Shown: piece after piece, positions 1 to 64,000 of the stretch | Layout: each line of letters opens with the position of its first letter | Position numbering within the stretch: position 1 is the first letter of the stretch | The notes under the pieces: model-generated | Seen by the model: the letters and a program-made list of their open reading frames with translations, nothing else | Databases searched by the model: none | Told to the model about the DNA's origin: nothing | Assembly: GCA_964187785.1 (NCBI GenBank) | Contig: OZ076415.1 | Location: 62,186,001-62,250,000, forward strand | Direction: 5' to 3' | From: Amphiscolops sp. MND2022 | Lineage: Eukaryota | Length of the DNA: 64,000 nucleotides | Translations under genes and position numbers: made by a program

Positions 1-444
1 GAAAAAAATGAGATTTATGGCCGTAAATCTTGGTTATCAAGGTCATCAAACCCTCTTAATGGTCAAGCTATGTACTTCAAAGAGAGGCTCCCACCCAAAC
101 AGCGTGAAATCAAAAACAAAGCCGAAGAAGAAGGGTTGATAACAACTACATACAATTGCCAAGTAAAAGCTTTTACCAGAAGTTTCGATGGAAGATACAA
201 AAGCGTCAAGTTGAATTCTGTGAAAGCGGTACATGATATCAAAGACATAGCTGTTAAAAAAGTCAAGCCATCTCAAAAGCAGCATGAAAAAATTGCAATG
301 ATGCCTGAACCATCCAAACTCGTGGAAAATCAAATGAAATCTTTATTGAAACGAATACGGTCGTCACCAGATGAGGAGGGCCTGCAATCCTTGAAAAACT
401 TCTGTCGCGATAATGACATCAATGGACGAGGGACTGTAAATTGA
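1..444 (+). CDS. C-terminal part of LINE ORF1 (5' end outside window)
   Basis: Frame 1 is open from base 1 (EKNEIYGRK...QAMYFKERLPPKQREIKNKAEEEG...) to TGA at 442-444, 171 nt upstream of an intact LINE ORF2. The basic helical segment resembles CR1/L2-group ORF1 C-termini. Confidence 0.6.
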   Translation, partial: EKNEIYGRKSWLSRSSNPLNGQAMYFKERLPPKQREIKNKAEEEGLITTTYNCQVKAFTRSFDGRYKSVKLNSVKAVHDIKDIAVKKVKPSQKQHEKIAMMPEPSKLVENQMKSLLKRIRSSPDEEGLQSLKNFCRDNDINGRGTVN

Positions 445-615
445 TGAACTTGCAGTCAAATTTCTGAAAAGTTTCAAAAATGATAATGGACAAATAGTTT
501 GAAACCTAAACCTCACTACACTTAAAACATAAACTTCCTAAAGTTTGACTGCAAATACTTCCTTAATTCTCTGAACTTTGCGTTTTTCTTCAGATTTTGT
601 CAGCTTGCAATAAGG

Positions 616-3456
616 ATGGAATCTGTGGAAACTTTTAAAACCTCAGACATTTTTTACATGAACATACGTTCACTTAGGTGCCATCATGACCAGTTAATTA
701 CTACTTTTGATGATTTTGAAGTAAAACCTGTGTTGATTTGCCTTTGTGAAACTTGGTTGACAGAAAATGACCCTATTGACCTTTATTGGCTCGACGACTA
801 CTCTGAAATTGAAACATCAAATAGACTGAACAAACTTGGTGGCGGTTTAGCTTTCTACGCGAGAGAAGACGTGAATTACACTACAACCAAATGTAAATCT
901 AATATTGAACACGTAATTGTCACAATCCATCGGGACGCTTTAGGTCCGCTAAATGTCTGCCTGATTTATAGACCACCAGATGCTAAAGCTGTCTTTTTTG
1001 ATGAAATGGATTGTCTTCTAACTGATTTGTTTGAAATGAAAGGAGATTCCATACTCGTAGGAGACTTCAATATTGATGTTCTTGATAATCTAGACTATAA
1101 AACCAAAAAACTAGAAATTTGTTTGGAAGCATTCGGACTATCTGTGCAGAATGAAGAGCCTACTCGAGAGACTCTGTCAACTTCGAAATGCATTGACCTC
1201 TGCATATCAACTAAAGAAATAAAAGTTGAAACTCTCAAATACAAAATCAGTGACCACTATGCATTGAGATTTCCTATTTTATATGACACAAATCATTGCA
1301 ACGATAATGATGTTATTCAGTTTCGTGATTTTTCCGGCTTTTCTAAAGAAGATCATCATTTGAAATTTTTGTTCTACATAGATCAAGCACTTCGTAAATG
1401 TCAGTGTGACACAGTTGAAAGCAAATTAGAGTACCTCACCGGTGTTCTGAATTCAGCTTCCGAGAAGTATGCTCCACACAAAACTTTTGATGCTACGAAG
1501 AAAAGATCAAATTGGGTAACAAACCATATCAAATCTTTGATTCATAAACGTGATAAAGCGCATGCCTCTTACGTTAAAGAGGCTAGCAAAAAGAACGAGT
1601 TAGTTTACAAGAAACTCCGTAACTCGGTCACCAGTGAAATTCGGAAAGCTAAACGATCCTATTATGACAAAAAAATCAAAAACGTGTGCAATTCAAAAGA
1701 ATTATTCAACTGTTTTAACCATTTTTGTGGGAAAGAAACCAAAAAACAAAGAGAAGTAGACGTTGAGAAATTTAATGATTTTTTTGTAAGTATTGGAAAA
1801 AAACTTGCAAATGAGTGTAGTGAATCCTTACCCAATGTTGACTTCGACGCGGACGGACCTGTTCAAACTTTCGCTCTCTTCGAGACAGATGCATCTGAAG
1901 TTTACAGTATAATCAAACACCTAAAGAACAAAATTTCTTCTGGTCATGATGGCATCTCTAATAAACTTTTGAGGCTTGCTGCATCTTCAATTAGTCAATT
2001 TTTAGCCAATATTTTCAATGAGTGTATAAATGATTCAAAGTTTCCTAAGTCTATGAAAATTGCGAAAGTTCTTCCGCTTTTGAAGAAAGGTGATTTTTCC
2101 CTACCGGATAATTATCGCCCTATTAGTCTTTTGACTTCGCTGAGCAAAATTTTTGAAAAACTCATTCACAAACGTATAACAAAATTTTTGGCGAAGCATA
2201 AACTACTAACTCCCAAACAATTCGGTTTTAGAGAAAATTTTTCTTGTGCACATGCAATTGCAGAAATCACTGAATTTATGAGAAAAACAATTGACAAAAA
2301 ACACTATGGCTTGGCAGCTTTCATTGATTTAAAAAAAGCCTTTGATACCGTTGATCACAATCTTCTTATTAAAAAACTAAATAGCTTTGGACTACGCGGT
2401 CAAATTGAAAATTTGCTCAGAGATTACTTATCTGACAGAGAACAATTCGTATTTTCGGGTAATCAAAAGTCTTCATCGAGGAGCATTGATTGTGGAGTTC
2501 CACAAGGTTCAATCTTGGGCCCACTCTTGTTTTTGATATACATAAATGATTTGCCTGAAACATGTAAGAATTCAAGCATGGTTCTATTTGCTGATGATAC
2601 CGCAATTGTAACTTCTAAAAGCTGTAGAAATGTAACAAAAGATGTAGAATTGGATCTAAAAAGCATGAATCAATGGTTTTCGGTTAACAAAATGACTGTC
2701 AACGTATCTAAGTGTACAATTTTACCCTTTGGAAAAACAATAACCGCAACGGAAATTGACGAACTTGAGGGTTTAGCAGGCGAAATAGACATTGTAGATA
2801 AATTGAAGTACTTAGGCGTTAGTATCGACAAAAGATTGAATTTTCATAGCCATATAGCGAGTATCCAGAAAAGATTAGCTAAATTTAATGGTTTGGTCTA
2901 CAAGGCACGTTATTGTTTTTCCCGGAAAGCTCTCTTAAGGTTTTATCAAGCATATGCAAAACCAATTATACTGTACGGTTTGCTCATATACGGCGGTACA
3001 AGACATTCAGTGCTGAATGAGATTCTATTAATGCAAAAACGAATTATACGAACAATTTTCTTCAGAAAACGTAGCGATACAGTGTCTGACTTGTTTATGA
3101 AACATAAAATAGAAACAGTTTTTGAACTTTACGTTGAAGAAATATTCAAAGAGACTCTATTTCAAATTTATGGTTTTTCGACAATTAGATCATTGGATCT
3201 TCAAAATCAAGCTTTCCTACGGACAACTCGATCTCAAATTGCTGGACTAATTCGACCCCATTTTTCGCGAACTGTTACAGCCAAAAACTCATTAGCCGGG
3301 AGAGTTACAAAATGTTACAACTTTTTAATGAAAAACGATCTATTGCCTAGTTTCGGAAACAATATTGACAAAATAATGTTAAAAAAGTTCATAATGAATT
3401 TCAAAGAACTGTACATCCTTGACAGTGAAACAACTTTTAACCTCATTTTTGGTTAA
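616..3456 (+). CDS. Intact LINE ORF2: APE endonuclease + reverse transcriptase (CR1/L2/Crack group)
   Basis: 946 aa, no stops. APE motifs: NIRSL, CETWL, GGGLAFY, YRPP, GDFNID, SDHY. RT motifs: GHDGI, YRPISLL, QFGFR, DLKKAFDTV, GVPQGSILGP, FADDT, KYLGV. No RNase H. Confidence 0.96.
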   Translation: MESVETFKTSDIFYMNIRSLRCHHDQLITTFDDFEVKPVLICLCETWLTENDPIDLYWLDDYSEIETSNRLNKLGGGLAFYAREDVNYTTTKCKSNIEHVIVTIHRDALGPLNVCLIYRPPDAKAVFFDEMDCLLTDLFEMKGDSILVGDFNIDVLDNLDYKTKKLEICLEAFGLSVQNEEPTRETLSTSKCIDLCISTKEIKVETLKYKISDHYALRFPILYDTNHCNDNDVIQFRDFSGFSKEDHHLKFLFYIDQALRKCQCDTVESKLEYLTGVLNSASEKYAPHKTFDATKKRSNWVTNHIKSLIHKRDKAHASYVKEASKKNELVYKKLRNSVTSEIRKAKRSYYDKKIKNVCNSKELFNCFNHFCGKETKKQREVDVEKFNDFFVSIGKKLANECSESLPNVDFDADGPVQTFALFETDASEVYSIIKHLKNKISSGHDGISNKLLRLAASSISQFLANIFNECINDSKFPKSMKIAKVLPLLKKGDFSLPDNYRPISLLTSLSKIFEKLIHKRITKFLAKHKLLTPKQFGFRENFSCAHAIAEITEFMRKTIDKKHYGLAAFIDLKKAFDTVDHNLLIKKLNSFGLRGQIENLLRDYLSDREQFVFSGNQKSSSRSIDCGVPQGSILGPLLFLIYINDLPETCKNSSMVLFADDTAIVTSKSCRNVTKDVELDLKSMNQWFSVNKMTVNVSKCTILPFGKTITATEIDELEGLAGEIDIVDKLKYLGVSIDKRLNFHSHIASIQKRLAKFNGLVYKARYCFSRKALLRFYQAYAKPIILYGLLIYGGTRHSVLNEILLMQKRIIRTIFFRKRSDTVSDLFMKHKIETVFELYVEEIFKETLFQIYGFSTIRSLDLQNQAFLRTTRSQIAGLIRPHFSRTVTAKNSLAGRVTKCYNFLMKNDLLPSFGNNIDKIMLKKFIMNFKELYILDSETTFNLIFG

Positions 3457-4767
3457 AGTTCCAGAATTCCTAGTATATTCCTTTATTGGAGCTGACAACT
3501 CTTTTTTTGTTTTTGGGGGCGTATACCCTAGAGCTGTAAAGCTCCTTTCTACGTCCCGGTCAGATATGTGTTCCTCATATGAATAAATATAAATTGTTTT
3601 GTGTTTTTAGTTCATACCATATTTATCTGACCAAATCAATTCAAATATTCAAAGACAGGTGTATACTAGTCGATTCTAAAGCTTCTTCAACGGTAACAAT
3701 CAACTTTGAAACACATAAAAGGGTGTTTAAATACTTAATAAACATGAGAGCAAAATTATCAACGCGCTAATGCTAGTCAGTTTAAAGGAACCTAAATATC
3801 CGGGACCACTTGCATGATCCTTCATTTATTAGCAACTCCAATGTATCAATTAGCCTTAACCGGAATCTTACAGTACTGCTTATAATCATACACAAATTGC
3901 ACACACGGAATGCGTTGCCGAATGCGGACAATATCACTTAATTGAAGGCCGCTTTGACCGGAAACAAATGCTCCTTTTGATCGCAAAACTCTACAGGAGA
4001 AGCAGTTGAACGAAGCAGACGTTGAACACGAACTTCATCGTTAGATTACTGAAGATTTCAAATGTAGTGGAGAGCAGATATGTGGTTAGGCAAAGACGTT
4101 TTTAGGGACATGTCTAAGTTATCCGAGGTAAACATCGTCTCTCAGTAGATAAGAGCACATTTTTCTGCTTTTTATTTCAATGCTGTTGACGAAACTAGCG
4201 AGGCACATCAACTGGCAAGTGAATTTGATTCCTTCCTAAATTCTGTACCTACGGGAGTTTTTCAGCTGTTTAGTGAAGGAGTGGAAAGAAAGGAGAACTG
4301 AGCACTTGCAAACGTTTGTAAAAAGGAAAAAGTTGTTCTGAAGTTCTGAATAATGTGAGTTGAACTATCAACACATTATTTGCTTCAATGCTTTGTCTAA
4401 CCTAGCAGCGAAAAAGGAAAACTACACATGGGTTTCGAAATTGGCGATCATACTCCCGGAAAGCGAATATAATCCTTTTGAAGTTCCGATGGTTTGCCCT
4501 TGACGGATTGTCGAAAATAGTATCACCTTTGAAATAATATATTCTCAAAAAGTCACATTTATTGGAGCAGTAGGTTGGAGCTACGCTGAGACATCTATCG
4601 GAGTCGCGTTTTAGCGACGTTTTTCTTCGAATGATATACATTCTCGTTACTTGCTGTTACTTCTTGGCTATCTGTGATGTTCCAGAGACCCTAGTGACGT
4701 ATTTGGAACAAATAGACGGACGGAACGCAAAAATTTGAGTTCGTTTCTCATGAGGACTAATATTACT

Positions 4768-5684
4768 TGTAACGGCTACTTGCCCTTATCCTGCGCTGAG
4801 GCTTAACAAGCTTTACGCCGCCCTGATCCGTTGCTTAGTACTGTGGACCGTTACAAAACAAATCCTGGTTTTCTTGTTTTACAGGACAGTATCTTTTGGC
4901 TGTTTGGTCCGATTGGACCCGTAGGATCTCCTGCAACCCCGCTTTGAACTAGGGTGGATCCGATGTGATCCAGCACAAAGTTCCCGCTTTGTATCTTTAC
5001 GCGCTCCGGCTCTCCAACTATGAGAGTGGCTACTTAATCGCTCTGACTCTCGCGAAAAGTTGTAAAGATGTAGAAAATTAATTAGTCTCGCGGTCCTGAG
5101 ACCCATCTTGACTATAGCTATTCAGTCGTAAAAGTCTCCATTTAATAATGGTATAAATCTGGTTCACAATTCTACAGTAAACTTATATCAAGATATGTTG
5201 TTTGAAAAAATGACATTTAAAGCATAATATGAATGCATTGGCTAAGTAAACAAACGATGTGGTGGCTTTGACATGTTGGTCAGGTAGGCTAGAAAATATG
5301 CTTCCACCATGTAAATATCACCAATTTCAACAGAGTTACAATTCCTTCAAAGTCATATGAAAAATCACATAATAACTTGTATAGCAAAAATGGGTTTTTC
5401 ATGGGGTACGACCCAGGTCACTTAGGGTGTTAACTGCTCTGAAACCAGCGGAGATACGGGATAAGGTGTTACCAGTGAAAAGTTAGGGTATCACCGCTAC
5501 TATATGTGTGCCAAGTTTCGAGGTGATTGATTGAGTGGTTCACCCGGACGGGGAGGGGGTGGCCCAATTTTGGGATGCCCTATTTCTGGTGAAACTTGTA
5601 GTTTTCCAACTAAAATCTAGACAAAGTTTCTAAGTTTCTAAAACTTCAAAATGCAGTTTTTTGTCTTGCAATTGACTGGCGCCA
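4768..5684 (-). repeat. 3' LTR of BEL/Pao element (917 bp)
   Basis: Plus strand runs TGTAACGGCT...GACTGGCGCCA and aligns to 9855-10792; I counted 31 differences in the first ~385 bp. Confidence 0.88.
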
Positions 5685-6299
5685 ACGATCCTTGCCCTGT
5701 TTTTCTCCCGAAAAACACTTTCTTAGAACAGGGGTACTAGTCTCACTCCTTGTCTTTTGCTTTTGTCATCAAATGTCGTTCTCTTGCAGGGAGGTTCAGT
5801 TTCATTGTCAAGTTTGTCGGTTGTTTGCTGTGTTCTTTTCCGCTACAATGAAAATCCAGTCCAAATTCCAGTTCGCTGATCATGGGGTTGTTTTCCACAG
5901 ATTCACATAACAAAACAAAATTGTTCTATAAAACTGTTTTTTCATTCGAAGTCGCAGTTTTCCCAATTATCCCAAACTTCACCATCAGTGTCCAACATTC
6001 ATTGAATTCAATCAGTCGCGTGTCTTGTGAACCTTTAAAAAGTATGATATAAAAATGATTCAGGTCAGTTAAATCAGCTCCATAAGTACTTCAATATCTA
6101 AAAAGTAGATATCCAGGTAAGTTAAAAATATCTCCAGTCAGTTTCCCAAGATTTGCTTCGCTACATATTTCATTATCAACATTGACTGACCGCGTGGGAG
6201 ATATATCAAAGATAGTTTATTCTCTAATCTTTCCATAATCCTGTATTTGATCCAGCCTTCTTGAAAGATCGTTGAATCATCCATCATCATAATCTGTAG

Positions 6300-8950
6300 A
6301 TTGGGTTACTTCTCAACATTACGGCCACGGAAGTTCTTCATCGTGTTTTCATTGTTCTCTATGCATCCAATGGGAAAACATTTTTGCTTTGAATTCTGTC
6401 GCAGGGCTACACTTTGCTCTTTGCTTACAGACACTTTTCGTAGCTACATCCTTGTTTTTTCCCAGTAACTGCAACAATGCTGTGGAAACCCGCGTTCGCT
6501 TCTGTTTGTAGAATATTACGGAGCATCTTTCACCTTAAAACGCCAACTTCTTATCATCTGGGTTTGTTACAGGCTCCGAATTATCATCAAAGACTTTCAA
6601 TTTAGCAAAAAACACATACTGAGTCCACATTGTCTTGAACGGTGTAGCATGTCCATTGCAAGACCCGTTGCTCCAACTTGCTGCTGTTGGCACTTCCATC
6701 GGACACATTTGCGTTCTTGTCACTGATGATCTGTCTCTGAACTTACGTAGCCAAATTGTGTCATCTTGTGTTGCATTCTCGTTCAGCTGAGCGTTTTCCT
6801 CCATTCCAAGAATCGTGTTCTAGGTAGGTTCAATCTTCCAAGTCTTTTTCTTCGGTAGCTTGCGGTGGGCTTTGCTCAAGTGAGTTTCATCAATGCCATT
6901 AGCTTGTGCCACTGTGTCCATTCCAGAGTTTCCATTACCAGTCCAATGGTTCCATACATTATTATTACTCGGATTAGTTTCTTCAACAAAGCTTACCTTG
7001 AAGTCAAAATCAAATTTCTTTCCAAAGGTTGGATTCCTGATTTTGTTTCACTTTTGACATTGCCTTCCACAGGTTTGTCATGTTTCATTGCAACGTGGCA
7101 TAGCTTTTCATACATGGCATCTTCATTCCAATCGTCTTGCAGTGCAAATTGTTGCTCATGCACAAATCCATAACTTTTGACAAGTTCAAAAAATTTGTTT
7201 CCTTCTTGAAGAAGCAGATTACTGGCACAGAACCCTGTCTCCCGGAACAGTTCGCCGTGTTCTACGTGCTGTAGTACGGTGGTTGTAAACGCTGGCAGCA
7301 GTTCCAAATTCGCATTCAATTCTTCCGAGGTTTGCTTGGATGTTGCGATTGCTAAGCTTCTATGCTCTTTGTGTGTTTCCGCTGTTGTATAATTCAAGTT
7401 CTCCTGTGTTTGCACTCCACTCCGAATGCTCACTCCTGACCACGTGAATCTCTTCTTCCAAATTTTGTATGGTATCCACGAGGAGGGTTTCTGAACGGAC
7501 GTCTTTCCGACATTTTTTACAACGATTGCTTCTGACCAGTTCTGTATGCATTCCGCTGTGAGGGGCTTCAAGGTACCTTTCTTTGCAACTTTCACTTCTG
7601 GTTGCGATGTTGCTCCTTATCTGCATGATCCCTTTTCATAGTTTGTTCTGTCTTTCCTATCAGCTCGCGAATCTGCTTCTGTCTGTGGAGGTTCCGAGTC
7701 CTTCCTAGGCGCGGAGAACTTTCCTTCGTGAACTAATTTTACTGCATTCTGGCATTGAGTGTACTGGTACTGCAATATAGGACCTATGTCCGTCTTCAGC
7801 TCCATCTGACATGTTCATCTATCCTGAGTCTTCCGTGAAACTGTCATTTGATGAGATACTTTGAAAGCTAGTCCCCTTACTGCTCGACGCTTCCGCTTTT
7901 TCTATTTCAGCTTTTCTAGTTTTGCGGGCAAACTCTTCATGCAAGTCAGCCATTTTTCTTTGTTTTGCTGCGCGCTTCAGTTTCTCCAGTCTGGCTTGCA
8001 GTTCATCTGCCCCTTCAGAGCTTTTACTTTCAAATAAAGTACTCCTCTAGCACTTGATGTTTTCGAATATACAGAGGTTCTGTTGCTTCTGGTTTCAGCC
8101 AGTTGTGAAAGTCTGGTCAGTTCATCTATTTGTAATGATCCAGGCTTGCTTCTTTTGTCTCAAAATTCATCCGATTTCTGACCATCGGCATTATCTAATG
8201 CTAGCAGAAGCAGTCGATCTTCATTAGGCCCCTTCGAGCTGTTGTCGATATCAGTTGTTCTGTTGTCCATCTGGATTGTTTTGTCAGACACCTTACCGTT
8301 TTCTTCGAGTAGTGATGTCACATCGTTGACTGAATTTTCTACTTCAGATATGCTGTCTCTCATGACACAGCGAGGTTCTTGGTCCTTGGTCCTTCTTGAC
8401 CGAGTAAGTGATTTCTTTTCACTAGCCGTTTTCTTTATACATTTTTGTTTTGTCGGATAGACACGTCTTTGCCTCAAATTTCTTGTGTGAGGGCATCTCA
8501 TAGCTGCGTCTGCAGATATTCCATTTGCCATGTGACTCAGTTGCAACGCCTTCGTCCCGTCAATTGGACACTTTAACTTTTGTGTCACATCGGGGAACCA
8601 GTATCCCCAACTCGGTTCCAATTTTGCAAAGCACTCTTCCCATTCAGTCACACTTCGACTGGACTGTCTTTGCGTTTCTTCCTTCGTAAGGCTCAACATG
8701 GAGTCCACACAAAACAACAACGCTTGTCCTCTCTCGCGGTATCCGATTACCTGATCAACCACGTTGATTTTGGATAAAACAGCTTCTTTATTATCGAGCT
8801 TGTCATCCAAGTCCTTCAACAACGTATGGAGCTTTTCCACATGTATGGGTACGCTATCCCAATAAAGACACAACACGTACCAATCAGACACATTCTCCAA
8901 ATTAATTGGTCCGAGTTGCAACAGTTCTTGGTTCTAATTTGTGTTTCGTT
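6300..8950 (-). pseudogene. Degenerate BEL/Pao gag with long N-terminal extension
   Basis: Frameshifted pieces: 253-aa N-terminal ORF (8160-8921); Ser/Lys-rich linker; DUF1759-like core (NWSEAIVVKNV..., HVVRSEHSEWS..., LCASNLLLQ...QDDW, 6993-7626); decayed Cys/His knuckle (VCKQRAKC...HWMH) near 6350-6450. Confidence 0.65.
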
Positions 8951-9130
8951 CTTCAAACACATTTGTCATTCGTGGATGCTGCACCCCGTGCCTCTCTGTC
9001 TTTTTGGCTTTCATTTGTTCAGATGACTCTTTTGTTTCACTGAAGGCTTTCGAACTTCGCAATGGTTTCTTGTAGACTTTTTCACTCTTCCCGAATTCTG
9101 CAATTTCTCAGATACGAAGTGTCAACTGCT

Positions 9131-9689
9131 CAATTCGGCAATCAACCGCCAACTCTTGAAAAATCAATCCAATACTGTCGATTATACTTGCATTCTTTGG
9201 CGAACTTGATTGTCTCGGTGGATCTTGTCCCTCTGACTTGATCGCTTTTCTTCACTTGGTGGATTTACTTGCAGTGACGTTTTAGACAAAATCTTTGCTT
9301 CAATTAGGGATACGTTCCAGAGTACACACTTCGTCCCAAAAATAGAATTGATGCACAAATACCTCCAGATTGCCGCTAAAGCCCAACTCCCAAAGTACAC
9401 AAAAGCCCCAATTCCGGAGTCGCTATTTGGGAGTTGGGCTTCAGCGACAATCTGGAGGTATTTGTGCATCAATTCTATTTTTGGGACGGAGTGTGTACTC
9501 TGGAACGTATCCCCGATTGAAGCAAAGATTTTGTCTAAAACGTTACTGCAAGTAAATCCATCAAGTAAAGAAAAACTATCAAGTCAGAGGGACAAGATTC
9601 ATTGAGAGAATCAAGTTCACCAAAGAAGGCAAGTCTAATCGACAGTCTTGGGTTGATTCTTCAAGAGTTGACAGTTGATTACCGAATTG
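9131..9689. repeat. Long inverted repeat: 264-bp arms (9131-9394, 9426-9689), 31-nt loop
   Basis: Base-by-base comparison: no indels, 23 mismatches in 264 bp (91% identity; 18 transitions, 5 transversions). Confidence 0.97.
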
Positions 9690-9834
9690 GCTGAGCCCAA
9701 ACTCCCAAGAATCACAATGGCCCAATCTCCCAGAGTCACCATACTGTCTCTCATCTTGGGCAATCTTCTTCAGCTGTCCACCAACGAGTCGTCATTCGTC
9801 CTCGTCTTTTTTCAGTCCGGGTTGAACTGATGAT

Positions 9835-9852
9835 GTCCGGGTCAGCTGACCA
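9835..9852 (-). promoter_or_regulatory. Primer-binding site TGGTCAGCTGACCCGGAC (probably tRNA-Tyr type)
   Basis: 18 nt starting TGG, 2 nt from the LTR. The implied tRNA 3' end ...CCGGG TCAGCTG A CCA has G72/A73, the eukaryotic tRNA-Tyr signature, and resembles the common BEL PBS TGGTCCTTCGAGCCGGAT. Confidence 0.65.
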
Positions 9853-9854
9853 AA

Positions 9855-10792
9855 TGTAACGGCTGCTTGTCCTTATCCTGCGCTGAGGCTTGACAAGCTT
9901 TACGCCGCCCTAATGCGTTGCTTAGTACAGTGGAGCGTTTTTAAACCAATCCTGGTTTTCTTCTTTTAAAGGACTGTATCTTTTGGCTGGTTGGTCCGAT
10001 TCGACCCGTAGGATTTACTGCAACCCCGCTTTGAACTAGGGTGGATCCGATGTGATCCAGCACAAACTTCCTGCTTTGTATCTTTACGCGCTCCGGCTCT
10101 CTAACTAGGTGAGTGGCTTCTTATTCGCTCTGACTCTCGCGAAAAGTTGCAAAGATGTGGAAAATTAGTTAGTCTCACGGTCCTGAGACCCATCTTGACT
10201 ATAGCTATTCAGTCGTGAAAGTCTCTATTTAATAATGGTATAAATCTGGTGTACAATTCTACAGTAAACTTACATCAAAATATGTTGTTTGAAAAAATGA
10301 CATTTAAATCATAAAATGAATGCATTGGCTAAGTAAACAAACGATGTGGTGGCTTTGACATGTTGGTCAGGTAGGCTAGAAAGTATGTTTGCACCATGTA
10401 AATATCACCAATTTCAACAGAGTTACACTTCCTTCAAAGTCACATGAGAAAATCACATAATAACTTATATTGCAAAAATGGGTTTTTCATGGGGTACGAC
10501 CCAGGTCATTTAGGGTGTTAACTGCTCTGAAACCAGCGGAGATACTGGATAGGATGTTTCCAGTGAAAAGTTAGGGTATCACCACTACTATATGTGTGCC
10601 AAGTTTCGAGGTGATTGATTGAGTGGTTCACCCGGACGGGGAGGGGGTGGCCCAATTTCGGGATGCCCTATTTCTGGTGAAACTTGTGATTTTCCAACTA
10701 AAATCTAGACAAAGTTTCTAAGTGTTTTGAGTGATACGCTTCATCAGTCACCTTCAAAATTCAGTTTCTCGTCTTGCAATTGACTGGCGCCA
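9855..10792 (-). repeat. 5' LTR of BEL/Pao element (938 bp)
   Basis: Same termini as 4768-5684, with a ~20-bp extra segment near 10722-10752. Confidence 0.88.
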
Positions 10793-11900
10793 TTAATACT
10801 CTAAAAAAATTCCTTTCCGAATCTTAAAGCTGGGAGTGTTTGAAGTCTAATTTTGATTCTCGTCACTTCTTTAGCATTTATCAGATCGTTGGGTCAGGAC
10901 AAACATTCGCGAAATTGAAGGTGGAAGTTTTGGCTGCAATGATATTTCGATATAATTTTTATAACTTTTATCCGTTATACGAAATTAGTGCGGGTGATAC
11001 AGTTCCAACTACATTCTATCGCACAAATCAGGTAATAGTTTCCATGACTATCGTGGTTAAGCCAAGCCAACTCTCTCATTTATTCCACTTATAAGTCAGT
11101 TATTTTTTAAGAAGTCTAACTGTGATGAAAAATATTTGAAAAGTTTATAACCTTGTACGTGTTTAATGACTAAAAGCGTTACCTTCCAGAGAACACCCTT
11201 TGTGGGTCTGGAAGTTAAACACACTGTATCTTCTGCGAATGTCGTCGCTAGATGTAAATTCTTATAGGCTATGGAGATGCGCTCTCCATCTCGAACATTT
11301 CTTGCTTTTAGTGTTAGCCGCGGCGACTCTTTCTCAACTCTTCGACTCTTAACTAGAAGATAGTTACTATTCACACTCTCCTTTTTTCAACAGGCCACCT
11401 TGCGGCCCATGTGGAATTTTTGATGCTTTCGAAAAATTCAAACAATAAGGACATGTTATCTTTCTTTCATCCTTTCCCCCCCCTTGTGGTTTCTCAACCA
11501 CCCCAGCGTTGTTTTTAAACTCGATACATTCGAATGCTTGTGGTCGGGAAAAAATCAATTCTGGAATTAACTTCAATCACGGTATATTCAACAGAATCCT
11601 CAATTTCTAACTAAATTCTTCAAATTCGAACTGAAATTCCTGACTAGAAGGTTACGCCATATTTTTCCGATGTCAGTTTTCCAAACGGGGATTTTAGTTT
11701 GCATAATTGAAAAAAACTGCCTTTTTTCCAAAGTCTGAATTAAAGCATGCACTTTTTCCACACGTCTAATACGTCTACGCGTCTAAGTTTACTTAAATTG
11801 GGGATTTATTCAAACAGAATTTTTTTTCGATGCAATAATCAGTCAATTGTTTTGAAAAGTTTGAATGGAGTTTTCCATGGACTTTTGTCCCACTGCACAT

Positions 11901-12248
11901 TCATTTTCTGAATCGACGCGACCATTTGTTCCTGAATGCGTTTGCAAACGTTTTGGCTCTGAAGTAAAAGAAGAAGTTCAAAGAAGTGCTCAAAGTAGCA
12001 ACCCAATCGAACAGTATCTGCATCAGTACCTTCGAACCAATCTCCAAATTCTTTTCTCCTTTGACGTGGTTCAAGACAGCACATACACATATACAGATAA
12101 TATACCAAGTAGAAGCTAGAATAACAGTGTTCGCTGCTTTCTCATCTTCGGTTATTGACTGTTTTCCAGAGTTAGACGGGAAATCAGGCTTCGCGTCCTT
12201 GTTTTTCTCTTGAGGAGAAGCATTTGTATTGGCTCTCGCGTTTCCTTG
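11901..12248 (-). CDS. Class A GPCR, segment encoding ICL3-TM6-TM7-helix 8
   Basis: EDEKAANTVILASTWYIICICVCAVL (TM6), ILFDWVATLSTSLNFFFYFRAKTFANAF (TM7, NPxxY-like NFFFY, helix 8), stop at 11901-11903. Candidate phase-0 acceptor TTGCAG ending at 12249. Confidence 0.7.
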   Translation of the reverse strand, partial: QGNARANTNASPQEKNKDAKPDFPSNSGKQSITEDEKAANTVILASTWYIICICVCAVLNHVKGEKNLEIGSKVLMQILFDWVATLSTSLNFFFYFRAKTFANAFRNKWSRRFRK

Positions 12249-12438
12249 CTGCAATTCAACTCCCATGTTGGTTTGGGTATTTGCTAGTGAGGGACTTTGA
12301 TCAATTAAAGAAACAAAGATTATGATAAAAGTTTGTGCGTTCGAAAAGTTCCGGCAAAAGTCGCAGAACAGCTACTTTTAAGTTGTGGTGCCGTAAAATC
12401 AAGTACTGAAATTAGGTCGCATATACATGTGTCATACA

Positions 12439-15400
12439 GTTCATCCAATCAATATGACCTCTACCGCATTTCGGTCATAGACAACCTGCTTCTGTTTACA
12501 CACAAAAGAAACTATAGATATAAAACTGTTATGGCGCAATCAGCAAATTTTAAAATAAAATCGCAACGGACTTAAAACTCAACTATGGCAGAAACAAACA
12601 TAGTACCGAGCCTCGAAGCAAAGACTACCCACGGAAATCCTGTATTCACTCCAAAACAGTGGCTGGAAAGATTCTGGCAATTCTGGAAACAAGAACACAA
12701 GATCGACATCGCATCATTGCTAAAAGAAAATTTCACAGATACCGGTGGGACCAGAAAAGACAAAGCTTTAAAAGAAGATTTTATGTGGGGAGTAGGACCC
12801 GAGCACTTCACTAAATAACCAGAAGCGAATACAAAATGGAACCCGACCGGATAAAAATAAAAAACTTAACACGGTTGTTCAGTTATCACGTCGAAACGTA
12901 ACACCTATCACAACCAAGGAGACTTCGCCTTGGCAAAACAGAACGAAGACAAAAACCGGAAGAAATTTGCAGACGACCAATCGATATCCAAAAAGAACGT
13001 AATTTCAACGCATCTTCAGCTGAAGAACTGCTGATATCAAAGTACATGACGATAAAACACGACAAAAAATACGGAACGAAAACGAAAAAAAAGAATGCAA
13101 TGGCGGAAGCATCAATCACGATAGAAGAACGACAAATAATAAGGGAAGAACCAATATAAGGAAAGGAAAAATTCGGTACCAAACCGAAGAACAGATATAC
13201 TGGATACCGGCCATGCAGATTTTGTGAAACTTTCCGCTTTGGAATCGCTTTGTGATACGAAAGGCCATTACGCAAGAGCATATAAACAAAGAAGGAACAA
13301 TAACCGAAAGTTGAGAAAGCTGATCGAAGAAAAAATGAAAGAACCAAACGAATCAATGAGCAAGTCGGACGAGAGCAAAAACCATCCAGAAGAAATGATG
13401 ACGATCGATGTAGACAAAAGCAATCCACAGCAGCGATACAAGTGAACAGAACAAAGAAAAAATTCACAATGAAAGCCGGATCACCCGTAACAACAACGCC
13501 ACTGGACAAACAAATAATGGAAGAGACAGAAATTTAAAAAGTAATAAACTTTTATCAAGAAGTAAAAAGAAGAAACTAGAACGAAGTGAAATTCCGCTGG
13601 AAAATACCTGTAGACATCGAATATGAAAACAACAAACAAAAGTTGGAAAAACTGATAGCGGAAAAAAACGGATATAACCCCACTACTCGGGATGGACCGG
13701 TTGAGAGAATTCAAGCTAACAATTCAAAACAGCCAATCAGAAGACGAGAAAAAATTAAAAAACTTTCCAACCCTATTTGAGAACAACCGCGCAAAAAAAT
13801 TTGCAGAAATAAATATACAACTTAAACCGGGAATTGATCCAGTGAAACAGAAAGCCAGACCAATACTACTACATCTAAAAGAAGGTGTGTGATCAGCACT
13901 AGAAAACTGATTGTAGCCGAACACTTAGAAAAATAAATAAGGTAGATGAAGTTAGTTTTATATCACCGTTTGAAAACACAGTGAAACGCGACAAATCGAT
14001 GAAAATTGCACTAGACTTCCTGAAATTGAATGATAACTGTACAAAAAAAAGAACCCATATGCCAAATATGGAAGAAATCTTTACTAAAACATCGTTGGAA
14101 ATCACACGACTCCGAACAGTACAGCTATTCATTTCGAAATTCGACTTGAAATACGCATACCGACAAAATAAACGTTCTGACGAAACAAACTGACGATGCG
14201 TATTCGTAGTCACCGGAGCGAAGTTTAGCTGATATTATAAATTCAAAAACGGTATTCAAGACTTGACGATGAACCCACAATTCTCCAAGTGTGATGCCAT
14301 GATACATGTCCTCAAGTATTTTCATAATCTTGAAATATATCAAACCTTTAGACCTAAAAAGTTGATAGATGTCACTCATTTAGAAGTTTATACTTCCTTA
14401 TTAGATTGCTGACATTTGGTGACGCTTTCATTATAGATTTAATCTTATTGATGTCATCTTAGACTGATTAGAATTATATTTAGTCTTGATAATCGATGAA
14501 GTGATTATTGTAGTTAACCCAACAGAAGAATAACTTGAATCTCAGATTCTAGAAACTTTCTCAATTAGGAAGAGATAGATAGAAAATCTGATATTTCAGT
14601 CAGACTCAATACTTGTGAAAGAAAGACTAGCTTGCAAAGAAACGGTTTTGCTTAGAATAAAGAATCTTCTCTTGTTTAACTTGAAACATCTAAAAAGAAA
14701 TATAAGCCACATTCTAAGCAGCACACTTCTGACCGAACACTGGAATAAAGTACGCCGGCGTGGCTAGACGACATTATGATAGTAACTCGCGTAAGCGAAC
14801 ATGAACAAGAAAAATATTATTCTATGTGCTATCAAACTTTGAAAAAGATAGATACCGAGCAAATAAACGAAAGTCCGAAGTTTTTTTAAAACAAACAAAA
14901 CAGCTAGGACATGAAATTGACGAAAACGGAATCAAACTGAATGAAGAAAGAATGGAAGCGATATTAAAATTAAAACCACTGAAAAGTGCAGAAGACTTAT
15001 GATCATTCATCGTAGCAATTCAATATCTAGCGAAAAGGTAATCGAAATTATCGGGAACAATAGACACACTCAGAAAACTAATTAAGAACAAACCATGGGA
15101 ATGGGGAAATGACCAAAAAAGCATTTTTATCTAATTTAACAGATCCTAACTGAAAAACGATGCCTGGCACACTATGCAAAAGAAAAAAGATCACAACAGA
15201 AGCAAGTAAACCGGTCTCGTTATCACACTGTGGCAGAAACAAGATAGCGGGGATTTAAAACCAATTGCATTCGGCAGCACAAATTTAAATGATATCGAAA
15301 AGAAGTACTCAATCGGAGAAATGGAATTACTAGCCGTAGTTTGGAGATAGAAATAATTTATATTTTACGCATACAGGAAGAAAATACATCTTCATTCAGA

Positions 15401-16277
15401 CCATCAAGCATTAGAACCGCTGACAAAACCAAACTGGATCGATCACAAATACAGCGCAAGATAAACCAGATAGTTGATCCGCCTAGCACATTTTGACATT
15501 GCCGTTCAACATTCTGCCGGCATCAAGGTAAAGTTTACCAATTTTTCGAGCTGATATCTTGTAGGATGATCAGCATCGGAAAACAAAAACGCGAAAAAGA
15601 TGTGATTAACGAATTTACCGAACACGCAGATTTGGTCGTAAAATACGGTTTGCTATTCGTCAGCCAATCAGAAAACTAGAAACAGATAATCAAAGCTAAT
15701 ATGAACACATCCTAAGAAAAGGATGAGAGAAATGTCAACCAGTCACAATCGAATAGTATATTCCAGAACAAATTCCACGTGACCAAAAAGCGAAAGAACG
15801 AAACAACTACATCCGAACAGTTTGAAACAAGCACCGTGAAGTCAAGTTCCGTTAGTATAGAAAATTCAAATCAGAAAATAAACCGCGAATACATTTACTT
15901 TGGGGGCCACCAAAGAAACTATGGAAATCATCTTCCAAAGGAACAAAAGCCCCGAAACAAGAAGATTAGATGAAAGAAAAGAAACACTGGCGAGATCGGC
16001 AGTTATGCGGAGAAAGTACGACCTTCAATGACAGAGGGTGGTGTTCACGACCGAATAGAAGAAGTTGCGAAGAAATTGCGGAACTCAAGACGGAGCTACT
16101 ACAAAGAGCTAACCGGCTAGGGGCTGGATATCCTCTCATGCAAGCGGTACCCGAAGATAAAACCCTTTATTCGGGAATACGGCGAGATTAGGGTTCATCA
16201 ATATAACCTCTAACGCGTTTCGGTAGAAGACAACTTGATAGTTCTTACACAAAAAAATATAGATATAAAACTGTTAT
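12439..16277 (+). mobile_element. Decayed Ty3/Gypsy element (gag, RT, RNase H; integrase deleted) with LTR remnants
   Basis: ~85-bp direct repeats at 12439-12531 and 16192-16276, both ending TATAGATATAAAACTGTTA. PBS-like TGGCGCAATCAGC at 12532. gag FTPKQWLERF...DFMWGVGP; RT KIALDFLKLN...SKFDLKYAY and WLDD; RNase H PIAFGS...EMELLAVVW, DHQALEPL; many stops and frameshifts. Confidence 0.85.
14290..14725. mobile_element. ~430-bp insertion inside the Gypsy RT relic, possible solo LTR
   Basis: RT breaks after ...PTILQ (14289) and resumes at DRTLE (~14730). Insert starts TGTGATG and contains AATAAA at ~14656; no TSD resolved. Confidence 0.4.
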
Positions 16278-16429
16278 ATCCTTTTGAAAATACTACGTGT
16301 TAGATACCAAGTTTAATATAAATTTCTAGAACATATCGTTTTTATGAGAATACATATAACAACATGAAGTCTACTTGAAGTTCAGTGTACAAAATTGGAA
16401 TCGTATTTAAGTTGAAAAGAAAGAGTTCT

Positions 16430-16760
16430 TTCAGTGATGACGGCATCTGGAATAAAGTTTTGGAATGTTCCTGAGTCTATGAATACCACAGAAGTTCTAC
16501 TCGAAAAGTTAATGCGCGATCCGTAATAACTATCTCCCTATCAGTACCTTGACGAAGCTCATGTACGTTGTTCAAGTACAACCGAAATTGGGGAAATTAC
16601 CGCGCTCGATAAAAAACCTAATGAAAAATACTACGGTTTGGCTGCTTTCACTGATTTTAAAACCGCGTTTAACCCAATAGATCACACTTTACTTCACAAA
16701 GAGCTCAAAAAGTTTCAGTTTACGGATTAGGATTGAGAATTTTAGTGAACTTAGTGAAAG
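16430..16760 (+). pseudogene. LINE RT fragment related to the element at 616-3456
   Basis: DGIWNKVL and YYGLAAFTDFKTAFNPIDHTLL match DGISNKLL and HYGLAAFIDLKKAFDTVDHNLL of the intact ORF2, also at nucleotide level. Confidence 0.75.
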
Positions 16761-16829
16761 TTCGAAACTGAGATTAATGGAAAACAATACTTCTGCTGAT
16801 TTGTTCACATCGATGTGTGATGAAATTAC

Positions 16830-17408
16830 CTCGAACATTGTGTTCAAAATCCCTCGCTCAGTTCTGCGTCGAAGAATTTTTGCTCGGAAACTCGCAACCA
16901 AAGAGACAGCCGAGCACAGGATCACAAAATTGTACACAACTGTGAAAAGAGCATTGAGGAACAAGTTATAAGCCCGCACCAATTTGTCATCCAATGACGT
17001 CAATTCGCATTCATCTTCTTCCAACTTGAATAAAAACAAAATCGGGATGGAAACTATCAGGTTGAAAGCCGTGATCCAAACTGTGATTCTTTTGTTCAAC
17101 TTAGTCCAGTTTTTCTTATAATGCCATGTCGAAAACCTCATTGACACTGCTCTGTCTGTTGCAAAGACAGCCAGAAGAGAAGTTGTATTTCCCACCAGAA
17201 ACCACCACAAGTAACTGATGATCTTGCAAGCTACATCTCCCAGATAAGCTAGACCTACGTCACATATCTTCAAGGCGGTGATGGGAATGTTGAGTAAGAG
17301 GAAACAACTTTCCCAAGATGCAAGGAACCGCATCCAGATGGACCCAGAGGTGACAGGTAGGCCCAGAGAAGTGTCAATGATAAGAGTGTTCAGAATCAGA
17401 CCAGTGAC
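16830..17408 (-). CDS. Class A (rhodopsin-like) GPCR, segment encoding TM1-TM5
   Basis: Open frame VTGLILNTLII (TM1), SGSIWMRFLASWESCFLLL (TM2), ACKIISYLWW...FATDRAVSMRF (TM3 Cys and DRY-like), ITVWITAFNLIVSIP (TM4), ECEL (ECL2 Cys), YNLFLNALFTVVYNFVILCSAVSLV (TM5). Candidate acceptor CAACAG ending at 17409 and donor GAG|GTAATT at 16829. Confidence 0.75.
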
Positions 17409-18071
17409 CTGTTGAGATTATCAAACGTTGAAAAAACCCAATAATGTTGAAAAGTTTTGGGTATATCACCCGAAATTATACCCGTTTCTGAACGAGAAAA
17501 ATTCCCAGTTCAGTTCAAGGGTCCTTCTTTGCAGCATCTTGCAAGATTCCTTATAAGGTCATTATAAGATTCATTCAATGCGGCTAATTCTATTGCAAAA
17601 TCAAGGTAAGTAATGCTGTCTTTGCAAGGAACGTGTTAGCTGCTTTCAAAAACAGACATTTGGACCTTTGATACTAGGGTTACTACTGTACCTTCGCAGC
17701 TGAGGAAAACATTTGCCTGCATACATATCTGTGTTTGATGCATACAAAAATGGATTCTTCACAAAAATGGTTTTAACTGAATTGTCCATGCATCGGGTGC
17801 CAGTTGGCGAGCTGCGGTTTCGCTTTCTAATTCCAATTTTCAGTCAACCCATCTTGTGACAACGCAATGATTAAAAAACAGCTCAGTTATTAGGTAATGG
17901 GAAAATGATTGAAAGGTACAGTGTGCATTGAAATTAAACTTAACCATAAACCTAAACATTACATTTTATCTGATAAGTCGAAATTTGAACCTAAAATTGA
18001 AAAGAGTTCGTTTGTTGTGATATCCGAGTTTAACATTTTAGCCGCTCAGGTAGAGAAGTTTTGACATCAAA

Positions 18072-18596
18072 AACAAGCCGGGAACGACCCAAGTTGGCGC
18101 CATATCAATGCTCAAAAATAGCAAAAGGACTTCAAAGAATCAAGTATTCCCTTCTACAGTAGCCGCATGAGGAAAAAATTGAAAAAAAAAATCGAATTTT
18201 TTTTATCCCCGGTAAGTCGCATAATGCCGAAAAATGTAAAAGGGGGGACCCTTTGGAATTTTTTGAACGTCCATTCTGATGCAAAATATCAAAAATTAGA
18301 AGGGAGGACCCTTTGGAGACATAAGAAAATTTTGCGAAAAAAGTCTCTCAAAGCCGAAATTCCATGCACAAAAATATTTGGTCAAGGGTGAGACTCGAAC
18401 CCACGTCCTTCTGCATGGCAGACATCGAAAAATTACCCTAATTAACTTCTATGCTAAGTGGCAGTTAGTGGACGCAGCTTTTAAAAATCTGTCACTTGAA
18501 ATCTGTCACTAAAAATATGAAATCTGTCACTTCGTTGGTCTTTAAAAAAAGTCACTACTATAGTGTGCGTTTTTCTACGAAAAGCACCGACTAAAA
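18072..18596 (+). repeat. Non-autonomous repeat copy A (subterminal inverted repeats; Helentron/HINE-like)
   Basis: Starts AACAAGCCGGGAACGACCCAAGTTGGCGCC, has internal AAAGGGGGGACCCTTTGG units, ends GAAAAGCACCGACTAAAA. Confidence 0.6.
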
Positions 18597-18617
18597 CAGT
18601 CACAACTATTTTCTGCG

Positions 18618-19238
18618 TTTTTAGTCGGCGCCTTTTCCTTTAAGGAAAAAAGCCCGACTATTACAATGGCTAGTTTTTTTTCTTTTTTTTCGTAAGACCA
18701 CAGAGCTCATCGCGTATGTACCACTTTTTACAGAAACTGATAAGACTACTCAGGCCAAGTCAGGCCAATGGAAACTTAGTGCAAAGGGTTTCCCGTTCAT
18801 TTTTTACCTTTTTTACGTAACCTACAAAACCGGAAGAGACCAAAGGATCCCCCCTTTCAACTTTTTTTCGGCACTGTGCGAAATTTTTTCGAAAATTTTT
18901 CAAGGTCTCAAAAGAGTCCCCCCTTCGAGTTTTTTGATATTTTGCAACAGAATGTATGTCAATGAATCCCAAAGGGTCCCCCTTTTCATTTTTCGGCACT
19001 ATGCGACATTTTCGAAGTTTTTTTTCAAAAAAAATTTTTTCAAAAAAATTTTCAAATTTTATTTTGTTCCCAGTCGGGAAACAGTGATTTTCCAGTCATA
19101 TCGAGCATGAAAGACACACTTTGGGTGTCTCGAAAGTGTTTTCAAAGCTTTTCATGAATACGTCCTGAGCATATTTAGAAAACTTTGCGCTTCTTGAGCC
19201 TTAGATATAGCGCCGACTTTAGACGTTCCCGTCTTGTT
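18618..19238 (-). repeat. Non-autonomous repeat copy B, inverted relative to A
   Basis: Reverse complement starts AACAAGACGGGAACGTCTAAAGTCGGCGCTATATCTAAGGC, has the same internal units, ends AAGGCGCCGACTAAAA. Followed by an extra 3' end at 19239-19263. Confidence 0.7.
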
Positions 19239-21388
19239 CTACGAAAAAGCGCCGACTAAAAAAGGCGAGTTTGATAATCTCTGATTAACCTCCATGGCGA
19301 GCTGTATGAAGTGCGCTAACCAAACATAAAACGAGAGTTGACCACTAATGAGGTCGTTCTCGATTCCTTCACTTGAATTGCCGATATCTTCATCGTAAAC
19401 ATTGTGAACAAATTCAAGAGCGAGAGTCATTGCACATTAATGATTTTTATGATCGTAATTGATTTTATATATTTATTTTGAAACTTCTCGGTAAAGTTGA
19501 TAAACAGTTTGTGGCTGACGGAAAAAAACCTCAATAAATACTTTGACCAATACGATCAACGTGAGCATTAAAATATTTTGTAAGCTCTTTTGGTTTTAAG
19601 GACCAATTCTGTCTTCACAAAACTGTAGGATCAGAATAGCCAATGGAAAAATTCTATTTCAAGATTTTTATACCAGATTAGATTGTTATTTCCTCTTAAC
19701 GCAAAAGTTGTTATTCCCTTTCCAATCAAATTAAAACTGATTTTTGCGCTTCAAAAAGCTTCATTTGTTCGAAGTTCTTCCTCTATCGAAAAACATCTAG
19801 GGCAGTTAGGGTAATACTGCTTTACTTGAATTCGTTGAGGAAAACAAGCTGAAACTTGTTCTGACAAATCTGCCCATCAAAAACTATGCCGACAACAGGA
19901 AAAACAGAATAACAAAAATTTTACAAACCAACAGCTTCAAAAGCGGTAAGTTGCAAGGAAACAAAGCTTGTGATGGCAACTTCATTAGTTTTTTTGACAA
20001 AGAAATGAAATATAAGCACAGAATCCCAGAATGCAGCATTGACTACACTCTATTCACATCAATTTTTCATCTTAAAAAATCAAAAAACTCGAAAAATTTC
20101 GAGAGATCTCGAATGAAATTTCAGATTTCGACCAAGCATAGCAAGAATAACAGAGAAGAATCAAACATACCGTTTTCAGAGGTCGTCACAAACTTTTGTC
20201 GAAGAACAAAGCCTTTCTGTTCATATCAGAAACTTATTCAAGAAAAACCTTTCTCTACATATCACAAACAGTGGATTTCTTGCAATATGAATACCTGAAA
20301 ATGGAACACACGGCCATAATTTGAACTAAAACTTTCCTTTTTAAATGTTTAAAAATTCAATATCCAAGGTTGAACGAACATGCAGTTCCTAAAATGTTTC
20401 CAAAAATTTTTAATGGTCTTGCTATCAAGGAGATCTCATGTTGAGCACTCCCTGCGGATCTGTAGAGATCTGTACAGATCCTGACAGACATTCCAGGATT
20501 CGTCGGAAATTGACTAAACAAAATTACCGTTTTGAAATTGAAATTATTTAATTATAAAGTGCTCTACAAGATAGACACGCATCCGAATTGGAGTTTTAAA
20601 AAGTGTCTCTTCAAATCTGTAAAGATCCTAATACATATTTTCCAGGATTTATCAAAAATTAACAATACGAAAATAACCAATAAATTACTTCAACGTATTC
20701 CAAGCAATTACTAAAACTACTCTAGCGAACCATGTTTTTAAAATACAAAATATTACAACCACATCACTTTATCAACACATCTATCAACCCAGACAGTGGT
20801 CACACGTCTAATTACACCCGTCAAAACGAAGTCAATGTGGCAAACGAGCATCTCAAAGTTGAAAATCGACTTTTGGAAAGTTTAATTGAATGGATAAACT
20901 TTCCGTGTTATAACCAAAAACGAACATTCCCCAGACACAAATTACCGTGATGGGGACAAGTTTTCTTGCAAGACATTTTTCAGTGATAGAGAGTTTCAAC
21001 TGACTGAGTCTTGGTCAGCTAAAATACTTGTCGAAGAAGCCCAAAATTGAAAGATATAACTTCATTTGAAAGTCAGGAAAAATTTTCCTGAAAAATCTGT
21101 ACAGAAAATCTTTGAACATCAGTAACATTCTTGCAAATCTGCAGTTGTTCTTACGTAGTAGTGGCACGATCTTTACAGATTTTCTAGGACATCTGGCTCA
21201 AAGATCTGTAGAGACTCTCAAGTAAAACTCAACATTGGATGTTTTTGTTATCTGATTATGATGCCATCAAGCTACACTTGCGAGATGTCCAGTGGGCAGC
21301 ACAGATGAAGAGATTAACTCCTCAATCGGCTCAACGCGCCCGAAGGTTCAAAAAAATTTTGCACACAGCTAAACTTTCCTCTAAACCT

Positions 21389-21874
21389 AACAAGACGAGA
21401 ACGTCTAAAGTCGGCGCTATATCTAAGGCTCAAAAAGCGCAAAACATTTTTTTCGAAAAAAACTTGAAATTTTCGAAAAAAAAATTTTAAGGAAAATGTC
21501 GCACAGTGCAGAAAAAAATCAAAAGGGGGGACCCTTTAGCCTCGGACGATTTTGTAGATTACGTTAAAAAAGTACAAAATGAAAGGGGGGACCCTTTGGA
21601 GACAAAAAAATTTTCGAAAAAAAGTCGCACAGTGCCGAAAAAAAATCGAAAAAATAGAAAGGGGGGACTCTGTAGTCCCGTCCGGTTTTGTAGGTTACCT
21701 TGAAAAAGGTTTGCACTAAATTTGCCTTGGCCTCTTTGCCGGACTGGGCGCCTTGGGTGGTTTCAGGATTGTTTCTAAAAAATGGACCGATCAGTATGAG
21801 GCTGAAGAAAAAAAAGGTCACTGCTAGCAATAGTCGGGCATTTTTCCTTGAAAGGAAAACGCGCCGACTAAAAA
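21389..21874 (+). repeat. Non-autonomous repeat copy C
   Basis: AACAAGACGAGAACGTCTAAAGTCGGCGCTATATCTAAGGC...AAAGGGGGGACCCTTT units...GCGCCGACTAAAA; same family as A and B. Confidence 0.7.
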
Positions 21875-22329
21875 CTTTGGCTGTGAAATTTTCTCGAATT
21901 GTTTTTGTTAGAGTCGTTGTTTTCATTTGATTAGAATTATTTAATGGTCAACTTATTTATTCAATAGCCTATTTTAATCAATAGCCAACAGCAATGTATA
22001 CACAATATTCAGCCATAAGCCGCCGCTACCTCGGCGCTGTTTTTAGATTTCCTACAGATAAGATGTAACGATTTAACTTATGATGATTCAACTAAAATTG
22101 ATGGTCATGCTGCTAAAAGTAACAACCTAGAAACGATGGGGAGAGACCTTTATAATCAGACTTTCCGCTAAGTGTTCCAACAAAAAACACTCGAACGACA
22201 CGCTTACCACAATTTGCCAATCCTGCAGTTTCTAACTTTCACAGTTTCTGTTTCCGAAAAAAAGTCTTCGATTTCATTTCTCCCGGGATCTTTGAAATTG
22301 AAAGATTTTCGTTCCTGAACTTTTTCATC

Positions 22330-25215
22330 ATGGGAAACAAAAGAGATAGGCGTTCAAGGAGAGTAGAATCACAGTCTTCAGACAAAGAAGAGAACACCTC
22401 AAAAACAAGCTTCACACAAGGTAATTGGACGTTGATTAATGTTTCTGAGAATGTTGATAACATCTCTGACAGGAACTTTGGCAACGAATCAACAGAATTT
22501 TCAGAAATCATTAACAGGATAAAAGTTCTTCCTCAGAGATTGATTGAGCAAAACAACACTCAAATGTCACAATTTGAAGAACAACTGATACTTAAAATCT
22601 ACTGAAGAAGTACTTGGAGAAATCAGAGCAAATAACAACAACAATCTAACAAGTGGGGAAGTGGATGCTGTGAACAACAGGACTGGTTCTGTTCTAACTC
22701 CGTTCTAACTCCGAAGGTAAACTTCTCAGGAGAAAACACGCATCAAATACTGAAATTGATAAAGAAAAATAATCGGGATAATCACTTCCAGTCTTCTTCA
22801 GATACACACGAACTAAGACATTCATCAATTCGTTTGGAGTTATTTATCAGACTTTAGACGAAATTATCATAATCAATGGAAATAGACGGGAAGCCGAATA
22901 CCACATGTGGACAGGACCAACCAAGAACTGGTGATACAAAGCTCAAACAATTCAAACACCACAAACACACTCGGAACAAACGCAGAACATCTTTTTCTCA
23001 AGCATCTTGAACCATCAGGTTCCGTAGGTCAGAATGCCCACGCAATAGAGAAACTTGCAGGAAACAACCAAGAAGCTTCAATCTTTCACAGAGAAAAATA
23101 CGCTCACTTTTAGCGGTAAACTGGAGACTAATGAGAAATTCGAGTAAATCGAAGATCTCTTTCACACACCACTCGAAATGCAACCACATCTCACTGAAGA
23201 GACAAAAATCAACCATTTTTACGCTCCTCTCAGAGAATTAGCTTTGAAAACTTTCAAGAACATACAATGAACATCTACATCAACACTTGAAATACCTTAG
23301 TATTACTCAGCAGGAAAGGAAATTGTTTAGCCTGAATTTAGTGCTTCGGCAAAGCATGGATTCAACTAGCTTGTAATCCAACCAGAAAATCAGAAAGTAC
23401 CTGTGTTTCGAGAAGACCTCAAAGAAATCGCTGAAAGGCACTTGGTGAAGCAGCGCCACAAATGATTGAGAGTGCTATATATGCAAAAGTGCTCGGCCAT
23501 CTAAAGAAATCAATCAACCAAGCGTACCTCAAAAACGGTACTTACGAACAATTTGTACAACACTTAGGAAAAAAATGGAGCTCAACAGACTTGAAGCTGA
23601 TTCGCCCCTAGTAAAAACACACATGACATATGTAAAACAACAGTCTAACTGTCAAAAAATACAGAAGCCTAGAAAAAACTCCAAGCGCAGTCCCGAAGAA
23701 TTTTCCCCAAAAAAACAATGTCGTTTTTTTAAGGACGAAGGCCACTAGAAAGATAGTGCCCAAAACTTGCAAATCGATCAAAAATGGGTTAAGACTAAGC
23801 TCCAACAACCCTGGCAAAAAGGATCAATCAATTTGTTACTTTCGAGCAAATTTGGAAAATCGTCCACCCAAAAGGACATCAACCGCAACCCAGAAAAAAT
23901 CCTTGAAGAGTATGCACATTCCAACAAACCCAATATTCCACGACATCAAAGGCTTTAAACTATTGAAGCCACGTCTTCAAATTGAATGACCACAAAGCAA
24001 AACTCAGCGAGTGACAGGCATCGTCCACAGAGCTCAAAATTCATGAAACCTACAATGATGGAAAATGACTCAGTTATCACAAAAACGAAACCTCCAACAC
24101 CAGACACCCATTCTGAGAACCTGCATGAACAATACAAGGTCGGATCAAAATATAATATACTACGACAACCTTTTTATCCTGAAATTGTACAAGAAACACA
24201 AAACCAACACCGTACAACTTCACTACCTCAAGAAACACAAACTGAACACCCGAATCAACAATATACATCAAGAACTCAAACTGACAATGAAGCCATGTCA
24301 AAATTGCCAAAACCTCTATTCTGTGCATCATCTGGGAAGCAACCCTTTCTTGACAATGATGTTTTCAACCTTGTTTGAACCACATTCGGTTTTGGTTCGT
24401 GTTGACGTTTCAACCATGTATTTGAACCTTTCCACAATGTTTACCCACAAAAAAACGCCATAGGTACTATTTCCCTAGGGATTCCAAAACATTTACTCTG
24501 GACTGACCCGTTGACACAGGCGCCTTCACAAGCACCATTTCTGAAGCAGACCGCAACAAGAATAAACTTGTATCACGTGAAGCTATAAACGAGACTGGCG
24601 CCGCACCCAATTTTCAGATCATGGTAGCAAATGGTCAACTTGAACGATCCTTTGAACTTATCCTCCTTGAATTCGAACTAGCTCATGTCAAACTCCAAGC
24701 AAACTTTATCGTGATGCAAACACTATCAAATCCACTCCTTGACTTGTGCTTCGTACAAACACACAATGCTCTTTTTGACATCCAACAAGGGTTGATAACA
24801 TTCCCATACCTTTCGATGCAACTGCGCTCAGAACACACAACGAACACCGACACTTGAACCTGGAGAAACTCATGCAATCTCCAGAAAATGCCACACTTGA
24901 TAGACCACAATGCGACAAGACTTGTCACACTGTCTTCACAAATGGAGGAACATTAGTGCATTTTCATTACTTATTCGTTGCGTACGGTACAACGCGCTGA
25001 GCTACCAAATGATCAATTCTCTTTAGTATACCTTATACACTTCCAATTGATACCCACACAGCAGATTTTCGTGTCTTAACTCACGAACAAATTAAACACA
25101 TCATATCCGTTCATCCATTACCTCTCACCTTCATAATGCATCAACACATGGAAAACACTGATGTGTATCTCAACCAACTTATGGAAGTCAACCAACAACA
25201 GGATGAACAAGAAAA
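22330..25215 (+). mobile_element. Decayed Ty3/Gypsy gag-protease relic
   Basis: gag N-terminus MGNKRDRRSRR; capsid remnant matching the gag at 42500-43050 (REKY...KINHFYALLRELALKTF); decayed zinc knuckle near 23800; protease VDTGAFTSTISE and PNFQIMVANGQLE...FDIQQGLITFPYLSMQL (24510-24850). Confidence 0.8.
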
Positions 25216-25964
25216 GAGATAGTGCCGAGAAATGAATCGGTGAGGATAACCTTTAGTTGGCTATAGACGAAAATAGCAGAAGCAATGTAAACACTGAAAT
25301 TATCTTGTGAAGGTCCAAATACATATTTGAAAGCAGATTTATATCAAGAACTAAAGAAACACGGACTTAAAAAAGAATGTTGAATGGAACCTGGAATCAT
25401 TGAAAAGGAAAGGAACTAACAATGCAGAAGATTGTTTCGGATTAGGAGCAATCTGACGGGATATGATTTGTCCTTGTTGATCGGTTCATCGAGACTTCCG
25501 GGCAAAACAAAAGCAAATGCATGGAAAAACAAGCGAAACAAGAAAAGATACAAAAGACAAGTAAACAAATACCTCCTTCATGTGGAACTTGAAAGCCTCG
25601 ACCCTGTCAGCAATTCAAAGTTGTGAGACGACATTGGACTAACTCATAGACAACTGCCCAAGGATTATGGCGGTCCCTTCATAGCTGTATTCAAAATTGA
25701 GAACGGCCTGAAACAGATTCTTCAGTAATACAACATGTTTAAATCTCATGGATCAAAAACTCAAATTATGATGCAATATGCCGAGTTTCGAGCACAGTTT
25801 AGAATGACATGCAGAAAACCTCGTAGTCAATAAAGATCATGCAGGAATCGAAGAAAAACAACAGGACGCAAGGTGTTCTATGCGGGAATGAACAAATAAC
25901 TATAAGATACTAGTATGCTTTGTGAAACAATGCCGAATCGTATCTTGCATGTAAATGAGACATC

Positions 25965-26345
25965 ATTATAATGTTTGGAAAAAACAATATGGTGCAATAG
26001 ATTTATGCTGTTTTCGAAGAAAAACAGCATAAACGTTTGAATATATGCTAAGTTAGACAAAAAACAGCAAGTGGAATTAAGGTATGTTGTTTTGAAAGAA
26101 AAACCCAAATAATGGAACGAATTCATGCTGGTTTACAAGAACAGCAGCGTAGAATATTGAACTCATGCTTTTCTGGAAGAAAAACAGCAAAGAATAATAA
26201 TTTCATTCTGTTTTGGAAGAAAAACAGCATAGCGGAATGGATTTGTGCTGTTTTGGACAAAAAACTGCATGAAGGAGACAAGAAAAAAGTTTGAATTTCG
26301 ACTAGAATTTATTTTATCTTATGCAGTTTTCTGAAGACAGCACAT
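25965..26345. repeat. Degenerate 40-bp tandem array with a 26-bp palindromic core
   Basis: Cores start at 25965, 26005, 26045, 26084, 26125, 26165, 26205, 26245 and probably 26321. Best copy ATGCTGTTTTCGAAGAAAAACAGCAT (26005-26030) has 10-bp inverted arms. Confidence 0.8.
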
Positions 26346-27599
26346 GACGAAAACCACTCTGACGACGCATCACAAAAATTGAAAAGTAGAGGAAACAAAA
26401 AAGAAATAGACACTAAAACGGTATCATATGAAAAAACGCACTTTTCGCAATTCAGGACGACTGTTGAGCTAAGTCGAATCCAGAGCGGTACGTAGCTTCA
26501 TGAGCAGAAATTGCAGGACAACATGAAGGTCGTATTGGTGTATGATTTTAACTTCAGGTCCTGCGAGAATCTCGTCCTTGTGATTGAACATGGGGACAAC
26601 GCAAGCTAGTGGTATCAGGTTTAGCTCTGTTATTAAAGTTTTGACAGTTTGACAGTACGCCTGTCGTAACCGAACAAGGGGTAAGTACCATGAGAGCAGA
26701 CTTGGGGGATGTCAGGGACTTATTGGAACCGATAGGAGTTTGAGTAAGCGGAGCGGCTGCCTGCGTGCGATTAAGGAGTACTGAGAAGCAGGAATTTCAG
26801 AAGTAACTCCTTTGGGAGTGTCCACAGCCTCATATACCTCAACAACGGCAGTTGAAATCCCAGATTCTTCACCACATCCAGCACTCCTAGTGATGTCAAT
26901 CGTGTCGACTTCCCGAGATATATGAAATGCAGCCATTCCAAGAGGAGGAGAAGTAATATGGCCGAAAGAAGACCTTCAAAGAAGCGACTGTTTCCGTCTA
27001 GACCAACTTGCTCGCAATCTTCGTTACCAATGTGGTGACGTTCGGGAGTAGACTGCTGTTGTGGATTGGCGAATACTTCTCAAGATGCTAAACTTCTGAT
27101 TGGCGAATGGCGCTAGGCAGAAACGTAGAGATCAATATGAACTAAACACAAATGGAAATGAAAACACAGGAATCTAATATCAATTAGAAACGGAAGTTGT
27201 CTGATCAAAAATGGTGAGAACCTGAAAAATTCTCACCATAGAACACTAGAGTACTCGAAAAAATCTGATCATCATTTGGGACAGGAAACTCGAAAGTGAC
27301 CCTGTTAAGGACTGATGAAAAAACGAAAATTTTTCATCACTTTGTATAGGAAACCCAAAAGGAATCCTGTAAAAAGCTGATGTGAAAATAAATACTGGTG
27401 TGTTTTCTTCTGTTAGAAAAAATTCGATGAAATGGAGCGTCAATCTGATATAAGTCAAAATAAGTCAATTGATAGCAAATTTGTGAACTAGATATTATCT
27501 ATTCATTTGTTTTGTCAATAGCTCCTATTTTCAAAGCGTCCGCAATTTGTAAGGATTGCTGAATTTCAGTGACTCAGGGAGGTTCCGAATGAAATTGCG

Positions 27600-28700
27600 G
27601 TAAAAAACAGGACCCGCATGAAAACTAGTAGACAACAGACTGTGTTTGCCACTCTAACGTGACGGATTAATTGTTCCTAGTCTAAAAAGACTTCCAGGAA
27701 GCAGCCTCTAACACCAATGCTACATGGATTTGGCTCGCACAGCTCTTAGTGAAATACCTCTCAATTGTTTTCACAACATTGGTCTTAAAAGGAACACTCC
27801 ATCACTTATAGGAAAGTTATCCAAATCTTCGTGTTTATCTAGCAGATCTTTGATAATAGTTCCGTGAACAGTTCATTCACGGACGAATCCATGCTGACTG
27901 ATGGAGGGAAACAAAGAGGAATGAAGATAGAAGTGCTCAAAAAAGCACTTCTAAAAACCTTTCATTCCAAATATTTTGGCATTTTGACGATGGTCTGTAA
28001 TTCTGTATTAGTTGTTTATATCCGTTTTGTAAACATGTACGTTAGTTGCATCTTTCTAGGCATACCAAACATTTCATAATCGTTTAAGGTTTTCGAATCT
28101 ATGGTTTGAAAAATATAGCAGTCTCTCTAAAAAAGTACTTGAGGGAATTCGTTTGGAAATCCTGACTTGGTCTAGATGTTTCATAGTCTTCCTTTAGAAA
28201 TTTCAAACATCGTTCAAACTGATCTTCCGTTTCAGATCTTAACCACAGCGTATACTTGCATCGGGAGTAAAGTGAGTCGAAACGATCGTTGGAAACGCAA
28301 ATTTTTAATAATTCCTGTACAACTGACCTCGCCAAGGTTGTATATAGTTTTAGTAAAACAGTTGCTTTCGTTGAGGTGATTCAATTGCTTGAAAGGTTTT
28401 CCCCACTTTTGCTTGACCTGAGTAATCGTTCTTGGTAATTCAACCGATCTATCTGGCAATTTTTAGTACAACGTGTTTTACTTTAGAAACGTGATTTCTT
28501 TAGTAATTAGCGGGTTTTTTGTGAAGCCTTGTTTTCTGGTTATTCAGAGCGTGGATCAAGTTTGATATCTTTGGAGTTATCCAGTGGGCGGTTTTTTGTC
28601 GATGTCTTGTTCTCAATGAGACACTGTTGTAATATGTATCAGATTTTTTACCCATTTCAGTATAACGTTTGTCAACACTTCTGATACATAAAGGGACTAA
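27600..28700 (-). pseudogene. Possible heavily decayed LTR-element RT relic
   Basis: Weak similarity only (LNHLNESNCFTKT, ETEDQFERCLKFLKE); no clean catalytic motif. Confidence 0.25.
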
Positions 28701-28849
28701 ATATGGCTAAAGGGATGCTCTCTCATAAGTTCAATACCTTTAATGAAAATGTACTTCCGTAGCATTAATACTTTTCATAAATAGGTTTTCATTGACTGCG
28801 CGAGCATTCAGGTCTCGAATCTAATTCTTGGTTGTTCGTAATTTTGTAG

Positions 28850-29996
28850 TGTCAGAACGTACGGACGTCTCAGAATTGTGTACGTCTCTGTAGTTCTCTT
28901 CCCTACTGTTTGACATTTTATCAGTAAGGGCTCTCACAATACTTGTTAGTTCGCTAATTTGTCGGTTCATTTCCATAAACCGTTGCTCAATTCTATGTTT
29001 TTCATGGTCGCGTTCAATCTCTCTCATACCATTCAACTCCTCATTTCCGTTAACATTTTCAGCAAAGTGATCGGCAACACTCATGTTGTCTTCATCTCCA
29101 GAGTACTCATTCGTTTCTTCTCGACTAAATCTGTTTTCTCTATTGAATCCTGATCGAGTATTAACCATTGTTTTAAAAGATACAAGTTGGTAAAATGTTT
29201 AAATTTGAATTGGTAAGTTTAATAAAATGAGCTAAGAGTTGTTAAAGTACGACTGTATTCCAAGGTGGTTAGTTCTACTGTCTGGTTTGTCCTAATTGTG
29301 GTAGCACCTTCAATCTCATAATTACTCGCTAATTGCACCTGAGTATTTGAGTCTCTTCTTGTTTGATTGTTTTAGTAGACCTGCCGTTAGCACCTTTGTA
29401 CGACTGGTCACTTCAGTCGTCACTAGTTACTATTTCGGTATTTCAACTCTAATGACACATTAGTATGCGTCGTTAATTTCACTACTTCACAGCACGAGTT
29501 AATGATTGAGGTTTTGCGTATAATTACTGCATTTGATTACTGGTAATACTTCTGTAATTAGCACTGAGTGTGGAATATGACTATCGTTTGGAGTCGTTTC
29601 TAGTGATTCTACAAGGTTTCACTGAAGGAATATTTTATGAATGATGCTAAATGAACTAAACGATGCTTTAGGGATGAATTGTTAAATGTTTAAATATGGC
29701 AAACTGCATGTATGTTTAAGTAAGAAAGGTACGACCAGATATGCCAGTCGTTTGTATAATTGCCCTAAAGGTTGCGTTAAAAAATATGTAAAGCGGAAAA
29801 TGCTTTTATGCATTTTACAGAACTCAAATTGCACTGGTAGTTTGTGGCATGAATGAAATTGGGATGACGACTTTGTAGTACGGTCGTCCATTATATGTAT
29901 TTACATGTATTCTAAACTGTTCATGATTTAGTGTTTTAGCTGATTGGGGAGGACTTCATCTCTCAGTCGTTGTATCTCATACCAACTGGTATAACA
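28850..29996 (-). repeat. 3' LTR (1147 bp)
   Basis: Aligns without gaps to 43215-44361 at offset 14365 (99.1% identity). Confidence 0.97.
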
Positions 29997-30010
29997 TTCC
30001 GCCTCTTTGA
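29997..30010 (-). promoter_or_regulatory. Polypurine tract
   Basis: Minus strand ...CAAAGAGGCGGAA directly precedes TGTTATACC of the 3' LTR. Confidence 0.8.
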
Positions 30011-30913
30011 AAAGAAATGAGAGCTGACGGGGGGGTGAAGTGGTGGGTAGCAGTAGGCGGGGTTGATCAAGCATTAGCTAAGTTACAGTTGTTTCGTAGG
30101 TGAAACTTTTCCTCACATGACGACTTCGGGTGGTAGTCGTCGATAAGTTGATGCAGCTATTGACCTACTGTCGAGTAATCGGAAGTAGAATCGGACTGTG
30201 ACGTCATGAGTATCTTCGTGTTGGGAAGTGAAAGTAATCAGTATTGAGTGGAATTCGGTATGCCACGTCATCCGGTCGTGCGCTTGATGAGAGTAATTCG
30301 TCGAGTTAAGTAAGTAGTGAAGGAGCGTTGGCCGCGGTAGTCGGCTCGTTCGCAGGAGAGTAAATACGTTTGATACAGAGAGTCGTGTATTCCGTTTTCC
30401 GTTTCCGTTACTCGTGCTTGAGTAAACAAATGGTCGCTGCAGTTGTTGTTGACTTCGAGCTCAATTGTCGTTAGCATCAGTGTTGATCAAACTTTTGTTA
30501 CTGGTCGTTGCTTGCTCAAATTCAAATTGGAATTCTTCGATTATTTTCCGGATATTGCTGTTCCCTGTTTATTTTGCTGCTTTGTTGTTCGAATTGCTTC
30601 GTTGATTAGCCTTACATCCTCTCATCACTTGTCCCTTTTGCGGTTGGGATCGAATATCTTCTAGTCTGATGCATTTTTTGTACGTGAAAGTAGGATAGGG
30701 AAAAAGAAACGACTGCTATGCTCGGAGGTAGATTTCTTCCGTTGATTTTTCTCTTGTTGTGATTTAAGTCAATCAGCATCACCTGTGGTGGTAACTTTTG
30801 AATACTGAAATACTAGTGATATTAGAGCATGTAGTTGATCAGGCCATATTCGATTTCACCAGAACTGATTTGTTGAGTCGTCTTCCACTCCTTATTCTAC
30901 TCTTTATCCCTGT

Positions 30914-33900
30914 ATGTCCGATCTTGGTGGTTCTTCCTTCGACCCTGATTTGTGGTCGCTTGTATCCCTCGCCGAGGAGATTTATCAGGAGATCGAAGAG
31001 ATGGCATCCGGAATAGATTCAACTTCCGAAGAGGCCTTAGCCGAAGGGGCTGCTACTGTACTGTCGCCCTGTTGCCAGTTTGCTGGGCGAGTGAGTTCCG
31101 CATCGCTGGGAGGGATGAGTGAGCTGCTTGAACTTGCTCTCTCCGAGGAATTCCGTAAGTACAAATCATTAGTTTTTCTTCTTCCGTAGTGGGTGGGGTC
31201 GTATGTGAGTGTTTGCAACACATACTTTGCGAGTCGTGAATTGTTTCTCGCCAATCATTTGCTCGAGGCTTTTCTATCTTTCTATGTTTTGTATTCTGCA
31301 TTGGTCGTCTAGACCCACTTGTCGATGTAGGACTGTGTTTTATCGTTGTGATGAGGGGGTGACTTCCTGCTTGTTTCTTAGGCAATGCTGAGATGCCGAG
31401 GTTACTCGAGTACGTCCGTGCCTTCCCACAGAGAGGAGGTCAAGCGAGTGTGTCCGCGCCAACTGTACTGAGCGATCAAGTGCACCAGTTAATGCAATCG
31501 CAGTTGGGTTAGTATTCTCGTGTTTGTTTCTTCTGGTTGCACACGCTTGTAAACTTCAAGTAACATGAGCGATCTCGGCTGCTGTAGTAACTTCAGTTCG
31601 ATAGGGAACTCTTTTTTTTTCAATCCGGGATAATCTAGAATGCTAGGTTGGTTTTCGTAGGTGCCGAAGACTGTGCTGTCTTGTCCTTGGACGATTTGCT
31701 GAGCCGGGTAGAGGCTCGCATGGACAAGAGCGTGAGAGAGCTGAGCAAGGCTATTCTCGAGTCGTCCTTGGGAGAGCTTGGCACTGTGGGGGCCTTGCGT
31801 GTGGAGGAGTTTTGGCAGACGTTCAGGGCTGCTCTTCAGGAGGTCGTTGCTAAGCGTCATGTGGATTCGGTTCCTCGAGTGTCGACGCCTTCTGCAGAAT
31901 TGCCGTCTTTGGAGCTGGCCAGTCATGGCACTGTCCCTGGATGCGGTGGTTCAGGAACTGGGTCATTCGTTCCAACTGTGTTCGGTGGTCCAGGATCAGT
32001 CGCTGCTCCTAGCGATCCTAGTGTTGGGACGTCTGTTGTTCCGAGACCTGGTAACTACTTTCAAGATCACATGTAATGTTATACTAATTGGGGGGTTAAT
32101 CTTAGTCTGATTAATTTTTTCTCGATGATTAGTTTATTTGGGGGTGGGTAATGTATTGGTGAAACGACCGTGTTTTCTGGTCATGGTAGTCAAGACTGGT
32201 GGTTGAACACGGGGGGGTGAAATTTCTCTTATTTATTTTTGTAGTGTGTTTATGTTTCGATTTTTCAGTGAGGAAGAAAAGGCTCAATACGCTGAAACCT
32301 TCCTATTTCGTTTCGAATGTAGTCGGACTGTTCGTTGGCTTCCCGCGTCACAAGCGCGTTATCGACGGGTTCGCGCGGTGCCTGATGTGTCGCGTCGATC
32401 TCAGTATAGCCGGACGAGGTCTCCAGAATCTCTGGGGACATTGGAAAGGTGCGGAGCATACGCGCTTAGAGCAGAAGTTCCGGATCATGACCCAACGCCC
32501 CTTACTTGACAAGTCATGTCGGCCAGTGTCCGCGGATGAGGACAAACGCATACGCCTGGAGAGGATGGTCGAGCCTCCAGTGTATTTGGAGTCTCCAATT
32601 AGTTTGTCCCTTGAGGAACGTGTTTCACTGGAGCGAGAAGTAGAAGAAGGTGCGCGGCCAGTTTTGTCGACAGCGAGTGCAGCTTATCTGTGGCTGTGTT
32701 TTTTCCTAAACTGTTTTGGTACTATCACTGGTTTCCAGTCGCTGATACGTCTGATGGATGGCTGGTCTGGCAGTATGAGCGGCGAGATGAACTTTGTGTC
32801 TCGGACTCTTTCTGTGCCCAAATGTCAGGTACCATAACGTTTTATGTGTGTTGTATTTACTTCTAGCTTTTTCACCGGGGGGGGGGGGTTACATGTTTTC
32901 CTTTTGTATGTTACATGTTGTTACTACTTATTTGTTGTGTGGTTGTTTTTCATGGTTTCTTTAGGTCGTTTTGTGTTGTTTAGAGCTTGCTGTTGTACGG
33001 GGTGTACCCTTACATTGTCGAAAAGATGGGCAATCTGTTGCAAACAGGCAGTCAAATAGGCTTGCGCGTCTATTTCGATGGCAATTTCTGGCGGGTTGAC
33101 TGCCATTTCGTCGACGACCTAGATGTGAAGTCTGTGACCTTAATAACTTGGCCTGTATGTGAGCAGTGGAAGGAAGAGCTAATCCGCCTGGCTATCACTA
33201 TTTTGTCGTGTCTGGAACCGTTACCTAGCTTGTGCAGTGTGGTCGTGGATACGCACCTCGCCGTTGGGCGGGCGTTGGCTCATTTTGGCCCTGGTGGCAA
33301 CTCCGTGGTCATGCGCGTTCATGATGTACAGTGGGTTCAGCGTGCTATTCGTCAGCAGTTTCGACAGCGGGTGGGCGGTCTGGACCCATACAATGTACTG
33401 GAGTTCTTAAAGTACCGCTTGTCGAGTGTTGTAAACGGTGCAGCTTTTGACAAGATGCCATTATTGCGTCAGGTACTTGCTTTTGCTTGTGTTACTACAT
33501 GTGTGTTTTTTGTGTTGAGTGGACTTTATTTAGTTTTTTTTTTGTTTTTTTTGTTTTACTTGTGATTGTCTTCTTGTCTAGGGCTGTGATGTTCAGTCTT
33601 TCTTTTGGCTTATGTTTGACTGAGTAACTATGGATTACGGGTGTTGTTTTTCGTTTTTGCAGTACGTGCGCAGTGACGACCTAACACTCCCTCAGTTGGC
33701 GGCTGTCTGTGGGGAACTTGTGGAGCGCTGGGACGATCTAGCTGTTTACTTCAGCAATGAAGGCAGTGGCTCTATGGTGGAGCTGAGATCTGTCCCAATC
33801 CTAAGCGTCGTGATTTTCAATGACCGATTGGCTAGACCGCAGATGGCCATGTTGAGGTGGTTGCTAGACGAAGGTTGGTAGTTTAATTTTGTGTTTTTTG

Positions 33901-35323
33901 AGGTTTTCGTCTGTTTTTTTTTGTTCGTTAAGTGTAGATGACTGTGGGTCGAAGTGTTCGTTTAGTCGTTTGCTTACGACAGTTGTATTTGCTATTCTCA
34001 GTGCGGGGTAGGGTCTATTTTTGTATTGAATGCATTATACTGTTAATGTGTGTTTTTGTTTTAGTCGTAGCGTCTCTTCCTCGGGGGTGTACGTACAGTC
34101 GAGACCGAGATCTGAGCTTCGAAGTGGAGTTTGTGTCCTTCCTTCGACGACTGAGGTGTATGGTCCAGGATGCGGACAAGATCCCAGCTGCTTATGACCA
34201 TGAACGTCTTCTCAGCACTAGGCCTGTTGAATTAGGAACTTTGTCTCAAGAACGTTACCAAGCGCTGTTTGTGCAGTATTTTCGCTTCGACGTGCGTGAT
34301 CAACAACGTGTTTTCTACCGCGAGATCCAGTTGTTTTTGGCAAAACTCTGTGAAGACCTAGTAGCCGAGTATCAAACTGATGCTGAAGGACGATTGAATG
34401 TAACTGCTTTCGCTCCCGAGGCAATGTTCTATCGATCAAAAGACCGTGTGGTTGACGCACTTATGGATTGCTGTTTGTTGCTAACGCGCTTGGGATTTCT
34501 CGGTGATGTTCAAGGCGCCAAAATCGTCCAGCAGTACAACGATGTGTATAGCTATTTTATGCATCGATGGCGAAGCCAATCGTCTTCTGGTCCTGTGGTT
34601 GATGACGTGATAAACCTATGGCGGGCCTATCCCTTCTGGTCGCGTTGCAGTGACTTGCTGTGTGTCTTCAAAGTTGTGGTCTGCTGTACTACCCGAAGTC
34701 AGTATGTGGCTGATTTCTTGGATGTTGGGTCCACTGCTCTTTCTCAAGGACAGTTGTTGTCCAGCATGAATCTGGTGAGGAGTTGGACAAGCTCTGGCGT
34801 TATTGGTGGTGCTCGCAAACTCATGGCTGGTTTCCTTCGTCATTGCGAGACGACTGATATGCATGTCTCTCGGCTGATGGATCCCGAAAGAGGAAGACCG
34901 TGGGATCAACTGTTGAAAGTTGGGGTCGAAGACGTGCTGGCTCGGTGTTACCGAGTGTTGAACGAAGGAACTGTTAGACCTGCAGGAATTTCAGTTGACG
35001 AGTATCGGTCTGCAGTTTGCGAACAGTTAAAGAGCGGTTCGGATGATGCGATTGGTCAGCTTAGAGATCGTTCGCGGAATTCTGCCTCTAAAGGGTCTGC
35101 CTTACAATTTTCTGTCTGTGATGATGAACCACTAATTCGTCACGTTTCCAGTAGCAAGCGACCTACGTCTCAGAAGGACGTTAGTTTGCCGTCGACATCC
35201 CGTTGTGTTAAAGGAAAAAAGAAGTCTGCTGGTGTTAAGCCTAAGACAGTTGTGCCGCCTAAGAAGTCCTACAAGCGGAAGTTAACGAAAGTCCTCATGA
35301 GTGAGTCGTCTGAGGAATACTAG
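30914..35323 (+). CDS. Seven-exon antisense cargo gene, 1091 aa: BED-type zinc finger + hAT-transposase-like body lacking most catalytic motifs
   Basis: Exons 30914-31154, 31382-31507, 31661-32050, 32269-32828, 32984-33472, 33663-33873, 34065-35323 total 3276 nt = 1092 codons with no internal stop. Six GT-AG introns of 153-227 nt (donors GTAAGT, GTTAGT, GTAACT, GTACCA, GTACTT, GTTGGT; T-rich acceptors). CLMC...HWKGAEH finger at 32379-32458. hAT-like blocks RVYFDGNFWRVDCHF, SVVVDT, LVERWDDLAVYF, FYREIQLFLAKL, DLLCVFKVVV. Confidence 0.85.
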
Positions 35324-35335
35324 TCAGTTGGAGGA

Positions 35336-35341
35336 AATAAA
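35336..35341 (+). terminator. Polyadenylation signal of the cargo gene
   Basis: AATAAA 12 nt after the TAG stop, followed by T/GT-rich sequence. Confidence 0.6.
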
Positions 35342-37038
35342 AACATTTTGTCATTGCTTGTTGAAGAAAAACAGTTTCAGCTGTTTACATGATTTGTACT
35401 TGAAAAACTTTACTTACAACTTAGGTTTCACTTTTCTCTTGTGGGCATTTTTACATGTCTTTTTGTGTTACTACTTTGCATCCTGTATATTTTCATTGTA
35501 TGTTGTTGTTTTATTGCTGATGCTGGGCGATTTGTTGGATTTGCTTTTTTACTGTGCTGTTCTTTGCATGTTTTTGCATGGTTGTTTTGAGCTTTTGACA
35601 ATTGTTACATGTTTTTAGTTACTTAGATCGGTACATCTTGTGTGTATCTTCCTTCTTGCGGGCACGGATAGTATTTTCAGTGTGTCCAGAAACAGAAAAT
35701 ACAGTCATTGACTTAAAACGTTCTTTTGTCCTAGAGTAGAGCTCTGCAGGTAGTGTGGTTTTCAAACATATCGGCTATCATTTTTCTTCGGTGTAGTTGG
35801 TGACTGCTCGAGCATGGTAACGAGACGCTTGTACCATGGCTCTTTTGGCCTAAGCACTGCATTGCAAAGTGGGTGACTGGGCAGCTTGCTCATTCCAATG
35901 CTTGAACGTCCAAGGAGTGCACCCTTGGTTTAAGACTTAACTTATTCAGCGTGTGATTTTGTTTACATGTGTTTTTTTTCCTCTAATGCCTAAGTTGCAT
36001 GTTTTTACTGTTCTTATTACATTACATGAAATTTTTCGTTTGTAATGACGTCATCATCGTTGGTGTGTGTCTTGTGACGTCACCACTCGTGATGTGTGTC
36101 ATTTTTGTTGAGACTTTTGGAAATGTTACGTTATGGTAATGACTATGGCTGGCGGGCTGTAGTTGACTATTGTTTTTAGTCGTGTTCGCGCTGAAAATTA
36201 TTTTCGAGGGTAAGGCCACGAACTCCTTAAATTTTTGTCAAGGCGAGGCAAAGCCTACGCATTTTTGGTTGGTTTAAGGGGTCGGGCGTTCATGGTTTTA
36301 TTGTTGTTGGCCGTCCGCTTTTTTTGTGTTTTTCTTTAGCAATGTTCGGTTTATTGTAAGGTGAATTGCCGTCGCAACCACCCATTCAAAACTAACACTG
36401 AATCCAGTTGCTAAAGAGCAACCTTCATCTGTATGTTGACGACCAACCACACAAGCACGTTTTTTGACGACGCACCCACACAGCCAGCTCTATGATTTCA
36501 AGGTTAAACGAGAGGGGCTTAGTTGCGTTGTCTTAACGTTGGCGGGGCAGCAGATCGTTCCTGTTAGTTTGTTGTGCGTGTTGGGAACGTTATTTGCGTT
36601 CACGTTTCATTAGTTGGATTGGAATAGTTCCAGATTCAAGATATTTTACTAGTACTGTGGCTATGGTAATTTTGGCGTGAATTGCATAAATTATCTCGCG
36701 TTAATTCGTGTGGTACATGTATTTCCGCATCGCACTTTTTATGACGACTAGTGTTCGCCGTCGTTGCGTTTCCGTCCGTTCATTCTTAATGGCAGTTAGC
36801 GTTCAATGATAGTTTAGCTCGCATCGTGTTGACTGGAAGTAATGATTGTTTGATTAGTTGTTTTCTAGATTGAGAGTGTTTGGTGAGTACTGTAATTGTA
36901 AAACAATTACCTTCAAGTTTTATAAGTGTGACTATCATGACTGCTATTAGCAGTCGTTGGTGGTGTTTTTCAAGATTACTAAGCTACGAAAAGGGAAGTT
37001 GTATTTCTAGTGTGATTTAGGAGACTTATGAACGACTT

Positions 37039-40000
37039 TCAGTGTAAGTTGTTGTTTTGTAGAAATTTTTGTAAGACAGGTTTTACTTGAAGTTCATGCA
37101 CTAAGAAATCTCGGTACGTTTTCGGTGCAGGTTGTGGCCTTAGATTGTACCGGGTGGTGTTGTTGCGTGACGTAACCGGCGCTTCGTCGTTATTGTTTGG
37201 CAGCTCGTGTTCGTGTGTTGCAGATTGATCAGGTTCATCCTGATATTCGTCGTCTACTCGCGCGCTAACGACTGAGTCGTCAGTTGGTGGCACGAAAATT
37301 TGGGGAGGATGTTCAGTTATTGGTTGTGTTTGTGATCGGTCTGACGACCTTTGAGCATAGTCGTAGTAGATAATACCGTGTTCGGTATCGATTTCTTCAG
37401 GTAGTGGCAATGCGGGTGTTTGTTCAAAATGTATGGTCTGAGGTAAGTGGTCGTTGAACATGTCTTGGTCATCGAAAGCTTCAGGGTCGGCAAAGAAGAG
37501 ATTTGGATCTTCTTCGATGTCGGGTATAGGTGCGTTCCGGATGAAAGGTCGTAAACGCATTCTGTGAACGCACTGTGTGCGGGAAGTGCCGATTTTCCTC
37601 ACTATGTAGTTGAAATTAGTTAAAACTTTTACTACTTTGAAAGGGCCTTCCCATTTAAAGTGGTGGAATGCGATTTTGTCGGACTGGTCGGTGATTTTCG
37701 GGTTGAGGAGGAAGACGAAGTCATTAACTTTCAACGGTGATGCTTGAGCCTTACGGTCGTAGTACCTTTTGTACTTGTGGTAAGCTTGGAGTATGTTATC
37801 GTTTACTTGTTTGTACTTTTCGTTTACTTGGTCAATCAACTTCGTCAAATCAGTGTCTTGTGTGCGGCATTGTAGGGGGTTGCTGAACTTAAGGTCTAAG
37901 GCGTTGAACGGGACTCTACCATGAAACACTTCGCTCGGGGTACACTTAAGTGATTGGTGGTAGGTCGTGTTATGAGCCATAACTGCTAAGTTAACGTACT
38001 TGTCCCATTGGGGAGAGTCAGCTGCAACATTGATTTTCAGTATCTGTTTTAGCTTTTGGTGGGAACGTTCGACCATTCCTATGGTTTGAGCATGTTTTAC
38101 AGTTGCGTGTTCGATTTGGATTCCGGCAGTTTTCATTAGTTCGGTCATGATGTTGGCTGTGAATGCTGTTCCTTTGTCAGTGATGATGGTCTTGGGTACG
38201 TAGGCGTGACGAGTGAAGATTTGTAACAGTGCATTGACTACTGATTTCGTGTCTGGTTTGCGGATCGGGATAGCGAACAGATAGCGCGAGAAATAATCGC
38301 ACGCCGTCAGAATGTGCGTATATCCGTTTGAGTAGGGTAGTTCACCTACCAGGTCGATTTCAAGTATATCTTCTGGACCGTTGCAAGGGTCATAGATTTT
38401 TTCGAGAGGTGGGGTTAGACGTTTTGGGTTGACAGGTTTAGCTTTTAGGCAGTCTGTACAGTTGCTAACAAAGTTTGAGACGTGTTCACTGAGGTTAGGT
38501 ATATAATAACGCTTGCGGAGTTCTACCAACATTTTGGTTGCCCCAGGGTGTCCCTGCATGGGATCGCCATGCATCGTCCTGATTATGGGCAACGTAGTTT
38601 CTGGAGGTACTACAATTTGTTTAAATAGAACTCTACCAGTGTTATCGAAAAACTTCCTGTACAGTACGTTGTTGACTACTTCAAGGCGTTTCTTGTTTTT
38701 TACAAGTTTTTGAAAGAAAGAGCTAGCAAAGTTTACGTGGTTAGGGAGGGGTTCGTCGTTAACTAGGACTCGGACCATTTTTTGGATGTCCTGGTTACTT
38801 AGTTGGTCCTGGAATATTTGAGAATTCCCTTGCGGGCATACCTGGTTTACCATGTTGGGGTGTTGTTTTCTGGTAAACTTCGTCAGTATGATTGAGGGGG
38901 TTTCGCCTGCTAGCACTGGCTCGAGGTGACGACTGATGATCTGGATCATCTTGGTTCGGTCATCGTCATGTTGATCCTGGGTGTTCGCGAGCAGGTGCAG
39001 TAGGGACTGCATTTGGTTGAGTGCGTCATTGGTGTCGTTTGTTTCAGGGTGATTCTGCTCCTGGGACTCATTTGGCTTGGCGTCTTGTGGTTGATCAGGG
39101 TCGTAGTCTTCTTCATCATCATCTTGTTTCGGGGTTTTTGCAGCTAAGTCGATTTCGATGTAGTGGACAGGGATCTGGTCGTTGAGTTTCAAGTGTATTC
39201 TGTCCTCAGGGTTGATGTCGAGCCTAGACAGGTAGTCGGCGGCTGGATTTTCTACTCCTGGCACGTGGGCTAATACGAAATCGAATTGCAGAGCCTGGTC
39301 GCAATGGTTCCACAATTTCGGTGGAATTCGCTTTGATTGGAAAAAGCGGGTTAGCGCTTTGTTGTCCGTCATCACGATTGTGGGTTTCTTGACTCCCCAT
39401 AGTATGTGGGCGAATTCATCGAAGGCGAAGTGCATGGCTAAGAATTCCTTCGCGTATATAGTCAATGACATTTGACCTTCGGTGAATCGTTGGGATCCAA
39501 AGGCGACGGGTGCATACGTCTTCTTCTTCTCGTCGTTGTTCTCGGTGTAATCTTCAATGAGTAGCACGTATCCTGCTGCGTGCTCGCTGGCATCGCACAT
39601 GATGACGAGTTGTTTGTCGGGCAGTGGCAATCTGAGTGACAGTTTTGCTGCTCGTGCTAAATTTTCATTTATGTCAAAGATCGCATCCTTGTGTACTTGT
39701 GTCATTTCGAATTTCACATCTTTTTGTAGAAGTTTGTACAGTGGGACTAGCTTTTCGGCCAATTTCGGGATGTATTGTCTATAAAATTGGACGAAACCGA
39801 TGTAACGTTGCAGTGATTTTACTGATGTTGGAAGTTTGAGTTTTTTGAGGAAGTCATCAATTCGTTTTTCGAGAGGTGCAACGCCTTTAGTTGTTATGCT
39901 ACGTCCCAGAAATTCGATCTTCGGGTTTCCGAAAGCGCACTTTGACATCGAGAGTTTCAGCCCTGCTTTCTGGATCTGCTGGAACACTGCTTCGATGTTG

Positions 40001-41985
40001 GCAACCAGTTCGTCCACGTTGTGTGCAGCTACCCCAATATCGTCGACGTATTGTGCACATTTATCTGCTTTCACTAGTGCATCAAGATACTCGCGGATTG
40101 TGCTGTTAAATGCTGAAAGTGATCTATTCAATCCTTGAGCGAGACGGAGGTATGCGAAGGTTCTGCTGCCAAAATTAAATGCGAGGAGCTGGATTGACTG
40201 TTCATCGGCCATCTGAAGGCAGTGGTAAGCTTGTGAACAGTCGAGCTTACAGAAGTACTTCTTGCCAGCCATGTGTTGAGCGGCGTCTGCTATCGTCGTG
40301 ACCGGGTGATTGTGCTGGTTGTAGTCGTTCTTGAGGAGGTGGTTGATGCGTCTCAAGTCGACTAGGATTCGCAATTTTCCATTGGGCTTCCGCTGGGCTA
40401 ATATCGGGGACGAGTATTTGCTGTATGGAAGTGTGGTGATGATGCCGTATTCTTGCATCAGAGCCAATTCGACGAGGAGGTCGTCCTTCAGGTTAGTCGG
40501 GGTCGGTAGGCTCTGTGCGTACACCGGGTCGTCATGTTTGGGTGTCAGTTTAATTTTGAAATCGGTGTTTATGCCTATGTCGAGGCGGTGACGAGCAAAA
40601 ATCGTGTGGTATTTGACCAATAAGGCTTCGATCCGCTGTTGTTCTTGTTCGGTGAGGATTGAGTCGTCCCAGCTGAAGTTCTTCAGGAACGTCCTTCGTT
40701 GGTCGTCGTCACGTGTAGGGTCAAGTTTCTCAGCTTCACGGAGTTGGATAATCTCATCGTAAATACGGCGTTCGATTTTGTTGAGTTTTTCAGGATCGTC
40801 GCATGTTTCGGGTGATGGGTACCATCTTTTGTCTTTACTTGCGTCTGGTTCTTGAAACAGCTGATTTATGACATTGGTGGCTTCATCTGGGAATTTTGTG
40901 ATGAGTGTTAGTTGTTCACTTGTCATTGGTTGAACATTTTTTGCTTGGTTTGGAGTTAAGATGCGGAAGACTGCCACTGTTGTGTTTTGGGGAATCGTTA
41001 TTGAATGGTCCAAATAGTTGGTGATTTGGACGTGTGTCTGCTGGTCGTTGATCTCGGACATCGATGGGGACACTAGAAGTTCCGTCTTGCGTTCGAAAGC
41101 TGGGAATGCCTCTACCGTGCCTGTCACTTGGCCGATGTCTTTTTCTGATGTCACCGGAATGAAGACTTGTTGTCGTGGTTGTATTGTCGTCTTCTGTGAT
41201 GCTCTGAGTTCCAACATCTGCAATTTGAATTTCCCATTTTGTGGTCTCAACTGAAGTGTAATTTCGGGAAATCTAACGATGTTATTTGCAAGGTCCAGGG
41301 TTACGGAATATTTCTTGAAAAATGACATTCCAATCAATATGTTTCCCATTGTCGGTAAGATCATGAAAGTCTCTTCAAAGACTTTTCCTCCGATAAAGAA
41401 CCGAAGGAGGACTTGCTTCCGGACTGGAACTATACTTCCGTTAGCAATTTGCACTTTGAAGTCCGGAGCAGGGTACTCTTCAAGTTGGGCCGCTGGGTGG
41501 GCTTGTAATATTCGGCGTAGTTCGTTTTCGGACATTGCGCTTTGGATAGCCCCTGTGTCTAGCAGTCCTTGATTTTCATATGCTCTGAAATGGAGGGGGA
41601 CGTAGAGCATTTTGTTTCTTTTGTCTAGCTGGAGTGTTGCAGTGAGAGGCTTGATGTTTGTCGTCTTCGGGTTATTTGACGACTTCACTTGTGGTGGGTG
41701 TTTCGAGTCTCGTTTTGCTGGTCGGGTAGTCATTTCGCTAGTTCGTGAGTCCCTTGGTTCACAGTCCTTTGTTGTACATGAAGGGTCGTCTCCAACTAAC
41801 GGGAGAATGTGGTAGTTGTTATGTGACACTTTATGTACATAGTATTTCTTGGGTAGTTTAGTCTGGGGGACAGAATGCTGCCGACATTCTGGCGTGTGAG
41901 TCTTCGAGTCGTAGTAGTGGTTGATTTGTGGTTGTTTGCGCGCACTGTTGGTCTGGGTGTGTTGGGGATGACGTGGCTTTACAAG
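37039..41985 (-). CDS. pol: Gypsy pol (protease, RT, RNase H, integrase), intact; probably entered by -1 frameshift
   Basis: Frame is open from 41985 to the stop at 37039. PR LLDTGA; RT KLDCSQAYH, YVDD; RH CDAS; IN HGDPMQGH...CTDC, EIDLVG, ITDKG, ERSH, WEGPF. Confidence 0.96.
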   Translation of the reverse strand, partial: LVKPRHPQHTQTNSARKQPQINHYYDSKTHTPECRQHSVPQTKLPKKYYVHKVSHNNYHILPLVGDDPSCTTKDCEPRDSRTSEMTTRPAKRDSKHPPQVKSSNNPKTTNIKPLTATLQLDKRNKMLYVPLHFRAYENQGLLDTGAIQSAMSENELRRILQAHPAAQLEEYPAPDFKVQIANGSIVPVRKQVLLRFFIGGKVFEETFMILPTMGNILIGMSFFKKYSVTLDLANNIVRFPEITLQLRPQNGKFKLQMLELRASQKTTIQPRQQVFIPVTSEKDIGQVTGTVEAFPAFERKTELLVSPSMSEINDQQTHVQITNYLDHSITIPQNTTVAVFRILTPNQAKNVQPMTSEQLTLITKFPDEATNVINQLFQEPDASKDKRWYPSPETCDDPEKLNKIERRIYDEIIQLREAEKLDPTRDDDQRRTFLKNFSWDDSILTEQEQQRIEALLVKYHTIFARHRLDIGINTDFKIKLTPKHDDPVYAQSLPTPTNLKDDLLVELALMQEYGIITTLPYSKYSSPILAQRKPNGKLRILVDLRRINHLLKNDYNQHNHPVTTIADAAQHMAGKKYFCKLDCSQAYHCLQMADEQSIQLLAFNFGSRTFAYLRLAQGLNRSLSAFNSTIREYLDALVKADKCAQYVDDIGVAAHNVDELVANIEAVFQQIQKAGLKLSMSKCAFGNPKIEFLGRSITTKGVAPLEKRIDDFLKKLKLPTSVKSLQRYIGFVQFYRQYIPKLAEKLVPLYKLLQKDVKFEMTQVHKDAIFDINENLARAAKLSLRLPLPDKQLVIMCDASEHAAGYVLLIEDYTENNDEKKKTYAPVAFGSQRFTEGQMSLTIYAKEFLAMHFAFDEFAHILWGVKKPTIVMTDNKALTRFFQSKRIPPKLWNHCDQALQFDFVLAHVPGVENPAADYLSRLDINPEDRIHLKLNDQIPVHYIEIDLAAKTPKQDDDEEDYDPDQPQDAKPNESQEQNHPETNDTNDALNQMQSLLHLLANTQDQHDDDRTKMIQIISRHLEPVLAGETPSIILTKFTRKQHPNMVNQVCPQGNSQIFQDQLSNQDIQKMVRVLVNDEPLPNHVNFASSFFQKLVKNKKRLEVVNNVLYRKFFDNTGRVLFKQIVVPPETTLPIIRTMHGDPMQGHPGATKMLVELRKRYYIPNLSEHVSNFVSNCTDCLKAKPVNPKRLTPPLEKIYDPCNGPEDILEIDLVGELPYSNGYTHILTACDYFSRYLFAIPIRKPDTKSVVNALLQIFTRHAYVPKTIITDKGTAFTANIMTELMKTAGIQIEHATVKHAQTIGMVERSHQKLKQILKINVAADSPQWDKYVNLAVMAHNTTYHQSLKCTPSEVFHGRVPFNALDLKFSNPLQCRTQDTDLTKLIDQVNEKYKQVNDNILQAYHKYKRYYDRKAQASPLKVNDFVFLLNPKITDQSDKIAFHHFKWEGPFKVVKVLTNFNYIVRKIGTSRTQCVHRMRLRPFIRNAPIPDIEEDPNLFFADPEAFDDQDMFNDHLPQTIHFEQTPALPLPEEIDTEHGIIYYDYAQRSSDRSQTQPITEHPPQIFVPPTDDSVVSARVDDEYQDEPDQSATHEHELPNNNDEAPVTSRNNTTRYNLRPQPAPKTYRDFLVHELQVKPVLQKFLQNNNLH

Positions 41986-41991
41986 TTTTTT
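41985..41991 (-). promoter_or_regulatory. -1 ribosomal frameshift heptamer A AAA AAC
   Basis: gag frame reads TCA AAA AAC TTG TAA; a -1 shift enters the pol frame, which has no stop between 41985 and 41829. Confidence 0.75.
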
Positions 41992-43200
41992 GAATTCTGG
42001 GTGAATTCTTCATTGTAATCCTCGTCGTAGCAATCGTTCTGGCCTTCTGTCTGTGTTGTTTCACTTGTTGCCTGGGCTACGTAGTAGGGTTGCTGTCGTG
42101 TGTTCTGCGATTGGCGGAGGTCTCGTCTGAATTCGCGGTTCTCCGTTGTTGACTGCTTCTGGTAAGGTACATTCTGGTAGGCTGATGCACCTGGCACGCG
42201 GTCTCGGCAATCTCGTGCAGAGTGTCCGACCTTGCCGCAGATTTGACACACCAATTTTGGGTTATATCGGGTTTTGTCAGTCTGGGGTTGTTGGTTGTTG
42301 CTATCTTGTTGAGGGCGTTGATAGGTTTTGGTGTGGATTCCGTTTGATTCATCCCGGAGGCGTTTTCGGCAGTCAATCCACTTGTGACCAACTATGTTGC
42401 AATATCTGCAATTGCCTTCGAATTTTCGTTTGACTTCTTTATTTGCATTTGGTTTCGCCGCGTTGTTGCTGGTGGAAGTCGTCTGTTGGTTTGTTTATTG
42501 TTTGGCAGGGTAATTCTGAATGTTGTTCAGAGGCTGCATTCCCGCGTTGTTCGGTATCAGTTGTGCGTACTGGCAACGTCTCTGAACGAAGGTCTTGATT
42601 TCTTCGCTGGTAGCGTCGTGCTTTCCTGCCATCGCTAATTCATTTTGTATCTGGATTGGCAATTTGGCAAATAAGAAGGTTTCTGCTATGTCGTTTGCTT
42701 TTTCACCGTACGCCTGTTTTGCCAGCTTTTTAAACTTCGTCAGGAAGTCGGCAAATGACTCCGTTGTCGGGTCGTACCTCATTTGATCGAACTTGTACTT
42801 CGATACTTCTTTGAGGTCTTCTTTGGCGTATTCCTTGCTGAATGCCTGGAGTATGTCGGTGAGTGTTGTTTCGGTTGTTATTTTCAAAGTTTGCCAAAAT
42901 TCAATGGCGTCGTCCCTGAGTAAGCTTTGGAAGTAATTTAGCTTCTGTTCTTCCGTCAATTTGTGCATGTGGGGCCGGAGATGGTTTTTGAGTAAGTGTT
43001 CAAACTCGTTATATTTCTCTCGGTTCCCACGGAATAGAGGGACTTGTGTTTGGAGTTTTTTTTGGCTGGATCACTCCATCAACCATTGTTGTTCTGAGGT
43101 GCTGTATTTCGGACATTACGTCTCCCATCTGTGGGTCGAGCAGTGAAGGTGGAGTTCTTCTTGGCGGTTGGGTATTGGGTGTCGGCGGTGGGTTCGCCAA

Positions 43201-43214
43201 GACTCCTGTCACCA
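43201..43214 (-). promoter_or_regulatory. Primer-binding site TGGTGACAGGAGTC (tRNA-Leu-like), inside the gag ORF
   Basis: Starts at the base after the LTR-terminal CA; one mismatch from the tRNA-Leu-type PBS TGGTGTCAGGAGT. Confidence 0.7.
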
Positions 43215-44361
43215 TGTCAGAACGTACGGACGTCTCAGAATTGTGTACGTCTCTGTAGTTCTCTTCCCTACTGTTTGACATTTTATCAGTAAGGGCTCTC
43301 ACAATACTTGTTAGTTCGCTAATTTGTCGGTTCATTTCCATAAACCGTTGCTCAATTCTATGTTTTTCATGGTCGCGTTCAATCTCTCTCATACCATTCA
43401 AGTCCTCATTTCCGTTAACATTTTCAGCAAAGTGATCGGCAACACTCATGTTGTCTTCATCTCCAAAGTACTCATTCGTTTCTTCTCGACTAAATCTGTT
43501 TTCTCTATTGAATCCTGATCGAGTATTAACCATTGTTTTAAAAGATACAAGTTGGTAAGATGTTTAAATTTGAATTGGTAAGTTTAATAAAATGAGCTAA
43601 GATTTGTTAAAGTACGACTGTATTCCAAGGTGGTTAGTTCTACTGTCTGGTTTGTCCTAATTGTGGTAGCACCTTCAATCTCATAATTACTCGCTAATTG
43701 CACCTGAGTATTTGAGTCTCTTCTTGTTTGATTGTTTTAGTAGACCTGCCGTTAGCACCTTTGTACGACTGGTCACTTCAGTCGTCACTAGTTACTATTT
43801 CGGTATTTCAACTCTAATGACACATTAGTATGCGTCGTTAATTTCACTACTTCACAGCACGTGTTAATGATTGAGGTTTTGAGTATAATTACTGCATTTG
43901 ATTACTGGTAATACTTCTGTAATTAGCACTGAGTGTGGAATATGACTATCGTTTGGAGTCGTTTCTAGTGATTCTACAAGGTTTCACTGAATGAATATTT
44001 TATGAATGATGCTAAATGAACTAAACGATGCTTTAGGGATGAATTGTTAAATGTTTAAATATGGCAAACTGCATGTATGTTTAAGTAAGAAAGGTACGAC
44101 CAGATATGCCAGTCGTTTGTATAATTGCCCTAAAGGTTGCGTTAAAAAATATGTAAAGCGGAAAATGCTTTTATGCATTTTACAGAACTCAAATTGCACT
44201 GGTAGTTTGTGGCATGAATGAAATTGGGATGACGACTTTGTAGTACGGTCGTCCATTATATGTATTTACATGTATTCTAAACTGTTTATGATTTAGTGTT
44301 TTATCTGATTGGGGAGGACTTCATCTCTCAGTCGTTGTATCTCATACCAACTGGTATGACA
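43215..44361 (-). repeat. 5' LTR (1147 bp)
   Basis: Minus strand runs TGTCATACC...TCTGACA, immediately followed by a TGG PBS. Confidence 0.97.
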
Positions 44362-44917
44362 TGTAGAGTTGATGATCTAACAGTCAATGACTTTATGTTC
44401 GTAGTCTAGTCGTCGCTGATGCATAGCGAGTTTCAATTTATGGCAGGCAGACTCTTTTCGCTACAGATGATTAGTGGAGTTAGGTAAGGTGTGAAGTATT
44501 TTTTGAAGTCAACAATTTCTTATCTTGAATCATCCGGTGAGTTGTAGAGAGCATAGAGAACAAATTCCAATTTGTTGAGATTTACGAAACGTGCTACACA
44601 GCAATCAAGTTACTGCAGTTGTTTGGAAACAATGGTGTTTTTTCACGACCAACAAAGAACCTCTGTGACCTCATACTCTTCGCTTGTCTGCATACTTGAT
44701 AGAATTTATTCTCGTTAAATTGTTCTTCAGAGTCTTCCACACTCGCATCCAGCAACGTCTCAAGACAGCAAAAGGCACTATAATGACTCAAAAGTGCCGC
44801 ATTTAGGAACTTGTATCATCGTTCTGTTTTCCAAAGACTTCGAGTGTTCAGTAGGAGCATGATTATGTAAAATAGTTAGTGAATTTTGTAAAACTGTAGG
44901 ACTTTCTTCCTATATTT

Positions 44918-45983
44918 AAAAGTTGAGAGTCCCGTATTCATAGGTCTCTCCCAACACGCTGTCATCCGTTGTACGTAAACATTTTATGCGTTTTGTCTTA
45001 ACAGCAAATAAGAAAAGGAAGTTCTCTTTTTGAGTTCAGTTCACTTTTTCAAAATTTTTTGCAAGTAGTGGGCATATTTCGTATTTTATGTTGTGAAGGA
45101 AAACAGGACAGTTTTTGATTTCTGTATTGTATGTCTCTGACGAATATTCCAAGTCTCCTCAACACCTTGACGTTAGTATCACTGCTAACGTTGTTAAGTA
45201 TCTCCTTCACCAATTGTTGGGACAAGTATTCGTATTCCTTTTTTTCCAAGAAGCTCAGGGATCTCAAACTATCAGACATGTTAAGATATCATTGTTCAAT
45301 ATTTGCTTCTACTCTGGTGTCAGCGAAGCTCTCCTTATGAAAATGTGTCAACGTTTTTTACCAATAATTTGCGGGATTTCGTTTGACTTTTTTTCAGGAC
45401 ACTTTCATATATTCGTCAAATTTTTGTAATTCAATGAAGTTAGTTTCACCTGCAGTGTGCAGGTTAAAAAAGTTGAGAGTCCCGTATTCATACGTCACTC
45501 CCAACACGCTGTCATCCTTTGTACGTAAACTTTTTTTGCGTTTCGTCTCAACAGCAAATAAGAAAAAGATGTTCTCTTTTTGAGTTCGGTTCACTTTTTC
45601 AAAACTTTTTGCAAGTAGTGGGCATGCTTCGTAATTTGTGTTGTGAAGGAAAACAGGACAGTTTTTGATTTCTGTATGTCTCTGACGAATATTCCAAGTC
45701 TCCTCAACACCTTGACGTTAGTGTCACCGCTAACGTTGTTAAGTATCTCGTTCACCAACTGTTGGGACAAGTATTCGTATTCCTGTTTTTCCAAGAAGCT
45801 CAGGGATCTCAAACTATCAGACATGTTAAGATATCATTGTTCAATATTTGCTTCGTTTGCTATGAAAATGTGTCAACGTTTTTCACCAATAATTTGTGGG
45901 GTTTCGTTTGACTTTTTTTACAGGACACTTTCATATATTTGTCAACTTTTTGTCATTCAATGAAGTTAGTTTCACCTGCAGTG
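44918..45983. repeat. Tandem duplication of a ~540-bp unit (44918-45457, 45468-45983)
   Basis: Both units begin AAAAGTTGAGAGTCCCGTATTCATA and end TGAAGTTAGTTTCACCTGCAGTG, and give near-duplicate minus-strand ORFs MSDSLRSLSFLEK... Confidence 0.9.
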
Positions 45984-48899
45984 AGCCGAATTTGCCTACC
46001 AATTTATTGGTTTCAACTTGTTTTTTCTAGCTTTGTTTGTGATTTGCTTGTTAATGATGTTTCCCGTTGGTTGTTTTCATAACAGGCGTTGCTAAGTAAC
46101 ATGCGACTGAGCCCCAGTTTCTTATTGTCCTTTTTTTGCTACATTTGATAGCCAGAAAACGAAGGTTGAAGATGTATGGAGCAGTTACATCTAACACAGT
46201 GATCGGGTTTTTCATCTTGGACGAATTTTCGTTTGCCTTTCTTTTAGGTTGTTTTTAACAAATTTTGTTCTTTTTCAAGCTGTTTGACTGAGTCACTGAG
46301 TTGACGAAACAGATTACAAGAAAAGCCAAAATTCCAAAGCAATCGAATGACTAGTTAGCCAGCTTGTTCCTGCTGCTCCGCGTTTCTTGGAAGCTGGCTT
46401 CGAATTCTTTTTGATGAAGTTTCTTTGTTGAAATTTGCATTTTCTGATGATACTCAATGTTTTCAATTCAAAAGTTTTCCCTGATGAACAGCCTAAAGTT
46501 TTGATCTTGTCGCTTTTTCTCTGACAAACGTTCCGGCGTGACGTAGAGATGAAGTTTTTTAGTCCTCCAGAAGCGGGTAGTTATTTGGGGAACCTTTCCG
46601 GGGACAGTAGACCGCACGTTAACAGTCTCTTGAATTTATTATTATTCGTCAGTTCAATTCCCTGCAGTTGGTTTTGAAGTCGGAATTTGGGTGTGCTGGA
46701 GTTGTTCAAAAAAGCGTCAACGGATACAAACGAAGGACAGTGGTATCTACGGACTCCTACTCCGATGAGAAGGTCGAAGACTTCTTGAATTCGGTTTGGC
46801 AAGAAAATGGAATGAATGATCCTTTAATGAATCTTTTAAAAACTGTCACTCAGCCGTCGGAGTAGTATCTCCTATAGGTTTTGTGGACCCATCCGTACCG
46901 AACTGTTTTTCTCATTCTTTACCGGAAATGCTCACAAGTTAGCTAATTTGAAATGGACTCTCGTGAAATATATATATGTGAAAACTGTAAATTTTTCTTG
47001 CAACTTCTTTTTGAATGCAGCCTTCAAAACAAAACAGGTTTTTGTCACCTGAAAAACGTCGATGTTTCAAAATTGAAAAGTTTTAACTTGAAAATACTGA
47101 AGAGGGAAGCTTCAGATTTTGAATTGGACTGAGTTCATAATAAATCAATTTAAAGCAACATAGAAAATGGAAAAGCAACGGTGAAGATTTTCTCGCAAAG
47201 TGGGGTCATCAGAAATTACTCATGTTATTTTCTGGGATTACTGCACCAGTGTTGAAACTAAGGCCAGGGACTGCTTTCATTTCTCCTCTGAGTGTTCTCT
47301 TTTCGTGTATCAATTTCTCCAAACAGAGATGTTAGAAAGTTGCTGAATTGATCCTCATGAATATGACCACAACAGCTGTCCTCGATTTCAAACTTCAGCC
47401 GAAACTATTCAATGAATTGAGGTTGAAGTGTGGTAGGACCTTGAGCACAAAGTCACTGCTGTAGAAAAATTGAGGTACATAAGGAATTGTTCTCTAGAAG
47501 GCATTTCCGCAAAACTTCTCGTAATTCCTGAAAACGATACACATCCTAATGGTAAATGATCACTTGCCTCAAAGTCATTTGGCCTGAGGTCACATGGCGT
47601 AATGCATTTGCCAACTGGGCTCAATTTACTTAAGCTAAACGACTTTGGCTGGAAATCACTATGTTAGGAAACTGTGGCAGAGTTTGTCGAAATTGTTCTT
47701 ATAACGTTGTCAGCTTCGTTCACATACCCCTCGTGCCCTAAATGCAGGAGCGAAGCGAAGCGGAGCGACGTGCCATAAGACCTTGCCCCAATGTTGCTAC
47801 TTGGCGAAAGGAGCGAAGCGACTGAACCATATAACAATTGAGCTGTACATTTCGTAACGTTTTCGTTTGCTGTTGTTGTTCTTTCTTTAACATTTCGTTG
47901 AAGACTGAATTCCGTTTTGGTCTTGATAGGTTGTTTTTAGCCATTGCTTGCGTTAGAAAGTCTTCGCCTAAATTTGTGGTCGTTTGGCTCAAAAGTTTCA
48001 AGCAAAATGACAAAACTAAAAAATTTGACCGAGTGACTTGTGACCACGACGTACCATATGGCCATGCCACGACGTTGTTACTTGGCGAAAAGAGCGAAGC
48101 GACCGAGTCATACAACAAAATTGCTAAGATCTTTTATATTCAAATCTCCTTTCTCAAACATTACCGCAAAAATTCAGTTCAGTTTTGGTCTTTAATAAGT
48201 TGATCTTTTTGCCAATACATGAATTAGATTGAACTCGGCTCAGTTTTGTAGTTAGTTGGCCTAATAACACTATGTCAAATGACTCAAGGTAAGAATTATG
48301 CCAAATGAATTTAACCAAGTGACTTGTAACAATCCTCATTACATGTCGTCATCATGTGCAGGGATTACGAATAAGTTTTTGCAATAATTGAAGAAACGTT
48401 AATTGATTTATTTTTCAGTCTGTTTTCAGTTAATGAATTGATACGCACCGTAAAATGGCCTGATTGGTTCTTGATTTTCAAGGTCCAAAACGTTAAAATG
48501 CTTCCAGGGTATTTGCTAAAATAATTTTCACTGCACTGGGAGAAACGTAGGGAAAGTCAGTGCAAAACCGAACAGATGAAAAAAATGAACCAGTTGGTCA
48601 TCTTTGTACTACAAATTGAAAAGTCTAACACCTAGTATATTAGCTTGAAAAAGTGAGCACGCAACTTTGTTCAACCCATCGTTCGGTATCATCAGCCAAA
48701 AACTGGAAAACAGTTTTGGTTGTTTGTGATAACTAAGTTGGTAAAGCTTTCAGTGAACCGAACAAACCAATGATTGGATGTGCCTCCCACCATTCATCAC
48801 CAGCAGTGAATGATTACATAGGTGAGAAAAAGGAATCATTCAAAAATCAACACCTTTATGGCAAAACTTTGGGGTCTCAATTTACCTTACAGCCAACAA

Positions 48900-49745
48900 A
48901 GATGGCTTTGCCTAACCCGGTTATCGAAAAACTAAAGGTTCGCGCTTGCTTAAGTTCACAAACCGCCGGAGCATTGAACCGCACAAGATTCTGTTGAGTA
49001 AATTGAACTTGACGAACATCTTCTCAACGAATATTGAACGCCCCACACGTTGTTTCAAATTAATTAGGAATTTGGAAGAACTATCGGCTTTTCCTTTCCC
49101 TATGAAGCTTGGTAATGTGTCTGCATTCGATAGCCTTCCTAAAGATATTTTGTTTAACAGTATCTTTGCTTCGACATTTTCACCCAAACAGCCAAAAAAA
49201 CTTGGTATAAATGGTCGAACGCTACCGAAAGTGAAGGACATAGTCCCCAGAACACATGATCTTAAGAAAATATTGCATGAATGTGATGATTCCCGCTCGA
49301 TTGATTTGTTAACTTACCTTACCCTCTTTCATCTTACACCAGTGTTCCTCTCAACTAGCCTCGACCGATCCAGAACATTTTGTTCGGTTTATTGGCTCTA
49401 AAACTTGGGCCCTATGTTGGAAAACATCCTACATTTCCCTACTGCACATATCTGACTTCATCAACGACAAATTCAATTACAGGCCTATTAGCTTACTCGC
49501 TAAAAGTAGTCTTTTTCTGGAAAAGTTGATTTTTTACTATGTCTTTCCTATTATCAGCCCTGTTATAAAGCGTCAGCAGTTTGGTTATTTGAAACAGCGT
49601 GACACCGTAACCCAACTTATCTCCTATCTTGATGAGTTTTACAGCATCTTTATTGCCAAGACTTCCTTATTGTCAGTTTATTTTGATGTTAAAGAGACCT
49701 TCGATTCTGTTCCGCGTTATTTTCTACTTAGCGAACCTAATGACT
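48900..49745 (+). pseudogene. CR1-group LINE fragment (linker and RT N-terminal part)
   Basis: NYRPISLLAKSSLFLEKLIF...QQFGYLKQRDTVTQL...VYFDVKETFDSVP. Confidence 0.8.
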
Positions 49746-51479
49746 TTGCATGCATTTCCAATTAATTGCGACTTTGATGCATGCCATCAATTTCAATTAG
49801 CAATTATCAAAAACACCGAGGGCAATTTGCAATAGTGCGACATTTTGGGCAATTTTGCAAATTCCCAAAGTTCTTCCTCAAAAGTTGCAATCTTCTTGAA
49901 TTACAACGAAAATCGTTTTTACATTTATACATTCAATTTTTTTCTTTCAAAGCACTTTTTCACATTGAGTGTAATCTATGCTTTCTCTTTCTAGTTTTGT
50001 TTTTAGTACAAGATATCTCAGAAGCTGCTTTTTTACCAGATTTATTGTCACATTCTGATATTCTGATAGGTACTAAAAAGCAATTGCAATAGTATCTATT
50101 AACCAATAAAGTTGTGCTATTGCAATTAGCAATTCTTTCTTGCTCTTGCTGTTTCATTCATCGCATTTTGCAATTAATTACAGTCCCTGGTATCACAAGG
50201 CAGTGTTATGGGCTAGTTTGTTTTTATCATGTTTATTCCAGACGCCATTACTACTTTCATTGTGACGATTTGAAGGTATGGTCAACTGCGTCTATACAAT
50301 GCATTCACGCGCCATATAGATTTTTTATCATTTCGGCTGAGGTTAATTGGTCTATTTTTCATGCTTTTAAGTAGAAAATCCTGTTATTTGGATATGCAAT
50401 TAGGAAACCTCTGATTTTACACCAGCCTGGCCTCGAAGTGGTCTCTGAAAAAAACACAATTGGGCATTTATGTCAGTGCTAACCTTACCTAAAACAATCA
50501 TATTGAGTACCAGATTGCAAAATGCACAAACATATTAAAGTTCTTTCAAGCGCAACTTGCCGTTTGCGCTTACTGTTAGTCGAAAGCTAATGGTATACTG
50601 CAGTTCAACTGTACCGACATTACTATGTGCCTCAAGTACCTGGCACCCTAGCTTTGTGATTCTAAGCAGACTTGGATAGTTCCAGCAATTGTGTTTTCGG
50701 TGGTTTTTGAGAAACAGTTTTAAATTGAAAACAATTACGTTTCATCTTTAAAATCACTGAAACTGCTGCCAGTATGTTTCCAAGTAATTCACAGTAATGC
50801 ACGTGGACATGAGGCTCCTCTGGAAGATGGTAAATAGCAAATGCGAATGTAAAATTGAATTCTATGTCAACTCTTTGACACGCTCGTCGGAATTTCAACT
50901 GTTTCATTACCAGAGAAATAGAAAGTTCCACTCAGAACAGAGCTATTTTCCGTGTGGTCAACGTGCTGCTAAACTTTAAAGTGGTTCAAATTGACACCTT
51001 CATGAAAAAACTAAATGCCTTTTTGCAATCCATAATAGATTCTGATGACCCAAGTAATGATTGCAGTTTTCATTTGAAATGTTACTAAACTAATTGTCGT
51101 TGCCAAGCTAGTCCTATTGTTTTACAGTGTTTTTATTTGATTGATGTACTTCGTTTATCGGAATTGACCCTGGTAATAAAAATAATGATGAAAATTACAC
51201 CTGAGCACCTTGAATAACTATTGTTGAATGTTGACGAATATTAAGATTCGAAATCTGTTCTTCACTGTTTGACAGTTTGAGTTTTAGTTTTATAGTAGTG
51301 GTTTTGTACAAGTATTCCTCATTTTCGTTTGAAAAGTGAATAACAATGATGTACATTTGCCTGACTCTGGGTCTCTCAGTTATTGCAAAAAAGGTTGTTT
51401 ATTGGCCTAATTATTGTGATAAACTTGTTAAATAGTTTATGTGAAAACTTGATATTGTTTCTCACAAGAAGTGCACTGA

Positions 51480-54400
51480 TCTACTCCTCCAACAGTGATG
51501 GATCATTTCCACTGGGTGAATAATGTGCTGTGGATCATGGACTCTGTTCTGTATGTTATGGATTGCAACAGACGAGGGATTCGGTTCAATATGAAAAATG
51601 TTCTGACTGGCTTCACTCTCAGTGTCAAAAAATACCAAAAATACCAAAATCAGCTCTTGATAACTGAAATGAAAATGTTAAACTAGATGATACTGAAAGA
51701 GGAATCGAAACAATTGTCGAAATTGTCATTGAAGCAAAGTTGCCCCATCATTAGGATTCCCCTTACTACGAAAGAACCAATAATACGAGATCGACATGTA
51801 CCTGAAACGACCATAACTGAGGACAAAAGATATCTTTTCAAAATCAGAATATCCGGAAATGAGTAAATGGATTCAAAGAAAGTTTTTCATAGATAGACAA
51901 CCGCATGATGAGTGCGATGTCGAAAATATTCTTGGTGATCTAACGTGCTCAGGAATTGTCATTGAAACTCAACGTCTTGGGAAATTTGATAAAAATAGAA
52001 GTCGGAACATACTTGTAACATTCGGATCTGTATGGGATGCTCGCAAAGTCATTGCGAAAGCCTTCGAGAAAAAATACTTCCCGAACAAAAAAGTTTTGAT
52101 CACCCCCGAACAGTCCACAAAGGATCCTTCACTGGAAGACAACTGTTAGCCAAACGTTACGAACTGATCAGGAATGGCATATATCGTAGTCGTCTGTGAA
52201 CAAAACTGGAACTGTACAAAGACGACAAACTCGTAGATGTGAACTGACTAGAAAAGTACGAGATTGTCTATCGAATCTTTCGTTTAAACTGCCGCAGTAT
52301 GTTTTCCGAGGAAAAAGACTTCACTTTTCTTGTATTCTCCAATCAAGGTTACCTGATATTCTCTGCCCTACTGAAACATGGTGGGACGATTTTTTTCCGA
52401 CAACACTTTTCTCACAGCTGCTTACGAAATTATAGCAAAAAACATACGTGAAACAAATCGACATGGAGGTGTGGCTATAATGGCAAGAAAAGTCCGGCTG
52501 CATCAAAAATAGACTGTTTAGATCCCACATTTTGCTGTGGAATATCATTTGATACTTGTGGATTTATTGTTTCATACAATCCTCCGAACCCGAGTGAGTA
52601 TCATGTTCCCCATGATTGTATTTCAGCCTACAATGCCCTCAGTATCGCCTCAATGGTAAAGTTTTAAATATGGGCGATTTCAACTTACCAAACGAGGTTT
52701 GGGCACATTTCCTAGCGATCAGTACAGAAACTGAAAAATTCCTCACAGCTGAAATTTTTACTTAACTCACGGAATCAATGACGGAACCAACTCACGAAGA
52801 TGAGTAGGATGGTAATGTTCTCGATCTGGTATTAACAAACTACGATGATTCCAAAATTTTAAATAATGAAAAACATTCAACTTTTCCTGATCATTTCAGC
52901 ATATCTGTGGGTATACCTAAAAACTCTGATTCGTTGGATACATGAGCTGACTTGAAGCAAAACAGTCTCGCAGGAACTAACAAAAATTCGATTGACCTAA
53001 CAATAGCCCAATCAGTATTTTCGTTCGAACTGGACCAAAATTCAGTGGACTTCATTGTGGATTGGCTGACCTCATTTTAAAACAATTAAAATCAGTTCCT
53101 AGCTAGCAAGCGGCAAAAACAAAAAATGTTGCTGGATTACTCAAGCTCTCACAGCTCATCTTTTCAACTGCCTGCAAACAGATTTAAAACAACTAAATGG
53201 CCTCAATTCGAAAAACTTTTTGAAGTACAATAATATCGATGAAGAACAGGAAAATTCTATCGAGTTGGACACAAATGCAAATCTCGACAACTTTTGTGCT
53301 ATAAATTGTGACGTAAACGGTTGCTACAAACTGATTTGAAAGCTCAAAGTTTCCGACATTCCGATGACAAAGATTGGTTCTTAAAAAACTTACTGGATGT
53401 TTCAAAGTTGCAAATGCATTCAATCAGTATTTTGGATCAGTATTCAATGCGTCTGAAAATAAATTCACAGGTTTTAGTGAAAATGTACTGAATGATGTAG
53501 AACTATCTACAGAAATTGCAAAAGAAGCTCTAGACTTATCAACTGTCAACGTTGGCCCTGATCATATTCTTAGTCAAATTTTACAAAAATGTTCAAACAG
53601 TCTCTCAATACATTCAACAACTTAGCAAAGGTTATCCTAGAAACTGGAGTGTATCTTACATCTTGGAAAAAACTACTACCTGACCTTGATTCAAAAGGAT
53701 TGAAGGAGGAAACAGCCAACTAGCGCCCAAATGCCTCTCTGTGCAAACTCTCACCAGCATTTGAAAGAATTCTTTTCAGGAGTATACCGAAGCATCTACA
53801 TGACAAACTATCCTCCCATCAATTTGGTTTTCAAAAATTGCGGTCATGTGTCATTTTTTTGTTGTCGTTTTTTTTATAAAATAGGCGATTGGATCGATTC
53901 CAAAGAAAAAGCGTTCGCAATCTAATTGGACATTTCTAACGCGTTTGATCGATTGATCGATTCCCACTTTCTATGCTACTGAAGAAGCTGCAATCACTGG
54001 GACCCAGGAGGGTCTTTACTCAATCTAATAGACTCTTATTTGCAAAACTGATTGCAACAAGAGTAAACTGGACACTGTCAATCAGAAGAGTGTCTTTTCA
54101 GTAGTGTTGTACACCAGGACTCAGTGTTTGGCCCCTTTTCTTCATCGCATTTATAAATGACCTGCATGAGAAATGCTTGTGTGTTCCATTTCTGTTCGCT
54201 GATGACCTCAAATTGGACAATTCTTCTCTGATTGAGCTTCAGAAGGATCAGATATCACTTATGTAGTGGAGCATAGAAAAACAAACACGACATTAAATTG
54301 AGAAGACGAAATTATTACACTTTAGCAAACCGAAGATTCAATGTGATTATCTTTTCCTGTACATGGAAGAAAAGGATATCTATCCTAAAACAAAAGGTAT

Positions 54401-54900
54401 ACGTGATCTTTGTTTTTGGGTCGCTCCAAATCAAACGTGGACTGATCATTTAAAAAAAATAACAGATTGTTATAAACTCCTAGCAATGTTACTTCGGAAC
54501 CTTCCTGAAATGTTGAACCCTGATATGGAATTCGAATGGAACCGCATTCACGTTTTACAGGCACTTGCACATGCTTCAGGTGTCTGGTATCCAAACAGAG
54601 CAAACTTGAAAAAATTAAATGGGCTGCAGCGGATCTGCTTCAAGAGAATTGACTATAGGAGTTCATTTCATCAAGTCCTTCTATCAAGCTCAGAAGCAAC
54701 TTCAGAAATACATTTGTGGCTGACAACACACGTTTGAAGTGCACACGGGAGTTTTTCTTAAATCGAATCATTAAACTGAGCTTTTTGTACATAATGATTA
54801 CAACATCAAACTGCCAAACCACCGTGTTGCAATTAAATCCGATCTAAGGACACTTTACTGGAAACACTACGAAACTAAATTTGAAGACAGCAGCTGTAAA
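51480..54900 (+). mobile_element. Decayed CR1-group LINE (PHD-finger ORF1, APE, RT)
   Basis: PHD-like CSVC...QYEKCSDWLHSQC (~51545-51625); ORF1 RLGKFDKNRSRNILVTF; APE PTETW, GGVAI, YNPP, GDFNLP, NVLDLVLT, PDH; RT QFGF, LDISNAFD, FINDL, FADDLK; many stops. Confidence 0.85.
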
Positions 54901-54976
54901 ACGTTTCTGAAATGAAGCTGTTGATAAAAACAATCTGTACATGTAAATATGAAACTTAAATAGGTTAATATTTGGT

Positions 54977-57900
54977 ATGATGACTGACAAAACTGGCAAC
55001 TTGAGGACGAATTCTGCATCAGGGGTGGGTGGTAAGGACTACTATTCACAAGTGGATGAGTTGGTTCATGCATCACAAAACGAATTCAAAGCTTTGGCAG
55101 GAAAATTAGGCAAGGACTGGCTGATGTGTCTACTGAAAGACACTGTGGATCATCTTGAAAAAAATAAGCCCTCGAGTACTTTGTTTGAATCAATAAACAC
55201 AAAAATTGATGAAGTTGTAGATGTTTTGGTGAACAAATTCGACAACATATCTCCCCATCCCGAAGCAACGTGCAAAATGACAACCATATGACTCCTTGGC
55301 TCTATGTTTAGAAAGCCACTAGAAGAAGGTGATCATGAAGTTATTGCTTGAAAATCTAGTGTTTTCTATAATGTAGTGGAAAACAATAATGACAATGAAG
55401 CGGTTTTGAACTTGATGACAACTTTAAAGATACCGCAGAGCTATGTTAAGCGTTCAACTCGACTCGGAAGGAAAAGCATTGCTATTGCTCCTCTTCCTCG
55501 TCCACGTCAAATTGAAGTTCTATTTGATTGTGAACATGACAAAAGACTCCTCGTGGCAAATTCATATTTAATAAAAAGCAGTCACATTTCTGTTGAATCC
55601 AAACTCAAGTGGTCTGATTGGCAGAAAAAAAGTCTTCACTGAATTTACGCTATGATCTTATCCAACATGGCTTTGATAGAAAACGATTCAGAAGTAGAGA
55701 TTCGAAACTGTTTTATTGTGGAGTTGGAACCAAAACTATAGATGCCTTTCAGACCATCGCTACCAATCTAAGAACAATATCTAATCCCCCTGAGGAAAAG
55801 CAAACAGATTGACGCATCAGTTCCAAATACTTTTTATTCAACACTCGTGGTCTTGACACCATCGCAAAGCAAGGAAGTTATTGGATGTTGTTGATGTCTA
55901 TAACTTGGATGTCCTACTAACAACTGAAACGTGGTAGTCTGAGATTATGAGCTGTTTTCTTATCCGCATGTTCCAAACTATTGCAAGAAGTGATAGACGA
56001 AATGATCCTCGTGGCGGTGTTGCTATTCTCAGCTGGTTAACAGGAAATATTCTTACAGAAGAAATTGATTCAGATGATTTTGATTTTGCAGCTGCAGCTG
56101 TTATTCAGCTTTCTGGTGATTCAGCTCTTTTAGTCATTTTGGTTTATCTACCGTACCCTAGTCCTTACGAAGTTTCCTTTGAAATTGGTACAAATGATAT
56201 TGGTGATCACTATCCAACAGTTCTCACATTCGTGAATGTTGCCCAGCCCAACGCTTCACGTATGGTAATCTCCTTCACGAGTTGCGGGGAGGTGAAATTT
56301 TTCGAAAAATTGTGGATTCACTCTACATTCGAGCCCTTTTCAAGTAGAGCAATTGTGGTTGATTTCTACAATTATCTTTGGTGTAGTATTGAAATAAAAC
56401 TCTTAGCCAACCCACATTTACTACACTCCAATACCATGCATACCCTCAACAAGTTGAACGCAGCGAAAAGAAAAACTGTTAAAAATTCTAGTAAAGCGAA
56501 CATTGAATCTGTCGAAAAGCTCCAAGTGGGGCTAGTAAATCAGCGGAATTGGACCGAATGTTATTCGTTGCTGGAGCTTCCACGAAAAGTTTGCCTGACT
56601 GTTTCAGTCTCTTGTAGAGCCCCAAGACAATTACATACCCAAATACATAATGACGACTGCTTGAAGACCGTACCTCGAATAGCAAATGCCTTTATTATTA
56701 ACTTTTCCAGCAATTTCAACCATGCAGAAACTCCAGCAATAGTTTATAACTCAGATGACTCAGTCAAACTTGATGATATTTTTCAATCCCTAAATCCCTC
56801 AATTATTCGTGAGAAGATTTTCGATATGAAAAAATCCCCGATAATGACAAATGATTTTCTCCCCCCAAAGGTTTTGAAACTCTGTCATGATGTTTTTGCA
56901 ACCCATCTTCATCCTGTTTTTTTCTCGATAATTTTATGATACGAACCATTTTTAAAGATGAGTAAAAAAAAATTCATTGGTAATTACGAAATTAGTCTCC
57001 AACCGAAATGCTCGCTGTTGTTTGAAAAGCTGGTGTACAAGCAGATTGATGACCACGTTTGAATGAATGTACACCCTAACCCAATAGGTTTTCAGTCACG
57101 AAAAAGTTCTGTTTTACAGTAAATAGACTACCAAAAATATGCACATAGAATGAAGACCTTGGATACCTATTATGTGTAAATTGATTATGAAAAGCAATTG
57201 ATTAGGTTCCTCACTCAATTCTTCTGAGTATACTCCGTAAGTGTGGTCTGGATGAAACTTTCATTGAACTACTATCAAGCTATCTGAAAGATCAGTCTCA
57301 GAATGTTCAAATTGATAACCATGTCTCTGATTCAGTCAACATTGCGAGTGGAGTTCCTCGAGGCTCCCTCCTGGGTCCACCTTTCTTTGTTTTATTCATA
57401 AATGATATGACTTTCTTTTCTTAGACTGCATACCATGACTATTTGCTGTTGACTTGAAGCTTCCATTCAACTCTTTTAATTTCCAGAATGATTTGGCAAT
57501 ATTATCAAACTGGATTGTCTCGAATGGTATGATAGCTAAGTCCAGCAAAACTAAGTGACTTCCCTTTGCTGGCAAACCAGTTGTTCTTCTAAACGCATCT
57601 GAGTCGTTGGAAAATGTAAAACTTCACGAAGATCTCGGCATTTATAACCAGCTATTTAAAGTGGCCTAGTCATAAAAAAATGCAGTTCAGCAAAGCTCGA
57701 AAGGTTTTTTTCTCCTTAGGTATCGAATTCGTTTAATACTCCCTCCAAAACGAAGATAAATTTATAGACTTCCAAGGTGTTATCCATTCTCCTTTGTGGA
57801 TTTGCATCCTGGCATCCTCATGTAACGAGGAAGAAAGAAATGCAAAGTTTTCAAAACTCCTGTCTCCGTTGTCTCTTTGGTTCTATCTTACAATATGGAC
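54977..57900 (+). mobile_element. Second decayed, internally deleted CR1-group LINE
   Basis: ORF1 remnant (TRLGRK...RPRQIEVLF); APE NTRGL, TETW, DPRGGVAI, VYLP, IGDHYP; RT SGVPRGSLLGPPFFVLFINDM, FAVDLK. Confidence 0.8.
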
Positions 57901-58089
57901 AGCAGTTGAAAAGCTGTTCAACCTAATTGTTGTGATGGATTTGTTGGCAATAAATGGCAGTAAATTGAACTTGAGACAACTGGACAACATCTTTGACGCT
58001 GTTTTGTTGGGTTGTCGCTGCACTTGTGCCGAAAGGACCATCACAACCCAATGAGATATTTCCATTTATTTTTCATTTTATCATTGCTC

Positions 58090-60830
58090 GGTTTTGTTTC
58101 ATATATGCATTGCTTCACTGTGGTAATTGTTTTTCGGAGAGATTCGCACACGACCAACTGTGGTATTCCTGCACACGCGCTGAAGTGTCAGAAGCCTGCA
58201 ACGCTCTGAAGTGTCAGAAGCCCTCAGGGTTGATAGATTGGGTAACATGTAGGCTTTGCAACGGAAGGGTTCAAATAAAATGCGCCAATTTATCAAAAAC
58301 GGAGACCTGGAGCCTTGCCGACTTTAAATGTTGTAGGTGCTCTTCAGTGAACACTATCCCTCAGTGTCACGATGATAACTTTGGACAAGACACACTTTTA
58401 ATTCATCCGTTGTTCTTTTGAAAAGAGTTCTTTTGAAAAGAGTCCTAAAAATTCACGGATTCTCCTAGCTGAAAACTTGATAAACAAAATAAATGACATT
58501 TGAATGTTAAGGCCGGAATCAGATTGGCAGTAGGCAATACAAGATTGCAGATTTCACGGTTGACCACTACACGGCCCTCAAGCTGAAACATCCGCAGAAT
58601 GAAACTTGCTATGTTCTGGACCCCACAGATTTCGATTGTTTTTCAATTGCGGAGTTTTTTGTCCACCAAGCTCTCAAGTCCTTCCCCAACGCCTCTAGTG
58701 CAGGGTTGGATGATGTTTCGCCCCAACGTTTGAAGGATTTGACTGCCAAGTCGAACGGGCAAACGGGACTGATTTTTCACAGAGCCTTAACAAATCTTTT
58801 GAATGTGATTCTCGAAGGAAAAGTTCCTTTCGAACTACGGCCGTACTTCTTTGGTGCGAAACTAATTGTGCTAAAAAGGCCGATGGAGGGCTTCGTCCTG
58901 TCGCTGTAGGCAATACTTTCCATCGGTTGTCCGCGAAATCTGCCGGATACCATGTCTTCGAATCACGTCAAGCAAGATACGGAAGTCAACAAGTAGGTGT
59001 AGGCACGAAAAGTCTGAATTGGCCTCACATGTTTTTCCTTGTTTGATAGAAAGCCCCCAACCCATAGAAAACGTAATTTTGAAAATTGACTTCAAAAACG
59101 CTTCCAATTCGAAAAACCAACAATTCGTGTTAGAGAAAACTTTTGGAATACACACTGAAGTTTATAAGTACTCACACTCGGCGTACAGTCAGCCAAGTTA
59201 TCTTTTTTACGGTGATTCATAACCAAATCATGTGAAGGGTCCCAGCAAAAAAACCAGAGTCTCCAGCTTTATTTTTGGATTCCATTCAGGATCTGATTGA
59301 CAGTTTGGAGTCGAAAATAAATTTATGGTACCTTGACGAGGGAAATTCAAGTGATGATTAAAGAACGGTTTTGAAAGATATCAAAACAATTGTTGAAGCT
59401 GAAAAACGCTGGGACTCAAAATTACACCCACGAAATGCGAAATTGTTTTCCTTGGTCACATCAGTGAAAAATGATGATCGACAAATTTTTGCATCTTCGC
59501 AGAAACTTTTGCCCCGGGATCAGAACACCAAAGAAAGATAAACTTATTATTCTTGGATCACTGCTCGGCCTGAAATCACAAGAAGACTTATTGGAAACAA
59601 AAAGCATTGAACTGGAAAAAGTTAACGGAATTATTTCTAAAAATAGATGCGCATTATGGATTTTTTCTGTTGAAAAACTGCTACAGTCTGCCAAAGTCTT
59701 ACCTCCTGAGAACCAGTTCATGTTTTAATCTTCCAGCTCTCTTGGAAAAGTATGACAAAACCGTTCGCGACGGGCTTTCCAAATGTGTGTAACGTGAACT
59801 TCGACAATATTTTGAGTACTCAGCTGGCTCTTCCTGTTGAAATAGGTGGTCTTGGAGTTTCATCCACATCATAATTAGCACTTTCCGCCTTTTTGGCCTC
59901 AGCTAATGTTGCGAGTGACTTTCTCACAACGATTTTTTCGGAAACGTTCGAAGATGTTTCGTTTACAAAAGCGCTTGAGAAATTGTTGAATTTAACGAAA
60001 GAACTGGAAAATCCTCTCGATGGAACACAGAAAAATTGGACAAAACCTGTCTACATCAAAACCGCCCAAGATATGTTTTCTAGAGTGGATGAAAAACGTT
60101 CGAAAGTTTTCAACGCTCATCAAGGCAGATTCGTTTCTCAGTGGCTGAAAGTCGTTCCTTGCAAGAACCTAGGCCTGTAACTTGATAATCAACAGCTTCG
60201 GATTTCAATTGGTTTACGTCTCGGAGCCATTTTCTGTGTTGCGCATACGTGCCACTGTAGTAAAAGAGTTGAACGGAACGGTTTACACGGTCTTTCTTGC
60301 ACCAGGAGTCTTCTCACGTCACGCGACTCTCAATTCTTTCATAAAGCAGACGTTCGGATCACTCGACTTGCCTTCAATGCTGGAACCACGCGGACTGTAC
60401 CGAACCGATGGCAAACGCCCAGGGAGTGTTACCATGATTCCTTGGGAAATAGATAAACAGCTGGTGTGGGATGTCGGGGTTGTGGATGCTCTTGCAGCCA
60501 ATCGCCTGAATCAAGTCTCTTTATGCAACCCAGGAACGAACCACCGCCACCGAGACTGGAGCGCGTGAAATTGTGAAGTATCGCGAATTAATACACAATG
60601 GATACATTTTTCACACGGTAGCCTTGGAAGTACAGGGTTTTTTAGGCAATAACAGTTAACTTTCATCACGCGTCTCTGCAAAATGCTCTGTCGCTCGCAC
60701 GACAATCAACGAGCTGGCAGCTCTTTGAAGCGACAGATTTCAATGGCTCTTCAGATCGGCAATGCGGCCTGTGTTCTATGAACTGCGAGCGACAGAGAAG
60801 AACCTTATTACATAAAGATTATATTTAAAC
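58090..60830 (+). mobile_element. Decayed CRE-like non-LTR retrotransposon (PHD finger, RT, zinc knuckle, restriction-like endonuclease)
   Basis: PHD-like CRLCNGRVQIKC...FKCCRC; RT AGLDDVSPQRLKDL, FFGAKLI, QVGVG, KIDFKNA, WYLDEG; knuckle CHC...HGLSC; SRHATLN; RLE LEPRGLYRTDGKRPGSVTMIPW...VWDV; terminal QISMALQIGNAACV. Confidence 0.8.
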
Positions 60831-61166
60831 CTCTATATCATTGCAGCTTTAAAAAACTCGACTGGAATAATGGCTGGTATGAGTAGTTTGTTGGTTGTTT
60901 TTTTGTTACTGGTCTACTGGGATAGTGGCTGGTATCAGGTCTAGATGGCTGAAAGCCGACCAGCTGAACGGCTGATCTACAGCCGATGAAACGATTGAGG
61001 TCAAAATAGATAGCAGACTTGACAGGTACCTGCAAGACAGTGAACTTAATTGTTTTTTTTCTGGCACTTGCTGTGACCTGTAAGCAATAGTCTTTATATC
61101 GCCTTCAATTTTTTTGTGTCATTGCAATATTCAATTCAATTAATAATCACTGTATCAGTTTTGAGA

Positions 61167-61180
61167 GGTTATGGGTCCAG
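61167..61180 (+). promoter_or_regulatory. Copia-type half-tRNAi-Met primer-binding site GGTTATGGGTCCAG
   Basis: One mismatch from GGTTATGGGCCCAG of Drosophila copia-type elements; ~100 nt upstream of the gag ATG at 61282. Confidence 0.75.
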
Positions 61181-64000
61181 ACCATAACTGACATACAACG
61201 ACGACAACTCCACCTCGACGATCACAGCCTAACCAGTCCTGATCAACCAGTTGACGTGGAGCTAAGCAGTCAGCAGCCGAGATGACAGCCACGCACTCGA
61301 AGTTGAAGAAGCTCTCCTTCTCTGGCAAAGACGAGGATTTTGCGGCGTTCAGCGAGCAGTTCGAGGCGAGGTTGCACATGCTCAACCTGGGGAAGTGCCT
61401 CGAGGACAACCTGATTGAGCCTGCCTACAAAGAAGACGAGTCGAGGGGAGAAGAAACTGCCAGGTTCAAAGCAGAGGACGAGGGGAAGAAGCAGCGCTTC
61501 ATGGTCTGGTGCAAACTTGTTCAGTGCTTGGACAAGGCTTCATCCGCCTTCACACGCCACACGGGGTGGAAGCCTGGAAAGCCGTTTTGGCGAAGCACCG
61601 CAGCACCGAGAGGCCCCGCATCCAGACGTTGCTCACTCAGCTGGCTGGATTGAAGATGGCTCCAGGGGAGAAGGTGACTGACTACCTCACCAGGGCTGAG
61701 GGAATACGACTGGACCTTCAAGAAGCAAGCGAGATGACTTCCGATGCGATGTTCAGCTCGATGTTGTTGTAGGGCCTTCCTCCAACTTTCGAGAGCATCG
61801 CGACGTTTCTCAACTTCGGACAACGAAAGTGCTACGAAGAGATGAAGCAGAACCTCATCAATTTTGCCGACACGAGGGCAGAGCCTGGCACTGACGTAGC
61901 TTCAACTGCATTCTACTCAAGCGGGCGCAACAGCAGCAGGAAGATCACGTGGTTCAAGTGCCAAAAGGAGGGTCACATGGCGAGGGCCTGCAGGTCAAAG
62001 GAAAGCAGGGCCTGCTTCAAGTGAAAATCGAAGGGCTATCTTGCAAGGGATTGCAAAAGCAAAAAGGGGAGTCCAGTTGCACCAGAAGGGGTCCAGAGAA
62101 GCAAGGCTTTTTCAGATTCCGAAACTTTGAAGGGGCTTCAGAGGAAAGAGGATTCGAGCTTTTGGTCGTCTTGGGTTGCAACGAGTTCATGCTAAAGGAC
62201 AGGGCTCTCTTCATGGAACTCGACGAGGCATTCAACACTGATGTGGGCAATGCCAACGGGAGTCAAACACGAGTGGAAGGTAGAAGCACAGCACGATGTG
62301 GGGTGCTGTGCAGCAAGGGCAGGATGTGTGAGCTCGAGCTGAAGCAGGTCTTCTGGGTACCCACATATACGCGCAACCAGATATCAGTGAAGAAGCTAGC
62401 CGAGCAGGGTGCAATGGTCAGCTTCAGGAAGAAAGCCAACATCAGGACACAAGACGGGACCCTCCATCCTTTGGTTTGTACCAGTGATGACCTATACACT
62501 CTTCGTGTTCTTCCTTTTGTGTGTAACCTTGGACCAAGAGCGCTCCCAGTGGAACGTCTCCAGGGCATTGCACATAGATGTGGAAGTCGCAAGGGTTGGT
62601 CACCATGGTTGGGCAGCCATGCAGCCCAAAGGAGAACCCTGGTGCAGTGGCACAGGGCACTGTGACACAACAACTTCAATGATGTGGCACGGCTATCGAA
62701 GCTAGTCGACGGTATGCACATCTGGAAGGACGGAGCAGCGGGCCATTGTGACACATTCGCAGAAGAGAAGGCCAAGCGTGCACCTGTGAACAAGGCATCG
62801 GGTACCAAGAAGCTGGACATTGTTCACACTGATGTGCTGTGGTCAATACATCAGGAGTCATACGAGGGTTTCCGATATGCATTCGGATTCCTTGACAGCT
62901 ACTCTCAATATGCTGTCATGTACCCAATGCGGACACGAGACAAGGTCATTGAGAAGCTGGAACAATTCATTACGGACGTCGGTTCACCTGAAACACTGGT
63001 CTCCGACAGGGCACAAGAGTACAAATCACGGGGTTTCAGCGAGGTGTGTCGCAAGAATGGCATTCGGAAGGAGTACTCAGCGCCCTACACTCCACAGGAG
63101 AATGGCAAAATTGAGCGCGTGTGTGGCACTGTCACAAGAATGGCGAGGTGCATGCTCGAGACGGCGTGTCTGCCAAAGCAACTTTGGTCTCATGCTTTGG
63201 CTACATCTTTCTATGTCAAAAACCGATGTTTTCACTCTGCGCACAACAGTACGCCGGATGAAATGTTTTTTGGTGAGAGACCAATTCTGAGAGAGATGCA
63301 ACCTTTTGGATGTCGAGCGTTTGTTCTCACCGAGGACAGGAAGGAACTTGACAGCAATGCCCAGACGGCGCGATTCAGGGCATCAAGTTCCGGCAATTGG
63401 ACATAAAGACAGCCTCCCTCAGTGCACCCATAGACGAAGAGACTTCTCTGGAGCAGCCAGAAGGGTTCAAGCAGGGCGACGGCGACATGGTCTGTATACT
63501 CAAGAGATCGCTATACGGGCTCAAACAATCAGGGCGCAACTGGTACGAGTGTCTATCGCATCGACTGGAGCAGCTGGGGTTTCACTCTTCGCAGCACGAC
63601 AATTGTTTTTGGAAACAAAAGAGGGGCGACCATCATTGCTGGGCACTGGCGTGGGTTGACGACATCGTCTACGGTCCAAGCGACGAGGACTTTGGACAAT
63701 GGTTTGAGGCAGAGGATGGCAATTGGTGACATTGGCCCTCTTGCGTGGTTCCTGGGCATTGCATTCAAAGCAGAACAAGCTGATTTAACGTTGAGCCACA
63801 AGCAGTACAAATCAACCTTGCAAACGAAATTCGGGATGCACAACTGCAAGATCGCTTCTGCTCCCTAACTAGAGTAATGTGCACTGAGCAAAGACGACCA
63901 GCCGGAAGACGGTTCAGAGGTTGTTTCTGTGATAGCTGGATGCGACTACCGAGGACTAGTGGGAAGCATCTCTTATCTGGCGATGACGACGAGACCTGAC
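61167..64000 (+). mobile_element. Decayed Ty1/Copia element (gag, PR, IN, partial RT); runs off window end
   Basis: gag FSGKDEDFAAF; knuckle FKCQKEGHMARAC; decayed protease; WHRAL; IN VHTDV, LVSDRAQEY, PQENGKIER; RT QLDIKTA, LKRSLYGLKQSGRNW, AWVDDIV, YRGLVGS. IN-before-RT order; internal deletion at ~63378. Confidence 0.92.

What the first reader, a model, noticed from the sequence alone, without database searches (positions are those of the whole stretch)
28850..44361. Unusually large (15.5 kb), recently inserted Gypsy element with ~7 kb extra between pol and the 3' LTR
Seen: perfect TGTAG TSD, 1147-bp LTRs with only 10 differences, PBS, PPT and intact pol. The TSD and PPT show the cargo region was inside the element when it last retrotransposed. 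I found no TIRs or TSD bounding the cargo as a later nested insertion. No env-like ORF lies on the sense strand in this interval.
Basis: seen in the sequence. Interest (0 to 1): 0.75.

Follow-up and report, generated by a model that had tools for sequence, protein, structure and literature searches.

The report
Retrotransposon carrying an antisense transposase-derived gene
A recently inserted 15.5-kb copy-and-paste jumping gene carries, on its opposite strand, a predicted seven-exon gene that its close relatives appear to share and that likely descends from a disabled cut-and-paste transposon enzyme, which would mean one kind of mobile element has adopted a gene of another kind, likely as its own DNA-binding regulator.

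Summary
The element is real: 15,512 bp, 1,147-bp LTRs with 10 differences, TGTAG target duplication, open pol (PR-RT-RH-IN), and 7,042 bp between pol and the 3' LTR. That interval is not inert cargo. The strand opposite to pol holds a predicted 7-exon gene with six GT-AG introns of 153-227 bp, 1,091 codons without internal stop, and AATAAA 13 nt past the stop. Homologues at 46-96% identity keep the exon edges, and variants in other copies are mostly synonymous (13 of 22). By contig-length matching, close pol relatives share contigs with this gene (29 of 41, against 4 of 160 for more distant pol). The protein has a C2H2 finger, a predicted RNase H-like domain (Hermes hAT transposase fills 5 of Foldseek's top 7 rows, E about 1e-3) and a helical C-terminal half. 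No TIRs were found and no conserved catalytic glutamate sits where expected. It is likely a disabled hAT transposase kept as an antisense accessory gene, with introns that survive reverse transcription because they face backwards. The hAT origin is moderately supported; splicing, expression and function were not shown. gag in this copy is interrupted twice. Plant Retand antisense ORFs are the nearest precedent.

The parts
28845..28849 (.). Target-site duplication, left copy (TGTAG)
28850..29996 (-). 3' LTR, 1,147 bp
   Evidence: 10 differences from the 5' LTR
29997..30008 (-). Polypurine tract (11 of 12 purines on the sense strand)
30914..31154 (+). Antisense gene, predicted exon 1 from the ATG (acidic N-terminus); an upstream non-coding exon is not excluded
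   Evidence: 5 of 8 listed variants synonymous; no homologue search for this exon
31382..31507 (+). Antisense gene, predicted exon 2
   Evidence: both flanking introns recovered by frame-blind splice scoring
31661..32050 (+). Antisense gene, predicted exon 3
32269..32828 (+). Antisense gene, predicted exon 4: basic cluster (predicted nuclear signal) and zinc finger; acceptor may alternatively be 32245
32379..32459 (+). C-x2-C-x16-H-x5-H zinc finger (model residues 290-316), BED/Spin-doc-like
   Evidence: sequence; Atlas lead 0.90 to zf-C2H2_12 and zf-BED clusters
32984..33472 (+). Antisense gene, predicted exon 5: RNase H-like alpha/beta domain
   Evidence: 21 homologue clusters; edges conserved; fold
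33663..33873 (+). Antisense gene, predicted exon 6
34065..35323 (+). Antisense gene, predicted exon 7 to the stop: helical region and basic tail
   Evidence: 131 homologue clusters; acceptor pattern conserved; model pLDDT 72.8
35336..35341 (+). AATAAA, predicted polyadenylation signal of the antisense gene; the only one on this strand in 35201-37100
35342..37038 (.). Non-coding spacer between the antisense gene and the pol stop
   Evidence: no ORF of 80 aa or more beyond a T-rich 105-codon stretch; no Rfam match
37039..42009 (-). pol ORF, 1,656 codons: protease, RT, RNase H, integrase
41979..42494 (-). gag, last piece (CCHC knuckle); overlaps the start of the pol frame
42495..43070 (-). gag, middle piece (Retrotrans_gag, DUF1759), ending in an in-frame stop
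43009..43533 (-). gag, first piece; its ATG lies about 320 nt inside the 5' LTR
   Evidence: assignment to gag is by position, no gag Pfam hit for this piece
43202..43214 (-). Primer-binding-site candidate starting TGG directly after the 5' LTR; cognate tRNA not tested
43215..44361 (-). 5' LTR, 1,147 bp
44362..44366 (.). Target-site duplication, right copy (TGTAG)

Best explanation
This is a recently inserted Ty3/Gypsy LTR retrotransposon whose extra 7 kb holds, on the opposite strand, a predicted seven-exon gene for a 1,091-residue protein that likely descends from a hAT-type DNA transposase, has likely lost its cutting activity, and likely acts as a nuclear DNA-binding regulator that helps the element. 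Inferred: (1) an intron-containing hAT element once landed backwards between pol and the polypurine tract of an ancestor and lost its inverted repeats; (2) its introns survive each RNA cycle because the genomic RNA runs through them backwards and is not spliced there; (3) a separate antisense, spliced, polyadenylated mRNA is made from the 3' end of the element; (4) the protein enters the nucleus, binds DNA through its zinc finger and transposase scaffold, most likely on copies of the element, and with its acidic N-terminus promotes their transcription or shields them from silencing.
For: Splice model: 6 GT-AG introns (GC 0.34-0.42, T-rich) between exons of GC 0.49-0.57, 1,091 codons with no internal stop, AATAAA after the stop. 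Frame-blind scoring picks the model pair in 4 of 6 introns and an open pair in 5 of 6, where only 15-38% of candidate pairs are open; strong acceptors number 10 of 334 AG on this strand against 1 of 356 on the sense strand. Exon 5 ends at the same place in homologues: 74 of 74 that matched the motif (83 examined) continue with Val (GTN), and in the 10 homologues at 80% identity or less, identity falls from 19-28 of the last 30 exon residues to about a fifth to a half in the intron read-through. At the exon-7 acceptor 11 of 12 aligned homologues (15 tried) have Val across the junction. Variants in run X1: 13 synonymous of 22 coding, expected 24-30%, p 0.0004-0.004. Co-location 29 of 41 against 4 of 160, Fisher p 3e-21. 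Exon-5 model has helix, three strands, helix, strand, helix, strand, helix; Hermes transposase takes Foldseek ranks 2, 3, 4, 6, 7 and 13, probability 0.91-1.00, TM 0.37-0.41. Zinc-finger lead to Spin-doc/GTF2IRD2 and BED clusters. Domain order finger, RNase H-like, helical region is consistent with the Hermes layout (N-terminal BED, catalytic and insertion domains named in passages of PMC10368747; exact order recalled). The column where the catalytic Glu is expected (placement from a recalled motif) is Glu in only 10 of 52 rows. Basic clusters at residues 254 and 1055-1078; acidic N-terminus; no strongly hydrophobic segment, maximum KD19 1.78.
Confidence: 0.55

Rival explanations
1. The antisense gene is real and transposase-derived but works at integration rather than transcription: it would tether or protect the integration complex and steer insertions.
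For: DNA-binding finger, predicted nuclear signals and a transposase-like scaffold; retained in close relatives.
Against: The 5-bp duplication is ordinary for a Gypsy integrase; sister pol clusters with hundreds of members do not co-locate with the listed exon-5 carriers, so insertion does not seem to need this version of the gene; no target preference could be tested.
Confidence: 0.15
2. The gene restrains transposition: a dominant-negative or repressor form that limits its own element or rival hAT transposons and so benefits the host and the element.
For: Same anatomy as the best explanation; antisense transcription can itself be inhibitory (PMC7264820, main text read).
Against: Acidic N-terminus fits activation better (inference); carriers are recent and numerous (exon-5 clusters of 31, 16, 12, 12, 10 members).
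Confidence: 0.12
3. The protein is still an active nuclease or recombinase with a rewired acidic triad.
For: Conserved acidic columns in exon 5 (D32 15 of 19, D89 all acidic, D114 17 of 18) and exon 7 (D219 44 of 48); RNase H-like fold.
Against: Expected Glu column is variable (10 of 52); no inverted repeats for it to act on; the exon-5 alignment holds only close homologues, so conservation there is weak evidence.
Confidence: 0.08
4. The gene is real but not of hAT origin: a captured host or viral gene with a generic RNase H/actin-like fold and a zinc finger.
For: No Pfam or PDB sequence match; VIA-align prefers kinases and release factors.
Against: Hermes is the most repeated top Foldseek hit with the highest TM-scores; finger type and domain order fit hAT; all homologues looked up are unnamed and many multi-copy.
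Confidence: 0.07
5. The region is a dead nested transposon or an assembly chimera carried passively.
For: gag of this copy is interrupted twice; no expression data.
Against: Seven exons open in register, synonymous excess, conserved splice edges down to 46% identity, and co-occurrence with pol on many contigs; run X1 holds cargo pieces, 22 of 30 laid contigs at 95% identity or more.
Confidence: 0.03

Closest known systems
Plant Retand/Tat Gypsy elements (Retand, Grande, RIRE2) with antisense extra ORFs
   Same: Long pol-to-3'-LTR region (2.9-6.6 kb) with antisense ORFs kept in most copies; predicted or shown nuclear, DNA-binding products; function open (PMC11963269 passages and Discussion; PMC7264820 main text).
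   Different: No TRP28 (PF04195) match here. Those papers say the plant ORFs lack similarity to other transposable elements and treat them as ORFs (the word 'intron' does not occur in PMC11963269); here there is one long six-intron gene with a likely hAT origin, in what looks like an animal genome.
hAT transposases (Hermes; BED or Spin-doc-type finger)
   Same: N-terminal C2H2 finger, RNase H-like domain with Hermes among the top Foldseek hits, long helical region after it.
   Different: No TIRs or 8-bp duplication, no Pfam hAT domain detected, expected catalytic Glu not conserved, long acidic N-terminal and basic C-terminal extensions, and it sits inside an LTR element.
Bdelloid rotifer LTR elements with captured ORF3 (env, GDSL, DEDDy)
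   Same: Animal Gypsy-like elements with family-specific non-env genes after pol (PMC5408684, passages).
   Different: [quoted passage not shown]
Planarian Burro giant Gypsy elements
   Same: Oversized invertebrate Gypsy elements with accessory coding content (PMC6431247, passages).
   Different: Extra domains are mostly inside a sense polyprotein and include env homology; 'antisense' has 0 hits in that review.
Retroviral antisense genes such as HTLV-1 HBZ
   Same: Antisense, 3'-located, nuclear regulatory protein (as summarised in PMC11963269 passages).
   Different: Unrelated fold and origin; the gene here is far longer and does not overlap sense coding sequence.

Membership tests
Ty3/Gypsy LTR retrotransposon | Paired LTRs with TG...CA ends and a 4-6 bp target duplication | tested here: met
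Ty3/Gypsy LTR retrotransposon | pol order protease, RT, RNase H, integrase | tested here: met
Ty3/Gypsy LTR retrotransposon | gag with capsid-like region and CCHC knuckle upstream of pol | tested here: met
   present but in three pieces
Ty3/Gypsy LTR retrotransposon | PBS and PPT next to the LTRs | tested here: met
   by position and composition; pairing to a host tRNA not tested
env-bearing Gypsy (errantivirus-like) | Sense env ORF after pol | tested here: not met
   longest sense stop-free stretch 153 codons
hAT DNA transposon (nested element) | Terminal inverted repeats with 8-bp target duplication (PMC10368747 passages) | tested here: not met
   best of 63 candidates 8 of 14 matches; no long terminal pair
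hAT transposase protein family | N-terminal BED-type zinc finger | tested here: inconclusive
   C2H2 motif present; Atlas 0.90 lead only; no Pfam hit
hAT transposase protein family | RNase H-like catalytic-domain fold | tested here: met
   the fold is shared with many non-transposases
hAT transposase protein family | Helical insertion domain and C-terminal dimerisation region | tested here: inconclusive
   exon-7 model is all-helical but matches nothing; no Dimer_Tnp_hAT hit in 66 rows
hAT transposase protein family | Conserved DDE triad | tested here: inconclusive
   one invariant acidic column after strand 4; expected Glu column Glu in 10 of 52; placement rests on a recalled motif, and other acidic columns are conserved
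Retand-type element with antisense extra ORF | [quoted passage not shown] | tested here: met
Retand-type element with antisense extra ORF | TRP28 (PF04195) domain | tested here: not met
   no hit
Retand-type element with antisense extra ORF | RT falls in the plant Tat/Retand lineage | not tested
   tree held only unnamed relatives, no reference lineages

The most novel reading that the evidence does not exclude
A retrotransposon has domesticated a DNA transposon: an animal Gypsy family turned an intron-containing hAT transposase gene into its own antisense accessory gene, a catalytically dead DNA-binding factor that activates the element or shields it from host silencing. The gene family has radiated to 20-96% identity, diverges faster than RT, and may be exchanged among LTR lineages as a module in an arms race with the host.
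Probability: 0.35. Interest if true: 0.87.

Novelty: new variant of a known kind. Interest (0 to 1): 0.74.

Why it matters
The origin and function of antisense extra ORFs in LTR retrotransposons are stated open questions, and nested-transposon origin was judged unsupported for lack of similarity (PMC7264820, PMC11963269). Here such a gene appears to have a traceable source, a DNA transposase, and a testable biochemistry (zinc finger, nuclear signals, many natural variants). It would also be a natural case of a multi-intron gene propagating through an RNA intermediate because it faces backwards, and of transposase domestication by another mobile element rather than by the host. Practically, ORF-based annotation misses it: the database holds only single-exon fragments without names.

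Full report
Observation. The element spans 28850-44361 (15,512 bp) with its sense on the minus strand. The LTRs are 1,147 bp with 10 substitutions and TGTAG flanks both ends; K2P distance is 0.0088, so the insertion is recent, though no rate is available for a date. PBS-like and PPT sequences abut the LTRs. pol is one open frame of 1,656 codons with protease, RT, RNase H and integrase. gag starts inside the 5' LTR and reads in three pieces, with a frame change near 43,060 and an in-frame stop at 42495-42497; whether this is decay, recoding or assembly error is open. The 7,042 bp between pol and the 3' LTR have no sense stretch over 153 codons and no TIR-plus-duplication pair.

What the extra region is. 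On the plus strand GC-rich blocks alternate with T-rich blocks. Joining them at GT and AG gives seven exons (30914-31154, 31382-31507, 31661-32050, 32269-32828, 32984-33472, 33663-33873, 34065-35323), six introns of 153-227 bp, 1,091 codons with no internal stop and AATAAA at 35336. I first chose these junctions by eye with frames in view, so I ran controls. Scoring donor-acceptor pairs within 45 nt of the model sites without regard to frame returned the model pair for 4 of 6 introns and an open pair for 5 of 6, while 6 of 40 to 18 of 48 candidate pairs are open; intron 4 failed and intron 3 chose an in-frame acceptor 24 nt upstream. Five of six acceptors rank in the top 10 of 411 AGs and one ranks 51st. 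Strong acceptors number 10 of 334 on this strand, 1 of 356 on the sense strand, and 4 of 284 on the same strand over pol, so base skew explains part of the asymmetry.

Homologues support the exons independently. Exon 7 has 131 clusters at E up to 0.001, 22 at 1e-30; exon 5 has 21 clusters at 46-96% identity among 93 candidates. The 10 exon-7 clusters looked up are unnamed and range from 1 to 80 members. Exon-5 conservation stops at the predicted donor: 74 of 74 motif-matching proteins (83 examined) continue with Val, the GTN codon; of 12 homologues aligned, the 10 at 80% identity or less drop from 19-28 of 30 to 2-9 matches in 9-28 read-through columns, while the two at 95-96% stay alike. Upstream of exon 5, 3 of 4 read-through homologues have Gln, the CAG codon. 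At the exon-7 acceptor 11 of 12 aligned homologues (15 tried) have Val across the junction. Contigs of run X1 list 31 differences in this region (40 of 92 shown in all); 13 of the 22 in exons are synonymous against 24-30% expected, p 0.0004-0.004. These are single contigs at depth 2. No RNA-level test succeeded, and X1 contigs cross two splice sites unspliced, as DNA would. Exons 1-3 and 6 were not searched for homologues.

Is it part of the family? Using contig length as an identifier, 29 of 41 distinct contigs listed for the three pol clusters at 96-99% RT identity also carry a listed exon-5 homologue, against 4 of 160 for eleven clusters at 58-91% (Fisher p 3e-21). Only up to 15 members per cluster were listed, and this shows same contig, not same element. 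The cargo-linked RTs fall in one shallow group of seven rows, support 93/88 (30 rows, 29 chosen from 120 hits, no reference lineages). RT at 96-99% goes with exon 5 at 75-96%, so the antisense gene diverges faster than RT or is exchanged. Sister clusters at 86-91% show 1 match in 59 contigs: they may lack the gene or carry versions not listed. Where the 20-60% homologues lie is unknown.

Mechanism. Inferred: an intron-bearing hAT element entered an ancestor backwards between pol and the PPT, lost its ends, and was kept by selection. Introns facing backwards are not removed from the genomic RNA (established principle of intron-marked retrotransposition reporters, recalled), which explains how a six-intron gene can ride an RNA intermediate. 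A separate antisense mRNA would give a nuclear DNA-binding protein; activation or anti-silencing of the element is my preferred role, ahead of integration targeting and repression. None of these roles was tested.

Comparison and novelty. Antisense extra ORFs between pol and the 3' LTR are known in plant Retand, Grande and RIRE2 and in fungal Boty; their origin and function are called unknown, and a nested-transposon origin unsupported (PMC7264820, parts 1-2 of 3 covering the main text; PMC11963269, passages and Discussion). Animal precedents seen are captured ORF3s in rotifers (PMC5408684, passages) and Burro polyproteins (PMC6431247, passages); orchid elements captured a demethylase domain (PMC9289625, passages). 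Five searches aimed at an antisense, spliced or hAT-derived gene inside an LTR element listed no paper describing this arrangement; most listings were seen only as titles and abstract starts, the library is partial, repeat databases were not searched and no supplements were read, so a prior annotation could exist. The host was not determined: a rhodopsin-family GPCR fragment in the window points to an animal, and an acoel flatworm is my recalled guess, untested; passages of PMC9911081 say LTR elements dominate acoel genomes and mention no such gene.

Verdict. Observation confirmed; interpretation extended. A new variant of a known kind, interest 0.74: gene model about 0.9, family component about 0.9, hAT origin about 0.75, the whole regulatory account 0.55.

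Noticed in passing
window 526-3456 +: Open 976-codon LINE-type ORF with endonuclease and RT domains.
   Followed up: partly
window 4768-10792: Older LTR-like direct repeat pair (about 930 bp, 91.5%) enclosing an inverted repeat at 9131-9689 (88%) and two ORFs (6993-7616, 8160-8933, minus) with no Pfam hit; possibly a non-autonomous LTR element.
   Followed up: partly
window 16689-17417 -: Rhodopsin-family 7tm_1 fragment (E 8e-7, just under the curated cut-off); 11901-12371 may be a related piece, no Pfam hit.
   Followed up: partly
window 18216-21875: Cluster of dispersed direct and inverted repeats, 70-96% alike, perhaps small non-autonomous elements.
   Followed up: no
window 44918-45986: Tandem duplication of about 550 bp at 90% identity just right of the element.
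   Followed up: no
window 61895-63406 +: Fragments with Pol beta-barrel then integrase and SH3-like domains, Copia-like order.
   Followed up: partly
window 36340 +: The strongest acceptor-like site of the cargo on the plus strand lies downstream of the antisense gene's polyA signal and is not assigned to any exon.
   Followed up: no
window 43533 - and 28821-29198 -: The gag reading frame begins about 320 nt inside the LTR, so the 3' LTR repeats an open gag start.
   Followed up: no
proteins P0233, P0237: Some pol relatives at 59% RT identity carry PF00692 (dUTPase, name recalled), absent from this element.
   Followed up: no
proteins P0004 cluster and P0195 cluster: Two contig-length matches between an 80-member distant cargo cluster (41% to exon 7) and a pol cluster at 78%: a weak hint that distant cargo versions ride other LTR families.
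   Followed up: partly
window 33113-33143 +: Five differences in X1 contigs all fall on first codon positions of exon 5 (four non-synonymous, one silent), unlike the third-position pattern elsewhere.
   Followed up: no

Follow-up and report, generated by a model that had tools for sequence, protein, structure and literature searches.

A conserved spliced antisense gene in a Ty3/Gypsy retrotransposon lineage, with probable ancestry in a hAT-type transposase

The Gypsy element and its antisense gene

In the 64,000-nucleotide stretch of Amphiscolops sp. MND2022 DNA analyzed here (contig OZ076415.1, positions 62,186,001 to 62,250,000; "the window"), the minus strand between 28850 and 44361 is occupied by a 15.5-kb Ty3/Gypsy LTR retrotransposon, which presents paired LTRs with TG..CA termini, a short target-site duplication, a polypurine tract, and gag together with an ordered pol (Table 1). 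The two 1147-bp LTRs differ by 10 mismatches in the alignment (self-BLAST: 1148 nt, 99.1% identity), and the ends of the element are standard integrase products, with TG..CA termini and a duplication of 5 bp rather than 8 bp. Within pol, Pfam matches occur in the order gag-asp_proteas (88-173), RVT_1 (480-642), RT_RNaseH (737-843), Integrase_H2C2 (1074-1132), and rve (1151-1243), with Integrase_p58_C also being matched. The gag gene, whose start codon (43533) falls inside the 5' LTR, is disrupted here by two lesions, a frameshift near 43061 and an in-frame stop at 42497-42495. An earlier interpretation made from the letters of the DNA (the sequence-only reading) had proposed a young Gypsy carrier; the element is indeed young, but this copy is not intact. 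A search of the whole window against Rfam gave no match. Elsewhere, the window holds a weak 7tm_1 GPCR ORF and an APE-type LINE, which together point weakly to an animal host.

The interval from the pol stop (37039) to the 3' LTR contains an entire gene on the plus strand, antisense to gag-pol, in which seven exons joined through six GT-AG introns generate a coding sequence of 3276 nt, or 1091 codons and a stop. All exons are bounded by AG and GT, with a pyrimidine tract, and base composition separates the exons (51.7% GC) from the introns (34-42% GC, 39-55% T). The spliced 1091-aa frame with its six phase-compatible introns, as first proposed from the sequence, holds at every junction and in its conserved layout. 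The downstream AATAAA that had been listed with it is present 13 nt past the stop in the window copy, but L001 and five other families lack it; not being conserved, it was dropped as evidence for the 3' end of the gene.

From its N- to its C-terminus, the encoded protein has a region rich in acidic residues and Ser, a basic patch with the CCHH finger, an RNase H-like domain, approximately 330 conserved helical residues, and a basic, NLS-like tail with 13 K/R within residues 1046-1081. Both the acidic/Ser-rich N-terminus, which begins in exon 1, and the NLS-like tail had been recognized beforehand.

Table 1. Coordinates of the Gypsy element, its antisense gene and associated features in the window
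Feature	Position	Strand	Basis
Target-site duplication CTACA, element 5' side	44362..44366	-	flanks read directly
5' LTR, 1147 bp, TG..CA	43215..44361	-	self-BLAST; ends from alignment
gag: Retrotrans_gag, two CCHC knuckles	41982..43533	-	Pfam; tblastn with intact 513-aa L004 gag; translation
pol ORF, 1596 aa, protease-RT-RNase H-integrase order (Ty3/Gypsy order)	37039..41829	-	ORF list; Pfam
Spacer, pol to antisense gene	35793..36733	-	blastn against L002, L004; alignment
Exon 1: ATG, acidic/Ser-rich N-terminus, donor GTAAGT	30914..31154	+	homologous exon in L001, L002, L004, L009
Exon 2, 42 codons	31382..31507	+	weak homologues at same position in L004, L002, L012
Exon 3	31661..32050	+	gene model; homologous loci
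Exon 4, most conserved: basic patch, CCHH finger, helical linker	32269..32828	+	alignments; 115 homologous protein clusters
BED-like finger C290-x2-C293-x16-H310-x5-H316	32379..32459	+	conservation in 52 clusters
Exon 5, 163 codons: RNase H-like domain, Asp471 after beta1, Asp528 after beta4	32984..33472	+	AlphaFold2; Foldseek; alignment
Exon 6, 70 codons	33663..33873	+	gene model; homologous loci
Exon 7: all-alpha region, Lys/Arg-rich tail, C-terminal SSEEY, stop	34065..35323	+	alignment; AlphaFold2; composition
Polypurine tract AAAGAGGCGGAA abutting 3' LTR	29997..30008	-	read directly
3' LTR	28850..29996	-	self-BLAST; alignment
Target-site duplication CTACA, element 3' side	28845..28849	-	flanks read directly

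Conservation across the Gypsy lineage

Homologues of the antisense gene, ranging from 97% to approximately 21% identity, were found in three assemblies (ERZ25074608, ERZ26859043, and ERZ23498975), and wherever the flanking sequence extends far enough, the gene follows the 3' end of a Gypsy pol in antisense orientation: in the window copy, in L001-L010, in L013 (two copies), and in L014. The loci in which pol adjoins the gene belong to two of these assemblies, ERZ25074608 and ERZ26859043, the L011 contig of ERZ23498975 being too short for pol. One relative is of marine biofilm metagenome origin. In L002 and L004, where the gene is approximately 40% identical, it has the same seven exons and intron phases (1,1,1,0,0,1) as in the window copy, and exon lengths, intron positions, and GT-AG sites are kept across families; in L011, the most distant relative, exon 5 has exactly 163 codons despite only 22-25% identity in that exon (approximate values), and no BED-like exon was found in the 1.7 kb upstream. 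The seven-exon antisense gene is thus confirmed as real, far beyond chance, because the same layout and identical phases are rebuilt in families that are approximately 40% identical.

Constraint on the protein is as strong as that on pol. Between L002 and L004, 785 codons of the antisense gene give dN 0.05, dS 0.68, and omega 0.073, and pol gives omega 0.071 with dS 0.22. Since dS differs for this pair of loci (0.22 in pol, 0.68 in the antisense gene), the histories of the two genes appear to be partly decoupled. The protein clusters hold 30-80 members each, with 115 clusters for exon 4. Judged by its sequence conservation, the gene is shown to be a heritable module of the whole Gypsy lineage under purifying selection, and not a one-off capture. 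The comparison of other copies and families that the sequence-only reading had called for thus came out in its favor, with the gene at the same place, the same introns, and a dN/dS of 0.07, well below 1.

This pattern bears directly on the proposal that the gene is a nested, independent class II insertion, a host gene transduced once into a single copy, or a chance array of ORFs and splice sites, a proposal to which nothing lends weight beyond the a priori frequency of such insertions. It is refuted by the recurrence of the same position, orientation, and introns at more than 10 loci, other assemblies included, in families whose pol is only 73% identical, by the omega of 0.07, and by the lack of TIRs flanking the gene. 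A search for a nested hAT element detected only short imperfect inverted repeats, none of them flanking the gene, and that candidate was rejected. A co-opted gene would be expected to lack TIRs and an 8-bp duplication, and their absence speaks against an autonomous nested hAT; a separate insertion, which had been named as the outcome that would overturn the sequence-only reading, also conflicts with the identical position of the gene in every family. In addition, when 1.84 billion representative proteins were searched with a profile, 201 matched, of which 150 were listed; the matches listed are without exception fragments of ORF size (at most 439 aa), and among them were no annotated full-length protein, no recognizable hAT, and no homologue outside a Gypsy context.

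The spacer that separates pol from the antisense gene is approximately 69% conserved at the nucleotide level between families (L002, L004), and its longest ORF is at most 65 aa. Within the spacer is an invariant block of approximately 130 nt (36358-36487), an exact 23-mer of which occurs in 9 of 14 loci. A structured RNA was considered for this block and rejected, its folding being no better than that of shuffled sequences (z -0.86).

Domain content and origin of the protein

The four ligand positions of the finger (C, C, H, and H) are each at least 90% conserved across 52 protein clusters, and the finger displays BED spacing, an upstream aromatic motif (FVGF), and an LW.HW pattern. The BED finger of human ZBED2 (2djr) aligns with it in register, with a non-significant E of 1.8, and Pfam zf-BED was not matched in the ORFs of the gene. 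The identification of a BED-type finger in the sequence-only reading therefore stands as regards the nearly invariant CCHH residues and the BED pattern, but is weakened by the E value of the ZBED2 alignment and by the zf-BED result.

An AlphaFold2 model of exon 5 (pLDDT 80.2) is RNase H-like, with a beta1-beta2-beta3-alpha1-beta4-alpha2-beta5 core followed by alpha3, and Asp471 (RVYFDGNFW) lies at the end of beta1. The claim that the strand bearing the first catalytic Asp had been deleted is thus wrong, since the model includes the full core. When this model was compared to the PDB with Foldseek, ranks 1-7 were all occupied by the Hermes hAT transposase (4d1q, 8sjd, and 2bw3), with E 5e-4 to 1e-3, probability 1.00, and TMq 0.42-0.48 (TM 0.46-0.48 for the best, at E 5e-4), a match of moderate strength obtained with the model of one isolated exon; the alignment spans 150-160 of the 163 exon-5 residues, flanking helices included. 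For UvrC, Pelota, RuvX, and HIV integrase the TMq is 0.25-0.38, and other RNase H-like folds come after Hermes at E 1e-3 to 8e-3.

The catalytic signature of hAT enzymes was examined in family alignments. At beta1 most families have an acidic residue (D; in L011, E), but C/N, A, or G stands there in some members; the beta4 position, that of the second Asp, is G, S, E, or D by family, with an acidic residue there or at the next position in all aligned families. CxxH is absent, a conserved xxDxxW standing in its place, and neither a catalytic Glu nor an RW motif could be placed in the family alignments, in agreement with the earlier claim that all three motifs are lost. The missing CxxH and the variable second Asp position make it plausible that the protein is catalytically dead. 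The alternative, a still active nuclease or transposase that moves the element by cleaving target or donor DNA, thereby forming a true class I/class II hybrid, would draw on the acidic residues retained at beta1 and at or next to beta4, on several invariant Asp residues in exon 7 (including the motif TTDMQVSRL.D), and on selection as strong as that on pol. It is highly improbable, considering the replacement of the beta1 Asp in some members, the shift or replacement of that at beta4, the absence of CxxH and of any detected Glu-bearing hATC motif, and an element that ends in TG..CA with a 5-bp duplication and no TIRs.

The 418-aa exon 7 is all-helical in its AlphaFold2 model (pLDDT 60), which reaches approximately 80-90 over exon residues 20-210 and is poor beyond 210; Foldseek gave no match with E below 1 for this model, weak as it is past residue 210. 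At the level of sequence, the six raw ORFs matched no Pfam family (E<=1), for 23 family members of exon 5 and 48 of exon 7 the only matches (E<=10) were isolated ones attributable to chance, and the hATC dimerization domain (PF05699) was not matched in the 48 exon-7 members; TRP28/Transposase_28 (PF04195) was not found in the protein by Pfam, and profile searches of PDB sequences found nothing significant for exons 4, 5, and 7. The collinear hAT blocks of the sequence-only reading find support in the exon-5 fold, which is closest to Hermes, but in no hAT profile match, and exon 7, the expected site of the hAT insertion and dimerization domains, matches nothing.

Descent of the module from a hAT-type (BED plus DDE) transposase is likely, albeit unproven. 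The main competing explanation accepts a conserved accessory gene but holds that the RNase H-like domain derives from another source (a different DDE superfamily lacking a solved structure, a duplicated retroelement RNase H or integrase, or a host nuclease), and that the finger is a generic C2H2-type one. The missing Pfam and PDB profile links to hAT domains, the limited Hermes TM scores with other RNase H-like folds close in E value, and an exon 7 devoid of matches, hATC included, all speak in its favor. Set against these are the hold of Hermes on the top ranks, with TM scores above those of integrases and other RNase H-like folds, an alignment that covers nearly the entire exon and its flanking helices, the BED spacing, FVGF and LW.HW motifs, and in-register ZBED2 alignment of the finger, and a succession of finger, helical linker, RNase H core, and long all-alpha region that is the hAT order. 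A non-hAT origin is unlikely, though it should be taken seriously.

Proposed role and comparison with known systems

The introns of an antisense gene read CT..AC on the sense genomic RNA, where they remain unspliced, and pass through reverse transcription. The protein therefore needs a separate plus-strand transcript, which would start near or in the 3' LTR. Once co-opted, such a protein would no longer require the hAT catalytic signature, and it may act as a nuclear, sequence-specific DNA-binding accessory factor needed for propagation of the element, candidate roles being the control of LTR transcription or silencing, or integration tethering; this role would be analogous to those of the antisense aORF proteins of plant Retand and Grande and of retroviral HBZ. 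The explanation as a whole, that of a lineage-wide antisense Gypsy gene derived from a hAT transposase and encoding a nuclear DNA-binding accessory factor, is given a probability of roughly 0.6. A more ambitious formulation can only be advanced tentatively: an undescribed, deep metazoan Gypsy clade would be defined by an intron-bearing, hAT-derived antisense gene, domesticated by the retrotransposon and not by the host, with the element depending on it as a sequence-specific nuclear factor (in anti-silencing, LTR control, or integration targeting) that possibly acts on the invariant 130-nt block, its constant neighbor.

The gene is multi-exonic, constrained like pol, and present in many families and hundreds of copies, and the element may therefore be taken to depend on it. 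If descent from a hAT transposase is true, this would be a case of a transposase co-opted by another class of transposon rather than by the host, and it would offer a tractable system in which to study what antisense accessory proteins do for retroelements. In addition, the conserved introns provide a natural marker of transmission of the gene solely via sense genomic RNA.

With hAT transposases (Hermes, Ac, and Tol2) and their derivatives (ZBED proteins and Daysleeper), the protein has its domain order in common and, like domesticated hATs, it lacks TIRs and 8-bp duplications. It differs from them in having no profile similarity to zf-BED, hAT RNase H-like domains, or hATC, in the absence of CxxH, and in a DDE triad that is not kept; moreover, the recipient is a retrotransposon instead of a host genome, and the protein has an extra N-terminal region of approximately 250 aa.

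The retroviral antisense genes HBZ of HTLV-1, APH-2 of HTLV-2, and ASP of HIV-1 also lie on the opposite strand and are transcribed from the 3' end of the provirus, and HBZ, which has a spliced form, acts in the nucleus to regulate the transcription of both virus and host (PMC11963269). Unlike the gene described here, however, they are short, have at most one intron, overlap sense genes or the LTR, and encode bZIP or unrelated proteins, none of them transposase-like.

The animal precedents found sit 3' of pol, at the ORF3 position, and none is described as antisense. ORFs placed there are usually expressed through splicing of the transcript of the element itself. In bdelloid rotifers, LTR retrotransposons carry ORF3 modules that encode env-like proteins, GDSL esterases, or DEDDy exonucleases, and resemble the present case in that animal LTR elements have acquired and retained, beyond pol, ORFs of enzymatic or accessory type, which are exchanged as modules among families (PMC5408684). 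These ORF3s are nevertheless sense-strand and have unrelated domains, and PMC5408684 never mentions introns, using "antisense" only for small-RNA reads.

Among LTR retrotransposons, antisense accessory genes have mainly been reported in plants. The literature search identified neither an animal Gypsy element with a spliced antisense gene nor a hAT-like gene in any LTR element, in keeping with the novelty suggested by the sequence-only reading; the arrangement was found described only in plants, in a different form. The plant parallel that this reading had drawn is correct: Ty3/Gypsy elements of the Tat lineage carry antisense ORFs (aORF-3R), such as ORF4 of Retand (TRP28/Transposase_28), gene23 of maize Grande, and that of rice RIRE2 (PMC11963269, PMC7264820). 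In comparison to these, the gene described here belongs to a host that is probably a marine invertebrate instead of a plant, has seven exons and six conserved introns, "intron" being a word that PMC11963269 and PMC7264820 never use, and encodes neither TRP28 nor any other Pfam domain, having a BED-like finger and a Hermes-like RNase H fold instead. What the plant elements and the window element share is a long region between pol and the 3' LTR and, within it, a conserved accessory ORF antisense to gag-pol, found in most if not all copies and across diverged families. For the plant aORF proteins, a nuclear location or DNA binding has been predicted or demonstrated (PMC11963269, PMC7264820), and the protein described here would share this property. 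The gene in the window is rated as a variant of the antisense accessory ORFs known from plant Gypsy elements.

Structure of the carrier element and of its antisense gene

The element, a 15.5 kb Ty3/Gypsy retrotransposon on the minus strand (window 28850-44361), is bounded by the one long direct repeat that self-comparison of the window revealed, its two arms being 99.1% identical, and its ends are ordinary integrase products. Approximately 7 kb separate the pol stop from the 3' LTR, and it is within this region that the cargo, a seven-exon gene on the plus strand, is found.

Features of the element, of its cargo and of the remainder of the window
Feature	Window position	Strand	Remarks
LTR pair	28850-29997; 43215-44362	minus-strand reading	1147 bp each; TG start, CA end; 10 differing positions
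Target-site duplication			CTACA, 5 bp, both sides of LTR pair
Polypurine tract			AAAGAGGCGGAA; adjoins 3' LTR
gag	between LTRs	minus	Retrotrans_gag, two CCHC knuckles
pol ORF	41829-37039	minus	1596 aa; protease-RT-RNase H-integrase (Ty3/Gypsy order)
Cargo exon 1	30914-31154	plus	
Cargo exon 2	31382-31507	plus	
Cargo exon 3	31661-32050	plus	
Cargo exon 4	32269-32828	plus	
Cargo exon 5	32984-33472	plus	
Cargo exon 6	33663-33873	plus	
Cargo exon 7	34065-35323	plus	
Conserved spacer, lying between cargo and pol stops	35793-36733		
Conserved block in spacer	36358-36487		~130 nt
CRE-type motifs in spacer	~36040-36090		GTGACGTCAC and GATGACGTC, both TGACGTCA-like
LINE ORF	616-3456	plus	946 aa, intact-looking; APE endonuclease, RT
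Direct repeats	4768-5635; 9855-10723		93.8% identical; resemble LTRs of an older element
214-aa ORF	16689-17333	minus	weakly resembles rhodopsin-family GPCRs (7tm_1, E 1.3e-6, slightly under Pfam cut-off); only host-gene-like feature seen in the window
Repeats outside the element	25980-26269; 44918-45983		tandem or dispersed, 40-nt-spaced AAAAACAGCA-type; ~545-bp duplication (90-97% identity) just beyond 5' LTR
Copia-type pol fragment	61949-63406	plus	Pol_BBD, rve

The cargo exon chain was reconstructed independently of the sequence-only reading and arrives at the same 1091-aa frame, the joined exons amounting to 3276 nt, or 1091 codons and a stop. Every intron begins with GT and ends in AG after a pyrimidine-rich stretch; the exons have 51.7% GC, and the six introns (153-227 nt) have 34-42% GC, with T reaching 55%. 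The AATAAA previously cited downstream does lie 13 nt past the stop in the window, but it is missing from L001, a copy 97% identical to the window's, and from five other families, and therefore carries no weight as evidence for the 3' end of the gene.

The carrier had also been called young, and the identity of its LTRs is in keeping with this; its gag, however, is disrupted by a frameshift near 43061 and an in-frame stop (42497-42495), upstream of both CCHC knuckles. With gag broken, the window copy is thus probably non-autonomous, although its LTRs are 99.1% identical and its ORFs for pol and cargo are intact; in the family of locus L004, gag is a single 513-aa ORF. Translated from the minus strand, gag starts 319 nt inside the LTR (43215-43533, and 28850-29168 in the 3' copy). 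Its first ~106 codons are therefore present in each LTR, and a 115-aa ORF copy is carried by the 3' one.

Conservation and selection across families

The exon-7 ORF matches 17 protein clusters, at identities from 97% down to 36%, exon 4 by itself matches 115, and many of the clusters of cargo homologues hold 30-80 members. Searched with a profile, 1.84 billion representative proteins yielded 201 matches; the 150 listed are all ORF-sized fragments of at most 439 aa, with no annotated full-length protein among them. Fourteen loci (L001-L014) were retrieved from three ENA assemblies, ERZ25074608, ERZ26859043, and ERZ23498975 (marine-biofilm metagenome). On all contigs of sufficient length, a Gypsy pol has its 3' end approximately 1.7-1.9 kb from the homologue, on the opposite strand; L011 does not extend as far as a pol, and L012 has undergone rearrangement. 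Exon lengths are codon-exact across families (186-187 aa for exon 4, 163 aa for exon 5, 69-70 aa for exon 6), and AG and GT sites flank them at homologous positions in families only ~40% identical. In L002 and L004, all six junctions have a GT-AG option in the phases of the window (1,1,1,0,0,1), with an in-frame ATG at the expected place in both. The boundaries of exons 5 and 6 are likewise kept in L011, at only ~21-32% identity. Position and introns are hence common to diverged families, as the sequence-only reading had proposed to check, and the cargo is a lineage trait rather than an accident of the window copy.

L011, the most distant relative, comes from the marine biofilm metagenome and retains exons 5-7 with their boundaries; the preceding 1.7 kb (L011:1-1738) shows only a very acidic ORF and no exon for a CCHH finger, which in this family may be absent or lie further upstream. 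The marine biofilm origin of this relative, together with the weak GPCR match, the APE-type LINE and the Copia-like element of the window, points to an animal as the host.

The proposed expectation of dN/dS below 1 was also borne out. Between L002 and L004, exons 4-7 of the cargo (785 codons) display a dN of 0.050, a dS of 0.68 and an omega of 0.073; pol gives 0.015, 0.22 and 0.071, and the cargo is therefore constrained like pol. The window and L001 cargoes give a dN of 0.012, a dS of 0.035 and an omega of 0.33, the last derived from no more than 20 synonymous and 22 non-synonymous changes, a scarcity normal for young copies. The threefold higher cargo dS of the L002/L004 pair is not repeated between the window and L001 (cargo 0.035, pol 0.053), which suggests modular recombination, swapping pol and cargo between families, rather than faster mutation. 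Family-wide conservation and selection rule out chance ORFs and splice sites, while a nested class II element was rejected in view of the lack of TIRs around the cargo and its constant position across families.

The ~130-nt block of the spacer is 100% identical between families whose pol proteins differ by ~27%, and a 23-mer taken from it is found unchanged in 9 of the 14 loci. It contains no ORF above 65 aa and has no Rfam match, and its predicted folding does not surpass that of shuffled sequence (z -0.86). The block may act in cis, as DNA or as RNA, and might be bound by the cargo protein. The two CRE-type motifs are also kept between families (alignment A6).

Domain architecture and catalytic residues of the cargo protein

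Domain-level evidence was gathered exon by exon. No Pfam family matches the cargo ORFs, 23 exon-5 relatives or 48 exon-7 relatives, and profiles of exons 4, 5 or 7 matched no PDB chain. Exon 4 is the best conserved, with 60-65% identity between families in which exon 7 reaches only ~40%, and in it a basic patch precedes FVGFPR.KRVIDG.ARC..C.VDLSIAGRGL.NLW.HWKG.EH. Across 52 clusters, the finger's two Cys, two His and flanking aromatics show conservation of at least 90%, and the C-x2-C-x16-H-x5-H spacing and aromatic motif fit the BED pattern. In a deeper exon-4 profile, the BED finger of human ZBED2 (2djr) was the third-best PDB match, in register at E 1.8, a hint of a BED finger.

Exon 5, folded with a 23-sequence alignment, gave a confident model (mean pLDDT 80) whose topology (helix, beta1, beta2, beta3, alpha1, beta4, alpha2, beta5, alpha3) is that of an RNase H-like fold. 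In a Foldseek comparison with 350,542 PDB chains, the seven top ranks all went to the hAT transposase Hermes (TMq 0.42-0.48, E 5e-4 to 1e-3, probability 1.00, 150-160 of 163 columns). UvrC, Pelota/eRF1, RuvX, poxvirus resolvase and HIV integrase follow at TMq 0.25-0.38. Derivation of the domain from a source other than hAT is the principal rival reading, of fairly low probability. The all-helical exon 7 model has good confidence for its first 210 residues only and found no structural match. The succession of finger, helical linker, RNase H core and long helical region would correspond to the hAT order, with structural comparison bearing on the core.

The first Asp strand, which had been considered deleted, is in fact present as beta1, closed by Asp471 (RVYFDGNFW); the second Asp is Asp528 (SVVVDT), after beta4. 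Most families have D at the first position, but L011 has E, and individual members have C/N, A or G. At the second, D, G, S and E all occur, an acidic residue always being there or at the next position. As had been noted, CxxH is missing, a conserved xxDxxW standing in its place, and no Glu-bearing C-terminal motif is identifiable; exon 7 has invariant Asp residues, including TTDMQVSRL.D. The varying Asp positions, the xxDxxW replacement and the missing Glu motif make loss of catalysis likely. That the protein is still an active nuclease is unlikely, retained acidic positions notwithstanding, given that the ends of the element are ordinary integrase products.

Proposed mode of action and relation to known systems

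Along the sense genomic RNA, the cargo introns run CT..AC, and established splicing rules do not allow their removal; they therefore persist through each cycle of reverse transcription. That all six occur in every family agrees with passage through unspliced sense RNA. The cargo protein must arise from a separate plus-strand transcript, starting either in the ~0.9 kb that leads from the 3' LTR to the ATG, a region with no nucleotide-level conservation between families, or inside the LTR. The acidic N-terminal third (35 D/E against 16 K/R) and basic tail (13 K/R in 36 residues), both recognized earlier, together with the basic finger module (16 K/R in 78 residues), suggest a nuclear role in DNA binding. 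From its composition, we infer a sequence-specific factor that could act on the element's own copies, controlling LTR transcription or silencing, or tethering integration.

Antisense ORFs are found in the plant elements Retand, Grande and RIRE2; most have a TRP28 domain, some are nuclear, and their function is unknown (PMC11963269, PMC7264820). The cargo occupies the same position and is also antisense, but is unrelated in sequence and has six introns, which are unmentioned for the plant ORFs (PMC11963269, PMC7264820). Rotifer LTR elements have diverse accessory ORF3s downstream of pol that, unlike the cargo, are not described as antisense (PMC5408684), while HBZ of HTLV is a partly spliced antisense nuclear regulator (as summarised in PMC11963269). 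Neither a spliced antisense gene in an animal Gypsy element nor a hAT-like gene in an LTR element turned up in the literature searches; with antisense ORFs known from plants, the cargo thus represents a variation on a known arrangement.
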